A stretch of DNA of 64,000 bases from a virus (IMGVR_UViG_3300029922_000039), one strand, 5' to 3'; counted from the first letter of the stretch, positions 1 to 64,000 are shown. The notes: generated by a model not told the origin, from the letters alone. Numbers and translations: made by a program.

Positions 1-148
1 ATCTCTGCATTTTCTCGATAAAGAACTCAAGAGCGAATCGCACGTCCTCAATGTGCTGGAAACTACTGGATAGCAAAGTGTCTTTGCTTGTGTTTGCAAA
101 GTCGCAGGTGCGTGTATCAGCCGTGGGACTCTTCTTGATTTGGATCAT
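1..148 (-). CDS. hypothetical protein, N-terminal fragment running off the window edge
   Basis: ATG at 148 preceded by GGAGAA. Frame stays open to position 1 (MIQIKKSPTADTRTCDF...). Confidence 0.35.
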   Translation of the reverse strand, partial: MIQIKKSPTADTRTCDFANTSKDTLLSSSFQHIEDVRFALEFFIEKMQR

Positions 149-176
149 CTATTTCTCCTGTTCTGATTCTAGTTCA

Positions 177-209
177 CAGGTAACGTAGCACGTGTCGCGA
201 CGTTACCTG
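177..209 (-). terminator. hairpin CAGGTAACGT-N13-ACGTTACCTG at the 3' end of the HAD gene
   Basis: 10-bp inverted repeat overlapping the stop codon. Related hairpins follow both ASCH genes. Confidence 0.5.
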
Positions 210-676
210 TTCAGAAGTGCAACCGCCTGAGCAGTGTGGTCCTCGGTAATCCCCGTTTCAAACGGAGTCTGCACGAGATATGGCATCAGATGCTCCATGT
301 CTGAATCGTCATCGAGAATCACGAATGCCTCAACTTCCTCGCGGTCGTATTCATCGAGCCATTTCTGGATTTCCTGCCCACGAGGGTGCGAAATCCATAG
401 GCCGCTCTTTGGGTCGCGCTCGTCCATATGTGGAGTAATCGCTATGCAATCGGCCTTTATTCCCCATTTATGCAAGCGTTCTCGGGTCTTCATCAGGCCA
501 TCTGCACGCCATGTGCTGCTCACGACTATGACGGCTCCCGTTGCGTCTGTGATCTTGTTGAGTTGGTCCACACAACAAGGCAACGCCTGTGCTCCGCTAC
601 CCGGAATCCTGTAAGGCGGTTGGTGCGAGGCCATCGGGATAATCGGGCCATCGAAATCAAGAAAGACAACTTTCAT
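203..676 (-). CDS. HAD-superfamily phosphatase-like protein (HAD domain of the type found in RNA-repair 'Swiss army knife' proteins)
   Basis: N-terminal FLDFDGP (DxDx motif), SSTWR and LDDDSD motifs. SD GAAGGGAAG before the ATG. Confidence 0.7.
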   Translation of the reverse strand: MKVVFLDFDGPIIPMASHQPPYRIPGSGAQALPCCVDQLNKITDATGAVIVVSSTWRADGLMKTRERLHKWGIKADCIAITPHMDERDPKSGLWISHPRGQEIQKWLDEYDREEVEAFVILDDDSDMEHLMPYLVQTPFETGITEDHTAQAVALLNR

Positions 677-690
677 GGTGCTTCCCTTCG

Positions 691-716
691 GGCACTGTAG
701 TGTCTATTCAACGTGG
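691..716 (-). promoter_or_regulatory. copy 1 of a conserved 26-nt upstream element (sense: CCACGTTGAATAGACACTACAGTGCC)
   Basis: Lies 14 nt upstream of the HAD start codon. Three further copies sit at 12931, 31451 and 35791. Confidence 0.5.
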
Positions 717-807
717 TTGTTAATTGAATTGGGTGGTCCCCGTTTAATAGCGGGGCTTCCTCCGGTTTCCCGGCCAGCCGACCACCCAAACTTAGGAAGC
801 AGACAGT

Positions 808-1041
808 CTACCCCTTAATCAAGTTCCAAACGTCCTGGTGCGAGAACTTGGAACCTTTCGGCGCCAGGTAGCTGAGGATCTTCTCGTTCCCAATGCTCCT
901 GTCGCCCTTATAGATTTGGGACAGAAGCTGAAAACTGATTTGAAGTTCCTTCGCAAACGCCTGCTGGGTAAGATTCCCCTGCCGATCCTTCAGCATCGCC
1001 ACCAGTTCCTCTGCCGTGTACGGTGTTGGTCCCTTAGCCAT
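808..1041 (-). CDS. XRE-family helix-turn-helix DNA-binding protein
   Basis: LTQQAFAKELQISFQLLSQIYKGDRSIG HTH pattern. Internal ATG at 1041 preceded by GGGAGGA. Confidence 0.7.
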   Translation of the reverse strand: MAKGPTPYTAEELVAMLKDRQGNLTQQAFAKELQISFQLLSQIYKGDRSIGNEKILSYLAPKGSKFSHQDVWNLIKG

Positions 1042-1447
1042 CGTTCCTCCCGAAAGCTCCCTTGACGTGAAGGCCGAAGGGTAGTTCGTATCCAGCCGGC
1101 AGGATCCAGAGAACACGCAGACCAATCTTCGTGTGCCACTCGTGCTTGAGCGCCGGGAAAATCTCCACCGCGGTCACGTCGTCGCCGAAGAGGTCGTGAA
1201 TCGATTTTTGAATTTCCTCCCAGGACAGTGTAGCCACATCGCCGTGGCGGATGATCGTCACCATGTTCACACCGCCGATGGGCGTTTCCATCGAGAAGAT
1301 TTGCACCTCACAGCGACTGTTTCTGTACAGGTACGTGCATCCCTTGAGAAGCGGATAAGCAGCCCGCATAGCATCCGTGATTTCAACTTCCTCAAACGGC
1401 GTGTTCTGCCGCGCCGCCGCCTTGATTAGTGCCGTGCGTCTCGCCAT
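1034..1447 (-). CDS. hypothetical protein
   Basis: ORF with ATG at 1447 preceded by GAGGA. Its end overlaps the next start by 8 nt. Confidence 0.55.
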   Translation of the reverse strand: MARRTALIKAAARQNTPFEEVEITDAMRAAYPLLKGCTYLYRNSRCEVQIFSMETPIGGVNMVTIIRHGDVATLSWEEIQKSIHDLFGDDVTAVEIFPALKHEWHTKIGLRVLWILPAGYELPFGLHVKGAFGRNDG

Positions 1448-1457
1448 GATTCCTCGT

Positions 1458-1655
1458 CTACACTTGGTCGCTTGCGTAAATATCGTCGAGAGGCTTGCAC
1501 TCGAAGGATGGTATTTCAAACGCCTTGTGGCTATCAGGACATGATGGACTGAAAGGGTGGGTTGCTACTTCTTTCCCCATCTTTACTTCCGTCCATAATT
1601 TATACCCACAAGTACTGCATGTCGGACTTGCGGACGGCCTTACGATAATCGCCAT
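1458..1655 (-). CDS. small Cys-containing hypothetical protein
   Basis: 65-aa ORF with SD GAGGAG before the ATG. Confidence 0.5.
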   Translation of the reverse strand: MAIIVRPSASPTCSTCGYKLWTEVKMGKEVATHPFSPSCPDSHKAFEIPSFECKPLDDIYASDQV

Positions 1656-1671
1656 TTACTTCTCCTCTTGT

Positions 1672-1956
1672 CTACTGCGAAATTGAATGGACCACCGAAT
1701 ACGGCTGCCCGTTGCTGTGCTCGTGACGTGTCGGTTCGCACCAGCACATCTCCGATATCTGGTGGCTGACCCCATGCGTCGGGATGATGTGATACCGCGT
1801 GCCAGGCTCAGGATCGCCATCCTCGTCTACCTTGTCCGCCACGACCGCCCACATGCCCTGTTCGCGCTCGCTCTCGGTAGGCTCGTACATCTCCTGGTCC
1901 CGCGTCAACGGCTGGGCCGCGATGTCTGCGATCGACTTTTGGTAGAGAAGTGTCAT
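1672..1956 (-). CDS. hypothetical protein
   Basis: ATG at 1956 forms an ATGA overlap with the stop of the upstream gene. The longer alternative starts at 1986. Confidence 0.5.
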   Translation of the reverse strand: MTLLYQKSIADIAAQPLTRDQEMYEPTESEREQGMWAVVADKVDEDGDPEPGTRYHIIPTHGVSHQISEMCWCEPTRHEHSNGQPYSVVHSISQ

Positions 1957-2180
1957 TCGATATCTTTCTGAAGCGGTTCGGGGCATCTACCCCACCCATT
2001 TGAATGATGGTCCAAGTAGCAGTTCTCACAGAACGAAACGGTTCCTCCGCAGCGATGCCGTCCTGAATCATCGAAGGGGCCGAAGCACTCATGCACGTTA
2101 TCCCAAGTCGCATATCCGTTGCCGTCTCGTTGCGGTTTGAAGTCGCTGCATGGCTGCTTGCCTTCTGTAAACTTGCTCAC
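1953..2180 (-). CDS. Cys/His-rich small protein
   Basis: GTG start preceded by AAGGAG. Multiple Cys/His residues (CxxC...HH). Confidence 0.5.
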   Translation of the reverse strand: MSKFTEGKQPCSDFKPQRDGNGYATWDNVHECFGPFDDSGRHRCGGTVSFCENCYLDHHSNGWGRCPEPLQKDIE

Positions 2181-2470
2181 TAGAACTCCTTGGTGTTGCT
2201 GATGCGCGGTCCGGTCTCGATTCCGTCCAGAGTCTCACGTGTAGACCCTATCTGACTCCACCCCGGCTATGTCTACATGACGTATCGCTACGCCGCGCAT
2301 CTTCCCCGTAGGGAACTCATCTACGCAGTGCCGGAGTCTCACCGGAATCTAGGACTGGTACCCGTCCCTCATCTCCGTGATCGGCCGTGCCACGATCCTT
2401 TGGACTCAGAGATGAACGATTTAGCCTCGAAGGGCTCACTGCGTATTTCCCCTTGCGGGGAACTCAAACT

Positions 2471-2581
2471 CTACTTCGAGTGACCCAGTATTCCGCCAAA
2501 AACACAGACGAGACCGAGTGCCATCAGAATAGCTAAACAGACAGATTCCAGTGTGCGGTACCACTTGAGATCCTTCATCAT
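2471..2581 (-). CDS. small membrane protein (36 aa)
   Basis: MMKDLKWYRTLESVCLAILMALGLVCVFGGILGHSK. The start abuts the stop of the upstream gene. Below the ORF-track size cut-off. Confidence 0.35.
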   Translation of the reverse strand: MMKDLKWYRTLESVCLAILMALGLVCVFGGILGHSK

Positions 2582-2766
2582 GCCACCTTCTCATGCACTG
2601 GATAGTCCTCCGTGAACCCGCACTGCCCACAACCAACATGGCACGCACGACGGATATCCACGAAACGATGCACCTGCTCCGGAGGCACCTGCGCGTCAAG
2701 CGTGCGCCATCCAGAGAACTTCAACTCGGGAAACTTCGGGACTTCATAGAACACTATCGTCTTCAT
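2578..2766 (-). CDS. hypothetical protein
   Basis: ATG at 2766 preceded by GGAAGGAGG (MKTIVFYEVPKF...). Confidence 0.5.
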   Translation of the reverse strand: MKTIVFYEVPKFPELKFSGWRTLDAQVPPEQVHRFVDIRRACHVGCGQCGFTEDYPVHEKVA

Positions 2767-2818
2767 CAGGTACCTCCTTCCCATATAGTTCCACGATTCC
2801 GTTGAAATGTCGAGAGAA

Positions 2819-3262
2819 TTATCTGCGGTCGTGCGGAATGTCTCCTCCATACCCAACCAAATTCCGCAGTATGCACCACACCGGCGTCATCGGCACAACC
2901 CGCACATCCACCGCGCAGCAACACCGCGCCGGCACAAACTTCTCCACCACCGGCTCCGCCAGCCCAATCGCCGCCATCAGAACCTGCTTCCAGTCCGGCC
3001 GAACCGGGATAGCCCCCGCATACGCCGCGTGCCCAACGCCCTTCTTCTCCAACCGCCCAGGATTCTTCCGCACCACCCGCTTCACCCCGAGCATCTGCCG
3101 CAACGTCGCCAACTGGTTCCGCTCCGCCCGCACATCAGACGCCGAGCTCGCCGCCACAAACGTCCGCCCGTCAGGGAACTTCCAAACGTGGTGCTTCTTC
3201 GTTCGGTCCAGAACCGCCCCGTGCGCCTTCAGCAAGTCGTCGATCTCCTCTTGCACCGTCAT
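2819..3262 (-). CDS. hypothetical protein (N-terminal ~60 aa weakly HicA-like)
   Basis: 147-aa ORF. KKHHVWKFPDGRTFV resembles the HicA core only loosely. Confidence 0.45.
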   Translation of the reverse strand: MTVQEEIDDLLKAHGAVLDRTKKHHVWKFPDGRTFVAASSASDVRAERNQLATLRQMLGVKRVVRKNPGRLEKKGVGHAAYAGAIPVRPDWKQVLMAAIGLAEPVVEKFVPARCCCAVDVRVVPMTPVWCILRNLVGYGGDIPHDRR

Positions 3263-3852
3263 TCGGCCACCTGCGGGTACGGCAATACCTTCTCCATCTT
3301 TCCACCCTCAATCATCATGCGCGCCTGCCTCCTCCATGCTTCTGCCTCGTCCCGCGTTATGACTCTGTTCCGTTGTTGAGTAGGTCCGAGGCTAGATGAC
3401 TTTCTATGCAGCGGGCACAGGTCTGGAACAAACACGCCCGATGGATCAAAATGGGAGCCCTCGCCTAAAGACTCACGGAACCATCGTTCCTCAGTGCCTC
3501 CGCAAAAGAAAATAGGCTCACCAGTTGTCCTGCAACTCAAGCACACCGGCAAATCGCAAGTGAACATCTCCGACTTGCTATCCAGGTATCGATAGCCATC
3601 AACCGCCTTCGTGAACGGGGTCTTCAGTACCGGATCCTTGTACCCCGCCATCTCAAAACCAATCGGCGCATCGCAAACCAAATCCGTCAGGTTCTTCCCG
3701 CAGAACAAGCACGTCTCATAATCCCCGCGGTGTTCCATAAACTTCTGAGCGGAATCGATCATCTCCTGACGGGCTTCCGCGTCCATACCGCTGATCATCG
3801 AGGCGAAGTCGGTCACTTGATCTCCTTCAGAAACAAGTCCGACATCGCCCAT
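3259..3852 (-). CDS. Cys-rich hypothetical protein
   Basis: ATG at 3852 preceded by GGAGGG. Several CxxC pairs. ATGA-type overlap with the downstream gene. Confidence 0.55.
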   Translation of the reverse strand: MGDVGLVSEGDQVTDFASMISGMDAEARQEMIDSAQKFMEHRGDYETCLFCGKNLTDLVCDAPIGFEMAGYKDPVLKTPFTKAVDGYRYLDSKSEMFTCDLPVCLSCRTTGEPIFFCGGTEERWFRESLGEGSHFDPSGVFVPDLCPLHRKSSSLGPTQQRNRVITRDEAEAWRRQARMMIEGGKMEKVLPYPQVAE

Positions 3853-3998
3853 AGTATCCCTCCAGAAGCACAAAGAAAAAGATCAGCCAACACGTGCGGA
3901 TTCTGAGAATCAGGCGGCAAGAAAATACCCACCACTATAGCCACCACCGATACCCGAAACCCAATAAACGGAAGATACCCCAAATACGATTTATTCAT
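3813..3998 (-). CDS. small membrane protein
   Basis: 61-aa hydrophobic ORF with SD GAAGGGAG. Confidence 0.45.
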   Translation of the reverse strand: MNKSYLGYLPFIGFRVSVVAIVVGIFLPPDSQNPHVLADLFLCASGGILWAMSDLFLKEIK

Positions 3999-4168
3999 GA
4001 ATTCACTCCCTTCTGCATCGACTCTCGCAGATCATCCGAACCTTTATGTTTTAACTCCGACCAGCGCGTACCTGGAACATGCCGCTTGCCCATATGCTCC
4101 TCGTATGCCTCCAGCCCCTCTACAACCAAACCGCACACCGGGCAGATATGCTCGCCTTCACTTAGCAT
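3995..4168 (-). CDS. small zinc-finger protein
   Basis: MLSEGEHICPVCG...HMGKRH (C2H2-like). ATG at 4168 preceded by GGGAGG. Confidence 0.5.
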   Translation of the reverse strand: MLSEGEHICPVCGLVVEGLEAYEEHMGKRHVPGTRWSELKHKGSDDLRESMQKGVNS

Positions 4169-4535
4169 CGGACCTCCCACGGCGGTACGCCTCAACAATC
4201 CGATCATTGTAGATGTCAGGACGGAAGTATGCTTCCGCATCTCCGCCACCGCAAAGCAAATCCTTGATTGGCTCCAGAACTTCCGGCTCGGGCGCGAGGA
4301 ACATCCGGCGCTGCCACTCCAGAACAGTGAACTCAATCAACTCTGTCACGTCTTGTTGCGCAAGGAAAGAACCCCTGATTGCCTCCGTCTGATCTTCATT
4401 GGGAGAAGTCGGATTCTCCGACAACCACAAGAGCGCAGCCTCCACAACGTCTCGTACCCCCGCGCAGTCTGGTTCCCCCCACGCAACCCACGCCGCATGG
4501 ACCATCTCGTCAGGCGCCACTATTCGCTTGCTCAT
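4158..4535 (-). CDS. hypothetical protein
   Basis: ATG at 4535 preceded by AAGGGAG, 8 nt after the RHH stop. Confidence 0.5.
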   Translation of the reverse strand: MSKRIVAPDEMVHAAWVAWGEPDCAGVRDVVEAALLWLSENPTSPNEDQTEAIRGSFLAQQDVTELIEFTVLEWQRRMFLAPEPEVLEPIKDLLCGGGDAEAYFRPDIYNDRIVEAYRRGRSDAK

Positions 4536-4543
4536 GACTCCCT

Positions 4544-4723
4544 TCAGCACTTCGAGCCACCCTTCTGCGATGGCGTGGAAACCTTGCCGGATGGGCCACG
4601 TTGAAAAACACGCTCAAGGCGCTCAATACAAACATCGCGAAGAGTCTTCCCATTTTCAGCAGCCTCGATTTTCAAAGCACGGATCAAATCATCCGGGACT
4701 TTCCGAATATTCAAATCACTCAT
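4544..4723 (-). CDS. ribbon-helix-helix (Arc/MetJ, FitA/VapB-like) DNA-binding protein
   Basis: MSDLNIRKVPDDLIRALKIEAAENGKTLRDVCIERLE pattern. ATG at 4723 preceded by GAGGT. The rest of the 200-aa track ORF looks non-coding. Confidence 0.65.
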   Translation of the reverse strand: MSDLNIRKVPDDLIRALKIEAAENGKTLRDVCIERLERVFQRGPSGKVSTPSQKGGSKC

Positions 4724-5499
4724 CTGTAACCTCTGTAAATATTGTAACATATGAAACGGATGATATTTTTTGAAATTGAGAAAATTATGCATGAAGAGTT
4801 GGTCGGGCGAAGCCCGACTATGGGCGAGCCCACCCCCTTGAGGTCGCGTTCCCCGCAGAGAGGGCGCGGCGAGAGGGGGAAGACCTGGCCGGGGCAAGGA
4901 CGGGAGGGTGGCCGGAGAGGGGTCGAGTCCGGCGGGCAGGGCTGGCGACGGTCGGCGATGGCTGCGCAGCAAGGCGACGGAGGTCGGAAAACACTTCGCA
5001 GGGCGCCGCATCATATATAGTGGCGCATCTGCTGTGTAATCAATAGGTTGCAACGATTCAGAGCATCCTATTAGTTCAGACCATACAAAGAGGATGGAGG
5101 TTGACCCACGCAAACGCCCTGCATCGTGGCGCATTGCGTTGCGCACTTACCGCTTGGGATTGCACTCAGGGCATTGCAGCCAGCTTGCCCAACCGTGGGG
5201 GCACTTCTCACCGGGTCGAGGGCGAGGGGATGACAGGACGGCCAGCAGACGAGCGGCTGCGTCCTCGGCCTGCACGCTCACCGGCAGGACGGGCGACGGG
5301 TCGAGGGCTGGCCGGGTTACCGGGTAGGCACGCTCGCTGGTACGAATGGATGGGACGGGCGACGAGTCCGGGGCTCAAGGCCAAAACTGCCATGCCGTAG
5401 TACCTCCGAGGTCCTGCCGATGCGTCCTAGAGGCTCCTAGAGGGGCCTTTATGGCAAAAAACAGCCTCCACGCGGCGAGGGCGGCGTTATGATGAATAT

Positions 5500-5733
5500 A
5501 TGAATCATGATTGTGTTTGCCTCCGTTGCTCCGCTACATGGACAAAGAGAGTAGAGGGAAAGCCGCGCCAATGCCCAGTGTGTCATTCTGCCGCCTGGGA
5601 TAGGCCACGCCTACGCTCTACGAAGCCGCCTACGCCTAAGCCTATCGCCGATCCTCCACGGCTCACAGGTACAATCCTCGACATCATCAACAGGCCACGA
5701 AAGGAAACAACGTATGAGCCGTTTAACGACTGA
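5500..5733 (+). CDS. small zinc-ribbon protein
   Basis: CxxC...CPVC pairs. The ATG sits 6 nt after TATGAT, so the mRNA may be leaderless. Confidence 0.5.
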   Translation: MNHDCVCLRCSATWTKRVEGKPRQCPVCHSAAWDRPRLRSTKPPTPKPIADPPRLTGTILDIINRPRKETTYEPFND

Positions 5734-6190
5734 CTTCCACGCGCGTAACCGCAGCTATGTCTATGTCATATGGTCCGAGTGCGGCCGCGCCAAGATCGGC
5801 ACAACTGATAACCCTAGCGCGAGAGTCAGTACGCTGGCAAGACAAAGCCCTTACCCGCTAGATTTTATTGCGCTTATGATGTGTAAGCGGGGGCTTGGAT
5901 GGTTCTTTGAAGAGCGGCTGCATGAATTATTCAAGTCTCGGCGCGTTCATGGAGAGTGGTTTGACCTGACCCTGGAGGAGATTCACAAGGCTTTCCATGT
6001 TGGCCCGATCATCATGCAGGTAGGAAACCTTGTGCTGGAGCCTGCTATCTGCACATGCAAGGCGTGCATCGAGCGGGTTCAGGCATACATCCGGGAGAAT
6101 CCTGGGCCGTGTGATTGCTGCCCGGCTTGGCATCGTGAGCGGATGATGCTGCGCGACCCAGACACGGGCAATGTCCCTGGAGAGGAATAA
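5714..6190 (+). CDS. T5orf172 / GIY-YIG-superfamily domain protein
   Basis: YVYVIWSECGRAKIGTTDNPSARVSTL...HGEWF pattern typical of T5orf172 (MUG113-like) domains. Confidence 0.65.
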   Translation: MSRLTTDFHARNRSYVYVIWSECGRAKIGTTDNPSARVSTLARQSPYPLDFIALMMCKRGLGWFFEERLHELFKSRRVHGEWFDLTLEEIHKAFHVGPIIMQVGNLVLEPAICTCKACIERVQAYIRENPGPCDCCPAWHRERMMLRDPDTGNVPGEE

Positions 6191-6201
6191 CCTTGCTGTG
6201 G

Positions 6202-6243
6202 GCGCGGTTTAGGCGGTATATCACTAAGCCGCGCGTTTTTATT
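6202..6243 (+). terminator. intrinsic terminator
   Basis: GCGCGGTTTAG-N11-CTAAGCCGCGC stem followed by GTTTTTATT. Confidence 0.7.
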
Positions 6244-6458
6244 GCACGTTTGGGTATTTTCTCGCACAGATAGCGCGTTGCCGTTGCGCTTTTAGTTTTC
6301 TCCCCGGTTTCGCGTTGTGGCTCCCTGGGCTTGCGGTGTGGCTGGCATATATAAGGATCGTTGTCGGGCGAGTGGTTGGCGCATAGAGTGTGTGCTGTGC
6401 GCGGTAGTCGTGGTGTGTGAGGTTGCGAGGGGTGTACTAAAAATAGTTGAGAAAGTAG

Positions 6459-6487
6459 TTGACACGCTATTATGTCGCAGGCTATAA
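6459..6487 (+). promoter_or_regulatory. sigma70-like promoter
   Basis: TTGACA, 17-nt spacer, CTATAA. Followed by the AAGGCAAGGCAAGG leader and the ATG at 6541. Confidence 0.6.
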
Positions 6488-6540
6488 GTAGACAACATCA
6501 TTTAAGGATTTAGCGCAACACAGAAAGGCAAGGCAAGGAA

Positions 6541-6846
6541 ATGGATAAGACTCCCACACAAGAGAAGACTTTGCGGCTGTTTAACTTCGCGGCGGTGTCT
6601 ATATTGGCAACGTTTGCGATTGGTATAGAGGTGTTTCAGTATCAATCGGATCGCGCTGATCAGTGGATGAGGATGGACGCGGCAGCTACTTTGTCGGCTC
6701 GCTCTCCCCGACTGAAGGCCCTTCGGATAAATAATGGCCACCATGGACACAGGACAATTAAGGACACCGCAGAGAATAAAGTGCGGTGGGCTTGGGGTGT
6801 TGCTCCTGGAGACGGATACCTGTACTCCGCTTGGTGGGTTAGATAG
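6541..6846 (+). CDS. hypothetical protein (one hydrophobic segment)
   Basis: First ORF after the promoter. AAGGCAAGGAA precedes the ATG. Confidence 0.5.
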   Translation: MDKTPTQEKTLRLFNFAAVSILATFAIGIEVFQYQSDRADQWMRMDAAATLSARSPRLKALRINNGHHGHRTIKDTAENKVRWAWGVAPGDGYLYSAWWVR

Positions 6847-6887
6847 CGGTTCACCGAGACAACAGGCGGTCAGAACGGAAAACCCTT

Positions 6888-7139
6888 ATGCAAGCGTGCT
6901 CAAATAATACGAGAGGGATTTGCCAGCGGTGCGGGCGGCGAGAGCGGTTTGTTCTGGCGTCGGCGTTCAATTCTGACGGATCGTTTCGGTTTCTGTGCGC
7001 GCATTGTGAGCGGATGGAGTGGAGCCGGAACAATCGGGTTTTGTTTGACGGTGGCGCGGTTCGGCCGGTTGCCGTTGTGGAAGTGGCCGAGGTTGAGCCT
7101 GTGTGTGCGGTTGAGCGTGCACAGCTTTCGTTATTCTGA
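6888..7139 (+). CDS. small zinc-ribbon protein
   Basis: CQRCG...CAHC pairs. Confidence 0.5.
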   Translation: MQACSNNTRGICQRCGRRERFVLASAFNSDGSFRFLCAHCERMEWSRNNRVLFDGGAVRPVAVVEVAEVEPVCAVERAQLSLF

Positions 7140-7148
7140 GGGGGTTGT

Positions 7149-7373
7149 ATGTTGAAGACTGAGACGAACACGAGCGCAGTTGAAGCCCTTATATTCAAGG
7201 CGATCCGCGCACAACTCGTGAATCGCGCGCGCCGCATTGCGGAGTTCACGACTTTCTTTGAGCATGGTCAGTGGTGGGCTGAGCACCTTCCGAGCGGGGC
7301 ACAGTGGTCAGTCTGTGATTGCTCCGTCGGAGATTTTTGCTTTGAGCAGGTGACCGAGGGGGAAGAGGTATGA
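7149..7373 (+). CDS. hypothetical protein
   Basis: 74-aa ORF, tightly packed in the plus-strand operon. Confidence 0.45.
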   Translation: MLKTETNTSAVEALIFKAIRAQLVNRARRIAEFTTFFEHGQWWAEHLPSGAQWSVCDCSVGDFCFEQVTEGEEV

Positions 7374-7588
7374 AGATGGGATTGCCGTACAGCGTTGAAC
7401 TGTTGGAGCGGCACCAGAACGGAGAGGCCGCGCGGGTTGTGCTCATGCGGGCGGCTGATCATCTTTACCACACGCTACATCTGGTAGACACTATCGCCAG
7501 CCGTCGCGGGGACTTGGCTGCGATTGACCTAATGGACGGGATTCGGGCAGATATGCGGGAAGAGGCGGAGAAAGGCGGCAAGGGATGA
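7370..7588 (+). CDS. hypothetical protein
   Basis: ATGA overlap with the previous gene. Confidence 0.5.
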   Translation: MKMGLPYSVELLERHQNGEAARVVLMRAADHLYHTLHLVDTIASRRGDLAAIDLMDGIRADMREEAEKGGKG

Positions 7589-7788
7589 CACACGAGCAAA
7601 ATTTAGCCGTTCAGGCATTTAAAGACGGTCAGAAGCGCATTTTTGGCCTTACTGGTCCATCAATGGCCGCTCACCGTCAAACTATCATGCAGTTGGCCAC
7701 AGGGCGCAAGGTGCCACAATCAAAGTGCGGTATCCACGCTTTAACGTGCGCTCTTTCGCTGCTTGATCCAACCATTCGCCAATACTGA
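7585..7788 (+). CDS. hypothetical protein
   Basis: ATGA overlap with the previous gene. Confidence 0.45.
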   Translation: MTHEQNLAVQAFKDGQKRIFGLTGPSMAAHRQTIMQLATGRKVPQSKCGIHALTCALSLLDPTIRQY

Positions 7789-7800
7789 AAGGCTATCACG

Positions 7801-8067
7801 ATGAAATCCCACTCTTTCGCGATCTCCGCTGTAACCGGGCGCTGCGTCCTATGCGATCGGCACGCGGGCGACGTTGCGCACGTCCTGACCTTGGCAGGCT
7901 GCGAAACGGTAGACGATGACCGGGCCGCGGCTGCTGGGCTCGCCCTGGCGGAGGATCTGACGGCACTCATGCGCACGCCAAAAGCCGATGTAAGCGCCAA
8001 GGCGGGCCGGATGGAACGGAGTTCGCCTCTGTTTTTCGGTCAAGGCGACAATCCCACACTGTTTTAG
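7801..8067 (+). CDS. hypothetical protein
   Basis: 88-aa ORF in the operon. Confidence 0.4.
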   Translation: MKSHSFAISAVTGRCVLCDRHAGDVAHVLTLAGCETVDDDRAAAAGLALAEDLTALMRTPKADVSAKAGRMERSSPLFFGQGDNPTLF

Positions 8068-8105
8068 CACCAGCCGGATTTTCCGGCAGAAAGGCACGGC
8101 AAAAA

Positions 8106-8288
8106 ATGAAGTTCACGCTAGAGATCGAAATGGGGAACGAGGCAATGCTTTCCTATGCAGATATCGCCTCTTCTGTACGGCGCATCTTCTCCGCCTTTGC
8201 GCGCACGCACGAGGAGGTAGAAGACAACGCGGGGAGAATCTACGACGCCAACGGGAACAAGGTTGGACACTGGAGCATCGACGAATAA
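8106..8288 (+). CDS. hypothetical protein
   Basis: 60-aa ORF with protein-like composition. Confidence 0.45.
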   Translation: MKFTLEIEMGNEAMLSYADIASSVRRIFSAFARTHEEVEDNAGRIYDANGNKVGHWSIDE

Positions 8289-8374
8289 CAGCGGGCGGGG
8301 GTGACTCCGCCAAAGCCTCTAGTCTGTGACGGGGGTTTTGGCGGCGCCATTCGGGCCGGAAAGGACAGGAAAGC

Positions 8375-8650
8375 ATGAGACACGGTTACAAGATTCGCAC
8401 GTATCAGAGAGGCCAGCGCGGCGCCTTCGCCTGCGTCTTTTACGGCAACCTGGGAGAAGTTTACCGCACGCCCACACTACAAGGCGATGTGTCCGAGGGC
8501 TACAAGGACGGGTCCGACCGGCGCGCGGCCGCCTTCGCCGCCCGAGAGTGGATCCGGGAGCAGCGCGAGGCCGGCAAAACTCCACGAGACGCCAAGCAGG
8601 AACTAGGCTATAGTGGTTACGGATTCCCAACCACAGCGGGAGCGTTCTAA
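8375..8650 (+). CDS. hypothetical protein
   Basis: 91-aa ORF preceded by GGAAAGGACAGGAAAGC. Confidence 0.5.
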   Translation: MRHGYKIRTYQRGQRGAFACVFYGNLGEVYRTPTLQGDVSEGYKDGSDRRAAAFAAREWIREQREAGKTPRDAKQELGYSGYGFPTTAGAF

Positions 8651-8651
8651 A

Positions 8652-8789
8652 ATGAAAACTCTTTTGCACCTGGCCGGGCTGGCCGCTCGCCTTTACTTCT
8701 GCGCCGCTATCGTTACTTGCGCGGTTGTGCTTTTTCCTCTCGTCGTAGTCGCCGGAATCTTTACGAGGTTTAGCAGGGGGCGAGCGTGA
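8652..8789 (+). CDS. small membrane protein (45 aa)
   Basis: MKTLLHLAGLAARLYFCAAIVTCAVVLFPLVVVAGIF... Starts 2 nt after the previous stop. Below the track cut-off. Confidence 0.35.
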   Translation: MKTLLHLAGLAARLYFCAAIVTCAVVLFPLVVVAGIFTRFSRGRA

Positions 8790-8983
8790 CACATCAAGAG
8801 GCAGCTTGGCAGCATCGCCCAGATATCGAGCAAGTAGAGTTCGAACGCGCTCACCCTTACCCGTTCGCCATCGTCACAGGCAAGGCGAGCGCCACCAGTG
8901 ACACACCAGACGCACGCGCCGACCGTTCCCGCCTCATCTGGTTCGCCTTTGCCGTTGCCCTCTCTATGCTGGTCCTGTTCTAG
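8786..8983 (+). CDS. hypothetical protein with a C-terminal hydrophobic segment
   Basis: GTG start in a GTGA overlap with the previous ORF. Confidence 0.4.
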   Translation: MTHQEAAWQHRPDIEQVEFERAHPYPFAIVTGKASATSDTPDARADRSRLIWFAFAVALSMLVLF

Positions 8984-8999
8984 TCTCATATGAGACTGG
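8981..8999 (+). repeat. copy 1 of the GTCTC-N4-GAGACTGG hairpin motif
   Basis: TAGTCTC ATAT GAGACTGG followed by GATTTTGTT. Intergenic, so probably also a terminator. Confidence 0.6.
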
Positions 9000-9029
9000 G
9001 ATTTTGTTCTCTGATTTTCAATTTAACGG

Positions 9030-9058
9030 TTGACAATTCGCCTCCAATTTTGTATATA
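9030..9058 (+). promoter_or_regulatory. sigma70-like promoter
   Basis: TTGACA, 17-nt spacer, TATATA. The leader contains GCAAGGCAAGGAAAGG. Confidence 0.65.
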
Positions 9059-9092
9059 TGGAGATGCAAGGCAAGGAAAGGGACGAACCACC

Positions 9093-11129
9093 ATGCAAAA
9101 ATGGGAAAACACCAGCGCGGGAAAGATCCAGTGCAAGCGGTTTAACGAAGCGTGGAACGCGCTTAACTGGGAGCACAATACCTTTGTTGAACTAACCGGC
9201 GTTGCCGGTCAGTCTGAGCGTTCCTCCGTGCTGTCAGTTCTGTGCGGCAGTAACGCAAAGCGCGCGGACGTTACAGCGGCACAAGAGGCCATCGGCGCGC
9301 GTTTCGGGTGGACGGTCACCGCGAAGAATGTAAACGAGATTATCGAAGCCGTAAAGGCTGAGACGATCATTTTGCAACAGAATCGCCCCGTACATGACGA
9401 GCGCACCACCCCAGACGCCGAAGCAGTACGCAGGGCCGAACAACAGCGCAGGCAAGAAGAAGGAAAGCTCAAGGCTGCGCAGGCTTCGGCCGCTTTTGTG
9501 GCCCACTACGGCAGCGGCGAGAAAATCACCGTACAGCCTGGACAGATGGCCGTTGTTGCGCGAGTTTGCTTCGACAATTCCGACACGATGAGCGATTATT
9601 TCGACCGGCACGCGAGTCTGTCTCAATCGTTCGCGTTGCTGGTTGTCCCGAAGCAGGCAGAAACCGAACGCCTGGCGCGCCGTGGCGCTGAATTGCTGGC
9701 AGATGTGGAATTTGGATGGCACACTGAAAAATACAGCATGGGCCATGGAAACTACCTGGAGGCCACGGAAGGCTTCGAACTTCCGGCCGACCTTCAGGGG
9801 ATCCGCGCGAACGCACAGCGCGCACACTGGGAAATCACTTTCGAGCACCCCTACCATGACGCAAAGACGCTGGACACGTTTAAGGGTTACGGACAGGACC
9901 AGACGCCACCAGACACGCGCAAGACGGTACAGGTCGAAGGCGTGACCGTCACCGAGAACGACGAGAAGAACGGCATAGAAATTCGTTTCTCCTCGAAGCC
10001 TTCTGCCGAGGTTCTGGACTCCCTGAAGGCGAACGGCTGGCGCTGGTCGCGGTTCTCGTCGTGCTGGTACGCCAAGCGCAGCGAATCGGCGCGGCAGTTT
10101 ACACAGTCCCTCGGCGGGGCCAGCACGGAAGGCGGGCAGGAGGCGGGAGAGAAACCCGCCGCGCCTGTCTTTTCTCCGGCGGCTTCCATTGCTGCCAAGT
10201 TTCGCACCCTGGCCGACGCTCTACAGCCGAAGATTGACCACGCAGGCCGGGAGATGACCCAGAATCCCACACCCAAGCGCAATAAGGAATATCAGAGCCG
10301 TCTGCACGATTGCCGGAACATGGAGCGGACACAGAAAGCCCTGCGAGTGCTGGCCGATGCCCACGAATCCGGGAAGATTCCCGCAGAACTGGCAGGATTG
10401 AAGACGCGGGACCAGATCGGCGCAATGGTTCGTAAATCCATCGACGGCAGCAAGGGAGGATTTTATTCTTGCATCGAGTCCGACGACTACGCCGAGAAGA
10501 CGCCAGCGGCGCGGGTGCTGCAAGGAATGATTGAAGGCGACCCAGAACAGAGGGCAGAGCGCGAACGCCTGCGGAAGATTGCCACACTGGAAGCAGAAAT
10601 CAAACTATCCGATTTTCCCGGATACTTCCCCACGCCTGCCGCCGTTGTCGCTGTCATGCTTGACCGGGCGCGGCTAGAGGACGGCTTGACGGTACTGGAG
10701 CCCGAAGCCGGCAGCGGGCACATTGCCGACGGCGTGAGAGCGGCGGTCCCAGGCGTCATCTTGGAAGTAATCGAGCCTGTTTTTAAGTTGCGTGAACTCC
10801 TGGAGCTGAAGGGATACAAGTTGGTAGGACAAGACTTCATGCAGCTTTCACGCTCCGAGTTGGGCCAGTATGACCGCATCGTCATGAACCCGCCGTTTGA
10901 GCGGCAGCAAGACCTAGACCACATCCGCCACGCATACAGCCTACTAGCCCCGCGCGGCATTCTCGTTTCTGTCTTGAGCCCTAGCTTCGAATTCCGCTCA
11001 GACCGCAAGAGCGCCGACTTTCGCGCATGGCTTGAAGAGGTAAACGCCACACGGGAAAAACTTCCCGATGGATCTTTCAAGGCCAGCGGGACTGGCGTAA
11101 GCACGCGCCTCGTCGTCATCAACAAATAG
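9093..11129 (+). CDS. N6-adenine-type DNA methyltransferase with a long N-terminal extension (DUF3560-like segment)
   Basis: C-terminal VLEPEAGSGHIA (SAM motif I) and MNPPF (motif IV). Central GIEIRFSSKPSAEVLDSLKANGWRWSRFSSCWYA, a motif common in plasmid and phage polyproteins. ATG at 9093; the track start at 9030 is the promoter TTG. Confidence 0.75.
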   Translation: MQKWENTSAGKIQCKRFNEAWNALNWEHNTFVELTGVAGQSERSSVLSVLCGSNAKRADVTAAQEAIGARFGWTVTAKNVNEIIEAVKAETIILQQNRPVHDERTTPDAEAVRRAEQQRRQEEGKLKAAQASAAFVAHYGSGEKITVQPGQMAVVARVCFDNSDTMSDYFDRHASLSQSFALLVVPKQAETERLARRGAELLADVEFGWHTEKYSMGHGNYLEATEGFELPADLQGIRANAQRAHWEITFEHPYHDAKTLDTFKGYGQDQTPPDTRKTVQVEGVTVTENDEKNGIEIRFSSKPSAEVLDSLKANGWRWSRFSSCWYAKRSESARQFTQSLGGASTEGGQEAGEKPAAPVFSPAASIAAKFRTLADALQPKIDHAGREMTQNPTPKRNKEYQSRLHDCRNMERTQKALRVLADAHESGKIPAELAGLKTRDQIGAMVRKSIDGSKGGFYSCIESDDYAEKTPAARVLQGMIEGDPEQRAERERLRKIATLEAEIKLSDFPGYFPTPAAVVAVMLDRARLEDGLTVLEPEAGSGHIADGVRAAVPGVILEVIEPVFKLRELLELKGYKLVGQDFMQLSRSELGQYDRIVMNPPFERQQDLDHIRHAYSLLAPRGILVSVLSPSFEFRSDRKSADFRAWLEEVNATREKLPDGSFKASGTGVSTRLVVINK

Positions 11130-11181
11130 CTTCCCGAGGCCGGCGGAATCCGGCCGAACCACCAGAAAGGAACGGCAAGGG

Positions 11182-11460
11182 ATGACCATCACCAAGCGAA
11201 AAGGCAAGGCCCTGGAACTGGTTGAGACGCGCCGCGGTTGCGCGTGCTGCGAGACCACACCGCGCTATGACGTGATTTTCTACGATGTGCGGATACCGGG
11301 CGACCGGGGACAGCTCTGGTTTAATATGCGCGGCTACGTTGGGGAACTGCCGACACCTGAAGGCGGTTCGGTCTCGATAGGCGAAAAGTCAATCAGCGCG
11401 TGGCAGAAAGAGGCCGCCAGGCTCAACCGGGAATTCGCCGCCTCTGACCGGGCCAACTGA
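11182..11460 (+). CDS. hypothetical protein
   Basis: 92-aa ORF preceded by GAAAGGAACGGCAAGGG. Confidence 0.5.
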   Translation: MTITKRKGKALELVETRRGCACCETTPRYDVIFYDVRIPGDRGQLWFNMRGYVGELPTPEGGSVSIGEKSISAWQKEAARLNREFAASDRAN

Positions 11461-11518
11461 TCAGAATTCACACCACCAGCCGCAGGCTAGAGCGGAAATC
11501 TAGCCGAAGGGAAAAACC

Positions 11519-11863
11519 GTGAACATCGAAGAATTGACCATTGGCGAAGCCAAGCAACTCGCGGCCATGTTTGGCAGCGTGGCGACCGCCCCAGCATCGC
11601 CCGTAGTCGATCACGGCATTCAGATAGTGATTGCTGATCGTGGTTTCGTCTACGTTGGCCGCGTCAAGACCGACTCGGAATGGGTCTATGTGCGCGATGC
11701 CCTAAACCTGCGCGTATGGGGAACAACCAAGGGCCTAGGCGAACTCGTAAAAGGTCCGCTTGCCAGCACCAAGACAGACGCAACAGGGAACATCAAGATC
11801 AGCCGCAAGGCCCTCATCGCGCTGGTGGAGGTTGAGGGGGAAGCATGGAATTCAAAACTTTAA
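11519..11863 (+). CDS. hypothetical protein
   Basis: GTG start preceded by GAAGGGAAAAACC. 114 aa. Confidence 0.5.
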   Translation: MNIEELTIGEAKQLAAMFGSVATAPASPVVDHGIQIVIADRGFVYVGRVKTDSEWVYVRDALNLRVWGTTKGLGELVKGPLASTKTDATGNIKISRKALIALVEVEGEAWNSKL

Positions 11864-12081
11864 CCCTTGACGGCTCCGGCTACGGCGACGGCGACGGCGG
11901 CGACGGCTCCGGCGACGGCTCCGGCTACGGCTACGGCTACGGCTACGGCTACGGCCCCGGCTACGGCTCCGGCGACGGCTCCGGCTACGGCGACGGCGGC
12001 GACGGCTCCGGCGACGGCTCCGGCTACGGCGACGGCGACGGCGGCGACGGCTCCGGCGACGGCTCCGGCTACGGCTTATAG
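11845..12081 (+). CDS. highly acidic Gly/Tyr/Asp/Ser repeat protein (78 aa)
   Basis: ATG preceded by GAGGGGGAAGC and overlapping the previous gene end. Built almost only from GGC/GAC/TAC/TCC codons. Confidence 0.5.
   Translation: MEFKTLTLDGSGYGDGDGGDGSGDGSGYGYGYGYGYGPGYGSGDGSGYGDGGDGSGDGSGYGDGDGGDGSGDGSGYGL
11871..12075 (+). repeat. in-frame tandem repeat (GGCTCCGGCTACGGCGACGGC... units)
   Basis: Repeated GDGSGYG-type units are visible at the DNA level. Confidence 0.8.
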
Positions 12082-12375
12082 AAGAGGCAACCATGACGCA
12101 ACACGCACGAGCCCCGCCCAGCCACCGCGAGGGCGGATAAACCCAACCAAAATAGGCGGTAGCCGAAAGGCAGAAGTAGCACCCCTGGACCGGGCACGAG
12201 TACACGAGAACGAGAACCAAACCGGGACACATCCCACGGGAGGAGTTATGGAACGGGAGCGGGAAAGCCGCTCAGGGCAGGCCGGAAACCTGCCACAAGG
12301 CCGCAAGGGTAAGCCCTCAGCTTGATAAGCATGGCGCGACCGAGGAATTTACAAATTACCCAAGGAGAGAAACCA

Positions 12376-12624
12376 ATGAGCCTACAAGCCGCCATCGAAC
12401 GCAACCGGGAACGCTGGGCAGCCAAACGGGCTGGGGAAGCCCCACAGCCAACGCAGGCCGGGTTAAACGCCTATCAGATCCGCGTGGCCGATATCCCAAC
12501 CACATACGAGGTCGCAATTGGTCTCCGTAAGCCGGTGCTGGTCGGCCAGGTTCTGCCGGCGAAGACCATCACCATTTTCGGCACGTCGAAGGAAGACGCA
12601 AAGAGACGGCACGGGATTTGCTAG
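12376..12624 (+). CDS. hypothetical protein
   Basis: ATG at 12376 preceded by AAGGAGAG. Confidence 0.5.
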   Translation: MSLQAAIERNRERWAAKRAGEAPQPTQAGLNAYQIRVADIPTTYEVAIGLRKPVLVGQVLPAKTITIFGTSKEDAKRRHGIC

Positions 12625-12681
12625 CCCGGATGTTTTACCTCATCCGTTACGCGCTCCGGCGCCGCCTCGAAAGGAGATTTC

Positions 12682-12909
12682 ATGCGCAAACGAAGCTATA
12701 GCGTTGACCCGCATTACGTAACGGTCAAGTATGCTTGCAAATGCGGCGTGTGCCTCCGGCCTATTGCAGTCGGCGAAACGGCCTGGTACTGGCCCGCTAG
12801 TCGATCTATGGATTGTTCGGGAGAGACGTGCGGCGCACAGTCGGCGCGAGAGTTTAGGGCAGCGCGGCAGGATGAAGATTTTATGTCTGCGCAGTTCTTG
12901 AGGTACTAA
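12682..12909 (+). CDS. small Cys-rich protein
   Basis: CKCGVC...C..ETC. SD AAAGGAG. Confidence 0.5.
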   Translation: MRKRSYSVDPHYVTVKYACKCGVCLRPIAVGETAWYWPASRSMDCSGETCGAQSAREFRAARQDEDFMSAQFLRY

Positions 12910-12930
12910 AATGATTTCAACCGGCGGCAC

Positions 12931-12956
12931 CGTCGTTGAATAGGCACTACGGTGCC
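12931..12956 (+). promoter_or_regulatory. copy 2 of the conserved 26-nt upstream element (CGTCGTTGAATAGGCACTACGGTGCC)
   Basis: 19 nt upstream of the ASCH-A ATG. Confidence 0.5.
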
Positions 12957-12975
12957 AAGAGAAAGAAGGATCTTG

Positions 12976-13380
12976 ATGAAAGCTTTGAGCGTAAGAGCGC
13001 CGTGGTGGTGGGCAATACTCCACGGGAAACCTATTGAAAACCGAGATTGGTACACCAACTTCCGTGGACCTGTACTCCTCCATGCAAGCAAGTTCTGGAA
13101 GGATGTAGATGTTCTTGGCGACTGGAACGATGTCCTGGACAGGGCCGAAGACGATGGGCTTGATTTCCCTAGCGATTGGCCGAAAGAAGAGATGCAAGAG
13201 AAGTCTGGATGCATCGTTGGCAAGGTCACAATTGTGGACTGTGTGCGCAGCCATCCGAGCTCGTTCTTTGTCGGCGAGTGGGGCTTTGTCTTGCGCGATC
13301 CAGTGATATTCGAGAATCCTATCCCATTCAAGGGTGCTCTCGGTTTCTTCAATGTTCCTGATGAGCTTTTAGGTAGGTAA
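12976..13380 (+). CDS. ASCH (PUA-like) domain protein, copy A
   Basis: ALSVRAPWWWAILHGKPIENRDW...LLHASK pattern. ATG at 12976 preceded by AGAAGGA. Confidence 0.65.
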   Translation: MKALSVRAPWWWAILHGKPIENRDWYTNFRGPVLLHASKFWKDVDVLGDWNDVLDRAEDDGLDFPSDWPKEEMQEKSGCIVGKVTIVDCVRSHPSSFFVGEWGFVLRDPVIFENPIPFKGALGFFNVPDELLGR

Positions 13381-13405
13381 CGTCGCGATTCACCGCTACG
13401 GTACC
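13376..13405 (+). terminator. hairpin GGTAACGTCGCG...CGCTACGGTACC
   Basis: Imperfect inverted repeat starting in the stop codon. Homologous to the hairpins at 177 and 31000. Confidence 0.45.
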
Positions 13406-13433
13406 AACACCGAACCACCAGAAAGGGAACACC

Positions 13434-13535
13434 GTGAAGTTGCTTTTGGCTCTATCCGCCCCTGAACTGATCTTTCTCGCCGCCGTCGTTGTCGTCTACA
13501 CCTACAACCTGTTTTTTGGTACGAGGGTACTATGA
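13434..13535 (+). CDS. small membrane protein (33 aa)
   Basis: GTG preceded by GAAAGGGAA. ATGA overlap with the next gene. Confidence 0.35.
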   Translation: MKLLLALSAPELIFLAAVVVVYTYNLFFGTRVL

Positions 13536-13732
13536 CCACACCGAATGCATCATGGCGCCGCCGACCGGGAGACGCCGAAGAGAATCAGGAGCCGGTCACC
13601 ATCCACCAGGAGGAACCGCGCCCCAATCGCTGGGTGTTCATCGCAGGCAATTGCCTTTTGATCGTTGTGATTGTCGTGGGCGTTCTCTGTTGCCTCTACG
13701 AAGCCGGATGCTTCGATAAGGCGGTGCGCTGA
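13532..13732 (+). CDS. small membrane protein
   Basis: Hydrophobic FIAGNCLLIVVIVVGVLCCL segment. Confidence 0.5.
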   Translation: MTTPNASWRRRPGDAEENQEPVTIHQEEPRPNRWVFIAGNCLLIVVIVVGVLCCLYEAGCFDKAVR

Positions 13733-13983
13733 TGGAACACGTTCGAGAAATTGCCAAGAGGGTGGTAGCAGAGATGGAATCCAACCCGCTCCAGCTCCAC
13801 ACGGCTATCAGGGTCAGCATGATCGATTACCGATTGGCCCTGCAAGGCCGCGGCGCGATCGGTGACGCCTATGTGTCGCGCGCCTGGGCCGTTAAGCTCG
13901 GAGCCAGTGACGAACAGATGGAAGAGAAATTCTACAAGCTCCGGCAGTTGTGGGCCGCTGGCAAACTCGGCGGGAATACCTAG
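13732..13983 (+). CDS. hypothetical protein
   Basis: 83-aa ORF. Its start overlaps the previous stop. Confidence 0.5.
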   Translation: MEHVREIAKRVVAEMESNPLQLHTAIRVSMIDYRLALQGRGAIGDAYVSRAWAVKLGASDEQMEEKFYKLRQLWAAGKLGGNT

Positions 13984-14004
13984 TCTCAATTGGGATTAGA
14001 TTTC

Positions 14005-14024
14005 TGCAAGCGTTGAGGTATAAT
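14005..14024 (+). promoter_or_regulatory. TATAAT -10 box (14019-14024) with a TGCAAGCGTT operator-like motif in the spacer
   Basis: Perfect TATAAT with a weak -35 (TTAGAT). The motif is shared with other promoters in the window. Confidence 0.5.
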
Positions 14025-14046
14025 CTGCACTGAAAGGTAAGGCAAG

Positions 14047-14169
14047 ATGCTCAAGACCCATTTCCCGAAGTTCCGCAACGACTATACGCGCAGTGACCGA
14101 CGCCGATCACAGGCCCGTGTCCGCAGAGCGCAGCGCAGGGCTAAGGCCCGCTGCTCGGAGAGAGGCTAA
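14047..14169 (+). CDS. small very basic protein (40 aa)
   Basis: ATG preceded by AAAGGTAAGGCAAG. Arg-rich. Below the track cut-off. Confidence 0.35.
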   Translation: MLKTHFPKFRNDYTRSDRRRSQARVRRAQRRAKARCSERG

Positions 14170-14171
14170 CC

Positions 14172-14765
14172 ATGGCCGGGAAAATCACCTACAACTGTGC
14201 TGTTTGTGAGATCGAGAAAAAGGCCGTCAATGGCTGGTATCTGGTCTGGGTTCTGGCGGCTTCTGGAGTCGCCGAATACAGTCTTCGCGGATGGAACGAC
14301 GAGATTGCGCGAGAAGACGAAGATGTTCTTCCGGTGTGCGGCCGAGCGCACGCGCACGTTCTTCTAGATACCTTTTTTTCTCATAAAGAACCGCTTTCCT
14401 CCTCCGCGCCTTCCGCTTCCGAATGTCCGCCTGAGTCAGTTCCGCCAACTTCTGCATGTTCATCATCGGCATTATTCCCTGCCGCTGGCGCTCATCCTCA
14501 ACCTCTTGATACCACTGCCGATGTTGCTCTCTGTTTAGAATGTGATCTGGATTCAGCTTGTATGTCGGAAGCATCTTCATCACCGGCCCATAGTCTACGT
14601 CTGTCAGCCTTTCTTTCACGACCGGACCCTCCACCAGCAGTCCAGCTTCCAGAATCTGGTCAAGCCACTCCAGATTCATCCTCGGATTACCCGCGACCCT
14701 ATCAATCCGATGCCGCGGCAGGGAGCGAAAGTGGGTCAGATCAAAATGCAGCATCAGCCCCATAA
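14172..14765 (+). CDS. hypothetical protein; only the first ~75 aa look protein-like
   Basis: MAGKITYNCAVCEIEKK...VCGRAHAH, then a Ser/Pro/Ala-rich tail that is antisense to the 14227-14835 gene. Confidence 0.35.
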   Translation: MAGKITYNCAVCEIEKKAVNGWYLVWVLAASGVAEYSLRGWNDEIAREDEDVLPVCGRAHAHVLLDTFFSHKEPLSSSAPSASECPPESVPPTSACSSSALFPAAGAHPQPLDTTADVALCLECDLDSACMSEASSSPAHSLRLSAFLSRPDPPPAVQLPESGQATPDSSSDYPRPYQSDAAAGSESGSDQNAASAP

Positions 14766-14835
14766 ACAGGCGTAGGGCTCCAGGCGATAGCCGGTCTTTG
14801 TCCGAGAGGACGCGGAATGCGTTCAGGTTGAGCAC
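14227..14835 (-). CDS. winged-helix-like DNA-binding protein, lone minus-strand gene in the plus-strand block (candidate regulator)
   Basis: LSPGALRLFMGLMLHFDL...NLEWLDQILEAGLLVE wHTH-like pattern followed by a basic coiled C-terminus. GTG start; ATG at 14763 is an alternative. Confidence 0.5.
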   Translation of the reverse strand: MLNLNAFRVLSDKDRLSPGALRLFMGLMLHFDLTHFRSLPRHRIDRVAGNPRMNLEWLDQILEAGLLVEGPVVKERLTDVDYGPVMKMLPTYKLNPDHILNREQHRQWYQEVEDERQRQGIMPMMNMQKLAELTQADIRKRKARRRKAVLYEKKRYLEERARALGRTPEEHLRLLAQSRRSIREDCIRRLQKPPEPRPDTSH

Positions 14836-14863
14836 GACTCAATTGTAGATCAGGAAGGGAAGC

Positions 14864-15415
14864 ATGAGAACTAGCAGTTTGAAGTGGTGGTGGTACGGGT
14901 TCCGGTCACAGTTCCGGTTTGAGAAGTCCGTCGATATCCCGCATCTGAAGGTGCGCTGTGCTTGCCCATGGGTGGTTGTATGCCTTTTCTGGTACTTCTG
15001 CCCGATGGACTTTAAGGCATGGCCGAACACGTATCAAACCGGCATAGATATCGCCTGGCACTGGCCATGGAAGAAGCATCTTCGCCATAAGACGTGGATG
15101 AAACACCACCCAATGCCGCCGGCCGTCTACTCTGCCATGGATCTCGTGTACCTCGGCCGGGCCACTCCCGGCATGGACCGCAACGACCAGAGGTTTGTGG
15201 GCCAGACGGTCAAGAATCTTGTTGCGCAGGGTCCGGCCTGTGGGCACACCTACTTCATCGCCTCCTGCCCCGGATGCGCGCGCAAGGCGCTCTACTTCGC
15301 CACGCACCAGACGCGAGAGATCAAGGCGCTTACTCAGCAGGTCAAGGAGTTGGGTGGAAAACCAGTCTCATTTGAGACTAAGAAACTGGAGGGCGGCAAT
15401 GCCAACACCAATTGA
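14864..15415 (+). CDS. hypothetical protein (Trp-rich N-terminus)
   Basis: 183-aa ORF with SD AGGAAGGGAAGC. The C-terminal half is the more convincing part. Confidence 0.4.
   Translation: MRTSSLKWWWYGFRSQFRFEKSVDIPHLKVRCACPWVVVCLFWYFCPMDFKAWPNTYQTGIDIAWHWPWKKHLRHKTWMKHHPMPPAVYSAMDLVYLGRATPGMDRNDQRFVGQTVKNLVAQGPACGHTYFIASCPGCARKALYFATHQTREIKALTQQVKELGGKPVSFETKKLEGGNANTN
15362..15380 (-). repeat. copy 5 of the hairpin motif, reverse orientation (CCAGTCTC ATTT GAGACTA on the plus strand)
   Basis: Inside the 14864-15415 ORF. Confidence 0.55.
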
Positions 15416-15644
15416 AACTGCGCTTGAATCAGTTGACTGGAAAGAACTTTCTCCCGACGAAATCAGCACACGCGAAGATGCGTACAAGGCCGGAGGGCTA
15501 CCCTACGCCACGCACGAGGGAACACTGAAGATTGGCGAGATTGAAATCGAGTGCGCCAGACTCAATACCGGGCAGACGGTCATAGTCGCCTTGGATCTGG
15601 AGAAGAGGCTCGGGAGTACTCTGAATGGCGGCCCCCATGACTAG
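15399..15644 (+). CDS. hypothetical protein
   Basis: ATG at 15399 preceded by GGAGGG. Confidence 0.5.
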   Translation: MPTPIETALESVDWKELSPDEISTREDAYKAGGLPYATHEGTLKIGEIEIECARLNTGQTVIVALDLEKRLGSTLNGGPHD

Positions 15645-15735
15645 CCTTTCATGGTCGGACTTGATCTGGCTGCCGATCCTGATCGGACTCGTGAGCCTCA
15701 CCCGCGTAACTTGGGATCTATGGAGGAAGAAGTGA
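15637..15735 (+). CDS. small membrane protein (32 aa)
   Basis: MTSLSWSDLIWLPILIGLVSL... Overlaps the previous stop. Below the track cut-off. Confidence 0.3.
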   Translation: MTSLSWSDLIWLPILIGLVSLTRVTWDLWRKK

Positions 15736-15908
15736 GGCGAGAACCTTTCAGGGAGAGGAACAAGGGGATCCGGTCCGAGGTCTTGGCGAACGCGGTTTCG
15801 GAATTAACCGAGCGCGTCACCGGCTGCCCGTGCCACGTGGAGTCGTGCTATAACGGCACTTGGTACGTCATGCGCGAGTATGCGCCCAACCAATTTGAGG
15901 AAGTGTAA
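15720..15908 (+). CDS. hypothetical protein
   Basis: In-frame ATG at 15720 (MEEEVRREPF...). Start uncertain. Confidence 0.4.
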   Translation: MEEEVRREPFRERNKGIRSEVLANAVSELTERVTGCPCHVESCYNGTWYVMREYAPNQFEEV

Positions 15909-15925
15909 AAGGGAGAGAGGAATCC

Positions 15926-16261
15926 ATGAAGTTAGCAGTCGCAGTTTTTGCACTGGCAATGGCCAGTATCGCAACGGGGCAGACGGTCAAGCCTGATATG
16001 CCGGCGCAATGGACACAACAAAGCGCGCTCTCTACAGCATCTGGACCACCGACTACTCCTACGGTGTGCAGTAAATATAAGCACAGGGAAGCCACAGCAG
16101 GGCACTGCGCCAACACTTGTGGCGTAGGAGAAACGGTCTGTACAGCCGAGTGTCTATACGTACCTGCATCGGATGCCGCCTGCGTTGACAACATCCACCT
16201 TCTCACAGAAGAGGAGTGGCAAAAGCTGTCCGAACGCATTATAGTGCTCGACCAGACATAG
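15926..16261 (+). CDS. secreted Cys-rich protein (signal peptide)
   Basis: MKLAVAVFALAMASIATGQ signal-like N-terminus. SD GGGAGAGAGGAA. Confidence 0.55.
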   Translation: MKLAVAVFALAMASIATGQTVKPDMPAQWTQQSALSTASGPPTTPTVCSKYKHREATAGHCANTCGVGETVCTAECLYVPASDAACVDNIHLLTEEEWQKLSERIIVLDQT

Positions 16262-16351
16262 CTGACATTATGGGGGTGACTCAGTGGCGCGTGTATGCCG
16301 TTCTAAGGAAAAACAAATTAGGTAGGTCAAGCACAGGAAGGCACACTAGGA

Positions 16352-16690
16352 TCAAACCACCAAATACGGAAGCTGAACCGTGTTTAGAGCTGCCTCGAAG
16401 GGGCTGATTGACCACGCCACATAGCCACATAGCTCACAACAAACGAGCGCCACTGACTCATTGGTAGTGTAGTCATACTCTCTCTGAATCAGCGGCGCAT
16501 TCAAGCTATGGCCGCACGGACTGCTCATAACGCCGCTGAGTTCGCTAAAAGGGTGTGTTGAGAAATAATCGACTCCTGTAGCCTGTTGCGGCTCGACAAT
16601 GCCTCCCGGAACAGCCTGAGTCCAGAACCCGCCGCGACCTCCCGGCGACGGGTAGAGCGTCCCAATGGACCATCGATTTGCCTGAGTCAT
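16352..16690 (-). CDS. hypothetical protein
   Basis: ATG at 16690 preceded by AGAGGGGTGA. Confidence 0.45.
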   Translation of the reverse strand: MTQANRWSIGTLYPSPGGRGGFWTQAVPGGIVEPQQATGVDYFSTHPFSELSGVMSSPCGHSLNAPLIQREYDYTTNESVALVCCELCGYVAWSISPFEAALNTVQLPYLVV

Positions 16691-16703
16691 CAATCACCCC
16701 TCT

Positions 16704-17147
16704 TTACGAGCAAGTGTAAGCCACCAAGGCTTCCGCGAGAGTCTTCTGGATATACATCTCCGCATCCTCCCCTGCGCTATCCGCCCAGGACAGTAACGGC
16801 AGGGCCGCTTCTTCGGGCACGGTCACGCGCACGGAGATATCCCCGTTGGGCAACTTCTTGAGCCCTTGGGGTCCCAGCTTGACGGCCGCCTGCACCTCGG
16901 CATCGGTGAACACCTTCGGCTTCTTGGCTTCATCGAGCGCGGCGGTGAGACGCAAGATCTCGGCATCGCGCGCGGCAATCGTCTCTACGCCGTCCTTGAT
17001 CTGGCCCAAGAGGCGGTCCACGTCCTGTTGGGTGGTTGAGATGAGTTCGCCTACGGTCATGCCGTAGACCGTCATTGCTTCGTCTCCGACGACTACCGGC
17101 TGCTCCGGCGCCGGACTGGTTTGCGCTTCGTTGCTGCTTTTCGCCAT
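16704..17147 (-). CDS. hypothetical protein
   Basis: 147-aa ORF with SD GAGGAAACC. Confidence 0.5.
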   Translation of the reverse strand: MAKSSNEAQTSPAPEQPVVVGDEAMTVYGMTVGELISTTQQDVDRLLGQIKDGVETIAARDAEILRLTAALDEAKKPKVFTDAEVQAAVKLGPQGLKKLPNGDISVRVTVPEEAALPLLSWADSAGEDAEMYIQKTLAEALVAYTCS

Positions 17148-17317
17148 GGTTTCCTCTTCTTGGACTTGCGTGCTGTGTTGAGCGCGGCGGCTACCGCCTG
17201 GCGCTGCGCGGTCTTCTTGCCGAACTTCCGCTTGGTCCTGGCGTACTGCGGACCTGTGTGCGCCTCGCGGATATTCGCGCTGATCGTTTCTCTGTCACTG
17301 CCCGGCTTCATTGGCAT
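17093..17317 (-). CDS. small very basic protein
   Basis: SD GGAGG. Lys/Arg-rich (…RTKRKFGKKTAQRQAVAAALNTARKSKKRK…). Confidence 0.5.
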   Translation of the reverse strand: MPMKPGSDRETISANIREAHTGPQYARTKRKFGKKTAQRQAVAAALNTARKSKKRKPWRKAATKRKPVRRRSSR

Positions 17318-17333
17318 TGTCGGCCTCCGGAGT

Positions 17334-17999
17334 CTACTTTGCCAGCATCCCTAACTGCCAGATTACCTGCCATCCTTGCTTTACTGTACCCCAGAAGGTG
17401 CGCTTCTTTGGGGTGTCGATGATCTGCTCGAAGTGATGCGTGACCTTGGCCGTGTCCGCGGTGACGCTGGCGGTGCTGGCCATCGACTTTTGGATATCTG
17501 CCAAGGTCAAACCGATCTGAGGGTTGCTGATTACAATGTCTGCATCCTTCGCCGTGGCCGTCAGTTGGCCCAGGAGAGGCTGGGCGGAGGCGATGGTTGA
17601 TTGGGCTGTACCGATGGCTTGCGTCGCGGCATTGGCCGTTCCCGTAGTCGCAGCAAGTACCCTATCCACGCCGTTGAGCGTTGTATCGCTATGACCTGCC
17701 AATCGAGAAATCTCTGCGTCAAGATTTCGAGCATATCCGTCATACTTTGCAAGTTGCTTGTCTTCATGGGCAATCACCATATCAGCATGAACGGTAGTGG
17801 ACTTGAGAGCGAGGAGCAACTTGTCTGTCTCGGCTATTGTCCCGTTCATGCCTGAGAACTGTCTCGTCGCATCCGAAACGCGATCCGCGGCCGCGATGAG
17901 GTGAGAGGCCATGCCAAAGCACCCCCAAACGCCAATCCCCACCGCCAAAGTGACGGTGAGGACTAGGACAAGTGTTGCGATCTGTATCGCGCGCGCCAT
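17334..17999 (-). CDS. membrane-anchored protein (N-terminal TM, Ala/Thr/Gln-rich helical body)
   Basis: IQIATLVLVLTVTLAVGIGVWGCFG TM segment. Confidence 0.5.
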   Translation of the reverse strand: MARAIQIATLVLVLTVTLAVGIGVWGCFGMASHLIAAADRVSDATRQFSGMNGTIAETDKLLLALKSTTVHADMVIAHEDKQLAKYDGYARNLDAEISRLAGHSDTTLNGVDRVLAATTGTANAATQAIGTAQSTIASAQPLLGQLTATAKDADIVISNPQIGLTLADIQKSMASTASVTADTAKVTHHFEQIIDTPKKRTFWGTVKQGWQVIWQLGMLAK

Positions 18000-18343
18000 C
18001 AGATCATCTTCGCAACGGCCTTGATCGAAGGATCGGCCGCAATAGCCTTGACGGTATTGATGACATTGATATCCAATCCGGCATCAGCCAGTTTGGCTTC
18101 GGCTGCCGCATCGCCAGCATGGAGAACGGCAATCAGTTCACCGATCAGTGCGTATCCTGCCTTCTCCACGGTTACGGCCAAGGGACCATAGACGGGGAGG
18201 GCGGCAGAAACGGTTTCCACTACTTCGGCGCTACCTTCTGCGGCGGTGGCGGAGGCTTCGATCTTCGGCGTGTCGGCGAGAATCCGCTGCACGGCTGTCG
18301 CGAAGAAGTGCCCAAGGGACTTGAATGGCTGAGTGAGGTTCAC
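17999..18343 (-). CDS. hypothetical protein
   Basis: GTG at 18343 preceded by GGAG. The upstream part of the track ORF looks non-coding. Confidence 0.45.
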   Translation of the reverse strand: MNLTQPFKSLGHFFATAVQRILADTPKIEASATAAEGSAEVVETVSAALPVYGPLAVTVEKAGYALIGELIAVLHAGDAAAEAKLADAGLDINVINTVKAIAADPSIKAVAKMI

Positions 18344-18353
18344 GGTTTGCTCC

Positions 18354-18629
18354 TTATTGCTGGTTGCTGGGTGAGTTGGTTCCGGGGGACGGACGATTGA
18401 GCATGCGGACTGCGACGATGCCTCCGACGATAGCGACTCCAATAAGCTTGTGGATGGCTGGGGCGCTGAAGTCGAGTTGCCCGTTGTTGTTGTAGGCTGC
18501 GACGACGGCATTACCGGCTGCGGCGATTGCCCCGCCTTCAAAAGCGACGAAGTAACGGTTGCTCCGAATAGAGAGCCAAAGGCCCTTGCAAATAGCGACG
18601 GCATCAGACAGATCCTCGTTCATAGTCAC
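18354..18629 (-). CDS. small membrane protein (holin-like topology)
   Basis: Hydrophobic segments AIAAAGNAVVAAY and LIGVAIVGGIVAV. ATG at 18623 is an alternative start. Confidence 0.45.
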   Translation of the reverse strand: MTMNEDLSDAVAICKGLWLSIRSNRYFVAFEGGAIAAAGNAVVAAYNNNGQLDFSAPAIHKLIGVAIVGGIVAVRMLNRPSPGTNSPSNQQ

Positions 18630-18645
18630 TCGCTTTCTTCTTCGT

Positions 18646-18776
18646 CTAGCAGTTTACCGGGCCACTCCCCGGAGGTGGATCTCCGGGCACCCACGGGCGC
18701 ATTTCTGGGGTGGGTTCTGGCGCGGGAAGTGGCGCTTCTGGTTCAGGAGATGGGATCAAAGGTGTTTCGTCTGCCA
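18646..18776 (-). CDS. small Pro-rich protein (43 aa)
   Basis: MADETPLIPSPEPEAPLPAPEPTPE... Starts 4 nt after the upstream stop. Confidence 0.3.
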
Positions 18777-18779
18777 TGT

Positions 18780-19196
18780 TCACTCCGATGCTTTCTGGTA
18801 TACCTGATGCTGCGATGATACTCCCGTTGTGGGTGATGCGATATAGGCAACTGGCAAGCCGAAATAATGGCGGATTGCAGGACCCCAGACCGCATTGATC
18901 CCGATCATGGCAACGATAAGCGAGGCGAGGGCAACAAGAGCCTTCCCTGTCCACTTAACTGTGTCGAGGATCAGGTCGAACTTCTGTAGAATCAGGGCAA
19001 CCAGGGTCACGAGCGAGGGATTATCGCCGTCTCCATCGATAAGGATTCTGTGGATCTTGTCCAATTTAGGGTCTGCCACTTCCACCCTCCAATCGGTCAA
19101 TGCCCTCACATCTGAAGTTACGGTCGCCATCCCCTTCTCTAGCTCCCTGATTCGCCCGTGTTCGTCGTGCTCTGGATCGCCTATTCTCGATGGCAT
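18780..19196 (-). CDS. membrane protein (C-terminal TM)
   Basis: SD AAGGGGA. GKALVALASLIVAMIGINAVWG segment. Confidence 0.5.
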   Translation of the reverse strand: MPSRIGDPEHDEHGRIRELEKGMATVTSDVRALTDWRVEVADPKLDKIHRILIDGDGDNPSLVTLVALILQKFDLILDTVKWTGKALVALASLIVAMIGINAVWGPAIRHYFGLPVAYIASPTTGVSSQHQVYQKASE

Positions 19197-19256
19197 CCGA
19201 ATCCCCTTAAAAGAAAATTACTACAAAACGTCAGGCACCGTAGCGGTTATCTAGCT

Positions 19257-21848
19257 TCAGTTCCAGATCGTATATCGATACACGCTCGTGTCGGAGGCAC
19301 CGCATTGTTCTTTGAAACTTGCACCGCTTGATGGTGTATTCATATATGGTTGCGCAGGTGTTCCTCCGCTTGTTTCCATTGTGACTAAAACATCTGATCC
19401 AGTGATAAAGTTAGTGTTTGAAATAAGAATATTTCCACCAGCAGTGCAGGTGAACGTTCCGCGACGGGCTGAGGACACTGTAGCTGTATTTCCGGATATA
19501 TTCCCAGAACCATCAATAACAGCAACAATTGTTCCAGCGCCATTTCCGAAATTAGTTCCTCCGGTTCCGCTACCATTATCGTTGTTGAGAAAAACAGATG
19601 ACGTTCCACCATAAGAATTAAGAATCAGATTATTTCCGGCTGATGATCTTATAGTCGGTCCAAATTGAGATCCGGAGGCATAATTCCCAGAGTATATATT
19701 CAACGATGATCCAGTGCCGATAGTAACATGACCGGAAGTTACTGAATTAAGATTTGTCACATTTCCTAATCCGTCAATAAACGCCGCATTGACACCTCCA
19801 GCTACTCCCCAAAATGCTTTATTAGATGTAGAACCGGAACTGCTATAAGTGAATCCTAGTGCTGTCGAATTATAAGGCGCTGAATTTACACCGATAGATT
19901 CATAGTTTTGATACCCACCACCATTCAGATTGGGCATATAAATGCTTTTTACTGGATTCGAATTACTAAATGCCTCATTGAATGTTTCGGTACAAGAATC
20001 TAATCCATTTGAAGTCTTTGTACATTGTTCAAATGGTCCTTCGCTAAAATAAGTCTGTGTATTGCCAACTATAGAACCAGAAAAATCATTTTTGTAAACA
20101 GTTGTGTCATTCCATGCGTTTGAAAGCGTTGTACCGTTCGCAAAAACTAATCTAACAGAAGAAGGTAATGCGAACCCTGAGCCTGACTCAGAAAATTGTA
20201 TTCCATATTGCGAACCATAAGAATATACTGTCCCAGAGAAAAAATCATTTTGTCCGTTATAAACATAGATATTAGGATAAGAAGAACTAGGCGAAATAGA
20301 CTGAATACCTTGATATATATTTTGTAAATTAAATGGGATAGACGGATTAGTACTATTATTTACATCACATATAGCAGAACTACCCGCCGAACCAAATTGC
20401 ACCGAGTCGAAAATATTAGTTGTAGCTAATTGACTTCCACTCAAACCGTGCACATAGAGACTACATTTAGTGCTGGTCGCACCAGCACCGAGAGAACCTG
20501 TTACAGAGATATCGCCGCCTGTCATCCTAACAGAACCGCAACCCGCTAATTCTATTCCCGAGTAGCCATTGGCTTCAAATTGCGAACCACCTTGAATCCA
20601 TATATCGCCGCTACCAGAACATAGATATCCTTGCTTAGAGTTACCAGCTACAAGAACATTTTCTAAATACAAATTATTGACGCCAGTGCTAATAATTCCT
20701 GCGTCCGTTCCATTCCATATGCCTATACTCGTTAGCCTTTGGTTACCTCCCCCAGAAATAGAAACAACAGGATTTGCTCCACTCATGCCGTTATTTGTAT
20801 GGCAAAGTCCCCAACCAACACCGCATGTATTTCCATCGATATCTATCCAAGCAATTACTACACCGCTCCCAACCGTTATAAGCGGCGTATTTATTGCAGC
20901 ATTATTTGCAGCCTCTATACTTACAGGATTATGACCGTAACTAGGCGACATTCCTATAACTGTATCGCCTCCAGTTAAAATAATACCTTTTAAGACAGTG
21001 TATATTCCTGACTGAATAAACTGAATTGATTGTCCTAATCCTGATGTAGTTAGAACGGTAGTTCCAGTTTGACTGAAACCATTAGAACCGTCCACCGTGC
21101 AAGTTCCTGTTGTGTTCGAAAGTAAACAAGCTTGCAATTTTGAAACCCAATCGTTTCCCGCATACTCTCCTGAATAGTGGATACCATTTGTCGTGGGAGC
21201 CACGACGGTGCCTGAGAAAGTAGCACTCGTGCCGTTGAGGGGGCCTGCGAGTGTGCCACCCGCCAACGGCAAGTACGGCCCTCCGGCTGCTGGCGGCAAT
21301 GTCCACGCTGCGCCGTTGCATGTGTAAATCTCGCCTGTCACTTTGTTGACGTAAATCTGTCCTGCGTTGTTCGCATTGCAGGTTAAGCCTGTAGGCGCAC
21401 CTGTTCCCGATATGCTTCCAGAACCCGTGGATGCTGTCCATCCATATGAGTATGTGATTGTTCCGTTGATGGCGACTTGGACTATGTATGCTCCCGTCGC
21501 GACGTAGACCGTGGCGTTCCCGTAACTGTTTGTCGCGTAGGGCTGCGATAGTGGTACAGTAAGCCCAGGATCGGCGTAGATGGTCGCCTGCGGATAGCAG
21601 GGGATGCCGCTGGCAGTGTACGGGCAGACCGTGAGGCGCGCGTTGGCCGCTGGAGTTCCGCTGGTCGTCACCCACTGGCCGCTGATGGCCGCGCCGACTT
21701 GCGCGAAGGCGCTACTCGCCGAAGCTAGGATCAGGATCGAAGCCGCGAGGAATATCCGGTTGAAAATGCCGAGACCCTTTGTCCTGGTTGCACCGAGGGT
21801 GGCATATTGAGTTGATTGGCTGTCCGTTCTCGTCGATAACGCGATCAT
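19257..21848 (-). CDS. tail-fibre / tailspike-like beta-helix protein with a signal-peptide-like N-terminus
   Basis: ATG at 21848 preceded by GGGAGAAGAG. YLPLAGGTLAGPLNG fibre motif. Repetitive G/S/N/T-rich beta-helix-like body. Confidence 0.6.
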   Translation of the reverse strand: MIALSTRTDSQSTQYATLGATRTKGLGIFNRIFLAASILILASASSAFAQVGAAISGQWVTTSGTPAANARLTVCPYTASGIPCYPQATIYADPGLTVPLSQPYATNSYGNATVYVATGAYIVQVAINGTITYSYGWTASTGSGSISGTGAPTGLTCNANNAGQIYVNKVTGEIYTCNGAAWTLPPAAGGPYLPLAGGTLAGPLNGTSATFSGTVVAPTTNGIHYSGEYAGNDWVSKLQACLLSNTTGTCTVDGSNGFSQTGTTVLTTSGLGQSIQFIQSGIYTVLKGIILTGGDTVIGMSPSYGHNPVSIEAANNAAINTPLITVGSGVVIAWIDIDGNTCGVGWGLCHTNNGMSGANPVVSISGGGNQRLTSIGIWNGTDAGIISTGVNNLYLENVLVAGNSKQGYLCSGSGDIWIQGGSQFEANGYSGIELAGCGSVRMTGGDISVTGSLGAGATSTKCSLYVHGLSGSQLATTNIFDSVQFGSAGSSAICDVNNSTNPSIPFNLQNIYQGIQSISPSSSYPNIYVYNGQNDFFSGTVYSYGSQYGIQFSESGSGFALPSSVRLVFANGTTLSNAWNDTTVYKNDFSGSIVGNTQTYFSEGPFEQCTKTSNGLDSCTETFNEAFSNSNPVKSIYMPNLNGGGYQNYESIGVNSAPYNSTALGFTYSSSGSTSNKAFWGVAGGVNAAFIDGLGNVTNLNSVTSGHVTIGTGSSLNIYSGNYASGSQFGPTIRSSAGNNLILNSYGGTSSVFLNNDNGSGTGGTNFGNGAGTIVAVIDGSGNISGNTATVSSARRGTFTCTAGGNILISNTNFITGSDVLVTMETSGGTPAQPYMNTPSSGASFKEQCGASDTSVYRYTIWN

Positions 21849-22080
21849 CTCTTCTCCCTGAAGTCCGACCTTGAGCGTGCTCAAAGGTGCATTCACTAAG
21901 CGATACTGGTTTTCCGCAGAGGCTACAAAAACCTGACTGACGTTGCCACATGAGCATTTTCCGCTGCTTATAAGCGGCTCGCCCTGCGTCGTTGTTGAGG
22001 CAGATTTCACGCCCCCCTACCTTCTTTACCGCGGTCGGGTTTCGATCGGGCGGCTTGAACCGCTTTCTCACGAGCCTCAC
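21712..22080 (-). CDS. HNH endonuclease
   Basis: CSLCGKPV...FEHAQGRTSGRRDD...CHPRCNQDKGS HNH motifs. GTG at 22080 preceded by GGAGG; TTG at 22104 is an alternative. Confidence 0.7.
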   Translation of the reverse strand: MRLVRKRFKPPDRNPTAVKKVGGREICLNNDAGRAAYKQRKMLMWQRQSGFCSLCGKPVSLSECTFEHAQGRTSGRRDDRVIDENGQPINSICHPRCNQDKGSRHFQPDIPRGFDPDPSFGE

Positions 22081-22816
22081 TGAGTGCCTCCATCGCCAGT
22101 TCAATCCAGTACATCTCGTCCGGTGCCGATATCTTTTTGGACGACAACCCGACGTAGGCCCCCTTGATCAGTTTGAGCGCCTTGTCTACCGATGCCAGTA
22201 GGTTCGTCCGGTCGTGCAGGTCGGCCACCATAAACTCGATAGCCTGCCCCCGGCTGGACAGCATGTTCTTGTCTTTAAATACGTCCAGCATCTCGTCGAT
22301 GGATTGCTTGGCCAGTACCGGGACCTTGAAATGCAGGATCGTAAGAGGCTCGCGGTCGTCGCCGGCCACCTTGTTGCGTTCCGCCACGAGTGCGGCCAGC
22401 TTGGTAGAGGGAAGGGTCTTGGCCTCGAATACCCAGTTGTGGTCGTAGAGGATGGTCGGGCTTACCGACAGCAGGATCTCGGCGTTCGTGACGCTGATCT
22501 TTTCGAGCTCCGCCAAAGGGAGTTGGTGCATAGCCTGGCCGACGCGCACCAGCCGGAACCAGGTCGAGCGCGGGATGCCCACGGACTCGATGTACGCCTC
22601 TTCGCCTCGGGGGCCTGACTCGAACCCCCAAGCTGTCCATCCATCCGCCATCTTCATCCTGAAGCCGTAAAAGGCTATCCGCATGGAACTGACGCGCAGC
22701 GACTTGGCGGCTGCGTGGATCTCGCAGTTGTACTCCTCAACGTCAATTTCTTGGGGCGCAAGGTACTCGGGCTGCGGGATATGCGACGGATTTGCGACAA
22801 CAATTTGGGTGCCCAT
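22007..22816 (-). CDS. HTH-containing protein of unknown role
   Basis: 269-aa ORF. AYIESVGIPRSTWFRLVRVGQAM is HTH-like. The ATG lies 7 nt downstream of TACAAT. Confidence 0.55.
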   Translation of the reverse strand: MGTQIVVANPSHIPQPEYLAPQEIDVEEYNCEIHAAAKSLRVSSMRIAFYGFRMKMADGWTAWGFESGPRGEEAYIESVGIPRSTWFRLVRVGQAMHQLPLAELEKISVTNAEILLSVSPTILYDHNWVFEAKTLPSTKLAALVAERNKVAGDDREPLTILHFKVPVLAKQSIDEMLDVFKDKNMLSSRGQAIEFMVADLHDRTNLLASVDKALKLIKGAYVGLSSKKISAPDEMYWIELAMEALSEAREKAVQAARSKPDRGKEGRGA

Positions 22817-22995
22817 CGCGGGTATTGTAGCGCCAGAAGTTGATGAACGGTTGCATTTGGGAGGTTGATTTTAGGGAAAAGTTGATATAATGGAAGGGTG
22901 TCGGGGCTGGAACCCCGGCGCAAACCCTAATCGGAGGAAAGTCCGACCATGACACCCCAATCCAAGTTTACCGTACTCGCACAGGCGGTGGAGTA

Positions 22996-23721
22996 ATGCT
23001 CTGCTCTGTTTGCCGTGAAGATTTACCAGAGCCATGCTTCAAGCCTGAAGATTACCTCCACGCCCGCATCCACTGCCACTTCGTAAGGTGTTTACTCTGC
23101 GGAAAAATGGATCAGGCGGAAAGGACTAACACCAGAGAAGCAGCCCTTGAGAGACTAGGGGCCGTCACGAAACGAATGAAGATCGCGAAAGCTCATTCTG
23201 CCAATCCTAAAAAGATAAAGAAAGGCAAGGTTGTCAGCGTAATACCTGCATCAAGCACCCAAGAGTCCTACTGGAAAAGCTTGTCTCTCAAAGAAAAGCG
23301 CGAAGACCTTATTAATCGTCAAACTCCATCTGAAATGCTGCTTGCGGGAGAGCTTCTGAAGCAGGCTATATCCTTCGATGCGCAAGTGTCGGTGGGGTCC
23401 TATTTTGTAGACTTCCAGATACTTCCTGGGAAGTTGGCGGTCGAAGTCGATGGTGGATACCATTTCACTCCTGAGCAGCAGACCCTTGACGCGATTCGTA
23501 CTGAATCCATCAGGAAGTTGGGGTGGACCGTTATTCGATTCACAAACCAAGATGTGAAAAAGAACCTTGGTCGAGTAGTTTGGGATATACGGGAAGCCGC
23601 AAAGAAGATAAAGATTCCGCGCAAGCATAAATATCTTTCACCCGACAAAATAGTGGTAATTCCGCCAACTTCATTCTGCTTCGGGGCAAATGGTTCTCCC
23701 CTTGAAGGCCCAATGAGCTAA
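22996..23721 (+). CDS. DUF559 (Vsr-like) endonuclease-domain protein with an N-terminal Cys-rich region
   Basis: SYFVDFQILPGKLAVEVDGGYHF...IRTESIRKLGWTVIRFTNQDV pattern. Visibly more AT-rich than its neighbours. Confidence 0.7.
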   Translation: MLCSVCREDLPEPCFKPEDYLHARIHCHFVRCLLCGKMDQAERTNTREAALERLGAVTKRMKIAKAHSANPKKIKKGKVVSVIPASSTQESYWKSLSLKEKREDLINRQTPSEMLLAGELLKQAISFDAQVSVGSYFVDFQILPGKLAVEVDGGYHFTPEQQTLDAIRTESIRKLGWTVIRFTNQDVKKNLGRVVWDIREAAKKIKIPRKHKYLSPDKIVVIPPTSFCFGANGSPLEGPMS

Positions 23722-23946
23722 CTTTGGAATCAGCGCATACCACTCTTCAGGAGTTCGAGTGCGCGCGTCATCCATTATGGCGGATGGGATTTCTGGTCTC
23801 TTCGTGATGGCCCGGCGCCAACCGCTCGGAGGTGGCCATGGAACGCCCAACTTCGCCAGCGATTCGCGGGAGAATCCTCCCTTTCGAGCCATCGCCGCTT
23901 CGACCTCCTCCGGGGCGAACTGCTTCTTGGGCTTCCACTGGTCCAT
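23671..23946 (-). CDS. hypothetical protein with a GGFSRESLAKLGVPWPPPSGW motif
   Basis: ATG at 23946 preceded by AGAGGA. The 3' end overlaps the convergent DUF559 gene by 51 nt. Confidence 0.5.
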   Translation of the reverse strand: MDQWKPKKQFAPEEVEAAMARKGGFSRESLAKLGVPWPPPSGWRRAITKRPEIPSAIMDDARTRTPEEWYALIPKLAHWAFKGRTICPEAE

Positions 23947-24088
23947 CCTCTTTCCTTTCTGTTTTGGCGCATTCGCACTCGCAAGGCCCGTATCCACCGG
24001 TCGCCAACTGCCGCCGCCCACTGCATCGCCCATGCTTGCCGTGATTACATGCGCTGCAAACGGTGTCACTGTGTCTGTTCTTCCGCAT
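23768..24088 (-). CDS. Cys/His-rich small protein; only the first ~45 aa are convincing
   Basis: ATG at 24088 preceded by GAGGG. CSACNHGKHGRC...CECEC. The remainder overlaps the 23671-23946 frame. Confidence 0.35.
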   Translation of the reverse strand: MRKNRHSDTVCSACNHGKHGRCSGRRQLATGGYGPCECECAKTERKEDGPVEAQEAVRPGGGRSGDGSKGRILPRIAGEVGRSMATSERLAPGHHEETRNPIRHNG

Positions 24089-24212
24089 CTGCCCTCGCCT
24101 GGCGACGGTCGTCGAACCAGTCTATCGTCCAGTTTACCGCGCAGAAGACGGACGCGATGAAGGTGAAGATTATGGCTCCGATGGCGTAGCCGATTAGTTT
24201 CTGGTCGGTCAT
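24066..24212 (-). CDS. small membrane protein
   Basis: MTDQKLIGYAIGAIIFTFIASVFCAV... Confidence 0.45.
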   Translation of the reverse strand: MTDQKLIGYAIGAIIFTFIASVFCAVNWTIDWFDDRRQARADAEEQTQ

Positions 24213-24394
24213 ATTCCGTATCTCACTTTCCAAAGTGCTCGCTCCAGGGTGCGCCCCTTCTGCGCAAACTCCCATCCAATCCACCACGCATCAATGAGAG
24301 GATCGCCCTCGTGGCGAAGCAGGTAAATGTACATCTCGACGTCGCAGGAGAACGTCGGCGAACCCAGCATTGGCAAGGTACAGGTGTCGGTCAT
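24209..24394 (-). CDS. hypothetical protein
   Basis: ATG at 24394. ATGA overlaps at both ends. Confidence 0.45.
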   Translation of the reverse strand: MTDTCTLPMLGSPTFSCDVEMYIYLLRHEGDPLIDAWWIGWEFAQKGRTLERALWKVRYGI

Positions 24395-24732
24395 GGCATC
24401 ACCTCGAATATCCAGCAGGCAAGATCCGGGTCGATGCGGCAGTGGTACCAGTGCCGCCCCCATCCTCCGCGGTTCTCCTTAATGCAGAACTCTTTTGGAT
24501 AGAGAAAGAAGTGTCCCTTGTCATGCCGCACGTAGAATCCCCCGTCTTGATCCGTTCCGGCAAAGCACTTATGCGCCTGCCTGAGAATTGAGCGCATGAA
24601 GTCTCCGGGGCGTAATAGGCCGCTTGGGGAGTTCCAGAGAATGTATAGAGTGGCATTGATGACTCCGTTCTCGATGCGCTGCATTTCAAGGACTTCTCGG
24701 GAGATGTAAGAGATGCCGTAGATGTTATTCAT
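24391..24732 (-). CDS. hypothetical protein
   Basis: ATG at 24732 preceded by GGAGGC. The N-terminus MNNIYGI resembles that of the upstream gene. Confidence 0.5.
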   Translation of the reverse strand: MNNIYGISYISREVLEMQRIENGVINATLYILWNSPSGLLRPGDFMRSILRQAHKCFAGTDQDGGFYVRHDKGHFFLYPKEFCIKENRGGWGRHWYHCRIDPDLACWIFEVMP

Positions 24733-24968
24733 GATGCCTCCGGTGGCTCGGGTAGATGCATCCAATAGGTGATCTCGTCTTCGCAGTGCTTATGCTGCCC
24801 GTTAGTCCAATCTTCCCATCCTTCTCCATCGCGCCATATGGCCATGAAAACGCATTGGTTGAAGGGGTTCCAGATGAGCACCGAAATGGAATGGCCCACT
24901 TCCCCGCGTGTATCTGGCATCTTGTCTTTGACGCTGATCCATTTATTCACTCCGTAGATGTTGCTCAT
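24729..24968 (-). CDS. DUF551-like protein
   Basis: WISVKDKMPD...ITYWMHLPEPP pattern. Confidence 0.55.
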   Translation of the reverse strand: MSNIYGVNKWISVKDKMPDTRGEVGHSISVLIWNPFNQCVFMAIWRDGEGWEDWTNGQHKHCEDEITYWMHLPEPPEAS

Positions 24969-25933
24969 GACGCCTCCATCAATACAGATTCCCGGTATAC
25001 CTTCTTCACTAGAGCATCGATGAATTTCGTGTCAGGATCATTGCGTAGCGTGGAAACTTCCGAAGCTCGTTCGACATCCAAAAGAAGCCCCTCGATTTCC
25101 TCGGCGACCTTACCGTAAGGAAGAAGCCCTTTCTTGATTGCGAGAATATGATCCCTGTTCGGAAGCGGAAAGGTGACGTTCGCGGTCATCAGAAGCTCCA
25201 TAGCCTCATTCGCTACTCGGACAGCGTGCGAAAGGGCCTTCCAGTCGATTCCTTCATTGGTCTGTGCAAGCCGCGCCCGGTGGCCGTACTCGTCGTAGAT
25301 GCGAGTATAGATCGACGCAGCCTCTTTGAGCGTGTTCTTGAAACCTACCATTCGGTTACAGCACTCGAAGTAGGTTTCAAACTTTCCAGGCGCTGTCTCC
25401 TTTGTGATGACTCGCGTATGCTCATCGAACAGTCCCGACAGAAGAGGCTCAAGTTCTCCTACCTTGGCGGTTGCTCCGCTTGACCGATGATGATCTAAAA
25501 AGAACTCAGCGGCCCGCTTCGCCGCCGCCACCCGGCTCCCCTTGATGCCGTACTTGTTCGCCTGGGTCCGGCAATATCCAACGAACGCCGCAGATTTCTT
25601 TGTGAGTAGACGGTCCTTGTTGGCGCGAATCTCTTCCCATAGCGGCGTGGAGATTAGAGGACTGGGAGCGAACAGCATGTCAATGCTGACAGTCTGCCCC
25701 TCGGCTAGAAGTCCCAAATATCTCTGAAGGGAATACGCCTCATCGTCTGTATCTTGAGGCGAGTTCTTCATTCCCTCGTACCGCTTGACTTCGTGGCCAG
25801 TAGATCCCTTTACCCTCTGAAGAAGGATGTCAGAACCGCATGGTATGTACACCGATTTGTAATCGTGATCGCTGGTTTCTGTGTTGGTCCCGTACAAATG
25901 TGAGCCAAATTCAATCCTTACCACTGTGTTCAT
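24965..25933 (-). CDS. pol-beta-superfamily nucleotidyltransferase (RlaP-like)
   Basis: FGSHLYGTNTETSDHDYKSVY (GS...D.D NTase motif), 322 aa. Confidence 0.65.
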   Translation of the reverse strand: MNTVVRIEFGSHLYGTNTETSDHDYKSVYIPCGSDILLQRVKGSTGHEVKRYEGMKNSPQDTDDEAYSLQRYLGLLAEGQTVSIDMLFAPSPLISTPLWEEIRANKDRLLTKKSAAFVGYCRTQANKYGIKGSRVAAAKRAAEFFLDHHRSSGATAKVGELEPLLSGLFDEHTRVITKETAPGKFETYFECCNRMVGFKNTLKEAASIYTRIYDEYGHRARLAQTNEGIDWKALSHAVRVANEAMELLMTANVTFPLPNRDHILAIKKGLLPYGKVAEEIEGLLLDVERASEVSTLRNDPDTKFIDALVKKVYRESVLMEAS

Positions 25934-26448
25934 GCCGTCAATCTCCTCTCGTCGCAGTCTCGTTTGAGACTGGATTCTTCCTGATACGCCCCGCAGAAGT
26001 CCCGCATCCGCTGGCTCCAGTAGGCCGGTTCAGTATCCATCAGGGCCTTCCACCCTCCCAGGCTGCGCAACGCGCGCGCCATAGGCTCAGGAATGGCCGG
26101 GACAGGCACCTCTAGCACTTCATCTCCGCGCCGGTACACATAGGGCTCAAGCCGAATGCCGCCCTCTGGCGCTTCCCTGACGTGCCGCTGGACGATCTCG
26201 GTCACGGTTGCCCACGCCTTCATCGCCGGAGACGGATCAGGGACGTGCTGAAGGCCGGCGCAATCTCTGATCCTGCTGACGGTACAATCGTAACGTCCCT
26301 TGCTGATACTGATTGCCTTCTTCACTGCCGCCAAGAAGGCTTCCGGGCCGACAGCATCCACGACCTCGGCTAGCAACTCGACTCGCAACTTCGCCGCGGC
26401 ATCGGACTCCTGCTGGTTGACCGGAAACATCTCTTTCACCATGACCAT
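25930..26448 (-). CDS. hypothetical protein (start uncertain)
   Basis: First ATG after the upstream stop. ATG at 26508 is an alternative. Confidence 0.45.
   Translation of the reverse strand: MVMVKEMFPVNQQESDAAAKLRVELLAEVVDAVGPEAFLAAVKKAISISKGRYDCTVSRIRDCAGLQHVPDPSPAMKAWATVTEIVQRHVREAPEGGIRLEPYVYRRGDEVLEVPVPAIPEPMARALRSLGGWKALMDTEPAYWSQRMRDFCGAYQEESSLKRDCDERRLTA
25955..25973 (+). repeat. copy 2 of the hairpin motif (CAGTCTC GTTT GAGACTGG)
   Basis: Lies inside a minus-strand coding region. Confidence 0.55.
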
Positions 26449-26467
26449 GCCGACTGCCGCCGTTCGC

Positions 26468-27142
26468 TTATTGGACGAGTCGCTGGGCCTGGGCGCGCTC
26501 TTGGTCATATCCGTTGACGAGTTTGCGCCGCCAGATTGCGGGGTCTTGCTCAAACCTGTGCTCATCGAAGAATCTCCTCGGACTCGGAACGTACTGCATA
26601 TCGGATACCGGCCAGTCACTGACGGCCATAGCGTACAACTGCGTGCGCGCCTTGAGTCGCCGCTCGTGGTTCTCGCGCCGCAGGCCGGGTTGGGACCGCT
26701 CCATATACTCCAGCGCCTTGTCGATCGCGCAGAGGTGCAGCGCGAAGGATGCCGGGTCGGATCCGATCGCGTCTGCCGGCGGCTGGTTGGGGTACTCGGC
26801 CAGGATCTCGATGCAGGCGCTCATCTGCGCCGGCAGTTCGCAGTCCTTGAGTTCGGGGCGCAGGTACCTCGATTGGTTCAGCCATGTAGTCATGTGCGGG
26901 ATGCGTGCGCTGAGTCGGCCGTACATCTGGCGCCGGGCCTCTTCGGTCTTGATCCGCAGAAAGTCGATGGCTTCTGCCTGGGTGCGCGGCTGGCCGTCGA
27001 TCTCGCCGCCGCAGATGCGCCACAGTGCCTTGTTGATGCTCTTTAGAGCGGCTGGGCGGCCGGTCTTGCGCGGGTAGGCGTTGTAGATGGACAGCAGAAC
27101 GGATTCGGGGAACTCGGCGGGCGCGTCGAAGAGGTCGGTCAT
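26468..27142 (-). CDS. hypothetical protein, possibly replication-associated
   Basis: YNAYPRKTGRPAALKSINKA...TTWLNQSRY motif, as I recall it from phage replication-module proteins. Assignment is weak. Confidence 0.45.
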   Translation of the reverse strand: MTDLFDAPAEFPESVLLSIYNAYPRKTGRPAALKSINKALWRICGGEIDGQPRTQAEAIDFLRIKTEEARRQMYGRLSARIPHMTTWLNQSRYLRPELKDCELPAQMSACIEILAEYPNQPPADAIGSDPASFALHLCAIDKALEYMERSQPGLRRENHERRLKARTQLYAMAVSDWPVSDMQYVPSPRRFFDEHRFEQDPAIWRRKLVNGYDQERAQAQRLVQ

Positions 27143-27351
27143 TGGATACTCTCCTTCGTAATTACTGCTCCCGGCATACGCTGCCGAAGCACCATCACCG
27201 CCAACTGTGCAGCATGATCCCTGTCGGCAATGGCCTCCGCTTCGGTGTCCCTTGCAGGGCCTTCCATGTGGTTGTTGGTCTCCGCATCATCCCAAAGGGC
27301 AAACCATTTTCCGTCGCGCTGGCCTACATTGAAATTTAGGGAGTGGATCAT
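27139..27351 (-). CDS. hypothetical protein
   Basis: ATGA-coupled 70-aa ORF. Confidence 0.45.
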   Translation of the reverse strand: MIHSLNFNVGQRDGKWFALWDDAETNNHMEGPARDTEAEAIADRDHAAQLAVMVLRQRMPGAVITKESIQ

Positions 27352-27725
27352 TTGGCATCCTGACTGCTATCGCAAATTCTGGCGATAGCCTGCTTCATCT
27401 CGAACTCGGAGATATTGCCGCCATCTTTCCTGCCAAGGAAATCGGCTTCCTGTAGGAGCTTGGTGCGGAGGTCGGTGAACGGGACGAACTTCTCCGTCTC
27501 GTATCTCTCGCGGGCGCAGCACTCGATGAAGAAAACCGAATCGTCCCATTCAGGTTCCTGCGGCTTCCTCCAGATCGGCTTTGAGCCAGTCCCCGCCGCC
27601 CAATGAATAAGCTCAGGCGTCTGAGAGCGCCGCGCGGCGTTGTTGACGATGCGGTGAATGTCCTGCATCTCGCGGTCTGTTAGTTCAACCGGGACAGCAA
27701 ATTGCACTTCGATGCGGCTTATCAT
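27348..27725 (-). CDS. hypothetical protein
   Basis: ATGA-coupled 125-aa ORF. Confidence 0.5.
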   Translation of the reverse strand: MISRIEVQFAVPVELTDREMQDIHRIVNNAARRSQTPELIHWAAGTGSKPIWRKPQEPEWDDSVFFIECCARERYETEKFVPFTDLRTKLLQEADFLGRKDGGNISEFEMKQAIARICDSSQDAK

Positions 27726-27928
27726 TCGGCAATCTCCCAGTCTTCGGCTAGAATATCGTCAGTAAACATTGTGCCTATCAAGTTCTCACGGGTATCTTCA
27801 TCGAGACAAACGATTTGAAACATGTTCAAGCCTTCTTCTATTTCATTACCCTGATAAAGATACCCGTCGTGGCGAGTTACGGTTCTTCCCTGCTCGATCC
27901 ACTTTGCGGCCTGCTTAATGTCTGCCAT
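27722..27928 (-). CDS. hypothetical protein
   Basis: 68-aa ORF in the coupled array. Confidence 0.45.
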   Translation of the reverse strand: MADIKQAAKWIEQGRTVTRHDGYLYQGNEIEEGLNMFQIVCLDEDTRENLIGTMFTDDILAEDWEIAE

Positions 27929-28087
27929 CTACTTTGCCTCCTTCTTCGGGTCTGGCTTGATCCGCTCTCCGCACTTGCTGCAATAGGTTTCGCGTTCCTC
28001 GAAGTCGAACAGGATGCGTTCGCCCTCATAAATATTGCATGTGCAACTGACACATTCGCCGTTGAACTTCGCCGTCATCCAGTTCAT
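27929..28087 (-). CDS. small zinc-ribbon protein (52 aa)
   Basis: MNWMTAKFNGECVSCTCN...YCSKCGERI. ATGA overlap with the upstream stop. Below the track cut-off. Confidence 0.4.
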   Translation of the reverse strand: MNWMTAKFNGECVSCTCNIYEGERILFDFEERETYCSKCGERIKPDPKKEAK

Positions 28088-28695
28088 TTGGATTCTCCTC
28101 TGCACAGACTCGGCTCATCCTCGTCGCTGATCGGAGTCGGATGATTGCCGATGTTGACTATCTTGAGGATGTCGCCCTTGCTGCTGACCATCCAGAGTTC
28201 GTTCTTCGGAATGTAGGGGTTGACGCGGACCTCTTGGCCGCCGAACTTTGCCGATGCGTAGGCCGCCTGCAAGCTCTTCAGCGTGATATCGCCGCCGTTA
28301 TTTGGGTAGCTACCGTCGCAGGTTGCGTCAAAGGGGTTGGATTGCGGAGCGTTCATCGCCCAAATTGGCTGCGCTCCAGTCATGCGGTCGATTGAATCGT
28401 TGATCCAATCCATCATGTTGAAGGCGGAGGCGGGGATATTCACCACCGGCGGCTTACCGTGGAAGTAGGGGCTGACGTACTCCGCCTCCTCCTTGCTGGC
28501 CATCTGGTAGCCACGGCATCCGCAATCTTCAGCGCATATGTCGCTATTGTGCATGTGACGGTCGTATCCGTGGCCGCAAATGCACTTAGCGGAAGGTGAC
28601 CGCACTGTTGTTCCGGCGCTCTGCTCGTGTGGGCAGTGCGTGCTTCGGATGGACTCCTCATAGGCTACGTGGCACACTCCGCACTCGACGATCAT
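28084..28695 (-). CDS. Cys/His-rich hypothetical protein
   Basis: 203-aa ORF. The start lies in a GGAGGCGGAATGA junction. Confidence 0.5.
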   Translation of the reverse strand: MIVECGVCHVAYEESIRSTHCPHEQSAGTTVRSPSAKCICGHGYDRHMHNSDICAEDCGCRGYQMASKEEAEYVSPYFHGKPPVVNIPASAFNMMDWINDSIDRMTGAQPIWAMNAPQSNPFDATCDGSYPNNGGDITLKSLQAAYASAKFGGQEVRVNPYIPKNELWMVSSKGDILKIVNIGNHPTPISDEDEPSLCRGESK

Positions 28696-28901
28696 TCCGC
28701 CTCCCAGTCTGTTGGCTTAACGGAGCACTGCTTCGATAGAACCGGCGCTTCCGTTTCCACTTCGTAGGACTCAGTAGCGCAATCGGAATCGCCGCCGCCC
28801 ATGCAGAACGCCTGCGCCACCTCGTCTTTCTCGGTCGCGCCGAGGATGAAAAATCCGTTGCCGTCATAGTACCGCTTGATCAGAATGTGGACTATGCTCA
28901 T
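28692..28901 (-). CDS. hypothetical protein
   Basis: ATG at 28901 in a GAGGAGGCGGAATGA junction. Confidence 0.45.
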   Translation of the reverse strand: MSIVHILIKRYYDGNGFFILGATEKDEVAQAFCMGGGDSDCATESYEVETEAPVLSKQCSVKPTDWEAE

Positions 28902-29194
28902 TCCGCCTCCTCCTGATTTTCGTCCCACTCGTCTTCGTCCCAGGCGGGGATGAACGCCTTCTCGCGGCGCTCCTCGATGGGTTCATCGTGCCCTTTGCCG
29001 CTGGGCCTGTAGCCAACGGTTACCGTCATGTAGATCACCCAGCCGTTGCGCTCTCCGCTGAACTCAATCTCGATGTCGTTGGCCGCGCGGACGTGCATGA
29101 GGGCGATGGTCAGGCAATCCAGCGGCTCCTCTTTGTAGATGTTCGGATACATCCAGTCTACGGTGGCGCTTTTCTTCACTTCGATGGATTTCAT
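28898..29194 (-). CDS. hypothetical acidic protein
   Basis: ATG in a GGAGGCGGAATGA junction. Confidence 0.5.
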   Translation of the reverse strand: MKSIEVKKSATVDWMYPNIYKEEPLDCLTIALMHVRAANDIEIEFSGERNGWVIYMTVTVGYRPSGKGHDEPIEERREKAFIPAWDEDEWDENQEEAE

Positions 29195-29472
29195 TCCGCC
29201 TCCGGAATGCCGAGCTTGGCGACATTATTTGCGGTCATGCTAGATTCCGCATACATCATTCCTGATAGCGCCGCCATCGCGAACTGGTCGCGGAGGGTCG
29301 CTTGCGGATCCATGACGGTTAACTTACCGCCGGCAGGGAATACCATGTCTTCCATGTGGTAGAACTTCGCGTTGCAAGTTCCACACGCCCACTCGCCGCT
29401 CCAGCTTACGCCATCGACTTCGTATTTCCGATAAACCTTCGGATGAACACAGACATCTTGTTTTTCGCTCAT
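29191..29472 (-). CDS. hypothetical protein
   Basis: ATG at 29472 in a GGAGGCATAATG junction. Confidence 0.5.
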   Translation of the reverse strand: MSEKQDVCVHPKVYRKYEVDGVSWSGEWACGTCNAKFYHMEDMVFPAGGKLTVMDPQATLRDQFAMAALSGMMYAESSMTANNVAKLGIPEAE

Positions 29473-29762
29473 TATGCCTCCATGTACTTGTGCATCATTG
29501 CGCTGTGAAATTCTCCGTTTTCCTCGACAGTATCCGGCACGAGGAAGACTTCCTGACACTCATTGCACTTGTATCCAACGAAGTATCCCACGCCATTCTT
29601 TTCAAGGTAGAAGTATCCGTGGATGCGGTGCTGACTGGTGTACCAGACACGAGTCGTGACGACCGGGTAAACTATCTCCACGGAGAGGGGATCGAAGTTG
29701 AACGCCCCATCCGTCATTTTCGTCAAGCGCAGCATGTTGATTGCCTGCGGGAAGTTGTGCAT
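29472..29762 (-). CDS. hypothetical protein
   Basis: ATG at 29762, 18 nt after the integrase stop. The rest of the 258-aa track ORF is antisense-frame junk. Confidence 0.45.
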   Translation of the reverse strand: MHNFPQAINMLRLTKMTDGAFNFDPLSVEIVYPVVTTRVWYTSQHRIHGYFYLEKNGVGYFVGYKCNECQEVFLVPDTVEENGEFHSAMMHKYMEA

Positions 29763-29779
29763 CGCTGGTTTCGGTTCGC

Positions 29780-30934
29780 TCAAGATACCTTTCTCCACGG
29801 AAGCACGCGCACGATCTGCTCGTTTGCGGGCCTCGTCTGTTCCAGGTTGTCGTTGCCGCCGTAAGTGTCGATGGTCGTCGCGATGCGGGAGTGGCGCATT
29901 AAATTGCGCTGAGTCTCCATCGGTAGGCCTATTTGCTTCTGAATAGCGCGGTTCAGATGCCTCAAGGAATGCCATCCAAGCCCCGAAGCGCCAATCCTCG
30001 CCCCGGCTGGCTTCAGGTACTCTTCCCTCAACGGATCTCTGTCGTAGGGCCTCCCCGTCCGCTCCGAGCCGAAGATCCAGTCGCCGATAACCGGCCGGTA
30101 AGCGCGCCACTCGCGCAGGAGGTCCACCAGATTCTGATGCAGAGGTAACACCTGCCGGGAGCCCTCCGTCTTCACGTTGTTTGTCTCCCCGCCGATCACG
30201 CCGCGCTCGATGGAGATAGTGTTGGCCTCGAAGTCGAGATCCTTCCACTGGAGCCCCAGCGTCTCCGAGATGCGCAGTCCGAGCGCAGCGGTCACCTGAA
30301 TGATGACCTTGACCAGTTCCGGAAGTTCTGGATCGTCGAGCAATGCTTGGTACCGCGGGATGGTCAGGATGACAATCTCCTTGGCGCGTGCGCTCGATCC
30401 CTTGAGCTTCACCACCTCCACCGGGTTGCGCTGCATCTGGATCACCTTCCAGAGCATTGCCTTCTCTATCAGGAGGTGGAGCAGGGCCTTCACCTGGGCC
30501 TTGTAGAGTCCAGACAGAGGCTTCGCGGGCGCACGCTTCGGGCGCTGTCTGACCGTGGTCAGGCCCTCCAGCCAGTTCTGGACCTGAACCATATCCAGCG
30601 TGAACTTGTCGATGCGCGTACTACCCCAGGCTTCTCGGATGCGCGACAGGATGGACTTGTAGGAGTTGGCGGTGGACTTCCGATCAGGCATCGCTTCGCG
30701 CAGGAAGCGGTCCACCAGGTCGGCCATCGTCACGCACTCGGAGGTCGGCCCGTTGATGATCGACATCATGCGCTCGGCGGCCCGTATCGCGTCGGCTTTG
30801 TCGGGGTACTGGCGCTGCGTCCCGATGAAGTCGGAGAACTGCTTCCCGTCGCGCCGGTAGCGCAACCTCCATACCGGACCCGACTTGAGGGATATGAGGG
30901 TTACTGAGCCGTGCTGATAGCTGTTTTTGGGCAT
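29780..30934 (-). CDS. int: tyrosine recombinase / phage integrase
   Basis: 384 aa. LGLRISETLGLQWKDLD (Arg box), GWHSLRH, and MRHSRIATTIDTYGG with the catalytic Tyr context. Confidence 0.85.
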   Translation of the reverse strand: MPKNSYQHGSVTLISLKSGPVWRLRYRRDGKQFSDFIGTQRQYPDKADAIRAAERMMSIINGPTSECVTMADLVDRFLREAMPDRKSTANSYKSILSRIREAWGSTRIDKFTLDMVQVQNWLEGLTTVRQRPKRAPAKPLSGLYKAQVKALLHLLIEKAMLWKVIQMQRNPVEVVKLKGSSARAKEIVILTIPRYQALLDDPELPELVKVIIQVTAALGLRISETLGLQWKDLDFEANTISIERGVIGGETNNVKTEGSRQVLPLHQNLVDLLREWRAYRPVIGDWIFGSERTGRPYDRDPLREEYLKPAGARIGASGLGWHSLRHLNRAIQKQIGLPMETQRNLMRHSRIATTIDTYGGNDNLEQTRPANEQIVRVLPWRKVS

Positions 30935-30958
30935 CGCTTACCTTTCCTTTCACGAATC

Positions 30959-30988
30959 ACAATACACGGAGGATGAGACATTTTGCAA
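30959..30988 (-). promoter_or_regulatory. candidate integrase promoter (TTGCAA, 18-nt spacer, TATTGT) overlapped by AACGCTTGCA
   Basis: Read on the minus strand. Same hexamers and spacing as the minus promoter at 43272-43301. Confidence 0.45.
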
Positions 30989-30999
30989 GCGTTAAAGCA

Positions 31000-31028
31000 G
31001 GTGACGTAGCGTATATCGCTACGTTACC
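31000..31028 (-). terminator. hairpin GGTAACGTAGCG-ATATA-CGCTACGTCACC after ASCH-B
   Basis: 11 of 12 bp inverted repeat starting in the stop codon. Confidence 0.55.
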
Positions 31029-31431
31029 TACCTAAAAGCTCATCCGGCACATCGAAGAAGCCAGGAGCGCCCTTGAACGGAATCCTGTGTTCCAGATCGA
31101 ACAAGATAGGATCACGGAGCACAAATCCGAACTTACCGACAAAGAATGCACTCGGATGTTCGGTCACACAGTCCACGATCTCAACAGAGCCGACAATCAA
31201 TCCGCCCGTCTCGCGAAGAAGAGAAAAGCTCGGATCAGGCCAGTCCAACCCGTCTTTCCTAACCATCGCCCTGATGCTCTCGTAGTCAAAGTCGATCTCC
31301 GTCCGATTCCACCATTTGCTTGCGTGGAGTAGAAATCGCCCCCGGAACTTCGTAGACCAATCCCGGTTCTCGACGGGCTTTCCATGGATGATCGCCCACC
31401 ACCACGGCGCTCTTACGCTCAAAGCTTTCAT
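31024..31431 (-). CDS. ASCH (PUA-like) domain protein, copy B
   Basis: Paralog of 12976-13380. ATG at 31431 preceded by AGAAGGA. Confidence 0.65.
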   Translation of the reverse strand: MKALSVRAPWWWAIIHGKPVENRDWSTKFRGRFLLHASKWWNRTEIDFDYESIRAMVRKDGLDWPDPSFSLLRETGGLIVGSVEIVDCVTEHPSAFFVGKFGFVLRDPILFDLEHRIPFKGAPGFFDVPDELLGR

Positions 31432-31450
31432 CAAGATCCTTCTTTCTCTT

Positions 31451-31476
31451 GGCACCGTGGCGCCTATTCAGCGACG
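31451..31476 (-). promoter_or_regulatory. copy 3 of the conserved 26-nt upstream element (sense: CGTCGCTGAATAGGCGCCACGGTGCC)
   Basis: 19 nt upstream of the ASCH-B ATG. Confidence 0.5.
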
Positions 31477-31521
31477 ACTGCGTGGGCGGCAGATCAAATG
31501 AGAAGCCGCCCACATATTGAG

Positions 31522-31866
31522 TCAGTCGGCGCCAATCTCGGCCAGAGCCTCACGCCAGACGGAGAGCTTAAATTCCGCCTCCGCCAAGGTCCGCTGGTAC
31601 GTGCCGATGATGCGCTTGATCTCGTCGATATTCTTGGCGAGTTCAGCCTCGCGCTCTTGGTACCGCTGCGCCAATTTCGCCACAGTGGTCCTCTGCTTCT
31701 TCTCGGTGGGCTCGGATGCAGGAGCAGGGCTCACGCCAAGCGCCTGATCCAAGGGGAGGTTTGTAACTGCGGGGTGCTCGACAGCGAACATTGCCGCCAC
31801 TCTCTTGGACGCGGCATCAACTGATTCCGCGTCCAGCTTCTCTGTGTTGAAATCTGTGCTTGCCAT
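31522..31866 (-). CDS. hypothetical coiled-coil protein
   Basis: ATG at 31866 preceded by AAAGGAAAT. Confidence 0.45.
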   Translation of the reverse strand: MASTDFNTEKLDAESVDAASKRVAAMFAVEHPAVTNLPLDQALGVSPAPASEPTEKKQRTTVAKLAQRYQEREAELAKNIDEIKRIIGTYQRTLAEAEFKLSVWREALAEIGAD

Positions 31867-32013
31867 ATTTCCTTTCATCGGGCGACTAGATTTCTGCCGC
31901 TCCTCGTCTAAAACTCGTTGATGGTATGCTTCCAATTCCCGCGGTCCTGACTTTGGCATGGGTCGTGTCCTTCAGGGCAGCCGTGATTCGCCAACGACTG
32001 CCCCTGCCGGCGA

Positions 32014-32274
32014 CTAGCTGATGCGCCAGATGCGGATGACGCCCTCTTCCTTGATGGTGCGCGAGGTGAACTTCACGCCGGGGTGCTTCTTCTGGTATGC
32101 CGCGCGTGCGCCGCCCAGGTTGCCGAGCATCTTCTTGTCAACGTTGGGGGCCGCAAAGCTGTCGCCGACTTCCATCTGCGCAAAAATAGGATACTTCGAC
32201 TCGACGGGTACGCGCTGGCTGAATGGAGAAATCTTCTCGGGGATATAAACCCCTTTTTCGATCACAAAGTCCAT
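32014..32274 (-). CDS. hypothetical protein
   Basis: 86-aa ORF with SD AAGGAA. Confidence 0.5.
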   Translation of the reverse strand: MDFVIEKGVYIPEKISPFSQRVPVESKYPIFAQMEVGDSFAAPNVDKKMLGNLGGARAAYQKKHPGVKFTSRTIKEEGVIRIWRIS

Positions 32275-32303
32275 GGTTCCTTCTTTCGTGGTTGTGCTGA
32301 TTT

Positions 32304-32534
32304 CTAAATCATCTTGTTGATCGTCTCTACCAGATCACGGACAGTCATTGTCGCCGTTATGTCTGTATCTGGTATGCCTACTCCGAACTCGGACTCTAGT
32401 TCTTGCGCTAGATGCACAATGTCTAAAGAGTCCAAGTCAAGATCCAACGTCAGTGTACTCTCGTCGGTTATGTCGATCAAGTCATATCCAGACACATCGG
32501 CAAGAATCTGCTTGATCTTCGGTGCTGCGTTCAT
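32304..32534 (-). CDS. acyl/peptidyl carrier protein
   Basis: 76 aa with LDLDSLDIVHLAQELESEFGV (the DSL phosphopantetheine-attachment motif in the usual helix II context). SD AAGGAG. More AT-rich than its flanks. Confidence 0.7.
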   Translation of the reverse strand: MNAAPKIKQILADVSGYDLIDITDESTLTLDLDLDSLDIVHLAQELESEFGVGIPDTDITATMTVRDLVETINKMI

Positions 32535-32537
32535 GGT

Positions 32538-35174
32538 CTATCTCCTTGCGATATTGTCGAAACGAGTGAGGGAACCTTCAAATGCAAGGTGAATGGTGCG
32601 AGTAGCACCATTACGGTGCTTCGCGCAAATAAGCTCTGCAATCCCCTTCAACTCGTCATTATCTCGGTCATAGTATTCTGGCCTATGGACAAAGTTGAGA
32701 ACATCTGCGTCTTGTTCAATTTGCCCGCTGTTGTGAACCACTATGCCGTTCGCTATGAAATTATTAGGACCTGGCACGATACGATCAAATACCTTAACGT
32801 CTCCTGCCGCGTCTATCCTCTTGAGCCGATCCCAAAAAATGTACGAGTTAATTAGGACAGACAACTCTGGGACCTTGATGCCACGCCTAGAGAATACAGA
32901 GAGGGCCTTGGACAAATCTACTTGGCTTATGCGCTTTCCCTGGCTCCTGTATCCCAAGTCGCCATATGACATCCCATTCGCAAGAGAAATTTCCCTCAGC
33001 TTTGAACTTACCCACACTCCCAAACGGTCTCCATGATTGCTGCCGTGCAAACTAGGGTTCAAGCCAAGAAGAGTTCTTCCTTTTCTCCCTACCAAATTAA
33101 TCTTTGACCGAAATAAATCTACCTCTTTCCCCTCTTGGATCAATACACTATAGCAAACAAAATTAGCCTTGGGACTAAGATCCCCCTCATCAATCTTTGC
33201 AAATACTCCAAGGCGGCTCAAGCACCACATAAATTGCCATGCCATTTTTTTGCTTGTGGTGCTGTACTTTACCATCGGAACAGAGGTGGTAAATACCGAT
33301 CCATCTGTCTCTACTAGGCCAGCTATCATGTTGGCGATAGACTCGTCATCGGCCTGCTCCATAAACCACTCCGGGATGCTTTTCTCGTGGGCTTTTTTAC
33401 CCCACAAGTCGTGGCACATTAGCCAATTTTTTACGGGGTTTCCTTCCCTTGTCCTCTTCGATCGCGTTGTTATGTCGTACTGGAAAACCTTATCGCTTGA
33501 GTGCTTGTGATATCTAGGGATAAGACCGAATAGCCTTTCAGTGTCCTCACAGAAATCCTTGGCAACATCCGCGCAAGAACAAATGAAGGATGGGGATGAA
33601 TACCCTAGCATTGATCCATTTCCGAGCATTCTCCCAATCCACCGAGATTCCGGTATAGAAATACGCCCAGGCAGGCTGTCGATCTTTCTCGCCGCAGCAA
33701 TAGCGTGATCTGGAGTTAGGTCTTTGGCCTTGACCCAGCCAACATCCGTGAGTATGGAGTGATTTGGAGTGCATACAATTTCGCGCCCCGATCTCGTCCT
33801 GACTCTAATCGCTTGCGATACCCCCTTCGGAACGTTGAAGGAAGGGACAGGTTTGATTTTTTCATTGCTTAAACTATACGTGTTCATAGGAGATTCCATA
33901 TTAGATTGAACACCACCAGAAGTAAACAGAAAAGTGTCTTTTTCTGACAAGCATTCCCGCAGATCTGACAATACGGGACGCTTATCTTGGCGCTGTTCGT
34001 TATTCCTATTGAGTTGGGCAAGAGCGATCACGGGGCAATCGAGTTCTTTTGACATTGCCTTCAGGGATCGAGACACAAGCGCCACTTCTTGTTCCCTGTT
34101 TTGGGTTTTTTTGTCTCCCGATACGAGACTGATGTAATCGATCACCACAAGATCAAGGCGCCCCTCGCGCTGCTTTAGCCGGCGACCCTTTGCTCTCATC
34201 TGAATCGGGGTCATATTGGAGCAGTCGTCGATAAATATGCGAGACTCCACCAAGTCATTTAGTGCCTTCTGTAGCTTTCTTTTTTCCTCCGAGCTAAGGA
34301 ATTCTCCCTCCATGGCCCTCTTGATGTCCACGCGAGCCCTAGATGCCATGAACCGACGCTCCACCGAGGGCCTCGACATCTCCAAAGAAAAGAACGCTGC
34401 TACCATATCTGTTCCGCAGCATACGTTTTCGAGAATATTCATTGAAATGCTAGTTTTTCCTTGCGCTGGCCTGGCTGCAATGATCGTCAACTCTCCCTTC
34501 TGAAGACCTCCAGTAAGCCGATCGTAATCAATAAAACCCGTCGGAAGTCCCACCTTGAGGTTCGGTTCGGTGTACTGGCGAATATATTGATCTGGCCCTC
34601 CCGCTTGAGTTACAGAAGATCCGAAGTCTCGCAACTTGCTGGTATTCGACTCCTGGGCCACCTCCAGCAACTGCGATTCCGCGTCTTCCAGAACCGCCAT
34701 CGCCGTCTCGCTCTGGTCGGCCGCGCGCGACAGCACAGAGGAGCAGATTGCCATCAGCCGGCGGAGTTGGGACTTCTCCTTGACGATGCGAATGTAGTCG
34801 GCAATCTGGGGCCGCCGCGGTAGTCCATCCGTAAGGCCGGAAATGAACGCCGCGCCACCGACTGACTCGCGCTCCTTGTGGCGGTCGAGTTCCGCGCATA
34901 GGGTCACAAGGTCTACGGCTTGCTGCGCGTCGATCAGGTCGGCCATGCGCTGAAAGATGCGCCGATGGCTGTCGAGGAAGAAGTCCTCCGGCGTCAGCGC
35001 CTCGGCAATCTCGTTGAAGCAGGCCGGGTCTAGGAGCACAGCCCCGAGTAGGACTCGTTCTCCATCGATCGAGCACGGAGCCACTGCTTCCACCGTTTGG
35101 GGCCGTGGACGCTCCTTCTCTTCCGGGTACTCCGGTGCCTGGTCGGGGATGCGGTATTCGGAGATGTCAGACAA
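32538..35174 (-). CDS. dnaB: replicative DNA helicase DnaB, interrupted by an intein
   Basis: DnaB N-domain, Walker A ARPAQGKTS, and VVIDYISL. PVLSDLRE|C...VVHN|SGQIEQDAD is split by 408 aa. TTG start preceded by AAGGGAAGG. Confidence 0.85.
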   Translation of the reverse strand: MSDISEYRIPDQAPEYPEEKERPRPQTVEAVAPCSIDGERVLLGAVLLDPACFNEIAEALTPEDFFLDSHRRIFQRMADLIDAQQAVDLVTLCAELDRHKERESVGGAAFISGLTDGLPRRPQIADYIRIVKEKSQLRRLMAICSSVLSRAADQSETAMAVLEDAESQLLEVAQESNTSKLRDFGSSVTQAGGPDQYIRQYTEPNLKVGLPTGFIDYDRLTGGLQKGELTIIAARPAQGKTSISMNILENVCCGTDMVAAFFSLEMSRPSVERRFMASRARVDIKRAMEGEFLSSEEKRKLQKALNDLVESRIFIDDCSNMTPIQMRAKGRRLKQREGRLDLVVIDYISLVSGDKKTQNREQEVALVSRSLKAMSKELDCPVIALAQLNRNNEQRQDKRPVLSDLRECLSEKDTFLFTSGGVQSNMESPMNTYSLSNEKIKPVPSFNVPKGVSQAIRVRTRSGREIVCTPNHSILTDVGWVKAKDLTPDHAIAAARKIDSLPGRISIPESRWIGRMLGNGSMLGYSSPSFICSCADVAKDFCEDTERLFGLIPRYHKHSSDKVFQYDITTRSKRTREGNPVKNWLMCHDLWGKKAHEKSIPEWFMEQADDESIANMIAGLVETDGSVFTTSVPMVKYSTTSKKMAWQFMWCLSRLGVFAKIDEGDLSPKANFVCYSVLIQEGKEVDLFRSKINLVGRKGRTLLGLNPSLHGSNHGDRLGVWVSSKLREISLANGMSYGDLGYRSQGKRISQVDLSKALSVFSRRGIKVPELSVLINSYIFWDRLKRIDAAGDVKVFDRIVPGPNNFIANGIVVHNSGQIEQDADVLNFVHRPEYYDRDNDELKGIAELICAKHRNGATRTIHLAFEGSLTRFDNIARR
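32730..33953 (-). mobile_element. intein with a LAGLIDADG homing-endonuclease domain inside DnaB (residues 408-815)
   Basis: Cys1 after DLRE, and terminal HN followed by Ser+1. IGRMLGNGSM and MIAGLVETDGSV LAGLIDADG-type motifs. AT-rich relative to the exteins. Confidence 0.8.
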
Positions 35175-35213
35175 TGCTTACCTTCCCTTAGATCGTAGAT
35201 CACGCCTGGACTT

Positions 35214-35339
35214 CTATTTCGGAGTGTTGACGCTGATATGTGTGGCCAGCGTTTCAACGTCCTTCTTCCACTCATTCGGCGCGATCCATTGGGCTATCAC
35301 TAGCAGGATTCGAATAACAGTTTTCTCTTTCCAGTCCAT
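35214..35339 (-). CDS. small hypothetical protein (41 aa)
   Basis: ATG preceded by GAGAGGAACTAAGGA. Below the track cut-off. Confidence 0.3.
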   Translation of the reverse strand: MDWKEKTVIRILLVIAQWIAPNEWKKDVETLATHISVNTPK

Positions 35340-35393
35340 TCCTTAGTTCCTCTCTTTCTTGCGTTGGAGTCGTAGCCCGTATCGTTACGGTGC

Positions 35394-35774
35394 CTACGCC
35401 GCGAGACCTTTCCAGGACAACCAGCGGCGCTGTAGTTCCGCTTTTGCCTCTGGGGATTTCAACTTGTTCAAGCAGCTTTGCGAGAACTTCGGGAACAGAT
35501 CATCGTTGATGTAATCCCACAGGCATTCATAACGCCGAGAGTCGCAAAAGAACGCCCAGGCAATCTCAGCGCAGACCGCGCAAGTGTGGTTGGTTGCCCA
35601 CTTTGAGCTTCCTGCTTCCTCTCGAAAACGGGCTTTTTCATGCGGTTCTCCCGCAGGAATGGTGCGACCACATTCACAACATTGCATCGGCGTTTTGAAC
35701 GTCGCTGTATACATCGCAAAATCGTTGTCGCCAAAGTCATGTCCTGAACTCAGGCAAACTCCACAATTGCTCAT
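35394..35774 (-). CDS. Cys-rich hypothetical protein
   Basis: ATG at 35774 preceded by GGGAGGGATGAA. Several CxxC pairs. Confidence 0.5.
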   Translation of the reverse strand: MSNCGVCLSSGHDFGDNDFAMYTATFKTPMQCCECGRTIPAGEPHEKARFREEAGSSKWATNHTCAVCAEIAWAFFCDSRRYECLWDYINDDLFPKFSQSCLNKLKSPEAKAELQRRWLSWKGLAA

Positions 35775-35790
35775 TTCATCCCTCCCATCA

Positions 35791-35816
35791 GGCACCCTAG
35801 TGCCTATTCAACGACG
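35791..35816 (-). promoter_or_regulatory. copy 4 of the conserved 26-nt upstream element (sense: CGTCGTTGAATAGGCACTAGGGTGCC)
   Basis: Starts right after the KTSC stop codon, 16 nt upstream of the ATG at 35774. Confidence 0.5.
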
Positions 35817-36032
35817 TTACAGCGGCTTGTACGGCCTCTGCGGCTTGATGACCGCGTGCAGGTGCTTGCCGGGGCTGTCTGCGTTCTCGAAGTCCCGCGC
35901 GTCCTCTTCCGTGCAGCCCAAATATTGGCCTTGGTGCCCACTGTGAAAGGAAATTGTGATGGTCTGGTCGTCCGGGTTGAATGTTGCACCCTTGATGTTG
36001 CTGCTGCTTTTCAAATTCAGAGCCTGTTCCAT
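35817..36032 (-). CDS. KTSC-domain protein
   Basis: SSSNIKGATFNPDDQTITISFHSGHQGQYLGCTEEDARDFENADSPGKH follows the KTSC pattern. Confidence 0.6.
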   Translation of the reverse strand: MEQALNLKSSSNIKGATFNPDDQTITISFHSGHQGQYLGCTEEDARDFENADSPGKHLHAVIKPQRPYKPL

Positions 36033-36262
36033 TGTTCATCCTCTGCTTTCTCTGGGTCAATAACTGTCACGTTGACTGCCTGCGGCTTGCCGTTGGGAGC
36101 AATCCCCATTTCAAACTGCACGCGCTGTCCCTTGTCGAGCTTCTTGTACCCTTCGCAATTCACAGAACTGAAATGCACGAAAATCTGGGGCTTGCCGGGT
36201 CCTACATCCAAAAATCCGAACCCGCGTTCTGGGCTAAAGGTTACGACTGTTCCTGTTTGCAT
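36017..36262 (-). CDS. cold-shock-domain protein
   Basis: GTVVTFSPERGFGFL...IFVHFSSV...GQRVQFE (RNP1/RNP2-like CSD motifs). Confidence 0.75.
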   Translation of the reverse strand: MQTGTVVTFSPERGFGFLDVGPGKPQIFVHFSSVNCEGYKKLDKGQRVQFEMGIAPNGKPQAVNVTVIDPEKAEDEQWNRL

Positions 36263-36283
36263 TGATTCGTTCTCCCTGTTGAG

Positions 36284-37606
36284 TTATTTCTTGCGGCGTA
36301 CCGAGATTGAGCCCTGATCTTCAGCCCTCATGCCGGGCACGTTGAAAGCGGTCTTGAGGGCTTTGGCAAGCCGGTTGAGTTCCGTCAGATTCGGGCTAAG
36401 AAGTTGCGCCGCCGACTCCAGGGGGAACTTGTCATTTTTCACGGCGCGCAAAAAGTCGATCATCGAGATTTCATCCTCAACGACTTTCCAATTACTGCGC
36501 GATGACTGGCCCTCGATAACCGGAGCGGACGGGGCGATGTAGGTTGGCTGAACGTAAATGTGAGGCACGACCACAGGCGCATCGAATAGCGTCTGCGCCT
36601 TCTCCGTGTCGCCATCTTCCAGTGCGTCACTCACATCAGCCAACTTGATGCGCGCAGCCTCTTCTTCTTGCAGTCGCCGCGATTCAGCCTCTGCCTCTTC
36701 CCGCGCCTTGCGTACCGCCTCCTGGCGCTGACGTTCCATCTCCCTGTCCCACGTAAGGATCTGGGCCTTCACGCTCTTCACGGCGTTCTCAAGGGGGTCA
36801 ATGGCGCTCTTCTTGAGGTCATTGGCATAGGTATAAGAATCGTACAAAATCTTGCGGAACGGATCCAGCAAGGCCAATGTCGTGTCCTTGCGGTCCGTGA
36901 GGATGGTGAGTACGTCGCTGGCCTGTAGGCGCGTCTGCGGCGTCGTGACCTTGATAGAGAGAGCCTTGTCGGAGTCGTTCTTGCATTGAGCGATGATGGC
37001 CTTGATTTCGCCTTCGCGCTCTTGCAGGAGGCTCAGGGCATCAACGGCTGTCACTGGCTCGGTCCACGCGCCCATGACTTCGCCGACAGGCTGGGTGGTG
37101 AGTGCTGTCTGCGCGAGCCGATCCAATTCCTTCTCAACGTAATCTTTCTCCCCCTCTGGCCAGTCGGAGTCCTCCATGACAACTTTGGTGGTCGGATACT
37201 TGGCGGCGGCATACTCGGGAGACATCCTCTCCATAGAATTGGAGCCGTCAGTAAGGGTGGTCTTGGTCAGGAGCGTTTCTGCCACCGGCGCGATGAAGTC
37301 CAACTCCTCTTCGCTCAGTCCGCATTCGACCTCGGCCTTCTTCGGCGCAGGCGGGAGCACGGACGGATCGGCACCAAGGGTTTCGAATGTCCACGCCGAA
37401 TTGCCTTTGATCTGAGAGTTAAAGAATTTCCCCAAAGACTCTGCAAATTTTGCTTCGTCTGCCACTTCGGGCGAAACGTTCTGATAGGCCCGAATCTCTT
37501 TGGTGGACTTGAATTCGAAGAGGAGCTGCCAAGATTCTTCATGGTAGCCGAAGCGACTGAACATACTGCTGGTCACGGGCTGTAGTGCGGAGTATATGCT
37601 TTCCAT
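36284..37606 (-). CDS. KTSC-domain N-terminus fused to a long coiled-coil protein
   Basis: ATG at 37606 preceded by AAGGAAAGGGAA. SSMFSRFGYHEESWQLLFEFKSTKEIRAYQNVSPEV...SLGKFFNSQIKG. Charged coiled-coil near the C-terminus. Confidence 0.55.
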   Translation of the reverse strand: MESIYSALQPVTSSMFSRFGYHEESWQLLFEFKSTKEIRAYQNVSPEVADEAKFAESLGKFFNSQIKGNSAWTFETLGADPSVLPPAPKKAEVECGLSEEELDFIAPVAETLLTKTTLTDGSNSMERMSPEYAAAKYPTTKVVMEDSDWPEGEKDYVEKELDRLAQTALTTQPVGEVMGAWTEPVTAVDALSLLQEREGEIKAIIAQCKNDSDKALSIKVTTPQTRLQASDVLTILTDRKDTTLALLDPFRKILYDSYTYANDLKKSAIDPLENAVKSVKAQILTWDREMERQRQEAVRKAREEAEAESRRLQEEEAARIKLADVSDALEDGDTEKAQTLFDAPVVVPHIYVQPTYIAPSAPVIEGQSSRSNWKVVEDEISMIDFLRAVKNDKFPLESAAQLLSPNLTELNRLAKALKTAFNVPGMRAEDQGSISVRRKK

Positions 37607-37664
37607 GCCTTGATTCCCTTTCCTTGCACTTGCAGTGTACTTCTGCGAGTGCGGGTTGTGCAAC

Positions 37665-38024
37665 CTATTTTAGTGCCGCGATCACATCGTCGATGCTTCG
37701 GACGACGACGTACTTATGCCCTTCGGACTCGACCTGCTCCTGAAATGACTTCTGGACGCTTGACTGCTTGCCCTTTTCGGTCTTCACTTCTAGCCATACA
37801 GCCTTGGTTGGCCAGAACTGACTCTCCTTACTGTGCTGCTTATTTACGCGCACGAACGCCAAGATATCCGCAGTCCCCGGCGCGTGCATGTGGATAGCCC
37901 TCTTCTTCCCCTGGCTCTCGACAATCTGGGTCCCCGAGTTCATCCTGATCGCGAACACATGTTCTGCCGCCAAATAATCCATGATGCTGCGGCTAATCTC
38001 TGCCTCAGTTGCTGTTGTTCTCAC
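37665..38024 (-). CDS. VRR-NUC domain nuclease
   Basis: ISRSIMDYL...RMNSG...GTADILAF...WLEVKTEKGKQSSVQKSF pattern. GTG at 38024 in a GTGA overlap, preceded by AAGGAGAT. Confidence 0.6.
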   Translation of the reverse strand: MRTTATEAEISRSIMDYLAAEHVFAIRMNSGTQIVESQGKKRAIHMHAPGTADILAFVRVNKQHSKESQFWPTKAVWLEVKTEKGKQSSVQKSFQEQVESEGHKYVVVRSIDDVIAALK

Positions 38025-38212
38025 GCTTCCATCTCCTTGCCCAGATTCGGGCACTTGCCGAAGAACTCGTCCAGTTGGGCCTTGCCAGCCTGTGTCGTAG
38101 GCACGTTCGGCATGTGGTGCATGAACGAACTCTTGCCGTCCTCACTCTGCGTGCGCTTGATCAGCAAGCCGCACTCCTGGCAGACAGCATCCTTGCCGTC
38201 GCGAATGATCAT
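38021..38212 (-). CDS. small hypothetical protein
   Basis: 63-aa coupled ORF. Confidence 0.45.
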   Translation of the reverse strand: MIIRDGKDAVCQECGLLIKRTQSEDGKSSFMHHMPNVPTTQAGKAQLDEFFGKCPNLGKEMEA

Positions 38213-38481
38213 CGTGTGGCCTTTATCTGGCTTATGACTTCGATGTGACGATTATTTGATTTGCGGAAAGATATAAGTCTCACGGGAGAAAGTGATTCTA
38301 TGGAATCAACCAGCATCTCTATTTCGGAAGACGCAGCTATCAATGCATTCAGAAGAGAATCCTCACGAGCACGCGCCTTACTGTATTCGCATACCGCTTC
38401 GTTAGGACAGGCGTCATCGGCTTGGTAGTATCCGAGTCCAGTCGAGTCGATCATTAATTTTTCGAGTCGTTCAATACTCAT
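38209..38481 (-). CDS. hypothetical protein
   Basis: ATG at 38481 in an ATGA overlap. Confidence 0.45.
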   Translation of the reverse strand: MSIERLEKLMIDSTGLGYYQADDACPNEAVCEYSKARAREDSLLNALIAASSEIEMLVDSIESLSPVRLISFRKSNNRHIEVISQIKATR

Positions 38482-39128
38482 GCCTTCTCCCAAATTTTCT
38501 CACCGTGATTGATTCGCCACCACACGCACCGCAGCGCGGCGATGCCATCGGCCATATCGTTCTCGTGGTCAGTGTACTCCTCGCCCAGCCGGTACGTGCC
38601 ATCCTTCTTCAGTATCAGGGCATGGCGCCGAACTCGCCCACAGCGATTCGACTTGTAGATGGCGCACTCCTGAATCGCTGTCTGGATCGACCAGTAAGGC
38701 TCCCTGGACGCCGTGCATTTCAGTTCCACGACAGCCTTGTAGCGCCCCAAGGTGCCGTGCGAGTCGGGCGTGACGCCTATCAGCATTCCGCATACATTGG
38801 CGATAATCGGCACTTCCGTCCACTGCGGATCCGGCTTGTATCCGCTCTCCGCCAAGAACTTCATGTAGGAGTTGAAGTAAGGCTCACACTCTTCACTTAC
38901 CCATGCTGGATCAACTTCGCCAAACTGGTTATACGCTGCTGCTAGGGCGTGAACCTCTGTGCCGCGCCGGGCCGCATTCTCAAGTACCGCCGGATCGATG
39001 CCACTAAAATCGGAGAATCCGGCGAGCTTGATTACCTGAGTGATTGACGGAACTCGAACGCCAGCATCGGTCGTATATTCGTGCCTGTCGTCATCGTACC
39101 AACCGCCGTCGATCTTGACCTTGCTCAC
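38478..39128 (-). CDS. PD-(D/E)xK exonuclease (lambda-Exo/YqaJ-type partner of RecT)
   Basis: GTEVHAL..., GVTPDSHG, AVVELKCT motifs. GTG at 39128 in a GTGA overlap. Confidence 0.55.
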   Translation of the reverse strand: MSKVKIDGGWYDDDRHEYTTDAGVRVPSITQVIKLAGFSDFSGIDPAVLENAARRGTEVHALAAAYNQFGEVDPAWVSEECEPYFNSYMKFLAESGYKPDPQWTEVPIIANVCGMLIGVTPDSHGTLGRYKAVVELKCTASREPYWSIQTAIQECAIYKSNRCGRVRRHALILKKDGTYRLGEEYTDHENDMADGIAALRCVWWRINHGEKIWEKA

Positions 39129-39520
39129 AGCACACCGCCATGCTCTTTGTACCACGGCGTCTGGATAGTGCGCAGGTAGTCCCGGAAGGTCTCTCCGAGA
39201 CATCCATTGGAGCTCAGGAACTCGCGGTAGCGGCGCTGGGCCTTGGATAGCTTCGGCGGCGCTAGGCTTGCTTCGCGCATAGCCTTGATGCCAGCGTCGG
39301 TCACTGAGCAATTGAAGTAGGGCAGCCACTTGGTCGTCGCGTGCCGTTCCATATATCCGAGCGCCACCAGTTCCTTGCATACCTCCTCGTCCTTGCCGCC
39401 AGCGCAGAAGTGGTTGCGGTAGTAGGGCGGGTTCGGGATGCGAACTTCAGGATGATCGTTGCGCCCGTATTGGTCGCAGCCGAGAGCGTGTTGGAGGATG
39501 TGTAGCTGCTCTGGGGTCAT
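39125..39520 (-). CDS. hypothetical protein
   Basis: 131-aa coupled ORF. Confidence 0.5.
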   Translation of the reverse strand: MTPEQLHILQHALGCDQYGRNDHPEVRIPNPPYYRNHFCAGGKDEEVCKELVALGYMERHATTKWLPYFNCSVTDAGIKAMREASLAPPKLSKAQRRYREFLSSNGCLGETFRDYLRTIQTPWYKEHGGVL

Positions 39521-39834
39521 TGGTCGCCCTCCGCCTTGGCGATAGCCGCGTCCACCTGCGCCTCAAGTTCATTCCAGGACATAGACGGCGCGATGCTTGA
39601 CTCGTATTCTTTCCATGCCTTCAGTGCGGCCAGCAGAGCTTCCTCGACCGGGCGCGCATTCCATGCGGACGCCGCCGTATCCATACTGTCATGGAATCCG
39701 CTCTCAGGGTTAATTGGGCACTCTTCTCCGCTGTCCTGTGTGCCACAGTAGATCATCGCGGACCCGAAATCAGAGAGGTCATGCTTTGCTGCATGACCGC
39801 AGAACGGGCAGGGCTTCAGTTTCGCTTCGCTCAT
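39517..39834 (-). CDS. Lar-family restriction-alleviation-like protein
   Basis: LKPCPFCGH...IYCG...ECP...AASAWNARP pattern. Confidence 0.6.
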   Translation of the reverse strand: MSEAKLKPCPFCGHAAKHDLSDFGSAMIYCGTQDSGEECPINPESGFHDSMDTAASAWNARPVEEALLAALKAWKEYESSIAPSMSWNELEAQVDAAIAKAEGDQ

Positions 39835-40121
39835 TCCGCCACCGCCTTTCCGCTAGCCGCCGCGCTCACTTCGCGGATTACAGGATCAACCAACTGGAGG
39901 GCGTCGGCGACAGTACGAAGGATCTTGCGCGCCTCTGCCATTTCCTTCTCTTTGGAGGCGATCGCCGTCAGGCTCTCGTACATCGAATGGACGTTGATCC
40001 GGTCTCCAATTCGCAGGGCGTCGTCCATGTTGTACTTCGAGTAGAACCCCAAGAGGTTGGCTACTTCGTTGCCGTCCGCATCTAAGATATAGCCGTTTGC
40101 TGTTTTGCCGATGATCTTCAT
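39831..40121 (-). CDS. hypothetical protein
   Basis: 96-aa coupled ORF. Confidence 0.45.
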   Translation of the reverse strand: MKIIGKTANGYILDADGNEVANLLGFYSKYNMDDALRIGDRINVHSMYESLTAIASKEKEMAEARKILRTVADALQLVDPVIREVSAAASGKAVAE

Positions 40122-40166
40122 TCCTCGTCTCCCCTTCTCTCCAAAATCACCAAAATGGTACTTTTG

Positions 40167-40739
40167 CTATTCGTTGGACTCGATCACGATTGCCAGACTA
40201 TAGTCCGGCTGCCACAGGCTTACGCTCTCGTTGGCCTTGTTAAACGCATCGACCGCCGCTTCTAACTCTTCCACGCCATCCAGATCAGAAGTGTCGGCAT
40301 CGTCCCACATCTCTTCGAGAAGGTTATCGTAGATGCTCTCTGCGCTCGCCTTCGGTAGCCCGACGTTTGTACAGGCCCACAGATACTTCGGAGGGTCCGC
40401 ATCGTTGCTCTCGTAGTGCTCCAGGGCATCTTCTACTCCCGTGAAGTACCTGTCTCCGTCATACACCATGCCGTCGTCGTACTCGGCATTGGTGATCTTC
40501 TTGGCCTTCTCGAACCGCGCAGCCTCTTTTACTGCTTCTTCCGCGTGCATCTCGTCCGAACTGCACTGATCGCACTGCTCGGTACGGTATCCGCGTTGAA
40601 TTTTCTTCCCGCAAGCGCACAGTCGGTCGCCATGGCACCATTCCGCCATTTCCTTGCTCACGTAGACGCAACGGCATTCGACGCAGAAGAACACGCCGCT
40701 AGTAGATCCATCTGGTTTGCAGAGCTCGATTGCACTCAT
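40167..40739 (-). CDS. Cys-rich acidic hypothetical protein
   Basis: 190-aa ORF. CVECRC...CACGKK...CDQC. Confidence 0.5.
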   Translation of the reverse strand: MSAIELCKPDGSTSGVFFCVECRCVYVSKEMAEWCHGDRLCACGKKIQRGYRTEQCDQCSSDEMHAEEAVKEAARFEKAKKITNAEYDDGMVYDGDRYFTGVEDALEHYESNDADPPKYLWACTNVGLPKASAESIYDNLLEEMWDDADTSDLDGVEELEAAVDAFNKANESVSLWQPDYSLAIVIESNE

Positions 40740-41050
40740 GCCGCCACCGCCTTCAGATCATCCTTGATCGCACGCACGATGCGCGTAAGGTACTGCTCGT
40801 GCCCCTTAGTGTGCTTCTGGAACTGTGCGCCAGTCAGACGATTCACGATATATCCGTCGTCGGCGTGCGCGAAGAATTGCTTGATGCTCCGGTCGCCCAT
40901 CGCGCCCCACCAGGCCGTCCAAGCCTCGCCGTAGCAGTGAATGGTCACATGCCCCTTGCCGGGCTCAACGTCCTGCCAGAACACGGCCACAGGGTCCAGC
41001 CCTGCCGCGCCCTCGATGACAAATGCTTCAACTGTTAGAGTCTTTGCCAT
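40736..41050 (-). CDS. hypothetical protein
   Basis: ATG at 41050 preceded by GGAAAGGAAAGG. Confidence 0.5.
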   Translation of the reverse strand: MAKTLTVEAFVIEGAAGLDPVAVFWQDVEPGKGHVTIHCYGEAWTAWWGAMGDRSIKQFFAHADDGYIVNRLTGAQFQKHTKGHEQYLTRIVRAIKDDLKAVAA

Positions 41051-41144
41051 GGTTCTTACCTTTCCTTTCCAGTATCTCCGCCAGCCCGAAGCCGACGAGA
41101 GCAATGATGATCACGGTGATTGCGATTGCGCCGGGTGCGGTCAT
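41028..41144 (-). CDS. small membrane protein (38 aa)
   Basis: MTAPGAIAITVIIIALVGFGLAEIL... ATGA overlap with the upstream stop. Below the track cut-off. Confidence 0.3.
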   Translation of the reverse strand: MTAPGAIAITVIIIALVGFGLAEILERKGKNHGKDSNS

Positions 41145-41344
41145 CTTAGCGGCAACTCCGCAATGACGGTCGTTGACGTTCTGATGCCGCGCGGGTCATC
41201 CAGTTTGCGCTGGAACGCTTCTGCGTGTGCGCTGCCTAAACTCTGCGTGATGAAATGCTTCTGCAATCCGATGTTTATTCCGCATATAGTATCAACTGTG
41301 GTCCATGAGTCCGGAAGGATTACTTCGACAATGAAGGCTTTCAT
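41141..41344 (-). CDS. hypothetical protein
   Basis: ATG at 41344 preceded by GAGAAAGGGAAGAGC. Confidence 0.45.
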   Translation of the reverse strand: MKAFIVEVILPDSWTTVDTICGINIGLQKHFITQSLGSAHAEAFQRKLDDPRGIRTSTTVIAELPLR

Positions 41345-41485
41345 GCTCTTCCCTTTCTCGCGCATCGGGCCGGAGATGGGGTCTTGTTAGCTCCCGACTC
41401 CGCCGGCAGTAGAATCCCGAACTAAGGCGTAACCCTGGAGTCCGACCCGTGCGCTGATTCGCCCCGGTGAAGGCGCGAATGTCTA

Positions 41486-41504
41486 CAGTCTCAAACGAGA
41501 CTGG
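41486..41504 (+). repeat. copy 3 of the hairpin motif (CAGTCTC AAAC GAGACTGG)
   Basis: Immediately next to the RecT stop codon, followed by TTATTTCTCTT. Confidence 0.55.
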
Positions 41505-42461
41505 TTATTTCTCTTCGGCATTGCGCTTGTCCAACTCCGCGCCCGCCAGTTCCGCGATCTTCACCCAATCCGCCTTGTGTTCGTTCACGAATGCAACACA
41601 CTCTTCATGCGTCCAGCCAAGGTACTCGAACAGTTCGTCCACCTTCAGCCGGACCGGAGCCTTCGTGTTGGCCCACTCAAAGGCTTTGGCTTCGCCAGAG
41701 ACGGGAATGTCTGCGGAATTGCGCGGCGCCTCGATTCCGAACTCGGCCTTGAGGTAGGCTTTCGAGTCGTCCGGGGTGTGGCCCGACGAGCGGTACGTTT
41801 TGTACCAGGCGGTCGCCTTCTCCTTGCCGATGGTAGGCTCTGGATCGGGGAGTGCCTGCTGAGTGTTGCCTTCGATCAGCGCGCCGTTTGGCGTACCAGC
41901 CATCACGGTGCCGCCCTTGATGCTTTCCGCCTCTTCCTCGTCCATGATGCCGGAAATCGAAAACGCAACGCGAGCACACTGAACGAGAGCGCGGTGCCGG
42001 GTCATGCGGATCGGCGACTTCTGCCAAGGGTCTGTGTTACGCGAGCACTCCGACCAATACTCGGTGACGACGATGGGGAGGCGACGGTCCTTGCGGTGGA
42101 TCTTGCAGGTCACTCCCGAAATCTTTCCCTTGTCGTCGAAGTGCTCCTCGAACTCGATGCCGTCGAGCGTTTCCTGCCGATTGATGACCTTGCACCATCC
42201 GTCCACGGAAACATAGATCAGCAACTTCCCCTTGGATCGGAAAGCGTAAATCTCTTTGAGAAAAGGGTTTAGATCGTACTGGTTGCAAACCAAGATTGCT
42301 GCGTGAACTTCGTCTGCGGTGAGCGGGGCCTCGTCTTTTCCCTGCTTGAAGATGGTCGATGCCACGATGGACATCACATTGGCCGCGTCGATCTCGAACT
42401 TATCCGCAAATCGAGTCATCAGCGCGTGCCGTGCCGGTGCTACCTGGAGTGCTGTTGCCAT
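41505..42461 (-). CDS. recT: RecT/Bet-family single-strand annealing protein
   Basis: NQYDLNPFLKEIYAF...IYVSVDGWCKVINR pattern. 318 aa. Confidence 0.75.
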   Translation of the reverse strand: MATALQVAPARHALMTRFADKFEIDAANVMSIVASTIFKQGKDEAPLTADEVHAAILVCNQYDLNPFLKEIYAFRSKGKLLIYVSVDGWCKVINRQETLDGIEFEEHFDDKGKISGVTCKIHRKDRRLPIVVTEYWSECSRNTDPWQKSPIRMTRHRALVQCARVAFSISGIMDEEEAESIKGGTVMAGTPNGALIEGNTQQALPDPEPTIGKEKATAWYKTYRSSGHTPDDSKAYLKAEFGIEAPRNSADIPVSGEAKAFEWANTKAPVRLKVDELFEYLGWTHEECVAFVNEHKADWVKIAELAGAELDKRNAEEK

Positions 42462-42476
42462 TGTTGCTTTCCTTCC

Positions 42477-43241
42477 TTACCTGTTAGAGTCTTCATTCTT
42501 CGTGGAGTGCATATCCACGCACATCGGCGTTCCGACGCCGCCAACGAACGTCTGTGTCTCGTAAATCCAAGCCTTCCGTACTACGTCCGATGGCCAAACT
42601 TCATCGGTAGCCCAACCTCTGTCCGAGCCAATAAGATCCGTTCCGTCTGCGTTGGAAATAGAGCGCACGCGAGGCTGCTTGTCTTCAGGAAACATCTCTC
42701 TATATTTGCGCGCAATGAGATCAGCCTGTATCCCGTTACATACAATCAAGTTTACATCCCCGCCAACCGTCTCGTGAATGTATTCCAGAAGGGCGAGAGT
42801 CTTTCCTGTCTGCCTGCCGCGCGTCACGAGGCTTTCTCCGCTGCGCAACTCCGCCTTGATAGAGTCCACCGACGCACGCATTTCCGGGCTGAGTTCAATC
42901 TGCATTTGATCCTTTCCTTTACAGGTTAGTCCGTGCATGAATGGACGCTTCAGGTTGTAGGCCATCTTCTCTGCGATCGCCGCTTCCAAATCAAACCCGA
43001 CAGTTCCGGCAATATCTCCTGCGCGAATCACGATGTCTGCAATCTCCGAAGGGAAACCGGAAGGTTTTCCGTTCAATTCGTAGCGGTTCACCGTCAGGTC
43101 GTTACCGTCGCGAATCTCGTCAAACGCTTCGGTCGCTTCCTGTATAAGCAGGAGCAGTGCTGTAGGAATATGGATACTCTTATGGAAGCCGTGCTTCTCT
43201 GAGTTTTCCCACGCATCTGCCTGCATTTTTCTGATTTCCAT
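42477..43241 (-). CDS. MazG-like NTP pyrophosphohydrolase fused to a P-loop-containing C-terminal region
   Basis: LLLLIQEATEAFDEIR...FPSEIADIVIRAGDIA...KMAYNLKRPFMHG, then VTRGRQTGKTLALL. ATG at 43241 preceded by GGAGGAA. Confidence 0.6.
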   Translation of the reverse strand: MEIRKMQADAWENSEKHGFHKSIHIPTALLLLIQEATEAFDEIRDGNDLTVNRYELNGKPSGFPSEIADIVIRAGDIAGTVGFDLEAAIAEKMAYNLKRPFMHGLTCKGKDQMQIELSPEMRASVDSIKAELRSGESLVTRGRQTGKTLALLEYIHETVGGDVNLIVCNGIQADLIARKYREMFPEDKQPRVRSISNADGTDLIGSDRGWATDEVWPSDVVRKAWIYETQTFVGGVGTPMCVDMHSTKNEDSNR

Positions 43242-43271
43242 TCGTTCCTCCACTGCCTCAATAACAACCCA

Positions 43272-43336
43272 ACAATACACCAACGCTTGCACGAATTGCA
43301 ACAACGCTTGCAACTTTTTTGCGACCGTCGTAGAAT
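43272..43336. promoter_or_regulatory. divergent promoter region with two AACGCTTGCA motifs
   Basis: Plus strand: TTGCAA (43308), 17-nt spacer, TAGAAT (43331). Minus strand: TTGCAA (43296-43301), 18-nt spacer, TATTGT (43272-43277). Motifs at 43282-43291 and 43303-43312. Confidence 0.6.
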
Positions 43337-43343
43337 CTCTACT

Positions 43344-43601
43344 ATGCCGAGACCCAAGCCACTACCGAAAGCACCCAAGAAGAAGGCCGAATCGCGTGGA
43401 ACCAAAAAAGTTACCTTGGGAAGACTTACTGCCGAAGAGAGAAAAGCCTTCTTCCTTAAGATTGGCTCCGAGGGGGGTACCACTACCCTCGCCAATTACG
43501 GGCCGGACTACTACGTCCGTCTCGCTATCCGTTCCCATCAAGTCAGACGAGAGCGCCGTGCCGCAGCTCTTGCTGCGCAAAGGCTTGGTCCCAGCGCCTG
43601 A
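43344..43601 (+). CDS. small basic protein, probably from a leaderless mRNA (candidate regulator)
   Basis: The ATG is 7 nt after TAGAAT and has no SD. MPRPKPLPKAPKKK... Confidence 0.5.
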   Translation: MPRPKPLPKAPKKKAESRGTKKVTLGRLTAEERKAFFLKIGSEGGTTTLANYGPDYYVRLAIRSHQVRRERRAAALAAQRLGPSA

Positions 43602-43611
43602 CCAGATCACG

Positions 43612-44421
43612 GTGGCGCAAATCGCCGCCGATCTTGGAGTGGAGACTGACCGCATCCAGCCGCTGATCGACCGGGGCTACCTGCGCGTTATGATCGCCGG
43701 CGAGACTCTGGAGACCACCATCGTCGCCCGGCCTCTCCCTGCGGCAATGGCTTGGCTGTCCACAATGTTCGTGCCCCTTCGGATGCGCCCTATGCTGCCT
43801 GCCGGGGAGGTGGCGACCTTCCTCCAGTTGTCGGCGGCTGCATTCCGCTCCTACGCGATCCACTACAACATCCCCGTCTACGACGATCCGGTCTTCGGCG
43901 AACTGATAACCCTAGCATCCCTGTACGCCTTCCAGCAGGCCCTCTACGACGAGCGCAGCGTGACGCGCTACGACCGGCAGACCATGCTCGCCATGATGTG
44001 CAAGAAGAATCCCGTCCTTGGAAGAACCAAATACACGGCCTACAGCAAGAAGATCGAAGCGGAGATCATGCGCATCTCGCACATGGAGGAGCCAGACAGG
44101 ACCATGCGCGCCGTGGCCTTCTGGACGGCCTACAGGGACGCGGAGACGGTCTACAAGTGCCTGGAGGACTACGAGGGGACTGTGCGGGAACTGACGCCGT
44201 GGGATCTGCGCCAGAAGAAAAAGGTAGCCTTGCTCCTCAAGTGGACGGAGATGAAGCGCAAATGGGGAGACACGCCACGGAAAAAGCGCACGAAGATGCG
44301 CAAGGACAAGGGAACGCACAAGCCCGGATGGGTGCCGAGGCCGAAGAAGAAGGTGCGGTGGGGGAAGCGGTACGAGTCGAAGACGAGGAAGAAGTCGGGG
44401 TACTGGACGAGCGAGGACTGA
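43612..44421 (+). CDS. HTH-containing protein with a very basic C-terminal tail (start uncertain)
   Basis: ITVAQIAADLGVETDRIQPLIDRGYL is HTH-like. GTG at 43612 is the first start after the upstream stop; the track ORF begins at 43396. Confidence 0.5.
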   Translation: MAQIAADLGVETDRIQPLIDRGYLRVMIAGETLETTIVARPLPAAMAWLSTMFVPLRMRPMLPAGEVATFLQLSAAAFRSYAIHYNIPVYDDPVFGELITLASLYAFQQALYDERSVTRYDRQTMLAMMCKKNPVLGRTKYTAYSKKIEAEIMRISHMEEPDRTMRAVAFWTAYRDAETVYKCLEDYEGTVRELTPWDLRQKKKVALLLKWTEMKRKWGDTPRKKRTKMRKDKGTHKPGWVPRPKKKVRWGKRYESKTRKKSGYWTSED

Positions 44422-44495
44422 CTGCTCCCCATGTCTAAAGCCAGGGGGTTGCGCTCACGGTTCGGTCACCCCCGCCCGCCGGTGAGTGAGCTATT

Positions 44496-44753
44496 CTACC
44501 TCGCCTCACAGAATTCCGGCATGTAGCGGCTGTCGAACTCTTCCGCCGTCATGAAAGTGAAATCGTAAGGGCCACGCACCACATAATACATACCTTCTCG
44601 CGGCTCCGGTTCATCTTTCACCTGTTCAAAAGTGTAGGCATACACCGCTCCCGGCCTATCCTGCACCTCAAAAATGTAGCTCCCTGGGCCTTTGCCCACC
44701 TTCGAGATTCGAGAGGCTCTGATGGAAGTTCGACTGTCAACGAAAACCTGCAT
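44496..44753 (-). CDS. hypothetical protein
   Basis: ATG at 44753 preceded by AAGGAG. Confidence 0.5.
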   Translation of the reverse strand: MQVFVDSRTSIRASRISKVGKGPGSYIFEVQDRPGAVYAYTFEQVKDEPEPREGMYYVVRGPYDFTFMTAEEFDSRYMPEFCEAR

Positions 44754-44780
44754 ATCGCCACATCTCCTTTTATGCAAGAG

Positions 44781-47700
44781 TTATTGCAGAACGCTCGTCA
44801 TGCGATGCCTGCGCCCAGGGAAGGACGGTGCCACCTTCTTCGGCTTCAGGCCGGGAACGTAGCGGCTGATTGGAACTTCCTCGTTCACCGTCTGCTTGAC
44901 GATGTTCGCACGGCGCTCTTCTGGGGTCTGCTTGTGGTGGCCAGTATCCATATAGGTAGCCCCTACCTCTCCGGCAGCCTTCACCGCATTATAAGCATCC
45001 GTAACGGCTACTCCTACGACAATCTGCACCATCGAGTTCGTTACGCGGCTCTGCTGGACCAACTTCTGCGCGTCCTTGGGGTCATGCGTGGCCAGTTCGT
45101 TGAAGAGTTGCGTCAGAGTCTCGACGCCCATACCCATCGAAATATAGTGCAGCGCGTTGAAGAGTGCTTCCTTCGAGACGGGATGCTCTTCCAGCCACTT
45201 CTTCTTCCGGTCTTCCATGGCCGCTTCCGGAGATCCCGACATCTGGTGACGCAGGTGGAGCAGTTCCGAGAGCGCATACCCGGCCAGGCCGAAGCTCGCG
45301 CTGAACCTGCCGATCAGTTTGTACGGCTCGGCGCTCTTGTAATCGGACTTGTAGAGTTCCTGCCACACCGTCCGGTTGACGAGGTTGGCCGTCTTGAACA
45401 TGAAGCCGTGAAGCGACTGCGCAATGCGCATCAGGGTCGTCAGGCGCTGGAATATCGGAGGGTCACTCAACTGATTGCGCGCGGCCATGGGGAGTTCGGA
45501 GGGCCTGCCGCTCCCGGTGGTCCAGTTTGCCGCAGCCAGTTCCATGCGGCGCACGTCCTCTGGTCCATAGCCCTTGGTCGCCATGTTGTCCATTTGCTCG
45601 TCAGTGAATCCGTAAAGGTCGGTGAGCTTGCGGCGCAGTACGGCGCTCTTGGGGTCCTTGACCAGTTCCGGGTAGGCGTACTTCTCAAACCACAGACGGC
45701 CAGCCCCGGACGCAACCACGCGGCTCCAGTTCATGATGGCGGTGAAACCGTTGTAGTCCAGCATCTTCTGGTCCCACCCTCCGCCATTCATTCCGTATTC
45801 CCGCATCCAAGCCTGCTTGATGTAGTTGACCATGGCGCCACAGTCTACCGCGTTCTTGCGCATCTCACGCGGATTGATCGCAGAGCGAATGAACGACTCC
45901 GCCAGGCTGCGCGTGTTGGTCGCCAATACCGTCTTGGCAAGGTGAAGCGGGAGTTTGATGGGGCTCAGGTGCATCTTGCTCAGAATCAGCCAGCGGTTCG
46001 CCCAGCGCAGGGCAATGCGGTCCGAGTCATGCAGCCGGGCCGGGTCCAAGTCGGAGGTGATGATATGGTTCACCATCGAGCGGGTGCGGCTGTCCGGCAA
46101 GGCGTCGATCAGCGGGTCTGTCTTCTCGCGGAACTGTCCATGGACTTCGGCGGAGGCCAACTTCTCTGAGATTTCATTGACGTAGCGATCAAGAACCTTG
46201 CGGTCGCGGCCATACATCGGGATCTCGAACTCGCGGGCACGCTCCACGTTGCCTGCGAGGCGAATGCCGCGCGCGTTCTTGTCGAAGAACAGTTGCGCCT
46301 TGATCTTGGAAATACCCTTCTGCTCGGCCACCTTCTCGATCAGAGCTTCGCGGCGCTCATCGCCCTTGGGCATCCTCATGATGTCACCCAAAGAGGCAAC
46401 TACCTTGTCGCCTTTGGCGTCCGTGATGATGAACTTCTCTTCCCAGTTGTAGATGCGCGGCCAGTAACGCGGGTCATCGGCGATCTTCGAGTATGGCACA
46501 TCGCTACGCTTGCCCTTCTCGTCATAGAAAACAACGGCCATCCCGGCATCGGCCAGGCGTTTGCGCACGGTAGCCGTGAACTTACGGAATTCAGTGACGG
46601 CTTTATCGATACGCGGGTCGGTCGTTGTCTCTTGTCCCTCGACCACCTTGGAAACCGTCCTCAGATCATTCGGGGTGAGTTTGTTCTTGGAGATAATCTC
46701 CTCGACCATGCCGCCGAACTCTCCTCGGTAGTTCCCAGATCGGATGTCATAGTCGATCAGGCGGCGCTTCAGTTCCATACCCATCTTTTCGTGGCCAGCA
46801 TCCCTGCAAATCTGCTCTACGGCTCGGTCACCAGACATTCCGAACATCCAGAGGCTCGACTTGACGAGGTGCGCGGCGGAGCGACCAGTGCCCTTCATGC
46901 CGTCGAACCATAGAAGAGCGTCGTTCTCAAGGTCGCGGGTCCGGCGGTCGATGGCTTCCTTCGGATTCTCCCCGGCGGCCTTAGCGGCGCGCCCGGCGTG
47001 CTGTGCTTCAGCCTGAAACGCTCCTTGATGAGCGGCAATGGCTTGGGACTGCTCCGCTGGCAGGCTCTTGGTACGTCCCATCATGTCTTCCCACGCAGAC
47101 TGAGCGAGAGAATTCAGGTGCGCTTCGGGGTCTTCATCCTTCGGCCCCTGATAGAGTTTCTTGCCCTGCCCCTTGTACTTCATGGGCTGGTGCATAGCCT
47201 TCTTAGCGTCGGGGATCTCGAACTCGCTGATCGGAGTGAACTTCGCCTCGTCCGTCGTGCGCTCGAAGTCTGCCGCTTCGGGGGCGTATTCGTTACCCTG
47301 GTCGTACTCAAGCATCTCTTCTGGGATGCCTGCCGCCTCGCGCAGGTTCTTCGACAACTGGGTTTCGTTGCGTTCGCCATAGACGGCCGCCTTGAGTGCC
47401 CTCATGCGCGGCAGAACCTTGGTCCCCAAGAGCTTGATCTCCGGCAGGGCATCGGTGGTCAGGAAGATATTGGCAACTCCCGACTGGCGCCCATAGCGGT
47501 CAGTGCGGCTCGTAGCCTGCTCCAGCATGATCGAACTCCACGGCGGAGTGATGAAGATACCCATGCGCGGCTTGTTGCCCACCTTGTCGTGCGCGCTGGC
47601 GCCGACGCCGCCAGCGGCATAGGTCGCATACAGCGCATCCTTCTCGCCGCTCTGGAAGCCTTCCAACTCTTCAGCGCGCAACTGGTTCGCGTCCCCGGCG

Positions 47701-50700
47701 AAGATGCCGATCTTGTCGCCGAATTGCGCGCGCATCGCCTTCACCATATCCGGCAATGGCGGGAGCATTGCATTGATCTGCTTGCCCAGGTCGCCCGGCA
47801 GACGGTTGATGAAGTCCATCCCTTCTTCCGCGGCAGAACGGTACTCAGTGAAGAGAACCGGGCTCCACCCATCCTTGATCGCCTTCGCCGCCAGTTCGAT
47901 CGCATGTGGCAACTTGGCCGCCTCAAGGTAGCGTTTCAGGTAGATCGCCTCGTGGCCGGCCGCAGCCTTGATCAGACTCGACATCTTGTTGCGCTGGAAG
48001 GCGGCACGCGCCATCGTGAACGCCTTGCGGATGCTGCGCACCCCGGCGCGAACCTCTTCAGTCTGCGGAACAAGTACGACGTGGGCCTCGGTGCCTTCCA
48101 TGTCCTTGTGAAGTTGCTGCCACTGCCCGCGTTCGATAAGCTGCTGCCGCAACTTCTCCAACTTGCGCGGCGCGGAACCGCCGCTGTAGCTGTTCGGACC
48201 GCTCTCCACCAGACCAAACTGGCTTGCCCATCCCGTGAACCCTCCATGCGGCCAGAGTCCCAACTTGTGCATGTAGCCGATTTCGAGAGTGGTGCTGTAC
48301 GGCGTGGCGCTCGAATAGATCACCTTCTTCGCCGCGTGTCCCAGCATAATGACAGCCTTACCCTGCTCGGAATCCGTCCACTTGCGCGCCTCGGAACTCT
48401 CATCAAAGAGAACAAAGTCCCATGGAACTGACAAGACGCTGCGGTTGCCGCGAATGCCTGCGTAGGTCGCTGCGTACATGCCGGTCTGCATCTCTTCCAT
48501 ATTGCTTGGGAGGTCGTTCACGTCCACGCCAAAGCGCCGGGCAACGTCTTTGAGTCCGTCTGCTTCGTGAATAAGGTTTTGGCTGCGCGTTACCCACAAT
48601 CCAACCTTGTCGCCACTCGTTCCGAGAAGGTGGCTGCAAAGTGCTGATCCTAAAAAGGTTTTTCCAGTACCCGCACCGCTAGCAAGAATCGTCGCGTCGT
48701 ACTGCTGCAACGCCGAAATAACGCCATCGGCAACTTCCGGCTGCCCAGGGAAGATGAGCAAGTCGCGCAGGTCGGTAGCAAGGCGCTGTGTCGGCGGCGG
48801 TGTTCCCTTCGGCAAGCCAAGGTCCTCCACATGACCACGCCACTTGTCAGGATCGACGACCGGCGTGCCGCGTGGTCGCTCCGGCGATTGGAGCTTTGCC
48901 GCCTTTACTTTTGCGAGGGGGTCTGCTGCCGGTTTGGCAATGGCCCCTCGTCCGGAAGTTCGTGAACCGCCGGGGGCCGCATGTTCCCTGTCGGCCGATC
49001 CGGCTCCGCCATGAACTTCTCCAGCATCGCCCGGTTCTCGAACCCCAGAAGTTCCATGAGATACGCTTCTCGATCGTGCATTTTCCCCTCCCAGTGCAAT
49101 CGCCGTGGGGTCGCCCATCACCTGCTGGACGGTCGCGGCCTGTGCTGGCGTGGTTGGTTCGTTCTGCGTCGGCATCTCGCTCAGTCCGTGGACGAGTTGG
49201 ATGACGCTGGTATCCTTCGGTTCAGGCTTCGACCCTATAATGCCTGTTGCGCCGCGGAGTTTGTCCTCAATGCCGTTCAATTGGCCGCGCAAGAGAGCCT
49301 GGCGGCGGGGATCTTGCTCTCGCTTCAGTTCATCCTCAAGAGACTTCGCCCGGCGGGACAGATCGACCATCTCGCTCAGGCTCGGCTGGAACAGTTTCTT
49401 GCCGCGCTTCATCTGAATGCGGAGGTAGACTTGCTGCTCACCGCGGACTTGCAGGATCTCCCATCCCTTGATGTCGGCACCACGCTCCTCGATCACGTCC
49501 AAAGCGTCGGCCATGTTCTGCTTGTGGATTACCTTCGAGTTATCTCCTGGCTTCGGGCCGGAGCGGATCACCTTGGCATCACGCGGAACCTCGACGCTGC
49601 CGGTATCCATGGCCTGCTTGCCCATCTTCTCGATCGCGTCCACGTCCAGACGGGTAGTGAGTGGTTTGCGCTCGGTGCGGGTCCAGTCGTACCAGTTGTC
49701 AAACATGGCCTTGAGTTCCGGGGACCCTTGCGCCAACTTCTTGCCGGTGACCGCATTGTAGACCGACTGCATCGAACGCGAGAGGGTTGCGAAAACCTTC
49801 TCCAGTTTGCCGCGCCGAATGCCGCCATCGTAGTGATACCGCTCAAAAGCCTGGGCAAACAACTCTTCCTGTTTTTCCGTCCACTCTTCTCCTGGCTTTG
49901 CGCCGACAAAAGCATTGGCCACGCTCTGATCTGCCGGGCTGAGGTATTGGCGAACATAATGCGCCATCTCATGAATGAAGGTGGAAGTATCGGCAGTGTC
50001 GCAAAGGCGAATAATCGCCCGCCCATCTTCCAAAATCTGCGTGTAGCCGCGCTGGCCGCCCTTCTCCTTGCCGCCGAAAGCGATAGTGAGACGCCGATTG
50101 CCTAGCAACTCTTCGAGCTTCATCCCAAGAGCCTGCGGCAAGATATGCTCCATCATGTCGCCGACCGCCGCCGCTTCTTCGGGGGAGAGGTTCGGGTGAC
50201 TCTCCAGCGCACGGCGCAGGTCCTGCACGGTGCGCGGTCCCTCTGGCAATGCCACTTCCACGCTGGACGAATCCGGCGCGGTGTCGGCTATCACGGTCTC
50301 ATGTGAGACTGGAACCTCAACCGGCAACTCGCCGCGCGCGTCCTCAATAACAGTCTTCATGGCGTCGGACAGGCCAGCAACAGAACCCCACTCTTCGGGG
50401 ATAACGTTCAACCCGTACTTCGAAGCGATCTCGTCGGTGAATACGTCTGCCGGGTGCTCCGCGCCAAACATCGAAGCCTGGACGCCAGTAGCGCGGTCGG
50501 CGTATTTCGCCAGCATCTCGGTGTACTTGGCCGGCGACTCTTCGAGCGCCATGGCAAGCGCCTCAACTCCGGCATGAACTGGCTTGTGGAGCGACTGGCC
50601 ATCGAAGTCTGTGATATCCAAGTCACCTTGGACTCCAGTATCCTTCTTCCCTTGGTATCGCTCCGGGTGCAGGCCCTTCTCGATCAGCGAATCCCTGCCG

Positions 50701-53700
50701 GAGCCCTTTGAGACTTCTCCCGGCTTGCCCTGCAAATGATGCAACGATGCCGCGGCGTCTTCCAGTCGGGTCAACATGCGCACTGCGTCGGAGTTCATCG
50801 ACGCCAGATTCCAGTTCTCCCCGGCGTTCCGCATCTTGACGAAGAAGATTCCGGCGCGCGTCAGGCTGTTCTTCGTGGACGGGCTGATCCCTTCGAGTGA
50901 GGTGGGGTCGCTGACTGTGAGGCCGACCAGCATGTTCTCGAAAAGGCTCTTGGCCTTATCCGTCAGATCGCCCTTGTCGTCTCCTGTCTGGATCACGTAC
51001 TCGGCCAATTGGTTCGGCGCAATGATGCCGGAATCCACCATCAACTGAGCGATATCGGCGGAGCGCGCGCGCATCGCCTGCCGCGCTGTGAGTGTGCGGG
51101 TCTTGCCTGTCTTCTTGTCTACTTCGGTGCTGGGCATTGAGCTGACGATGTTATCCAGGCGGTCGAGGTAGTCCGTCGTGAGCAGCCGCGACATAGCCGC
51201 GCCCATTTCCACTTCATTGATTCCGTAGGCAGGGGGGCGGTTGAGGTCCAGACCAAGCATCGACCACTGGTGTTCGTCTACCGGCGCATCGATGCGCTTC
51301 ATCAGGATAGGGTTCCGGTACTTTTCAATCTCGGCTGGGTCGATCCCGAGCGACTGCGCGCGGCGCAACAGTTCATCGCGGTAGCGCGCGTATTCCTTGG
51401 GGTTCTTGATGAGAGCGGTCAGGATCGAGAGCGTGCGCCCGTTGCCGGAAATGACGTGGCCGCTCTGGTCGATGATGCCAGGACCCTCCATTGTCGTCAC
51501 GCCATTGCTGAGAACCTGGTCGAGATCGAGATTGGAGACACGTTCCTCCACGCCAGTCTGAGCCTGCTTATCGCTCTTGTAATCGCGCGGTTGCCCATTC
51601 TGGTTGTATCCATCCCGGTACTCATAGGTCATCGGCATGTGCGAAGTCTGCGCGTCTGTGGCCTCCATCACAACATAGTGTGACGGGATACCTTCCCTGT
51701 TCTGAGGCGACACAACACGGGTAGCGCCGCCGATCGACATTGGGTACGCCGGGGTGGCCGCTGGTGGAGGGGGTGGCGGATTGATAACCGACTGAGCGCC
51801 AGCCACCACTGCATCCGCCTTCTTTTGTGATTCATCTGCTGCTGCTTGAGCAGCTTCGGCTTGCGCCGTGTTTCCCCCAGCCCTTAAATTCTCTGCCGCG
51901 TTTTGCAGGTCGTGCGCCTGATCGGTAAACTCGATCACCTGCTTTGCGGCTTTCTCGCGCGCTCCCTCGATATCCACATGGAAGGACGCGGCGGTGTCGT
52001 CGGCAATCTTCCGGGCAACATGCTCAGATGCGGCGGCGCGGACACGCTGCATCCGTCCAATAAAATCCCGCATCTTCGGCGTGCGAAGATCGTTGCGTGT
52101 GTCCTTTACGGTCTTCTCGATTTTGAACAGGTCGTCCATGCTGTCAACGGGACCAAGGCCCAGGTCGCGGGCATCCTGAGTCAAGCCGGCGGTGGCCTCG
52201 ACAATCGGGCGAAGGTTCTGCGGACCCTCCGGCGACTGCGCCTCAGTCATCAAGCCTGTCAGTTCTGCCCTGTGCTTCGCTGCGGCGTCAGCCGCCATAT
52301 TGGTAGCCAGATCAGTTTCCATGTCCCGCTGGATCTGGTCGCGGTACTCCATCAGCATCTGGGCTTGCTGCCGGCTCCGCAACTGGTCCTCGATGTTTGC
52401 GAGGTCGATGTGCTGTCCAGAGGCAATGCGCTCCGAAAGGTCTGGAGTCAGGAATGCCTTCAACTTCTCCGGTTTGGCGCGTAGGTAGTCGGCCAGCACC
52501 GCGCTGCGGTCTTCTGGCGCCAGCGAGTCCCATGACTTGCCCATGGACTTCTCGGTGTGTTCGTTCAGATCGCGGTGCGTGGCCGGGTCTGCCTGGAGAG
52601 CGGAGTCCATGTTTGTCCGAGCAATGATGAGCTTGGCCAGGCCAGAGTGGAAGTCCGCGCCGGGCGCCAATGGCTGCTCATTGCCGGTAGAGTGCCGTTC
52701 CAGATAACGCTTCGACGCTGCATCGACCATCGCTGCATCTCGCACGCGGTCGGCATGATCCTGATAGGCGGGGGTATCGCGGAACGCCTGCCATGCTTCG
52801 GGATGGAACCGCTCAAGCCAGCGCGCGGCGACGGTCTGCCGGGAGAGGGGAAGCATCGAGAACGAGGTCTTGAATCGATCTTCTGTGAGTTCCTGAACCT
52901 TGGACTCGGCGGCGGCAACTTCCGGGGCTGGGGCAGGCAATGGCTCCCCGGCGGCAGTGCGGCGCTCGACTACGGGAATGGCGGTTGACTCTGCCGTCTC
53001 TGGCTCATACCGCTGGCCGGGTTCGCGCTCGGTGGTCTGCTTGAGACCGCGTGTAGTCTGTCCCGACCGACCCTCTTCAACGGGAACTGCCGGAGCCTCT
53101 ACCGCGGCTTGTTTGGCGGCCTCGGCGCGGTCCTTCTCGCCCTGTACCTTGGAGGCAGTCACCTTGTCTTCGGCGGCCTTCCGAGCGGCAGACTCGCGCT
53201 GCATGGCTTCGTGCTGTGCGGCGGCGCGGCGCGCCTTGGCGACAAGGGTTTTCCGAACAAGAGCCTTTGCTGCTTCAAGGCGTTCCGCGGTGACGCGAGT
53301 CCCGAGTCCAGCATCTACTGGTGATTCATCTGGGGATATTTCTATCCCTCCGGCGGTATTCTTCTTTACCTTCTCGCCTAGCGGAGACTTGCCATACTTG
53401 GCCCTGATACGCTTGACTTCCGCATCCACCTTCTTCTTGAATTCAGGATCGGCATCTTCCATCGACCGATACAGAACATCTGCCTTCTGCTCATCGGTCA
53501 ACTTTACGAACGGCTTCTTGTAGAGGTCTTCCGAAGGCTTATTGAAGTCCCAGGTGCGAACGCGGTCCTTGACGGCTTCCGACCCGGCGTGCCCGTAGTG
53601 CATCCCTACAACGACAAGAGCGTTGCCGAACAGATCGCCCCACTTCTCCGCAGAGTCACCTTCTCCTGTTGCCGAAGACGCCGACGCATCGGCCACGCCA

Positions 53701-54500
53701 GAAACACCACTAGAGATCAACTGCCCCTGATACGACATGCCAACCGCCTTGCCGATTTGGCCCGGCATGAGGGGTATCGTGGCGAGGGTGTACAGGTTCT
53801 CAATGCTTGTCTGGTTCTCGATGGCCTTGACTGCGTGAGTGGCGAAACGAGATCCCCAGTTCTTGCTATTCGGATCAAATAGCGACTGGAAAGCCTTCGT
53901 TCCGGTTACGTTCAAGCGCGCCTTGCCTGCCGACTCTATCGTTTCGAGGGCCTGCTTGGCGTACTTGTCACCCTTGGCGGCCTGCTCCTGAGTGGCCTGC
54001 ATCACCACATCTTGAACTTCTTTGTCTGCCGGATTCGGAACTCCAGAAGTTGCCGTGCCGCCGCCGAACAGCAATCCCCCCATGAACCCAGGGAATGACT
54101 TGACGATATCTTTGGCGTCCTTCCAGTTGGGCTTAGGAGCGTTTGCCTTCGCGTTCTCCCACCACGACGGTTCGTGTACGGTCGATGGGGCCGCGTGAAA
54201 GTCGTCGATCCACTTCTGCGCGTCATCCTTGTTGGCGAAGTCCATGCCAGACCCGCGCACCTTACTGAACGGGACATGATAGGTCTTGTCGCCACGGCGC
54301 ATGGCGTAGGTGCCTTCGCCTTGTCCGGTGCTGGGGTCGATGGGGTTGTCTTCGACGGTAGAGAGATGATCGACAGGAGGAGTGGGAGCTTCGGCCGGCT
54401 TCGTATCGACAACTGCCCAAGGGTCGCTCGGCGGCTGCTTAGTGGCAGTCGGCGGAGGTGCTGGCGTCGTGCTGACAACTGCCCATGGATCCTGAGCCAT
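44781..54500 (-). CDS. giant multi-domain (polyvalent-type) virion protein: ParB-like segment, HExxH metallopeptidase motif, SF2 helicase
   Basis: 3239-codon uninterrupted ORF. QPRDY...SGNGRTLSIL, HEMAH, GAGTGKT, DESS and QATSRTDRYGRQ motifs. Its start overlaps the upstream stop (TAATG). Confidence 0.8.
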   Translation of the reverse strand: MAQDPWAVVSTTPAPPPTATKQPPSDPWAVVDTKPAEAPTPPVDHLSTVEDNPIDPSTGQGEGTYAMRRGDKTYHVPFSKVRGSGMDFANKDDAQKWIDDFHAAPSTVHEPSWWENAKANAPKPNWKDAKDIVKSFPGFMGGLLFGGGTATSGVPNPADKEVQDVVMQATQEQAAKGDKYAKQALETIESAGKARLNVTGTKAFQSLFDPNSKNWGSRFATHAVKAIENQTSIENLYTLATIPLMPGQIGKAVGMSYQGQLISSGVSGVADASASSATGEGDSAEKWGDLFGNALVVVGMHYGHAGSEAVKDRVRTWDFNKPSEDLYKKPFVKLTDEQKADVLYRSMEDADPEFKKKVDAEVKRIRAKYGKSPLGEKVKKNTAGGIEISPDESPVDAGLGTRVTAERLEAAKALVRKTLVAKARRAAAQHEAMQRESAARKAAEDKVTASKVQGEKDRAEAAKQAAVEAPAVPVEEGRSGQTTRGLKQTTEREPGQRYEPETAESTAIPVVERRTAAGEPLPAPAPEVAAAESKVQELTEDRFKTSFSMLPLSRQTVAARWLERFHPEAWQAFRDTPAYQDHADRVRDAAMVDAASKRYLERHSTGNEQPLAPGADFHSGLAKLIIARTNMDSALQADPATHRDLNEHTEKSMGKSWDSLAPEDRSAVLADYLRAKPEKLKAFLTPDLSERIASGQHIDLANIEDQLRSRQQAQMLMEYRDQIQRDMETDLATNMAADAAAKHRAELTGLMTEAQSPEGPQNLRPIVEATAGLTQDARDLGLGPVDSMDDLFKIEKTVKDTRNDLRTPKMRDFIGRMQRVRAAASEHVARKIADDTAASFHVDIEGAREKAAKQVIEFTDQAHDLQNAAENLRAGGNTAQAEAAQAAADESQKKADAVVAGAQSVINPPPPPPAATPAYPMSIGGATRVVSPQNREGIPSHYVVMEATDAQTSHMPMTYEYRDGYNQNGQPRDYKSDKQAQTGVEERVSNLDLDQVLSNGVTTMEGPGIIDQSGHVISGNGRTLSILTALIKNPKEYARYRDELLRRAQSLGIDPAEIEKYRNPILMKRIDAPVDEHQWSMLGLDLNRPPAYGINEVEMGAAMSRLLTTDYLDRLDNIVSSMPSTEVDKKTGKTRTLTARQAMRARSADIAQLMVDSGIIAPNQLAEYVIQTGDDKGDLTDKAKSLFENMLVGLTVSDPTSLEGISPSTKNSLTRAGIFFVKMRNAGENWNLASMNSDAVRMLTRLEDAAASLHHLQGKPGEVSKGSGRDSLIEKGLHPERYQGKKDTGVQGDLDITDFDGQSLHKPVHAGVEALAMALEESPAKYTEMLAKYADRATGVQASMFGAEHPADVFTDEIASKYGLNVIPEEWGSVAGLSDAMKTVIEDARGELPVEVPVSHETVIADTAPDSSSVEVALPEGPRTVQDLRRALESHPNLSPEEAAAVGDMMEHILPQALGMKLEELLGNRRLTIAFGGKEKGGQRGYTQILEDGRAIIRLCDTADTSTFIHEMAHYVRQYLSPADQSVANAFVGAKPGEEWTEKQEELFAQAFERYHYDGGIRRGKLEKVFATLSRSMQSVYNAVTGKKLAQGSPELKAMFDNWYDWTRTERKPLTTRLDVDAIEKMGKQAMDTGSVEVPRDAKVIRSGPKPGDNSKVIHKQNMADALDVIEERGADIKGWEILQVRGEQQVYLRIQMKRGKKLFQPSLSEMVDLSRRAKSLEDELKREQDPRRQALLRGQLNGIEDKLRGATGIIGSKPEPKDTSVIQLVHGLSEMPTQNEPTTPAQAATVQQVMGDPTAIALGGENARSRSVSHGTSGVREPGDAGEVHGGAGSADREHAAPGGSRTSGRGAIAKPAADPLAKVKAAKLQSPERPRGTPVVDPDKWRGHVEDLGLPKGTPPPTQRLATDLRDLLIFPGQPEVADGVISALQQYDATILASGAGTGKTFLGSALCSHLLGTSGDKVGLWVTRSQNLIHEADGLKDVARRFGVDVNDLPSNMEEMQTGMYAATYAGIRGNRSVLSVPWDFVLFDESSEARKWTDSEQGKAVIMLGHAAKKVIYSSATPYSTTLEIGYMHKLGLWPHGGFTGWASQFGLVESGPNSYSGGSAPRKLEKLRQQLIERGQWQQLHKDMEGTEAHVVLVPQTEEVRAGVRSIRKAFTMARAAFQRNKMSSLIKAAAGHEAIYLKRYLEAAKLPHAIELAAKAIKDGWSPVLFTEYRSAAEEGMDFINRLPGDLGKQINAMLPPLPDMVKAMRAQFGDKIGIFAGDANQLRAEELEGFQSGEKDALYATYAAGGVGASAHDKVGNKPRMGIFITPPWSSIMLEQATSRTDRYGRQSGVANIFLTTDALPEIKLLGTKVLPRMRALKAAVYGERNETQLSKNLREAAGIPEEMLEYDQGNEYAPEAADFERTTDEAKFTPISEFEIPDAKKAMHQPMKYKGQGKKLYQGPKDEDPEAHLNSLAQSAWEDMMGRTKSLPAEQSQAIAAHQGAFQAEAQHAGRAAKAAGENPKEAIDRRTRDLENDALLWFDGMKGTGRSAAHLVKSSLWMFGMSGDRAVEQICRDAGHEKMGMELKRRLIDYDIRSGNYRGEFGGMVEEIISKNKLTPNDLRTVSKVVEGQETTTDPRIDKAVTEFRKFTATVRKRLADAGMAVVFYDEKGKRSDVPYSKIADDPRYWPRIYNWEEKFIITDAKGDKVVASLGDIMRMPKGDERREALIEKVAEQKGISKIKAQLFFDKNARGIRLAGNVERAREFEIPMYGRDRKVLDRYVNEISEKLASAEVHGQFREKTDPLIDALPDSRTRSMVNHIITSDLDPARLHDSDRIALRWANRWLILSKMHLSPIKLPLHLAKTVLATNTRSLAESFIRSAINPREMRKNAVDCGAMVNYIKQAWMREYGMNGGGWDQKMLDYNGFTAIMNWSRVVASGAGRLWFEKYAYPELVKDPKSAVLRRKLTDLYGFTDEQMDNMATKGYGPEDVRRMELAAANWTTGSGRPSELPMAARNQLSDPPIFQRLTTLMRIAQSLHGFMFKTANLVNRTVWQELYKSDYKSAEPYKLIGRFSASFGLAGYALSELLHLRHQMSGSPEAAMEDRKKKWLEEHPVSKEALFNALHYISMGMGVETLTQLFNELATHDPKDAQKLVQQSRVTNSMVQIVVGVAVTDAYNAVKAAGEVGATYMDTGHHKQTPEERRANIVKQTVNEEVPISRYVPGLKPKKVAPSFPGRRHRMTSVLQ
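50294..50312 (+). repeat. copy 4 of the hairpin motif (CGGTCTC ATGT GAGACTGG)
   Basis: Inside the giant gene. The G-T position is compatible with wobble pairing on the plus strand. Confidence 0.5.
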
Positions 54501-56884
54501 TACCTTTCAGCCTTTCCGGTTTTCAAATAGTCCTGCATCTTTTTCAAGAGTCCGATCTGTTTTGGAGAATACATTGTATTTCCAGAATCCGCTTGGCCTT
54601 TCTTGCCATCCCCTTCATTCGTTATCCACCCTCTGATATATGCGTCATAGGTTGGACCGTTCCGGTCTTTGGAGCCGTTCACATCGTCCCACCATGTATC
54701 GTGTCGCTCCTGTCGTTTAAGTTCCTGAGGGGTAAAATTCTGCATGAATTCGTTGCGTAAACGACTCCAATATGGATCGCTTCCCATGCCGTGCATCAAA
54801 TCGCCATAAATGGCCTGCTTTAAGAGCGATGGGTTGGATTTTAGTTTGTCGTCATAGATTTCAAGGACATTCTTACCCGGTATAGGCGAAGGGAAATCCT
54901 TCATGCCCGCTTCGGTTGGCGACCAAAACTCTAGCCCACCTCTTTCTTTAAGGCCGCGTTCGGCGCGCTTTCCAGTGGCGAATACAACAGACGTGTTACC
55001 TGCGTTGAAATTTTTGGCAAGTCCAGGGTATTCCTGAAGCACTTCATGTAAAACAGGGTTTATAGCTTGTTTACTCTCATGGCTAGGGAACCTCCTTCGG
55101 TCTGTTTCCTGCCTCTCCGGGCCGACCTGCACGGGTTTTCCATTCCGTAATGTCCATTGCTGCCCATTAGCAAAGGTCGTTATATTGCCATCGCGGAGAT
55201 GTTTAACCGCCTCAGGAGGCAAAGCACCCGCACCCCCCGGAGACGAGGCCGGGGGAGCAGGCGTTGCGGCTGCCTGTGGCGATACAGGCGCAGTGCCGCT
55301 TCCCGTTGGGGCTGCCGGTCCAAACAGAGGGGCCATACGGCTTGCTGCCGCGCGCCTCGATTCCGGTGTCAGCGCCGTTTCTTTCGGACCACTTACCACG
55401 GCCCTGATTTGAGTCTGAAGATCGCGCTCTAGGTTCTTGAGTTGGTCTTCCGTCACACCCCCAGAATATTTTCCATGGCTGTCTGGCTTCCCGACTTGCC
55501 CGCGATTGTGATACTGATACCCGTTATCGCCCTGGCCAACGATATTCGCCAGCGCATCGTCTAGGGTGGGCATCGTCTTGTACTGCGGCAATCCCCGCAG
55601 ACGGTCGATCGCCGCCGTCAGAACGTCGTTGTCGAACTGCTTTGGATCAGAGACGGCATTGTGGGCAATGACCCCGGCCTGCTGCTGCCCGGCGCCCTCC
55701 ACCTTGCGATGAGCCAACGACTCGCGCTCGTCCTCCGGCATGTCTGGGTATTCTTCTTTGTAATAGGCAAGAGCCTTCTGATACGAACCCTCCATGCCTT
55801 TGCCGCCACCAGCGCCCGTGCCTGCCTTCGGAGGCGCACCCAAACGATGGCCGCGCGCGGTCTCTTCAGCCGTCCACTGCTCGAATGATCCCTTGTATCC
55901 ACCCTTGACGGCCGTATCGTAGTCAGTACGCTTTTCTTCCGTTGGCGTAGGTGCTTTCTGCGCAGGCTGCCAACCTTCCGGCTCATTGCCGGGAGTGTAG
56001 TATTCCTGGCTTTTGCTGTCTGGCGACTGGTAGAGATGAGCCGCCCCTGTACCGCGCCGCTGCGATTCGTCCATAATCCGACGCGCAGAATTGTATTGGT
56101 CGACAACTTCTTTCTGCGCCGGAGTCCTGTTCGCTTCCGGGATCTTCTCGTATTCCGAAGCCTGCCCGCCCAACTTGTATACCGTGCCCTGAGCATCGGT
56201 TACGGCCTTCTTGACGGAAATTTCTGCGGATTCAAGATCTGCGCCGGCTACTTGGTTCTGCGTTCCCTGCTGCTGCGCCTTGCGCCTCTGTTGCGCCTCT
56301 GGAGTATTCAGCATGGCGATCTGTCCGTATACCGGAGGGCCAGCCTGCTTGGCTACCTGATACCACGCCTGAGCCTTCTCGTAGGGCGTCGAGTTCGGGT
56401 TCGTCAGAACCGCCTGCGGAGGAAGTTGGGGCTGATTCTTCTTCCCCTTGCCCTTCTTCTCGCCGTTCATCTGCTCGATATGCTGGCCGTAGAAGTCTTG
56501 CAGAGCCCCCCACGATCCATCCACAGAGGACTTGGCTGCTTTGTACGAATCCGAGCCGGGGTCCACCCCGGCCTGCGTCAACTGGTAAAGCCGCACCGCA
56601 TCCTGGTTGTAGGAGTTCTGGAGGTCGTCCGACTTCTTTTTGAGCTTCATCACCTGCGCCGCCTGGTGATAGGCCCGGCCCTGCATGAAGCCGCGGAGAA
56701 TGCCATCGGCGACCGTAGCGATCGCTCCCGACTTCTTCACCGCACCATTGATCTCTGGACCCTGCTGCGGGAGTGGAGACGGCATCGCCTGGACAGGTTC
56801 TGGCATGACCGGGGCCTGATACGGTGCCGGGTTCGACGGGTCGTATGCTTGGAACTTTCCGGGATTTTCTTGCCCTGTAGCCAT
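54500..56884 (-). CDS. large virion-associated protein of unknown function (794 aa)
   Basis: SD GGAGAGG. Pro/Gln-rich N-terminus. Directly coupled to the giant gene. Confidence 0.6.
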   Translation of the reverse strand: MATGQENPGKFQAYDPSNPAPYQAPVMPEPVQAMPSPLPQQGPEINGAVKKSGAIATVADGILRGFMQGRAYHQAAQVMKLKKKSDDLQNSYNQDAVRLYQLTQAGVDPGSDSYKAAKSSVDGSWGALQDFYGQHIEQMNGEKKGKGKKNQPQLPPQAVLTNPNSTPYEKAQAWYQVAKQAGPPVYGQIAMLNTPEAQQRRKAQQQGTQNQVAGADLESAEISVKKAVTDAQGTVYKLGGQASEYEKIPEANRTPAQKEVVDQYNSARRIMDESQRRGTGAAHLYQSPDSKSQEYYTPGNEPEGWQPAQKAPTPTEEKRTDYDTAVKGGYKGSFEQWTAEETARGHRLGAPPKAGTGAGGGKGMEGSYQKALAYYKEEYPDMPEDERESLAHRKVEGAGQQQAGVIAHNAVSDPKQFDNDVLTAAIDRLRGLPQYKTMPTLDDALANIVGQGDNGYQYHNRGQVGKPDSHGKYSGGVTEDQLKNLERDLQTQIRAVVSGPKETALTPESRRAAASRMAPLFGPAAPTGSGTAPVSPQAAATPAPPASSPGGAGALPPEAVKHLRDGNITTFANGQQWTLRNGKPVQVGPERQETDRRRFPSHESKQAINPVLHEVLQEYPGLAKNFNAGNTSVVFATGKRAERGLKERGGLEFWSPTEAGMKDFPSPIPGKNVLEIYDDKLKSNPSLLKQAIYGDLMHGMGSDPYWSRLRNEFMQNFTPQELKRQERHDTWWDDVNGSKDRNGPTYDAYIRGWITNEGDGKKGQADSGNTMYSPKQIGLLKKMQDYLKTGKAER

Positions 56885-56899
56885 TGCGCTTCGCCTCTC

Positions 56900-56998
56900 C
56901 TACAAACTCAGGTCAGATACTCCAACCCCACTCACATCCAACTGCATAGGCTGAACAGTACCCGCTGACATAAGGCCGGAAAACGTGGATGGGTCCAT
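56900..56998 (-). CDS. small hypothetical protein (32 aa)
   Basis: ATG preceded by GCGGGGGCGGC. Below the track cut-off. Confidence 0.25.
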   Translation of the reverse strand: MDPSTFSGLMSAGTVQPMQLDVSGVGVSDLSL

Positions 56999-57017
56999 GC
57001 CGCCCCCGCTAGGCTTG

Positions 57018-57578
57018 TCAAGCAAACGCTGCTCCCACGGTAGCAGCATCGCTACCGAGAGAGGTCAGCGCACCCAACTGAGCACCTTTCTGTTGGATTT
57101 GCTGGCTCCCTAGTTGCCCGAGTCCCTGATTCGCAGAGTTATACCCAGAAATGGCCGTACTGGCAGATGAGATTGATTCACCTGTTCCTTGACCGGCGAG
57201 TTGGGCGAGAGCATTGTAGCTGCCCGTTACTGCGCCAGACGTGATATCCCCGATTTTCGCCCCTTGCGCCACGTCCGCCTGCTCCAGAGCGAGATTCTTC
57301 TCGCCTCCAGACGGCGCAGTATTCATGATGTTCTGCTTGGCGCCAGCCGTGGCTGCTGAAATCTGCTGCGCCTGCGGGGCAACGGCACGAGCGATAGCAT
57401 ACGGGTCGCCCGAAGCAAGCGTTTGATACTGATTCTCGGCAGCGACGAAGCCAGGGTTTGACTCATTGAAGAGGGTGTTTGCGTTTTGATTTTGTTGCTG
57501 CGCAATGGCTACAAGGGCGCTACTATTGTCGGCCTCTTGTTGCTGCACGCTGCTGGACAAACCGCTGGATTTTCCCAC
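57018..57578 (-). CDS. Gln/Ala/Gly/Ser-rich protein (internal-virion-protein-like composition)
   Basis: GTG start preceded by AGGAGTG. 186 aa. Confidence 0.5.
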   Translation of the reverse strand: MGKSSGLSSSVQQQEADNSSALVAIAQQQNQNANTLFNESNPGFVAAENQYQTLASGDPYAIARAVAPQAQQISAATAGAKQNIMNTAPSGGEKNLALEQADVAQGAKIGDITSGAVTGSYNALAQLAGQGTGESISSASTAISGYNSANQGLGQLGSQQIQQKGAQLGALTSLGSDAATVGAAFA

Positions 57579-57645
57579 GCCACCACACTCCTACCGGGCA
57601 TGGTATCAGCAAGCGGAGGAAACTACAGGGATTTGGGAGGGATTT

Positions 57646-58452
57646 TTACAACCAAGAAAGAGGGAGTTCCGGCTGCGGCTTGTCCTTGGCTTCTTCTTCG
57701 GTGCGCGCCTTTGCAGCGGCCCAGTCGATCTCGGCCATCTTCTTGGCCCATAAGTCGTCGTCGATCGCCTCGGTAGGCACTTCCGGCTCCACCTCGACAG
57801 GCTCCGCGTTCTCCCTGCGCCACTGCTCCAGGAGGAAGTCCTCGACGCACTTCTCGAAGTCCTCGCGAGTCAAGATGGAGACCACCATCGACACGAGCTT
57901 CGATCCACGCAACTGAAAGCGGGGAATCTCACCACAGTCCTTGAAGCCAAAGCGCCCCATGTACTTCGCGGTGAGCGTGTTGTCGGCGTATCGATTACCG
58001 ATGATGGCCTGAAGGTCGAACTCTTTGATCAGGTAGGCCAGCCCGAGCATGGTCACGATCTTCTGTTCTTCTGATCCCCAGTATTCGCGGAAAAACCCAT
58101 ACCCAGCGATCATAGAACGCTCGGTGTTCGCAGTGCCCACGGTCACCGTATTGAAGGCGAACCCCATCTCGACGAAGTTGTCACCCTCCCACTTGCCGAG
58201 AATGAGCAGAACGGCCCGGCTGGCGAGGTAGGTGATGATCGAGTTGAAGTCGGAGGCGGGATTCCCGCCGAATGTTGCGGTCAGAATCCCATCTCCGGAG
58301 CGGCGCTTCGATTCCCGGCAGCGGCGGTACAAGGTCGCCAAATAGTCGTCGGGAAACAGTTCTGTGCGCGTCTTGTCGTAGCGCACTACGGCGAGGTCGC
58401 CCATGCGGTAACCGTCTTCTCGAAGCGCCGCCAGTACGTCTACTTCGCTCAT
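57646..58452 (-). CDS. GNAT (RimJ/RimL-like) acetyltransferase-fold protein with an acidic C-terminal tail
   Basis: IAGYGFFREYWGS...LQAIIGNRYADNTLTAKYMGRFGFKDCGEIPRF follows the GNAT core pattern. Confidence 0.5.
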   Translation of the reverse strand: MSEVDVLAALREDGYRMGDLAVVRYDKTRTELFPDDYLATLYRRCRESKRRSGDGILTATFGGNPASDFNSIITYLASRAVLLILGKWEGDNFVEMGFAFNTVTVGTANTERSMIAGYGFFREYWGSEEQKIVTMLGLAYLIKEFDLQAIIGNRYADNTLTAKYMGRFGFKDCGEIPRFQLRGSKLVSMVVSILTREDFEKCVEDFLLEQWRRENAEPVEVEPEVPTEAIDDDLWAKKMAEIDWAAAKARTEEEAKDKPQPELPLSWL

Positions 58453-58715
58453 CGGGACATTCTTTCTTTCCTGGCATCCAAGTCATCCCCGGTGGCCAGC
58501 ATCAACTGCATGTCGATCCCCCGGTGAGTCTCCAGGGCCTTCTTGTGAACCCGCTCTGCGTCGTGTTGGGATACTTTCCCCACCATCGACGCCAGTGAAG
58601 CAATCTGCGCGTCTAGTCGGCGTTCCATCTCGGCGCACCATTCGGGGAACTTCGGGGAGGAGACCATCGCCACGATCTCATCCTGCTTCATGTCGCCGTA
58701 GGCTGGGTACGGCAT
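58449..58715 (-). CDS. hypothetical protein
   Basis: ATG at 58715 in a TAATG overlap with the upstream stop. Confidence 0.45.
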   Translation of the reverse strand: MPYPAYGDMKQDEIVAMVSSPKFPEWCAEMERRLDAQIASLASMVGKVSQHDAERVHKKALETHRGIDMQLMLATGDDLDARKERMSR

Positions 58716-58996
58716 TAGTGCCCCCGCACAACATGAGGCCCGGCGGGCTGCGGAACGGCAAGGCCGGATGCAGACGGCCCCGCATCGAACTGGTCGGCGC
58801 ACGCCTTGAGGGTGATCGCGGCATTCAACATCTGCCCGAGCGGCTGGTCGGCCACGGTGTAGCTCTCGTCCAGGATCAGCGCAGCGCCGACGTGGCTAAG
58901 AAAGCGGCTGATTGAACGAAGTGAATTCGTGAGTTGCGTCTTGGTTGGAGCGGAATTGAAGGAGATTTCCTCCAACTTCAAATCTTGAACCTGCAT
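58715..58996 (-). CDS. hypothetical protein
   Basis: ATG at 58996 preceded by GAGGAAGAAAAC. Confidence 0.45.
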   Translation of the reverse strand: MQVQDLKLEEISFNSAPTKTQLTNSLRSISRFLSHVGAALILDESYTVADQPLGQMLNAAITLKACADQFDAGPSASGLAVPQPAGPHVVRGH

Positions 58997-59022
58997 GTTT
59001 TCTTCCTCGTCTTGGCGTAGTG

Positions 59023-59063
59023 ACGCTTGCAACCACTGTACGCTTGCAGAGATAATATTGCAA
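59023..59063 (-). promoter_or_regulatory. candidate promoter (TTGCAA, 17-nt spacer, TACAGT on the minus strand) with two ACGCTTGCA motifs
   Basis: Motifs at 59023-59031 and 59040-59048. On the plus strand the same DNA also reads TTGCAA, 18-nt spacer, GATAAT. Confidence 0.45.
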
Positions 59064-59068
59064 CCGTT

Positions 59069-59290
59069 TTACGCTCCAGCGGTCTGCGCTTCCCGAACAG
59101 GACGGAGGTGGGTCTTGGGGCTGTAATCCTCGTCTCGGCTCGACAGGCGATGAATGGTGTAGTTCTCTTCGCCGTGAAACTCCAAAAACAGTTCCAGGCA
59201 TCGGGAGCACATGGGATGCTGGTTCACCAAATACACCGCAACCCGTTTCTTGCTTTTGCACCCTCTCCCATCGCATAGCCTAAGAGCCAC
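59069..59290 (-). CDS. small zinc-ribbon protein
   Basis: GTG at 59290 preceded by GGAGG. CDGRGC...CSRC. Confidence 0.45.
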   Translation of the reverse strand: MALRLCDGRGCKSKKRVAVYLVNQHPMCSRCLELFLEFHGEENYTIHRLSSRDEDYSPKTHLRPVREAQTAGA

Positions 59291-59292
59291 CG

Positions 59293-62200
59293 TCAAACCT
59301 CCAACTCTTTGATCTTGTATGAGTCGCCGGCGTTTATCGTCTTCCATTCGATACGCGGCTTCTCCCACATCTGAAACTGAGTGCCATCGGAATCATTCAA
59401 GGTGTTCAGGATGATCCTCCACGTTCTGCAAGTAAACGCGGTGGTCCCATTATTCACGTTTCCAAACCTTACGCGCATCACGTATCTCTGTGTCTGCGCA
59501 GGAAGAGCGAACGTGAAGTACGGAATAGGACTATTGTCTGCGTACAGACTGCCCGTTATTGGGTAGGTTGATGTGTAATCGAACCACCCCTGCTTGACGA
59601 ACTTGTCAGTATCCGTACCAAATTTAATAAAATACGAATCGATACTCGCGCTATACTCCGCAAGGAGTGCAGCGTAGATGTCGTCCTGATATAAGATCGG
59701 GGCGGTCGTGACGGATATGGAGTGCTGAATGGACGCGCGATACGCCTGTTCTCCCATGCCGTTATTGACGAACAGTTCAACCTTCTGGCGTGTCGTGTTG
59801 TTGACCACACTCAGCGGCAGGGATATTGTTCCGTCCTCAAATAACAGGGTCGAGGACATATTCTGTCCCTTCGTATTCACATCAACCTCGAACTCATTCC
59901 ACTGCTTTGGGAGGTGCGGTTTGCCGAGGTCGTGATACGGCGTCTGGATGGTCACGGTGATCGGCGTCTGCACGAGCGCGCCGGATACCCATCCACCATC
60001 GTCGTAGTCTCCCACTTGGTCCTGCACGATAGCGTACTGACCGACGCCCATCTGCTTGCCAACGAGGAGGGTGTTGATGTCCTTCTCCCAGAGCATCGCG
60101 GTGGCCGGCACATCATCGTACCGGAACCTACCGTACCGAGAATCCCAGACCATGCGGTAACGCTGGCCGCTGAGGGAGATGTACGAGTCAATGATCTGGT
60201 TGTTGTAGTAGCACATCACGTCCTGCGAAGCCTGGGAGATGTCGGCCTGCGGAACGATGCAGAGCGGATTATTCTGGAATACCCACTCGACCATCAAGGT
60301 CTTGTAAACGCCATCGGCTCCAGTGAACTCGCGCCATCCGTCAGTCGAGCGGTAGGACACCGCTCCCTCGACCACGCACCAGCCGCCCTGCGCAATGATG
60401 CCGTGGACCGATCCGGTAGGCTGCGCGTAGGGCTGGGCGCCGCCCACAATGATGAACCACGACTTCAGCGTGCCGACAATCAGCGTGCCGCGCCAGTTGA
60501 TGACCGCATTGATCGGATCGTCCGGCGTCGAGACGGGAATGTAATTCTGGGGGCCAAAACTCTCCGGCTGGCCCTTCTTAGAGAAGTAGAGGTAGTGCGG
60601 GTTGTTCTTGTCGCCAGCCAGCCATGTCTGGTTATAGGCCAGAGCGCACAGATTACACGCCTGCCGCGGCACGGCATACACATTCACAGGTTCGCCTTGA
60701 TTGTGTTGCAGGCGAAGAATGGCCGTGAATGTCCCGACCCCTCCAGTGACGACATAGATCTCTTCTAGGTTCGAAGCGTTACCAACAATGACAACTTGGT
60801 TCGGCACGAACACAGCACTAGCCTGGACCACAGTCACAGTCTGAGGGTAAAACGTACTGTAGATGGAATTCAGGCCTACGGCCGTAGTCCCCGCCAGTAG
60901 CGCTGTTTGAATCGGGTTCACCAGTGAGGACGTAACAGGCGGGTCATTGTCCAAGATAAGCGGCTGCGCTTGCTCTACATACGAATCAGCAATCACGTCT
61001 TTCAGTATGAACTGACCGCCACCTGTCAGGTTCGGAGACTGGATAACCTGCACCCAGTTTGAAGATAGAATTCCACCACGCCGATAGATGCGGAGGTGTG
61101 TAACTTGTGGATCATTCGAGTATTGCCCCACAATCTGAGCGGCCTGCCTAAGATAGATCGGAGCTTTTGTAGATGAGAGGTACCCGTAATCTTCATTGAA
61201 CGCCTGAATTGATGTGGGATTGGATTCAGTCCCAGTATTCGCGTTGTAGTAGGTCTGACGGTAGTCGTAGCCCACTCCGGCGAACGACGAAGGTCCGTAC
61301 CCCCATTGAAGGTAGAGCCCATTTACTTGGAATGTCACCGTCCCGAGCGAGTTGGTCGTCACAGCTAACTGCCACCCGGTAACGTTCGACCAGTCGAGAC
61401 CAGGCTCCCCGGCCTGCCCCACTGGGAGAAAATTCCCCCTCGGTATATAGCATGACCGCCATGATCCAGATCCAGTCGAAAGCACTGTCGGCTGCAATTG
61501 GGCCGACGTCGTTCCTGGGGGTTGGCCAGTAATTAGGCCCAGCGTATCGGCTAAAATCTGGTTCTCAGTCGCCTGGTATGCTGACACGTTGCCACTCACC
61601 GCGCCTTGGTAATAGGCTGGAGATATAGGGGCTTGGTAGTAATTGTTCGTTCCAGAACCGACGAAGAACTGCAATTCTATCTGTGAGATGTTTGCTGGGG
61701 TGGACACAAGAAGTGTTATTACAATGAGGTCGGCGTCTGTCACCTGATTGCTTTGGTTTAGATCCATCGACACGGTTTTGGAAACTGTCCCCGTAGTACT
61801 TGCCGCGACGGTTCCCCCGCGATATGAAACAGGTAAAGAAGTCGTTGTCGGAGGGACATACTGATAGAACCCATATGCTGAAACTTGCTGCGGGTACGGA
61901 AGATTATACTGATCGCTAAGAACGCAAGCCGATGGAGCCGCCGCTCCTCCATATACAAATCCTCCCGTAGCTCCAATTTGATCCACTGACAAAAACGCCA
62001 CAGTGAACGTAGTGGATGTAGGAGTTGCTATGACCGCATAGAATCCATCTATAAGGTCATTCGATGAGGAATATATCGAAATCATACTTCCGGAAGACAA
62101 TCCATGCGCTGACTGAGTTGTCACCAGAAGTTGCGTATACCTACCACCTGAAAGGCTGGACGATACGGAGCTTACTATCGGGATGCTGATGCTTGTGTTT

Positions 62201-63357
62201 GAGTTCAGAATTGCAATCATTCCATTCTGAACTGCGCTAAAAAACGGAGGAGCTACAGTTAGGAATATATTTGTTATGTTTCCTGTTGTGGTAGACGAAC
62301 TGCCCGAGGAAACTACGTAAGATGTGCAAACTATCCTGGTCTGTATGGTATTGATGTTAGCTACAGAAACTACCACGAAGGCGTTCTGCGGAGGTATAAC
62401 GGCGCTCGAATAAGAGTCAAATTCATATAGATAGTTCCATGTGACTCCAGAGTCTATGCTGTACTGAAAATCTATTTCTCCGTTTGCCGATCCTCCGGTA
62501 ATCGATATCGATCCATTTATGGCAACGTTGAGCGTTACCACATCTCCCGGGGGCGGTACAATTGACGGGAATCCAGAATTCGCAGGAGATGTGACTACCT
62601 TTGTACCCTTCACCCCCTGTGACGATGTTGCCGTATTCGTGGTAGTCGATGGATTGTAAGTGGATCCGCTAGCCGCCGAGGGATAGAACTGGCTGAAATC
62701 AGTGACCATGTTTCCAGCAACTACAGTCAAAGTCTCATACGAGCTCCACGCCCACCCAGTAACATTCGCTGTAGTGTAGGTGTTCGACGACGCGAAACTA
62801 TCGATCATGATAAGTAGAGGGGCATATGGCGTAACGTTGAGAGTGTACGGCGACGGGTCAATGCCTGTAAGTTGGGGAGATCCTGTTCCCTGGTCCTTAA
62901 TGCTGGCGTTCTGATCGTACATGAACAGAAATGGCTGGCTCGTCTCAAAACAGCTATTGACTAAGGATCCAAACGGTTGCCCGGAAAGAGTCACAGGCGT
63001 TCCGTACCATGTGTTCGGAAGGGTCAACTCAGTGTACGCGCCCTGCGCATTCCCGGCCCGGCGCCACAAAGATCCGTCGCCGAGGCCAGCATACCGCCAT
63101 GCGTTGCTCTGGTAGTTCATGCGGGACAGAGACGTGACTGGGGACGAAAAGTAGTGGTTAGATGTGCCAACACCTATGGCATCGCGATTCACTACCTGCG
63201 TTCCATACCTGCTGCTGGTGCTATTTTCTTCTCGTTCATAGACATTGAGATAGTCAATATAGGTATATTCTGGGCACTGATCGTACACGTTTCTTGCAAC
63301 CAGGCCGCGCGACTTGTATACCAGCGATACGGGTTTGTAGTCGGTGTCTTGTGACAT
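59293..63357 (-). CDS. large tail / host-recognition-type structural protein (1354 aa)
   Basis: Long ORF next to a tail-fibre-like gene. The Ser/Thr/Gly/Asn-rich central part is AT-richer. No specific family recognised. Confidence 0.55.
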   Translation of the reverse strand: MSQDTDYKPVSLVYKSRGLVARNVYDQCPEYTYIDYLNVYEREENSTSSRYGTQVVNRDAIGVGTSNHYFSSPVTSLSRMNYQSNAWRYAGLGDGSLWRRAGNAQGAYTELTLPNTWYGTPVTLSGQPFGSLVNSCFETSQPFLFMYDQNASIKDQGTGSPQLTGIDPSPYTLNVTPYAPLLIMIDSFASSNTYTTANVTGWAWSSYETLTVVAGNMVTDFSQFYPSAASGSTYNPSTTTNTATSSQGVKGTKVVTSPANSGFPSIVPPPGDVVTLNVAINGSISITGGSANGEIDFQYSIDSGVTWNYLYEFDSYSSAVIPPQNAFVVVSVANINTIQTRIVCTSYVVSSGSSSTTTGNITNIFLTVAPPFFSAVQNGMIAILNSNTSISIPIVSSVSSSLSGGRYTQLLVTTQSAHGLSSGSMISIYSSSNDLIDGFYAVIATPTSTTFTVAFLSVDQIGATGGFVYGGAAAPSACVLSDQYNLPYPQQVSAYGFYQYVPPTTTSLPVSYRGGTVAASTTGTVSKTVSMDLNQSNQVTDADLIVITLLVSTPANISQIELQFFVGSGTNNYYQAPISPAYYQGAVSGNVSAYQATENQILADTLGLITGQPPGTTSAQLQPTVLSTGSGSWRSCYIPRGNFLPVGQAGEPGLDWSNVTGWQLAVTTNSLGTVTFQVNGLYLQWGYGPSSFAGVGYDYRQTYYNANTGTESNPTSIQAFNEDYGYLSSTKAPIYLRQAAQIVGQYSNDPQVTHLRIYRRGGILSSNWVQVIQSPNLTGGGQFILKDVIADSYVEQAQPLILDNDPPVTSSLVNPIQTALLAGTTAVGLNSIYSTFYPQTVTVVQASAVFVPNQVVIVGNASNLEEIYVVTGGVGTFTAILRLQHNQGEPVNVYAVPRQACNLCALAYNQTWLAGDKNNPHYLYFSKKGQPESFGPQNYIPVSTPDDPINAVINWRGTLIVGTLKSWFIIVGGAQPYAQPTGSVHGIIAQGGWCVVEGAVSYRSTDGWREFTGADGVYKTLMVEWVFQNNPLCIVPQADISQASQDVMCYYNNQIIDSYISLSGQRYRMVWDSRYGRFRYDDVPATAMLWEKDINTLLVGKQMGVGQYAIVQDQVGDYDDGGWVSGALVQTPITVTIQTPYHDLGKPHLPKQWNEFEVDVNTKGQNMSSTLLFEDGTISLPLSVVNNTTRQKVELFVNNGMGEQAYRASIQHSISVTTAPILYQDDIYAALLAEYSASIDSYFIKFGTDTDKFVKQGWFDYTSTYPITGSLYADNSPIPYFTFALPAQTQRYVMRVRFGNVNNGTTAFTCRTWRIILNTLNDSDGTQFQMWEKPRIEWKTINAGDSYKIKELEV

Positions 63358-63396
63358 TGCACCCTGCCAGAGTCAGAATATGAGACCTTGCCTTCC

Positions 63397-63412
63397 ATTC
63401 TACACAAGCGTT
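63397..63412 (-). promoter_or_regulatory. TAGAAT -10-like box adjacent to AACGCTTGTG (one-mismatch operator-like motif)
   Basis: Read on the minus strand and followed by GGAAGGCAAGG. No good -35. Confidence 0.3.
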
Positions 63413-63924
63413 TAGGTCGGAGCGACGTACGCCGTAATCAATCCCCCGACGAAGGTAAGCGATCCGTTCGCGCCGCCTCCGGTGAGTTTGATCAAAGTCA
63501 CTGTTCCGCTTACCCCGGTCGCCAGTGTTGCCTGAATTGCTGCCAAGGCCCCGCTTAGAGAGTTCTGGTTTAACTGAAGCGAAGATAGACCTTTGAGGGC
63601 ATGAGACCCGCCCAGGTCTAAGTCGGGTCCGATTGCGGACGCTCCGTACTGAGACTGTGCATGACCAGCCGAAATGGCGTCAGTCGGTCCTGTAGGTGAT
63701 GCCAGCCCGGTCACGGTAGATCCGGCAACGTTCACGCCTGACGGGAGAACCGTGGCCCCACCTGCGCCCTGTAGGGCCTGCACTGCGCCGATGAGTTGGT
63801 TCATTGTCACATTGAATCGGTTGGTGTTCGTCGAGAAGTCCTCAGATGTGAACTGGACGCGCTGAATTGGTATCGGCGTGGCTGCGGGAGTGACGGAAGC
63901 GGCATTGGGGCGGGAGGTGGACAT
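63412..63924 (-). CDS. tail-fibre-like protein
   Basis: VTGLASPTGPTDAISAGHAQSQY resembles the ...PT..TDA..K.Y motif of phage fibre proteins. Gly/Ala/Ser/Thr-rich. Confidence 0.5.
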   Translation of the reverse strand: MSTSRPNAASVTPAATPIPIQRVQFTSEDFSTNTNRFNVTMNQLIGAVQALQGAGGATVLPSGVNVAGSTVTGLASPTGPTDAISAGHAQSQYGASAIGPDLDLGGSHALKGLSSLQLNQNSLSGALAAIQATLATGVSGTVTLIKLTGGGANGSLTFVGGLITAYVAPT

Positions 63925-64000
63925 TTACTTGCTCCCCATCTTCATCGCTTGGATGTACCGCTGAGTCGCCATGACAACTTGAGCATAGCGCTTGAGGCAG
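63925..64000 (-). CDS. C-terminal fragment of an upstream gene (runs off the window)
   Basis: Open frame ending ...QRYIQAMKMGSK, with its TAA directly before the next ATG. Confidence 0.3.
   Translation of the reverse strand, partial: CLKRYAQVVMATQRYIQAMKMGSK

Follow-up and report, generated by a model that had tools for sequence, protein, structure and literature searches.

What does a phage do with a protein of 3239 residues, and is so long a reading frame a gene at all? The frame lies in the window, meaning the whole analysed stretch of 64,000 nucleotides from the virus IMGVR_UViG_3300029922_000039. An earlier note on this DNA had proposed a giant phage protein of the polyvalent type, and this description is borne out: a ParB domain (Pfam PF18763) and a helicase domain (PF13872) occur in one ORF, together with a conserved HExxH domain. 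The protein is probably packaged in the virion and ejected, and the source is most likely a temperate, short-tailed phage (podovirus) of ~88 kb with an SU10-type portal and adaptor. The protein is thus of an already described type; its helicase, which adjoins an injection-type tail end, suggests a testable idea about DNA uptake.

The giant gene is genuine

The gene is a single minus-strand ORF (44781..54500) of 3239 codons, which begins with ATG and encodes 3239 residues with a predicted mass of about 356 kDa. That the frame is uninterrupted, as had been claimed, was confirmed by ORF listing, translation and codon statistics. At the local base composition the chance of a stop-free run of 3239 codons is about 10^-48. 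The remaining two frames of the same strand contain 100 and 84 stops between 44781 and 54500, and GC content depends on codon position (GC3 0.72 vs GC2 0.44). The ATG overlaps the TAA of an upstream gene by one base (TAATG; junction ...GAAAGGTAATGG...), the arrangement already pointed out in the note, and a GAAAGG Shine-Dalgarno-like stretch lies just 5' of the start.

An assembly fusion, or read-through across several ordinary genes, might also produce a frame of this kind. Only the unusual length of the ORF speaks for such an artefact, along with shadow ORFs of up to 477 residues in the complementary strand, the region being GC-rich, and the explanation is extremely improbable. The exact 3239-residue sequence is recorded in 30 blocks of the sequence collection, and the identical protein occurs in at least 24 independent assemblies; 24 contigs bearing it were read, and these derive from three pipelines (JGI, ENA (MEGAHIT) and Logan assemblies). 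Seven full-length homologues of 3161-3517 residues (49-67% identity) are co-linear with it and contain no frame breaks. These observations lead to the rejection of a fusion, and the codon-position bias and the stops in the other frames likewise argue against an artefact. The giant ORF is a genuine gene.

Position at the end of the virion module

The giant gene is translationally coupled to the gene directly upstream, which encodes 794 residues (54500..56884, minus strand). The N-terminal ~530 residues of the 794-residue protein are conserved, and it is always encoded directly upstream of the giant gene. Directly upstream of this gene, in turn, is a conserved gene for an Ala/Gln/Gly-rich protein of 186 residues (57018..57578, minus strand). 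The order of the three is kept in every related locus that is long enough (L001, L006, L025 and L027-L031). Read outward from the window, the upstream order runs from SU10_portal, through two SU10_adaptor genes (PF24175, 29.2 bits vs a cut-off of 27), to genes for 944, 385, 170 and 1354 residues and then to those for 268, 186 and 794 residues and the giant protein. The claim that the gene belongs to a virion block therefore holds, in that it closes the virion module, but this is seen only by reading beyond the window. Its neighbours had been called internal-protein-like and tail genes; the immediate ones inside the window contain no recognisable family, and it was the context outside that bore the description out. 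Searches of Pfam, PHROG, NCBIfam, the PDB and annotated phages assigned none of the 794-, 186- and 1354-residue neighbours to a family, and a profile-vs-PDB search with the 794-residue family returned nothing significant. By size and gene order only, the 186- and 794-residue proteins are candidate partners in the gp14 and gp15 positions, respectively.

On the other side, the giant gene is directly followed by an ORF of 85 residues (44496..44753, minus strand) with its own AAAGGAG ribosome-binding site, and then by a convergent gene (43396-44421, plus strand), a sign that the late transcription unit ends here. Recombination and replication genes (MazG-like, RecT, exonucleases and DnaB) lie ~1.5 kb downstream on the same strand. 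This proximity is compatible with an unpackaged protein, made in the infected cell as a cytoplasmic anti-defence or recombination/replication factor, and such a reading is also favoured by the failure to find MuF or any other known head-incorporation domain in the giant protein. It is nevertheless quite unlikely, and the location of the gene where the late region meets the early one would then be a matter of chance. The 85-residue ORF and the convergent gene end the unit, and the giant gene is therefore not part of the RecT/MazG early block; its translational coupling is to the conserved gene upstream. Its C-terminal module, described below, is common to annotated internal or structural virion proteins, and one relative contains an SLT cell-wall hydrolase, which would be useless in the cytoplasm. 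Furthermore, Iyer et al. (PMC5512222) find DdrB-type ParB domains in no polyvalent proteins but those of the phage type, and report that such polyvalent domains often adjoin virion structural genes. Together, the gene order and the C-terminal module suggest that the giant protein is packaged in the virion, as the last large product of the late operon.

Integrase, RecT and DnaB are encoded elsewhere in the phage genome. A host search gave one binned Acidobacteria MAG contig only, a weak hint that the host is possibly an acidobacterium. The phage group is one of soil or peat and has no cultured member. A nucleotide search of the giant gene against 50,697 phage records gave no match, while tblastn of the protein against phages and against plasmids gave one partial match each.

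The N-terminal half and the ParB domain

All of the motifs quoted in the earlier note were found in the giant protein where it had placed them. The N-terminus contains two short repeats of the form DPWAVV(S/D)T.PA (residues 4-15 and 26-37, the DPWAVV motifs starting at residues 4 and 26; 54390..54491, minus strand). The duplication had been correctly seen, but it is lineage-specific: one copy is present in homologue P0006, and other homologues have FKIPV-type repeats instead. A conserved N-terminal domain with no assigned function follows at residues ~190-400 (53301..53933, minus strand) and recurs, again close to the N-terminus, in 18 of the relatives sampled. One relative, P0008, has an SLT transglycosylase (residues ~115-250) that overlaps the start of the region matching this domain. 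Residues ~400-930 (51711..53300, minus strand) form an Ala/Glu/Arg-rich low-complexity region, conserved only among closer relatives and without a family match when Pfam was run on tiles. A large-database search with residues 1-930 returned no matches, low-complexity words having probably filled the candidate list.

The ParB/sulfiredoxin-like segment recognised earlier corresponds to a DdrB-like domain of the ParB/sulfiredoxin superfamily at residues 935-1070 (51291..51698, minus strand). It matches PF18763 with E = 7.6e-15 on the whole protein and 1e-15 on a tile (55.6 bits vs a cut-off of 27.6), and the alignment spans profile positions 3-120 of 121. Its motifs are YNQNGQPRDY at residue 965 and GHVISGNGRT at residue 1014 (about 51.46-51.61 kb). 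The GNGR motif (residues ~1019-1022), with the active-site Arg conserved in the ParB/Srx superfamily, takes the form (S/G)GNxR in 7 close homologues and is lost in P0008. The domain is modelled by AF2 with a pLDDT of about 85-94. As judged from the profile match, its assignment to the DdrB type is confirmed.

A helical 'mid' domain of no known family follows at residues ~1080-1400 (50301..51263, minus strand) and is shared by 30 of the relatives sampled. The possibility of a cryptic RNA polymerase was rejected: the DFDGQ string at residue ~1290 lies in a poorly conserved stretch, and the giant protein and its tiles, when scanned with Pfam, PHROG and NCBIfam, yielded no RNA polymerase domain.

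The zincin-like segment and the SF2 helicase

The zincin-like (gluzincin-type) segment occupies residues ~1480-1600 (49701..50063, minus strand), with the HEMAH motif at 49959-49973. Its characteristic residues are T1507, H1510-E1511-x-x-H1514 (HEMAH, residues 1510-1514), E1546 and E1553. All six are invariant in 18 divergent sequences in which the mean column identity is 23%, and HExxH is kept in 36 of 37 domain-bearing proteins. The motifs are placed by AF2 in consecutive helices (pLDDT about 75-80). On its tile the segment has no Pfam match even at E<=10, MPTase-PolyVal included. Among the 18 relatives the Pfam matches were single and sub-threshold (Reprolysin_2/3, the lethal-factor model ATLF and LPD39, E = 0.03-0.09), and the best PDB profile match was the active-site helix of oligopeptidase A (M3), at E = 0.076. 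A profile-vs-PDB search with residues 880-1700 returned nothing significant, and Foldseek of the whole AF2 model of these residues against the PDB gave no match at E<=1e-3, the model being multi-domain with a pTM of 0.39. Of the HEMAH zinc peptidase that had been proposed, the invariant HExxH...E...E signature therefore stands, but a significant match in Pfam, PDB sequence or fold does not accompany it. The segment is a putative zincin at the level of its motif only.

Between this segment and the helicase lies a region conserved in 21 relatives (residues ~1620-1900; 48801..49643, minus strand), which includes a small alpha/beta domain (residues ~1640-1700, pLDDT about 85) and a Gly/Pro/Arg-rich linker.

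The SF2 helicase/translocase itself spans residues ~1900-2460 (47121..48803, minus strand). Its match to AAA_34 (PF13872) reaches 28.8 bits for the full-length protein and 33.3 bits for a tile, above the gathering cut-off of 27. Together with motifs I (GAGTGKT, residue 1942), II (DESS, residue 2033, within FDESS at 2032), III (SAT, residue 2064, within SSATP at 2063) and VI (QxxxRxxRxG, residue 2328, sequence QATSRTDRYGRQ), this upholds the SF2 helicase read from the DNA. In the alignment the motifs are conserved across homologues, although two close homologues have GKN in place of GKT in Walker A. In distant relatives this region matches ResIII (13 of 13) and DEAD (11 of 13), and the generic Helicase_C model is reached by only two of the 13. 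The giant protein has no Helicase_C_4 or wHTH match that would indicate the Sbno-specific C-terminal lobe. By its sequence the domain is classed under SF2 and not as a Strawberry-notch member, although the Sbno-type model comes closest. Pfam on eight tiles at E<=10 found only the ParB and helicase domains; NCBIfam found nothing in the giant protein and its neighbours, and neither did phmmer with the whole protein against the PDB.

The C-terminal module

The C-terminal third had been suspected of hiding an anti-defence effector. Profile, Foldseek, PHROG and hhalign comparisons instead identify residues 2500-3239 (core about 2550-3100; 44784..47003, minus strand) as a module of the internal-virion-protein type. 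It is mostly helical and ends in a basic tail (…GRRHRMTSVLQ). A profile of the module found 556 representative proteins at E<=1e-3, and in every match inspected it was C-terminal, in giants and in proteins of 700-1500 residues alike. When 40 mid-size module proteins were compared with PHROG, 8 matched 'internal virion protein with endolysin domain' and at most 9 matched 'virion structural protein', these labels being scored over whole proteins and not placed within the shared module. Two proteins of cultured phages have the same module: ORF088 of Pseudomonas phage KPP25 (HMM E = 1.4e-12, hhalign 97%) and gp34 of Roseobacter phage CRP-810 (HMM E = 2.8e-30, hhalign 98%). Both genes stand at the end of the structural genes; ORF088, annotated 'structural protein', directly follows them on the same strand. 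The two proteins are shorter than the giant (2009 and 839 residues, respectively), and in gp34 the module leaves little space for anything else.

Structural comparison points in the same direction. The AF2 model of the module (pLDDT 64, pTM 0.65) gave 42 Foldseek matches in BFVD at E<=1e-3, predicted structures being compared with predicted structures, with large rmsd and TM-scores that reach just 0.3-0.47. Among the matches are Internal protein D (Bordetella phage BB8), an internal virion protein (Vibrio phage VP2), internal core proteins (RSB3 and PAO1_Ab05) and the structural protein of KPP25. E-values of 4e-6 to 4e-4, at TM 0.3-0.42, were obtained for Internal protein D and the internal core proteins. 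Against the PDB, Foldseek gave no match to this model at E<=1e-3 and profile searching nothing significant, the sole profile match being 9sfn_G, 'Internal virion protein', at E = 0.27. With phiKMV gp37, hhalign gave 65%. T7 gp16 was not significant (hhalign 5.8%, HMM about 3 bits), nor were SU10 gp24, T7 gp14/gp15, phiKMV gp35/36 or phi24B gp48, and no homology to any of these is claimed because the matches were not significant. The module is related to annotated internal or structural virion proteins.

Family architecture and a possible role in DNA entry

The giants have a fixed architecture: N-terminal domain, DdrB-type ParB, helical domain, HExxH domain, SF2 helicase and internal-virion-protein module. 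Those of at least 2000 residues form at least 41 clusters at 50% identity. P0008 has the ParB, zincin, helicase and C-terminal parts in common with the giant protein and adds the N-terminal SLT transglycosylase, and other relatives add ART-PolyVal, GGDEF or 2H/Acb1-like domains. These additions (ART, GGDEF, 2H and SLT) vary, while the pair of helicase and module is constant. In all 41 sampled module-bearing relatives of at least 2000 residues, the same helicase stands directly before the module with a median gap of 130 residues, in a sample biased by its origin as the best 150 matches to a profile built from helicase-bearing giants.

Because an SF2 translocase is invariably paired with the internal-virion-protein module, the two may constitute an ATP-driven DNA-import motor, injected by the phage and tethered to its ejectosome. 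This is a rather unlikely reading. The module would, with no better a chance, dock at the end of a trans-envelope channel and act as a hub there, either on the inner membrane or in the cytoplasm; equally tentatively, the SF2 dsDNA translocase would use host ATP to reel in the 88 kb genome, replacing the transcription-driven pull of T7 and N4. The NTP-binding ParB domain and the zincin would be accessories, and could be regulators or processing devices. Besides the constancy of the pair, three relatives of 1400-1530 residues (P0039, P0064 and P0067) are made of helicase and module alone, and conservation along the giant protein is highest in the helicase segment (0.67-0.80 identity per 50-residue window). 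In T7, gp16-C binds DNA and has been implicated in the transcription-independent entry of the first ~850 bp (PMC8954989). The argument is purely inferential, however, and the bias of the sample and the GKN variants of Walker A weigh against it. Moreover, 63 of 76 module-bearing proteins of 700-2000 residues have no helicase of any kind, and the module therefore works without one. The customary interpretation of SNF2-type ATPases in polyvalent proteins is also a different one, namely that they counter restriction or strip proteins (PMC5512222).

Comparison with known ejected proteins

In phage polyvalent proteins, DdrB-ParB, MPTase and SNF2-type ATPases are hub domains encoded beside virion genes (PMC5512222). 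The giant protein resembles those described by Iyer et al. 2017 (J Bacteriol 199:e00245-17) in joining unrelated enzymatic domains in one giant polypeptide, in its DdrB-like ParB, HExxH metallopeptidase-like and SNF2-related SF2 ATPase domains, which are described hubs, and in its virion-gene neighbourhood; among its relatives, domains of the ART-PolyVal, GGDEF, 2H and lysozyme/SLT kinds are swapped in. It differs in that the scans detected neither MuF nor a DNA methylase, ArdC-N or named LPD domain, in that its zincin part falls below every Pfam model, MPTase-PolyVal included, and in that, in the sampled giants, the C-terminus is an internal-virion-protein module directly after the helicase.

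In phage P1, DdrB combines ParB and MPTase and DarB combines methylase and helicase, and these proteins are head-packaged and of the antirestriction type (PMC5512222). The ParB domain described here is named after DdrB, and DarB likewise has an SF2 ATPase (PMC5512222). P1, by contrast, is a myovirus that splits these functions over several proteins. The DarB-like character suggested in the earlier note does not hold in the strict sense: Pfam, PHROG and NCBIfam scans of the protein or its tiles found no methyltransferase family, and its ParB domain belongs to the DdrB type. DarB-style cis-methylation is therefore not supported. The 'methyltransferase' label of the LS06-2018-MD07 match belongs to a giant gene, and the match itself covers query residues 1308-1596, zincin-like part included.

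Ejection-protein genes are ordered as a 14-like, a 15-like and then a larger 16-like ORF (PMC8954989). The giant gene resembles the T7 gp16/phiKMV gp37 class in being the last and largest of a small, medium and large trio after the tail genes, and its product resembles it in the mostly helical C-terminal part with a basic tail. The Foldseek matches to Internal protein D and core proteins, and the hhalign value for phiKMV gp37, may reflect homology to this class. P0008 has an N-terminal SLT domain, as gp16 does. The giant protein is about 2.5x longer, with roughly 2000 residues of enzymatic domains, and its similarity to T7 gp16 itself is not significant. Pfam found no SLT, lysozyme or peptidoglycan hydrolase domain in it (whole protein and tiles), and hydropathy predicted no transmembrane segment (maximum 19-residue hydropathy 1.16). 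The N-terminal lytic transglycosylase is not universal in the gp16 class, being absent in P22 and Sf6 (PMC8954989).

Of similar size is the 383-kDa virion RNA polymerase of N4 (gp50, about 3500 residues), the third ejection protein of schitoviruses, which is ejected as 'beads on a string' (PMC13434306) and also holds an MPTase-like domain (PMC5512222). Both are multi-domain podovirus enzymes of about 350-380 kDa, and that of N4 is packaged and ejected after two smaller ejection proteins; the giant protein has no RNA polymerase domain, its enzymatic core being ParB and SF2 helicase. In Stx phage phi24B, the 2811-residue polyvalent protein gp47 was found in virions by proteomics (bioRxiv 10.64898/2026.04.10.717836). 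It too is a giant polyvalent protein encoded by the last late gene of a temperate podovirus and a proposed ejection protein, but it is of another family (LPD1, LPD5, LPD38 and MuF-C) and gave no significant match to the helicase or C-terminal module of the giant protein.

In the preferred reading, of a packaged and ejected polyvalent protein, the giant protein would be made late, as the last of the conserved trio, which appears to occupy the position of T7 genes 14-15-16; the giant protein itself would then stand where T7 has gp16 and N4 its virion RNA polymerase. It would be kept in the head and leave through the tail, either preceding the DNA or accompanying it. Ejection and assembly would be the task of the C-terminal ~550-740 residues, while the domains upstream of the module would be cargo that acts in the cytoplasm of the host, on the incoming genome or close to it. 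Of this cargo, the DdrB-type ParB domain may bind and hydrolyse NTP or act as a nuclease, the zincin-like HExxH domain would probably cut the polyprotein or a host target, and the SF2 domain would act as a dsDNA translocase or helicase.

Significance

Giant polyvalent proteins are regarded as the earliest weapons that a phage brings into its host, but very few of them have been investigated. The analysis defines a widespread and so far uncharacterised family of at least 41 giant clusters, with 556 module-bearing representatives, and the C-terminal third of the giant protein is now explained. Residues to mutate can be named: Walker A K1947, the HExxH residues H1510, E1511 and H1514, E1553, and R1022 of ParB. 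An import motor, if true, would bear on the long-standing question of how podovirus DNA entry is completed, and would add a third route to the two in which entry is driven by transcription (T7, N4) or is passive or driven by pressure. If there is no such motor, the locus would still be a well-delimited example of the ejected-effector theme.

Integrity and position of the giant gene

The giant gene occupies 44781..54500 on the minus strand and runs from an ATG start for 3239 codons, as read from both ORF listing and translation. The chance of a stop-free run of this length, computed at the ORF's own base composition, is ~10^-48, and the other two same-strand frames contain 100 and 84 stops across the same interval. 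Its GC3 (0.72) is far above its GC2 (0.44), the pattern expected of genuine coding DNA. These statistics bear out the single uninterrupted minus-strand ORF described in the earlier note, whose quoted motifs all lie where it had placed them. The overlap it reported between the giant gene's ATG and the stop of the 794-aa gene (GAAAGGTAATGG) is likewise present in the sequence, and a purine-rich ribosome-binding stretch lies immediately 5′ of the start. In the public collection, 30 blocks record the exact 3239-aa sequence, and 24 contigs taken from assemblies of JGI, ENA/MEGAHIT and Logan were read. Seven homologues (3161–3517 aa, 49–67% identity) are uninterrupted and co-linear with the giant protein. 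Assembly fusion was rejected on these grounds, and an artefactual ORF is excluded.

Contigs with identical genes read past the ends of the window and give a genome of ~88 kb. Upstream of the giant gene, outside the window, they carry an SU10-type portal and two SU10 adaptor matches (PF24175, 29.2 bits, cut-off 27). The placement in a 'virion block' proposed earlier was therefore right, and is demonstrable only from these contigs. Towards the giant gene there follow large unannotated genes of 944, 385, 170 and 1354 aa, then genes of 268, 186 and 794 aa; those within the window (170, 1354, 268, 186 and 794 aa) have no match in Pfam, PHROGs or NCBIfam. The order 186-aa gene, 794-aa gene, giant gene is held in all related loci of sufficient length. 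The giant gene is followed directly by an 85-aa ORF, beyond which a plus-strand gene (43396–44421) runs convergently. This indicates that the giant gene ends the late unit, apart from the RecT block. Further along the minus strand are a MazG-like pyrophosphatase, RecT, two exonucleases, an intein-containing DnaB, an integrase and a nucleotidyltransferase. The late operon of coliphage SU10 ends similarly, with an internal virion protein, a putative DNA injection protein, a 551-aa gene and a 1473-aa gene, and in Rhodobacteraceae phage LS06-2018-MD07 the order is tail proteins, internal virion protein, hypothetical gene, giant gene. In the 794-aa protein (54500–56884, minus strand) only the first ~530 residues are common to its 63 homologues, which are mostly 550–720 aa long. 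The extra C-terminal ~260 residues are lineage-specific, and show weak similarity (28% identity, E = 5e-7) to a stretch of uncultured phage MW202753 that bears no annotation.

Other features of the genome

The DnaB-like replicative helicase (32538–35174, minus strand) has 878 aa, compared to 481 aa in a related phage. Its extra ~405 residues sit between ...LSDLRE/C (aa ~408) and ...VHN/SGQIEQDADV (aa ~815); this insert in the conserved DnaB motif shows the features of an intein and probably includes a homing endonuclease. A tyrosine integrase at 29780–30934 (minus strand; phrog_1, E = 2.4e-45) implies a temperate lifestyle for this ~88 kb podovirus-like genome. ARAGORN found no tRNA genes anywhere in the window. 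A 459-aa protein (36284–37663, minus strand) has a KTSC domain (PF13619, E = 7.5e-10) at its N-terminus and a C-terminal half that is exonuclease-like, a fusion that also adjoins RecT in related phages (loci L001 and L006). At its C-terminus, a 917-aa protein (19257–22010, minus strand) has ~70 residues similar to the K1-lyase C-terminal domain (PF24146, sub-threshold at E = 3.7e-4), suggesting a tailspike or fibre with an intramolecular chaperone, distant from the main structural block.

Among small plus-strand genes lies a 699-aa ORF (9030–11129). Over its C-terminal ~190 residues it matches internal parts of several PHROGs of giant phage proteins (E down to 4e-63; profiles of 1537–3925 positions, some labelled "DNA methyltransferase"). 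One of them, phrog_5143, is also matched by the ParB region of the giant protein. These matches point to a further domain of polyvalent type in this genome, encoded by a gene of its own.

Both the giant gene and the genes with which the window begins are found on 87.9 kb contigs (L007, L020) and also on contigs of ~125.7 kb (L008, L009, L021). The latter part from the ~88 kb version after a 157-aa HAD-like gene, with a Phage_stabilise-domain gene in place of the PG_binding_3 gene and its neighbours, and may stem from a variant genome of larger size, from a concatemer-like assembly or from a mosaic relative. In L007, outside the window (17737–18963), the interval between a 712-aa gene and the portal gene encodes a 278-aa homologue of the Acb3 (anti-CBASS) family and a RyR-domain protein.

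ParB, zincin-like and helicase domains

The segment at aa 935–1070, previously read as ParB/sulfiredoxin-like, is a DdrB-like ParB domain (PF18763, 55.6 bits against a cut-off of 27.6, near-full profile coverage). Its (S/G)GNxR motif is kept in aligned close homologues, and the region is modelled by AF2 with pLDDT 85–94.

Judged by its conservation in sequence, the HEMAH region (aa ~1480–1600) is a real and widespread domain. A profile of aa 1400–1640 matches 37 sampled proteins, 36 of which keep HExxH. In an alignment of 18 sequences (mean column identity 23%), the sole invariant residues are T1507, H1510, E1511, H1514, L1520, E1546, E1553 and Y1581. The HExxH...E...E pattern reads as a gluzincin-type signature, in agreement with the description of polyvalent-protein MPTases (PMC5512222). 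Pfam gave no match on the HEMAH tile; the 18 relatives gave isolated sub-threshold matches only (Reprolysin_2/3, lethal factor, LPD39). The top PDB profile matches were to oligopeptidase A, aligned on its HEFGH helix (E = 0.076 and 0.3), and the multi-domain AF2 model covering the region gave no fold match. Since the signature is invariant yet no zincin model is significant, the zinc peptidase proposed earlier holds as a signature and the domain is a probable zincin. One homologue, P0007, lacks the first His of HExxH (EEVAH) and has Lys at the equivalent of E1553. This paired loss would fit the two residues forming one site, and hints at coordinated inactivation of the putative peptidase site in that lineage.

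The SF2 helicase motifs recognised earlier fall at aa ~1900–2460, where AAA_34, a Strawberry-notch-type N-lobe, narrowly passes its cut-off (28.8 and 33.3 bits against 27) and motifs I, II, III and VI are conserved in the homologue alignment. In distant relatives the helicase matches ResIII (13/13) and DEAD (11/13). As no Sbno-specific C-lobe was detected in the giant protein, the domain is classed as SF2, with the Sbno type as nearest model; the protein is assigned to no curated zincin or Sbno family. Two close homologues, P0003 and P0007, have GKN rather than GKT in Walker A.

The C-terminal module

The last 740 residues (aa 2500–3239, core ~2550–3100), in which the earlier note recognised nothing, are now placed as an internal-virion-protein-type module. 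At E ≤ 1e-3 its profile matches 556 proteins among 1.84 billion representatives, of which 67 reach E ≤ 1e-30. It is C-terminal in every match inspected, whether giants of 2000–5700 aa or proteins of ~700–1500 aa. Compared to PHROG, 40 mid-size carriers gave eight matches to "internal virion protein with endolysin domain", at most nine to "virion structural protein" and one to "DarB-like antirestriction"; the sole PDB profile match of this mid-size family was 9sfn_G, a 1337-aa "Internal virion protein" (E = 0.27).

The AF2 model of the module (pLDDT 64, pTM 0.65) is mainly helical, with no match in the PDB and 42 in BFVD at E ≤ 1e-3. The latter include Internal protein D of Bordetella phage BB8, the internal virion protein of Vibrio phage VP2, internal core proteins of Ralstonia phage RSB3 and Pseudomonas phage PAO1_Ab05, and a structural protein of Pseudomonas phage KPP25, besides the C-termini of many proteins labelled LPD, DNA methylase, MuF-C, ART-PolyVal, SLT or lysozyme. 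By broad HMM and hhalign, the module matches CRP-810 gp34 (E = 2.8e-30, 98%) and KPP25 ORF088 (E = 1.4e-12, 97%), a 2009-aa protein annotated "structural protein" and encoded immediately after structural genes. HMM matches were not significant for phiKMV gp37 (hhalign 65%), T7 gp16 (5.8%) or gp15-class controls (<1%). Together, the PHROG, BFVD and HMM/hhalign matches group the module with podovirus internal, core or ejection proteins; that it belongs specifically to the T7 gp16/phiKMV gp37 class is likely but not secure. The close family of the giant protein shares a strongly basic C-terminal tail with T7 gp16.

Family architecture and proposed role

Among the 150 best module representatives, all 41 module proteins of at least 2000 aa carry a helicase of the giant protein's type immediately before the module (median gap 130 aa), 35 the HExxH domain and 28 the post-ParB domain. 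Three proteins of 1400–1530 aa consist of helicase and module alone, and among 76 mid-size proteins 63 carry the module but no helicase. Accessory domains vary: 2H/Acb1-like in 3, ART-PolyVal in 2 and GGDEF in 1 of 13 relatives. The relative P0008 has an N-terminal SLT (aa ~115–250) and shares ParB, HExxH domain, helicase and module with the giant protein at 26–29% identity. Polyvalent proteins typically show such a combination of fixed hubs and shuffled accessories; what stands out in this family is the unusual constancy of the helicase-module pair. In some relatives a 2H/Acb1-like domain lies between helicase and module (P0014, aa 2407–2511).

The remaining segments match no known family: an N-terminal domain (aa ~190–400) common to 18 relatives, an Ala/Glu/Arg-rich segment (aa 400–930) conserved in close relatives only, a helical domain after ParB (aa 1080–1400) common to 30, and a pre-helicase region common to 21. 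The extreme N-terminus (54390–54491, minus strand) holds short repeated peptides that depend on lineage. The duplicated DPWAVV noted earlier is present and lineage-specific: P0006 has a single DPWAVV copy, and P0001–P0005 have two to three FKIPV/FKVPV-type repeats; such repeats could be a docking or processing signal. Taken as a whole, the analysis shows the anatomy, gene order and relatedness of the giant protein.

We infer its packaging, ejection, topology and all enzyme activities. Probably its synthesis would be late and coupled in translation to that of the 794-aa protein; the product would be stored in the head and leave it together with the DNA, filling the gp16 position in the ejection set. 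Ejection and assembly would fall to the C-terminal module, and ParB, zincin and helicase would be cargo that works in the cytoplasm just as the DNA enters. Precedents include the P1 proteins DdrB and DarB together with the polyvalent-protein theme at large (PMC5512222), the gene order 14-15-16 (PMC8954989), the 383-kDa N4 virion RNA polymerase, ejected as loosely connected domains (channel ~35 Å; PMC13434306), and the 2811-aa polyvalent gp47 detected by proteomics in phi24B virions (bioRxiv 10.64898/2026.04.10.717836). That the giant protein is instead expressed in the cytoplasm and never packaged seems improbable. A sharper variant of the ejection reading, in which the helicase-module pair would be an injected DNA-import motor, fits the invariant adjacency of the two and is rather unlikely.

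The kind of protein is already known. DdrB-ParB, an MPTase-like domain and an SNF2-related ATPase are explicitly described in giant phage proteins adjoining virion genes by Iyer et al. (PMC5512222), and among giant enzymes that are ejected, N4 is an established case and phi24B a proposed one. The 'polyvalent protein' reading given earlier holds for this domain mix; strict DarB-like identity was rejected, as no methylase domain was found, and so was identity with a virion RNA polymerase. In the phage collection searched, matches covered at most ~10% of the giant protein in any record. The analysis assigns the C-terminal third to an internal-virion-protein module, delimits a large and so far uncharacterised family whose architecture is fixed, and adds a specific, testable hypothesis on what the helicase-module pair may do.
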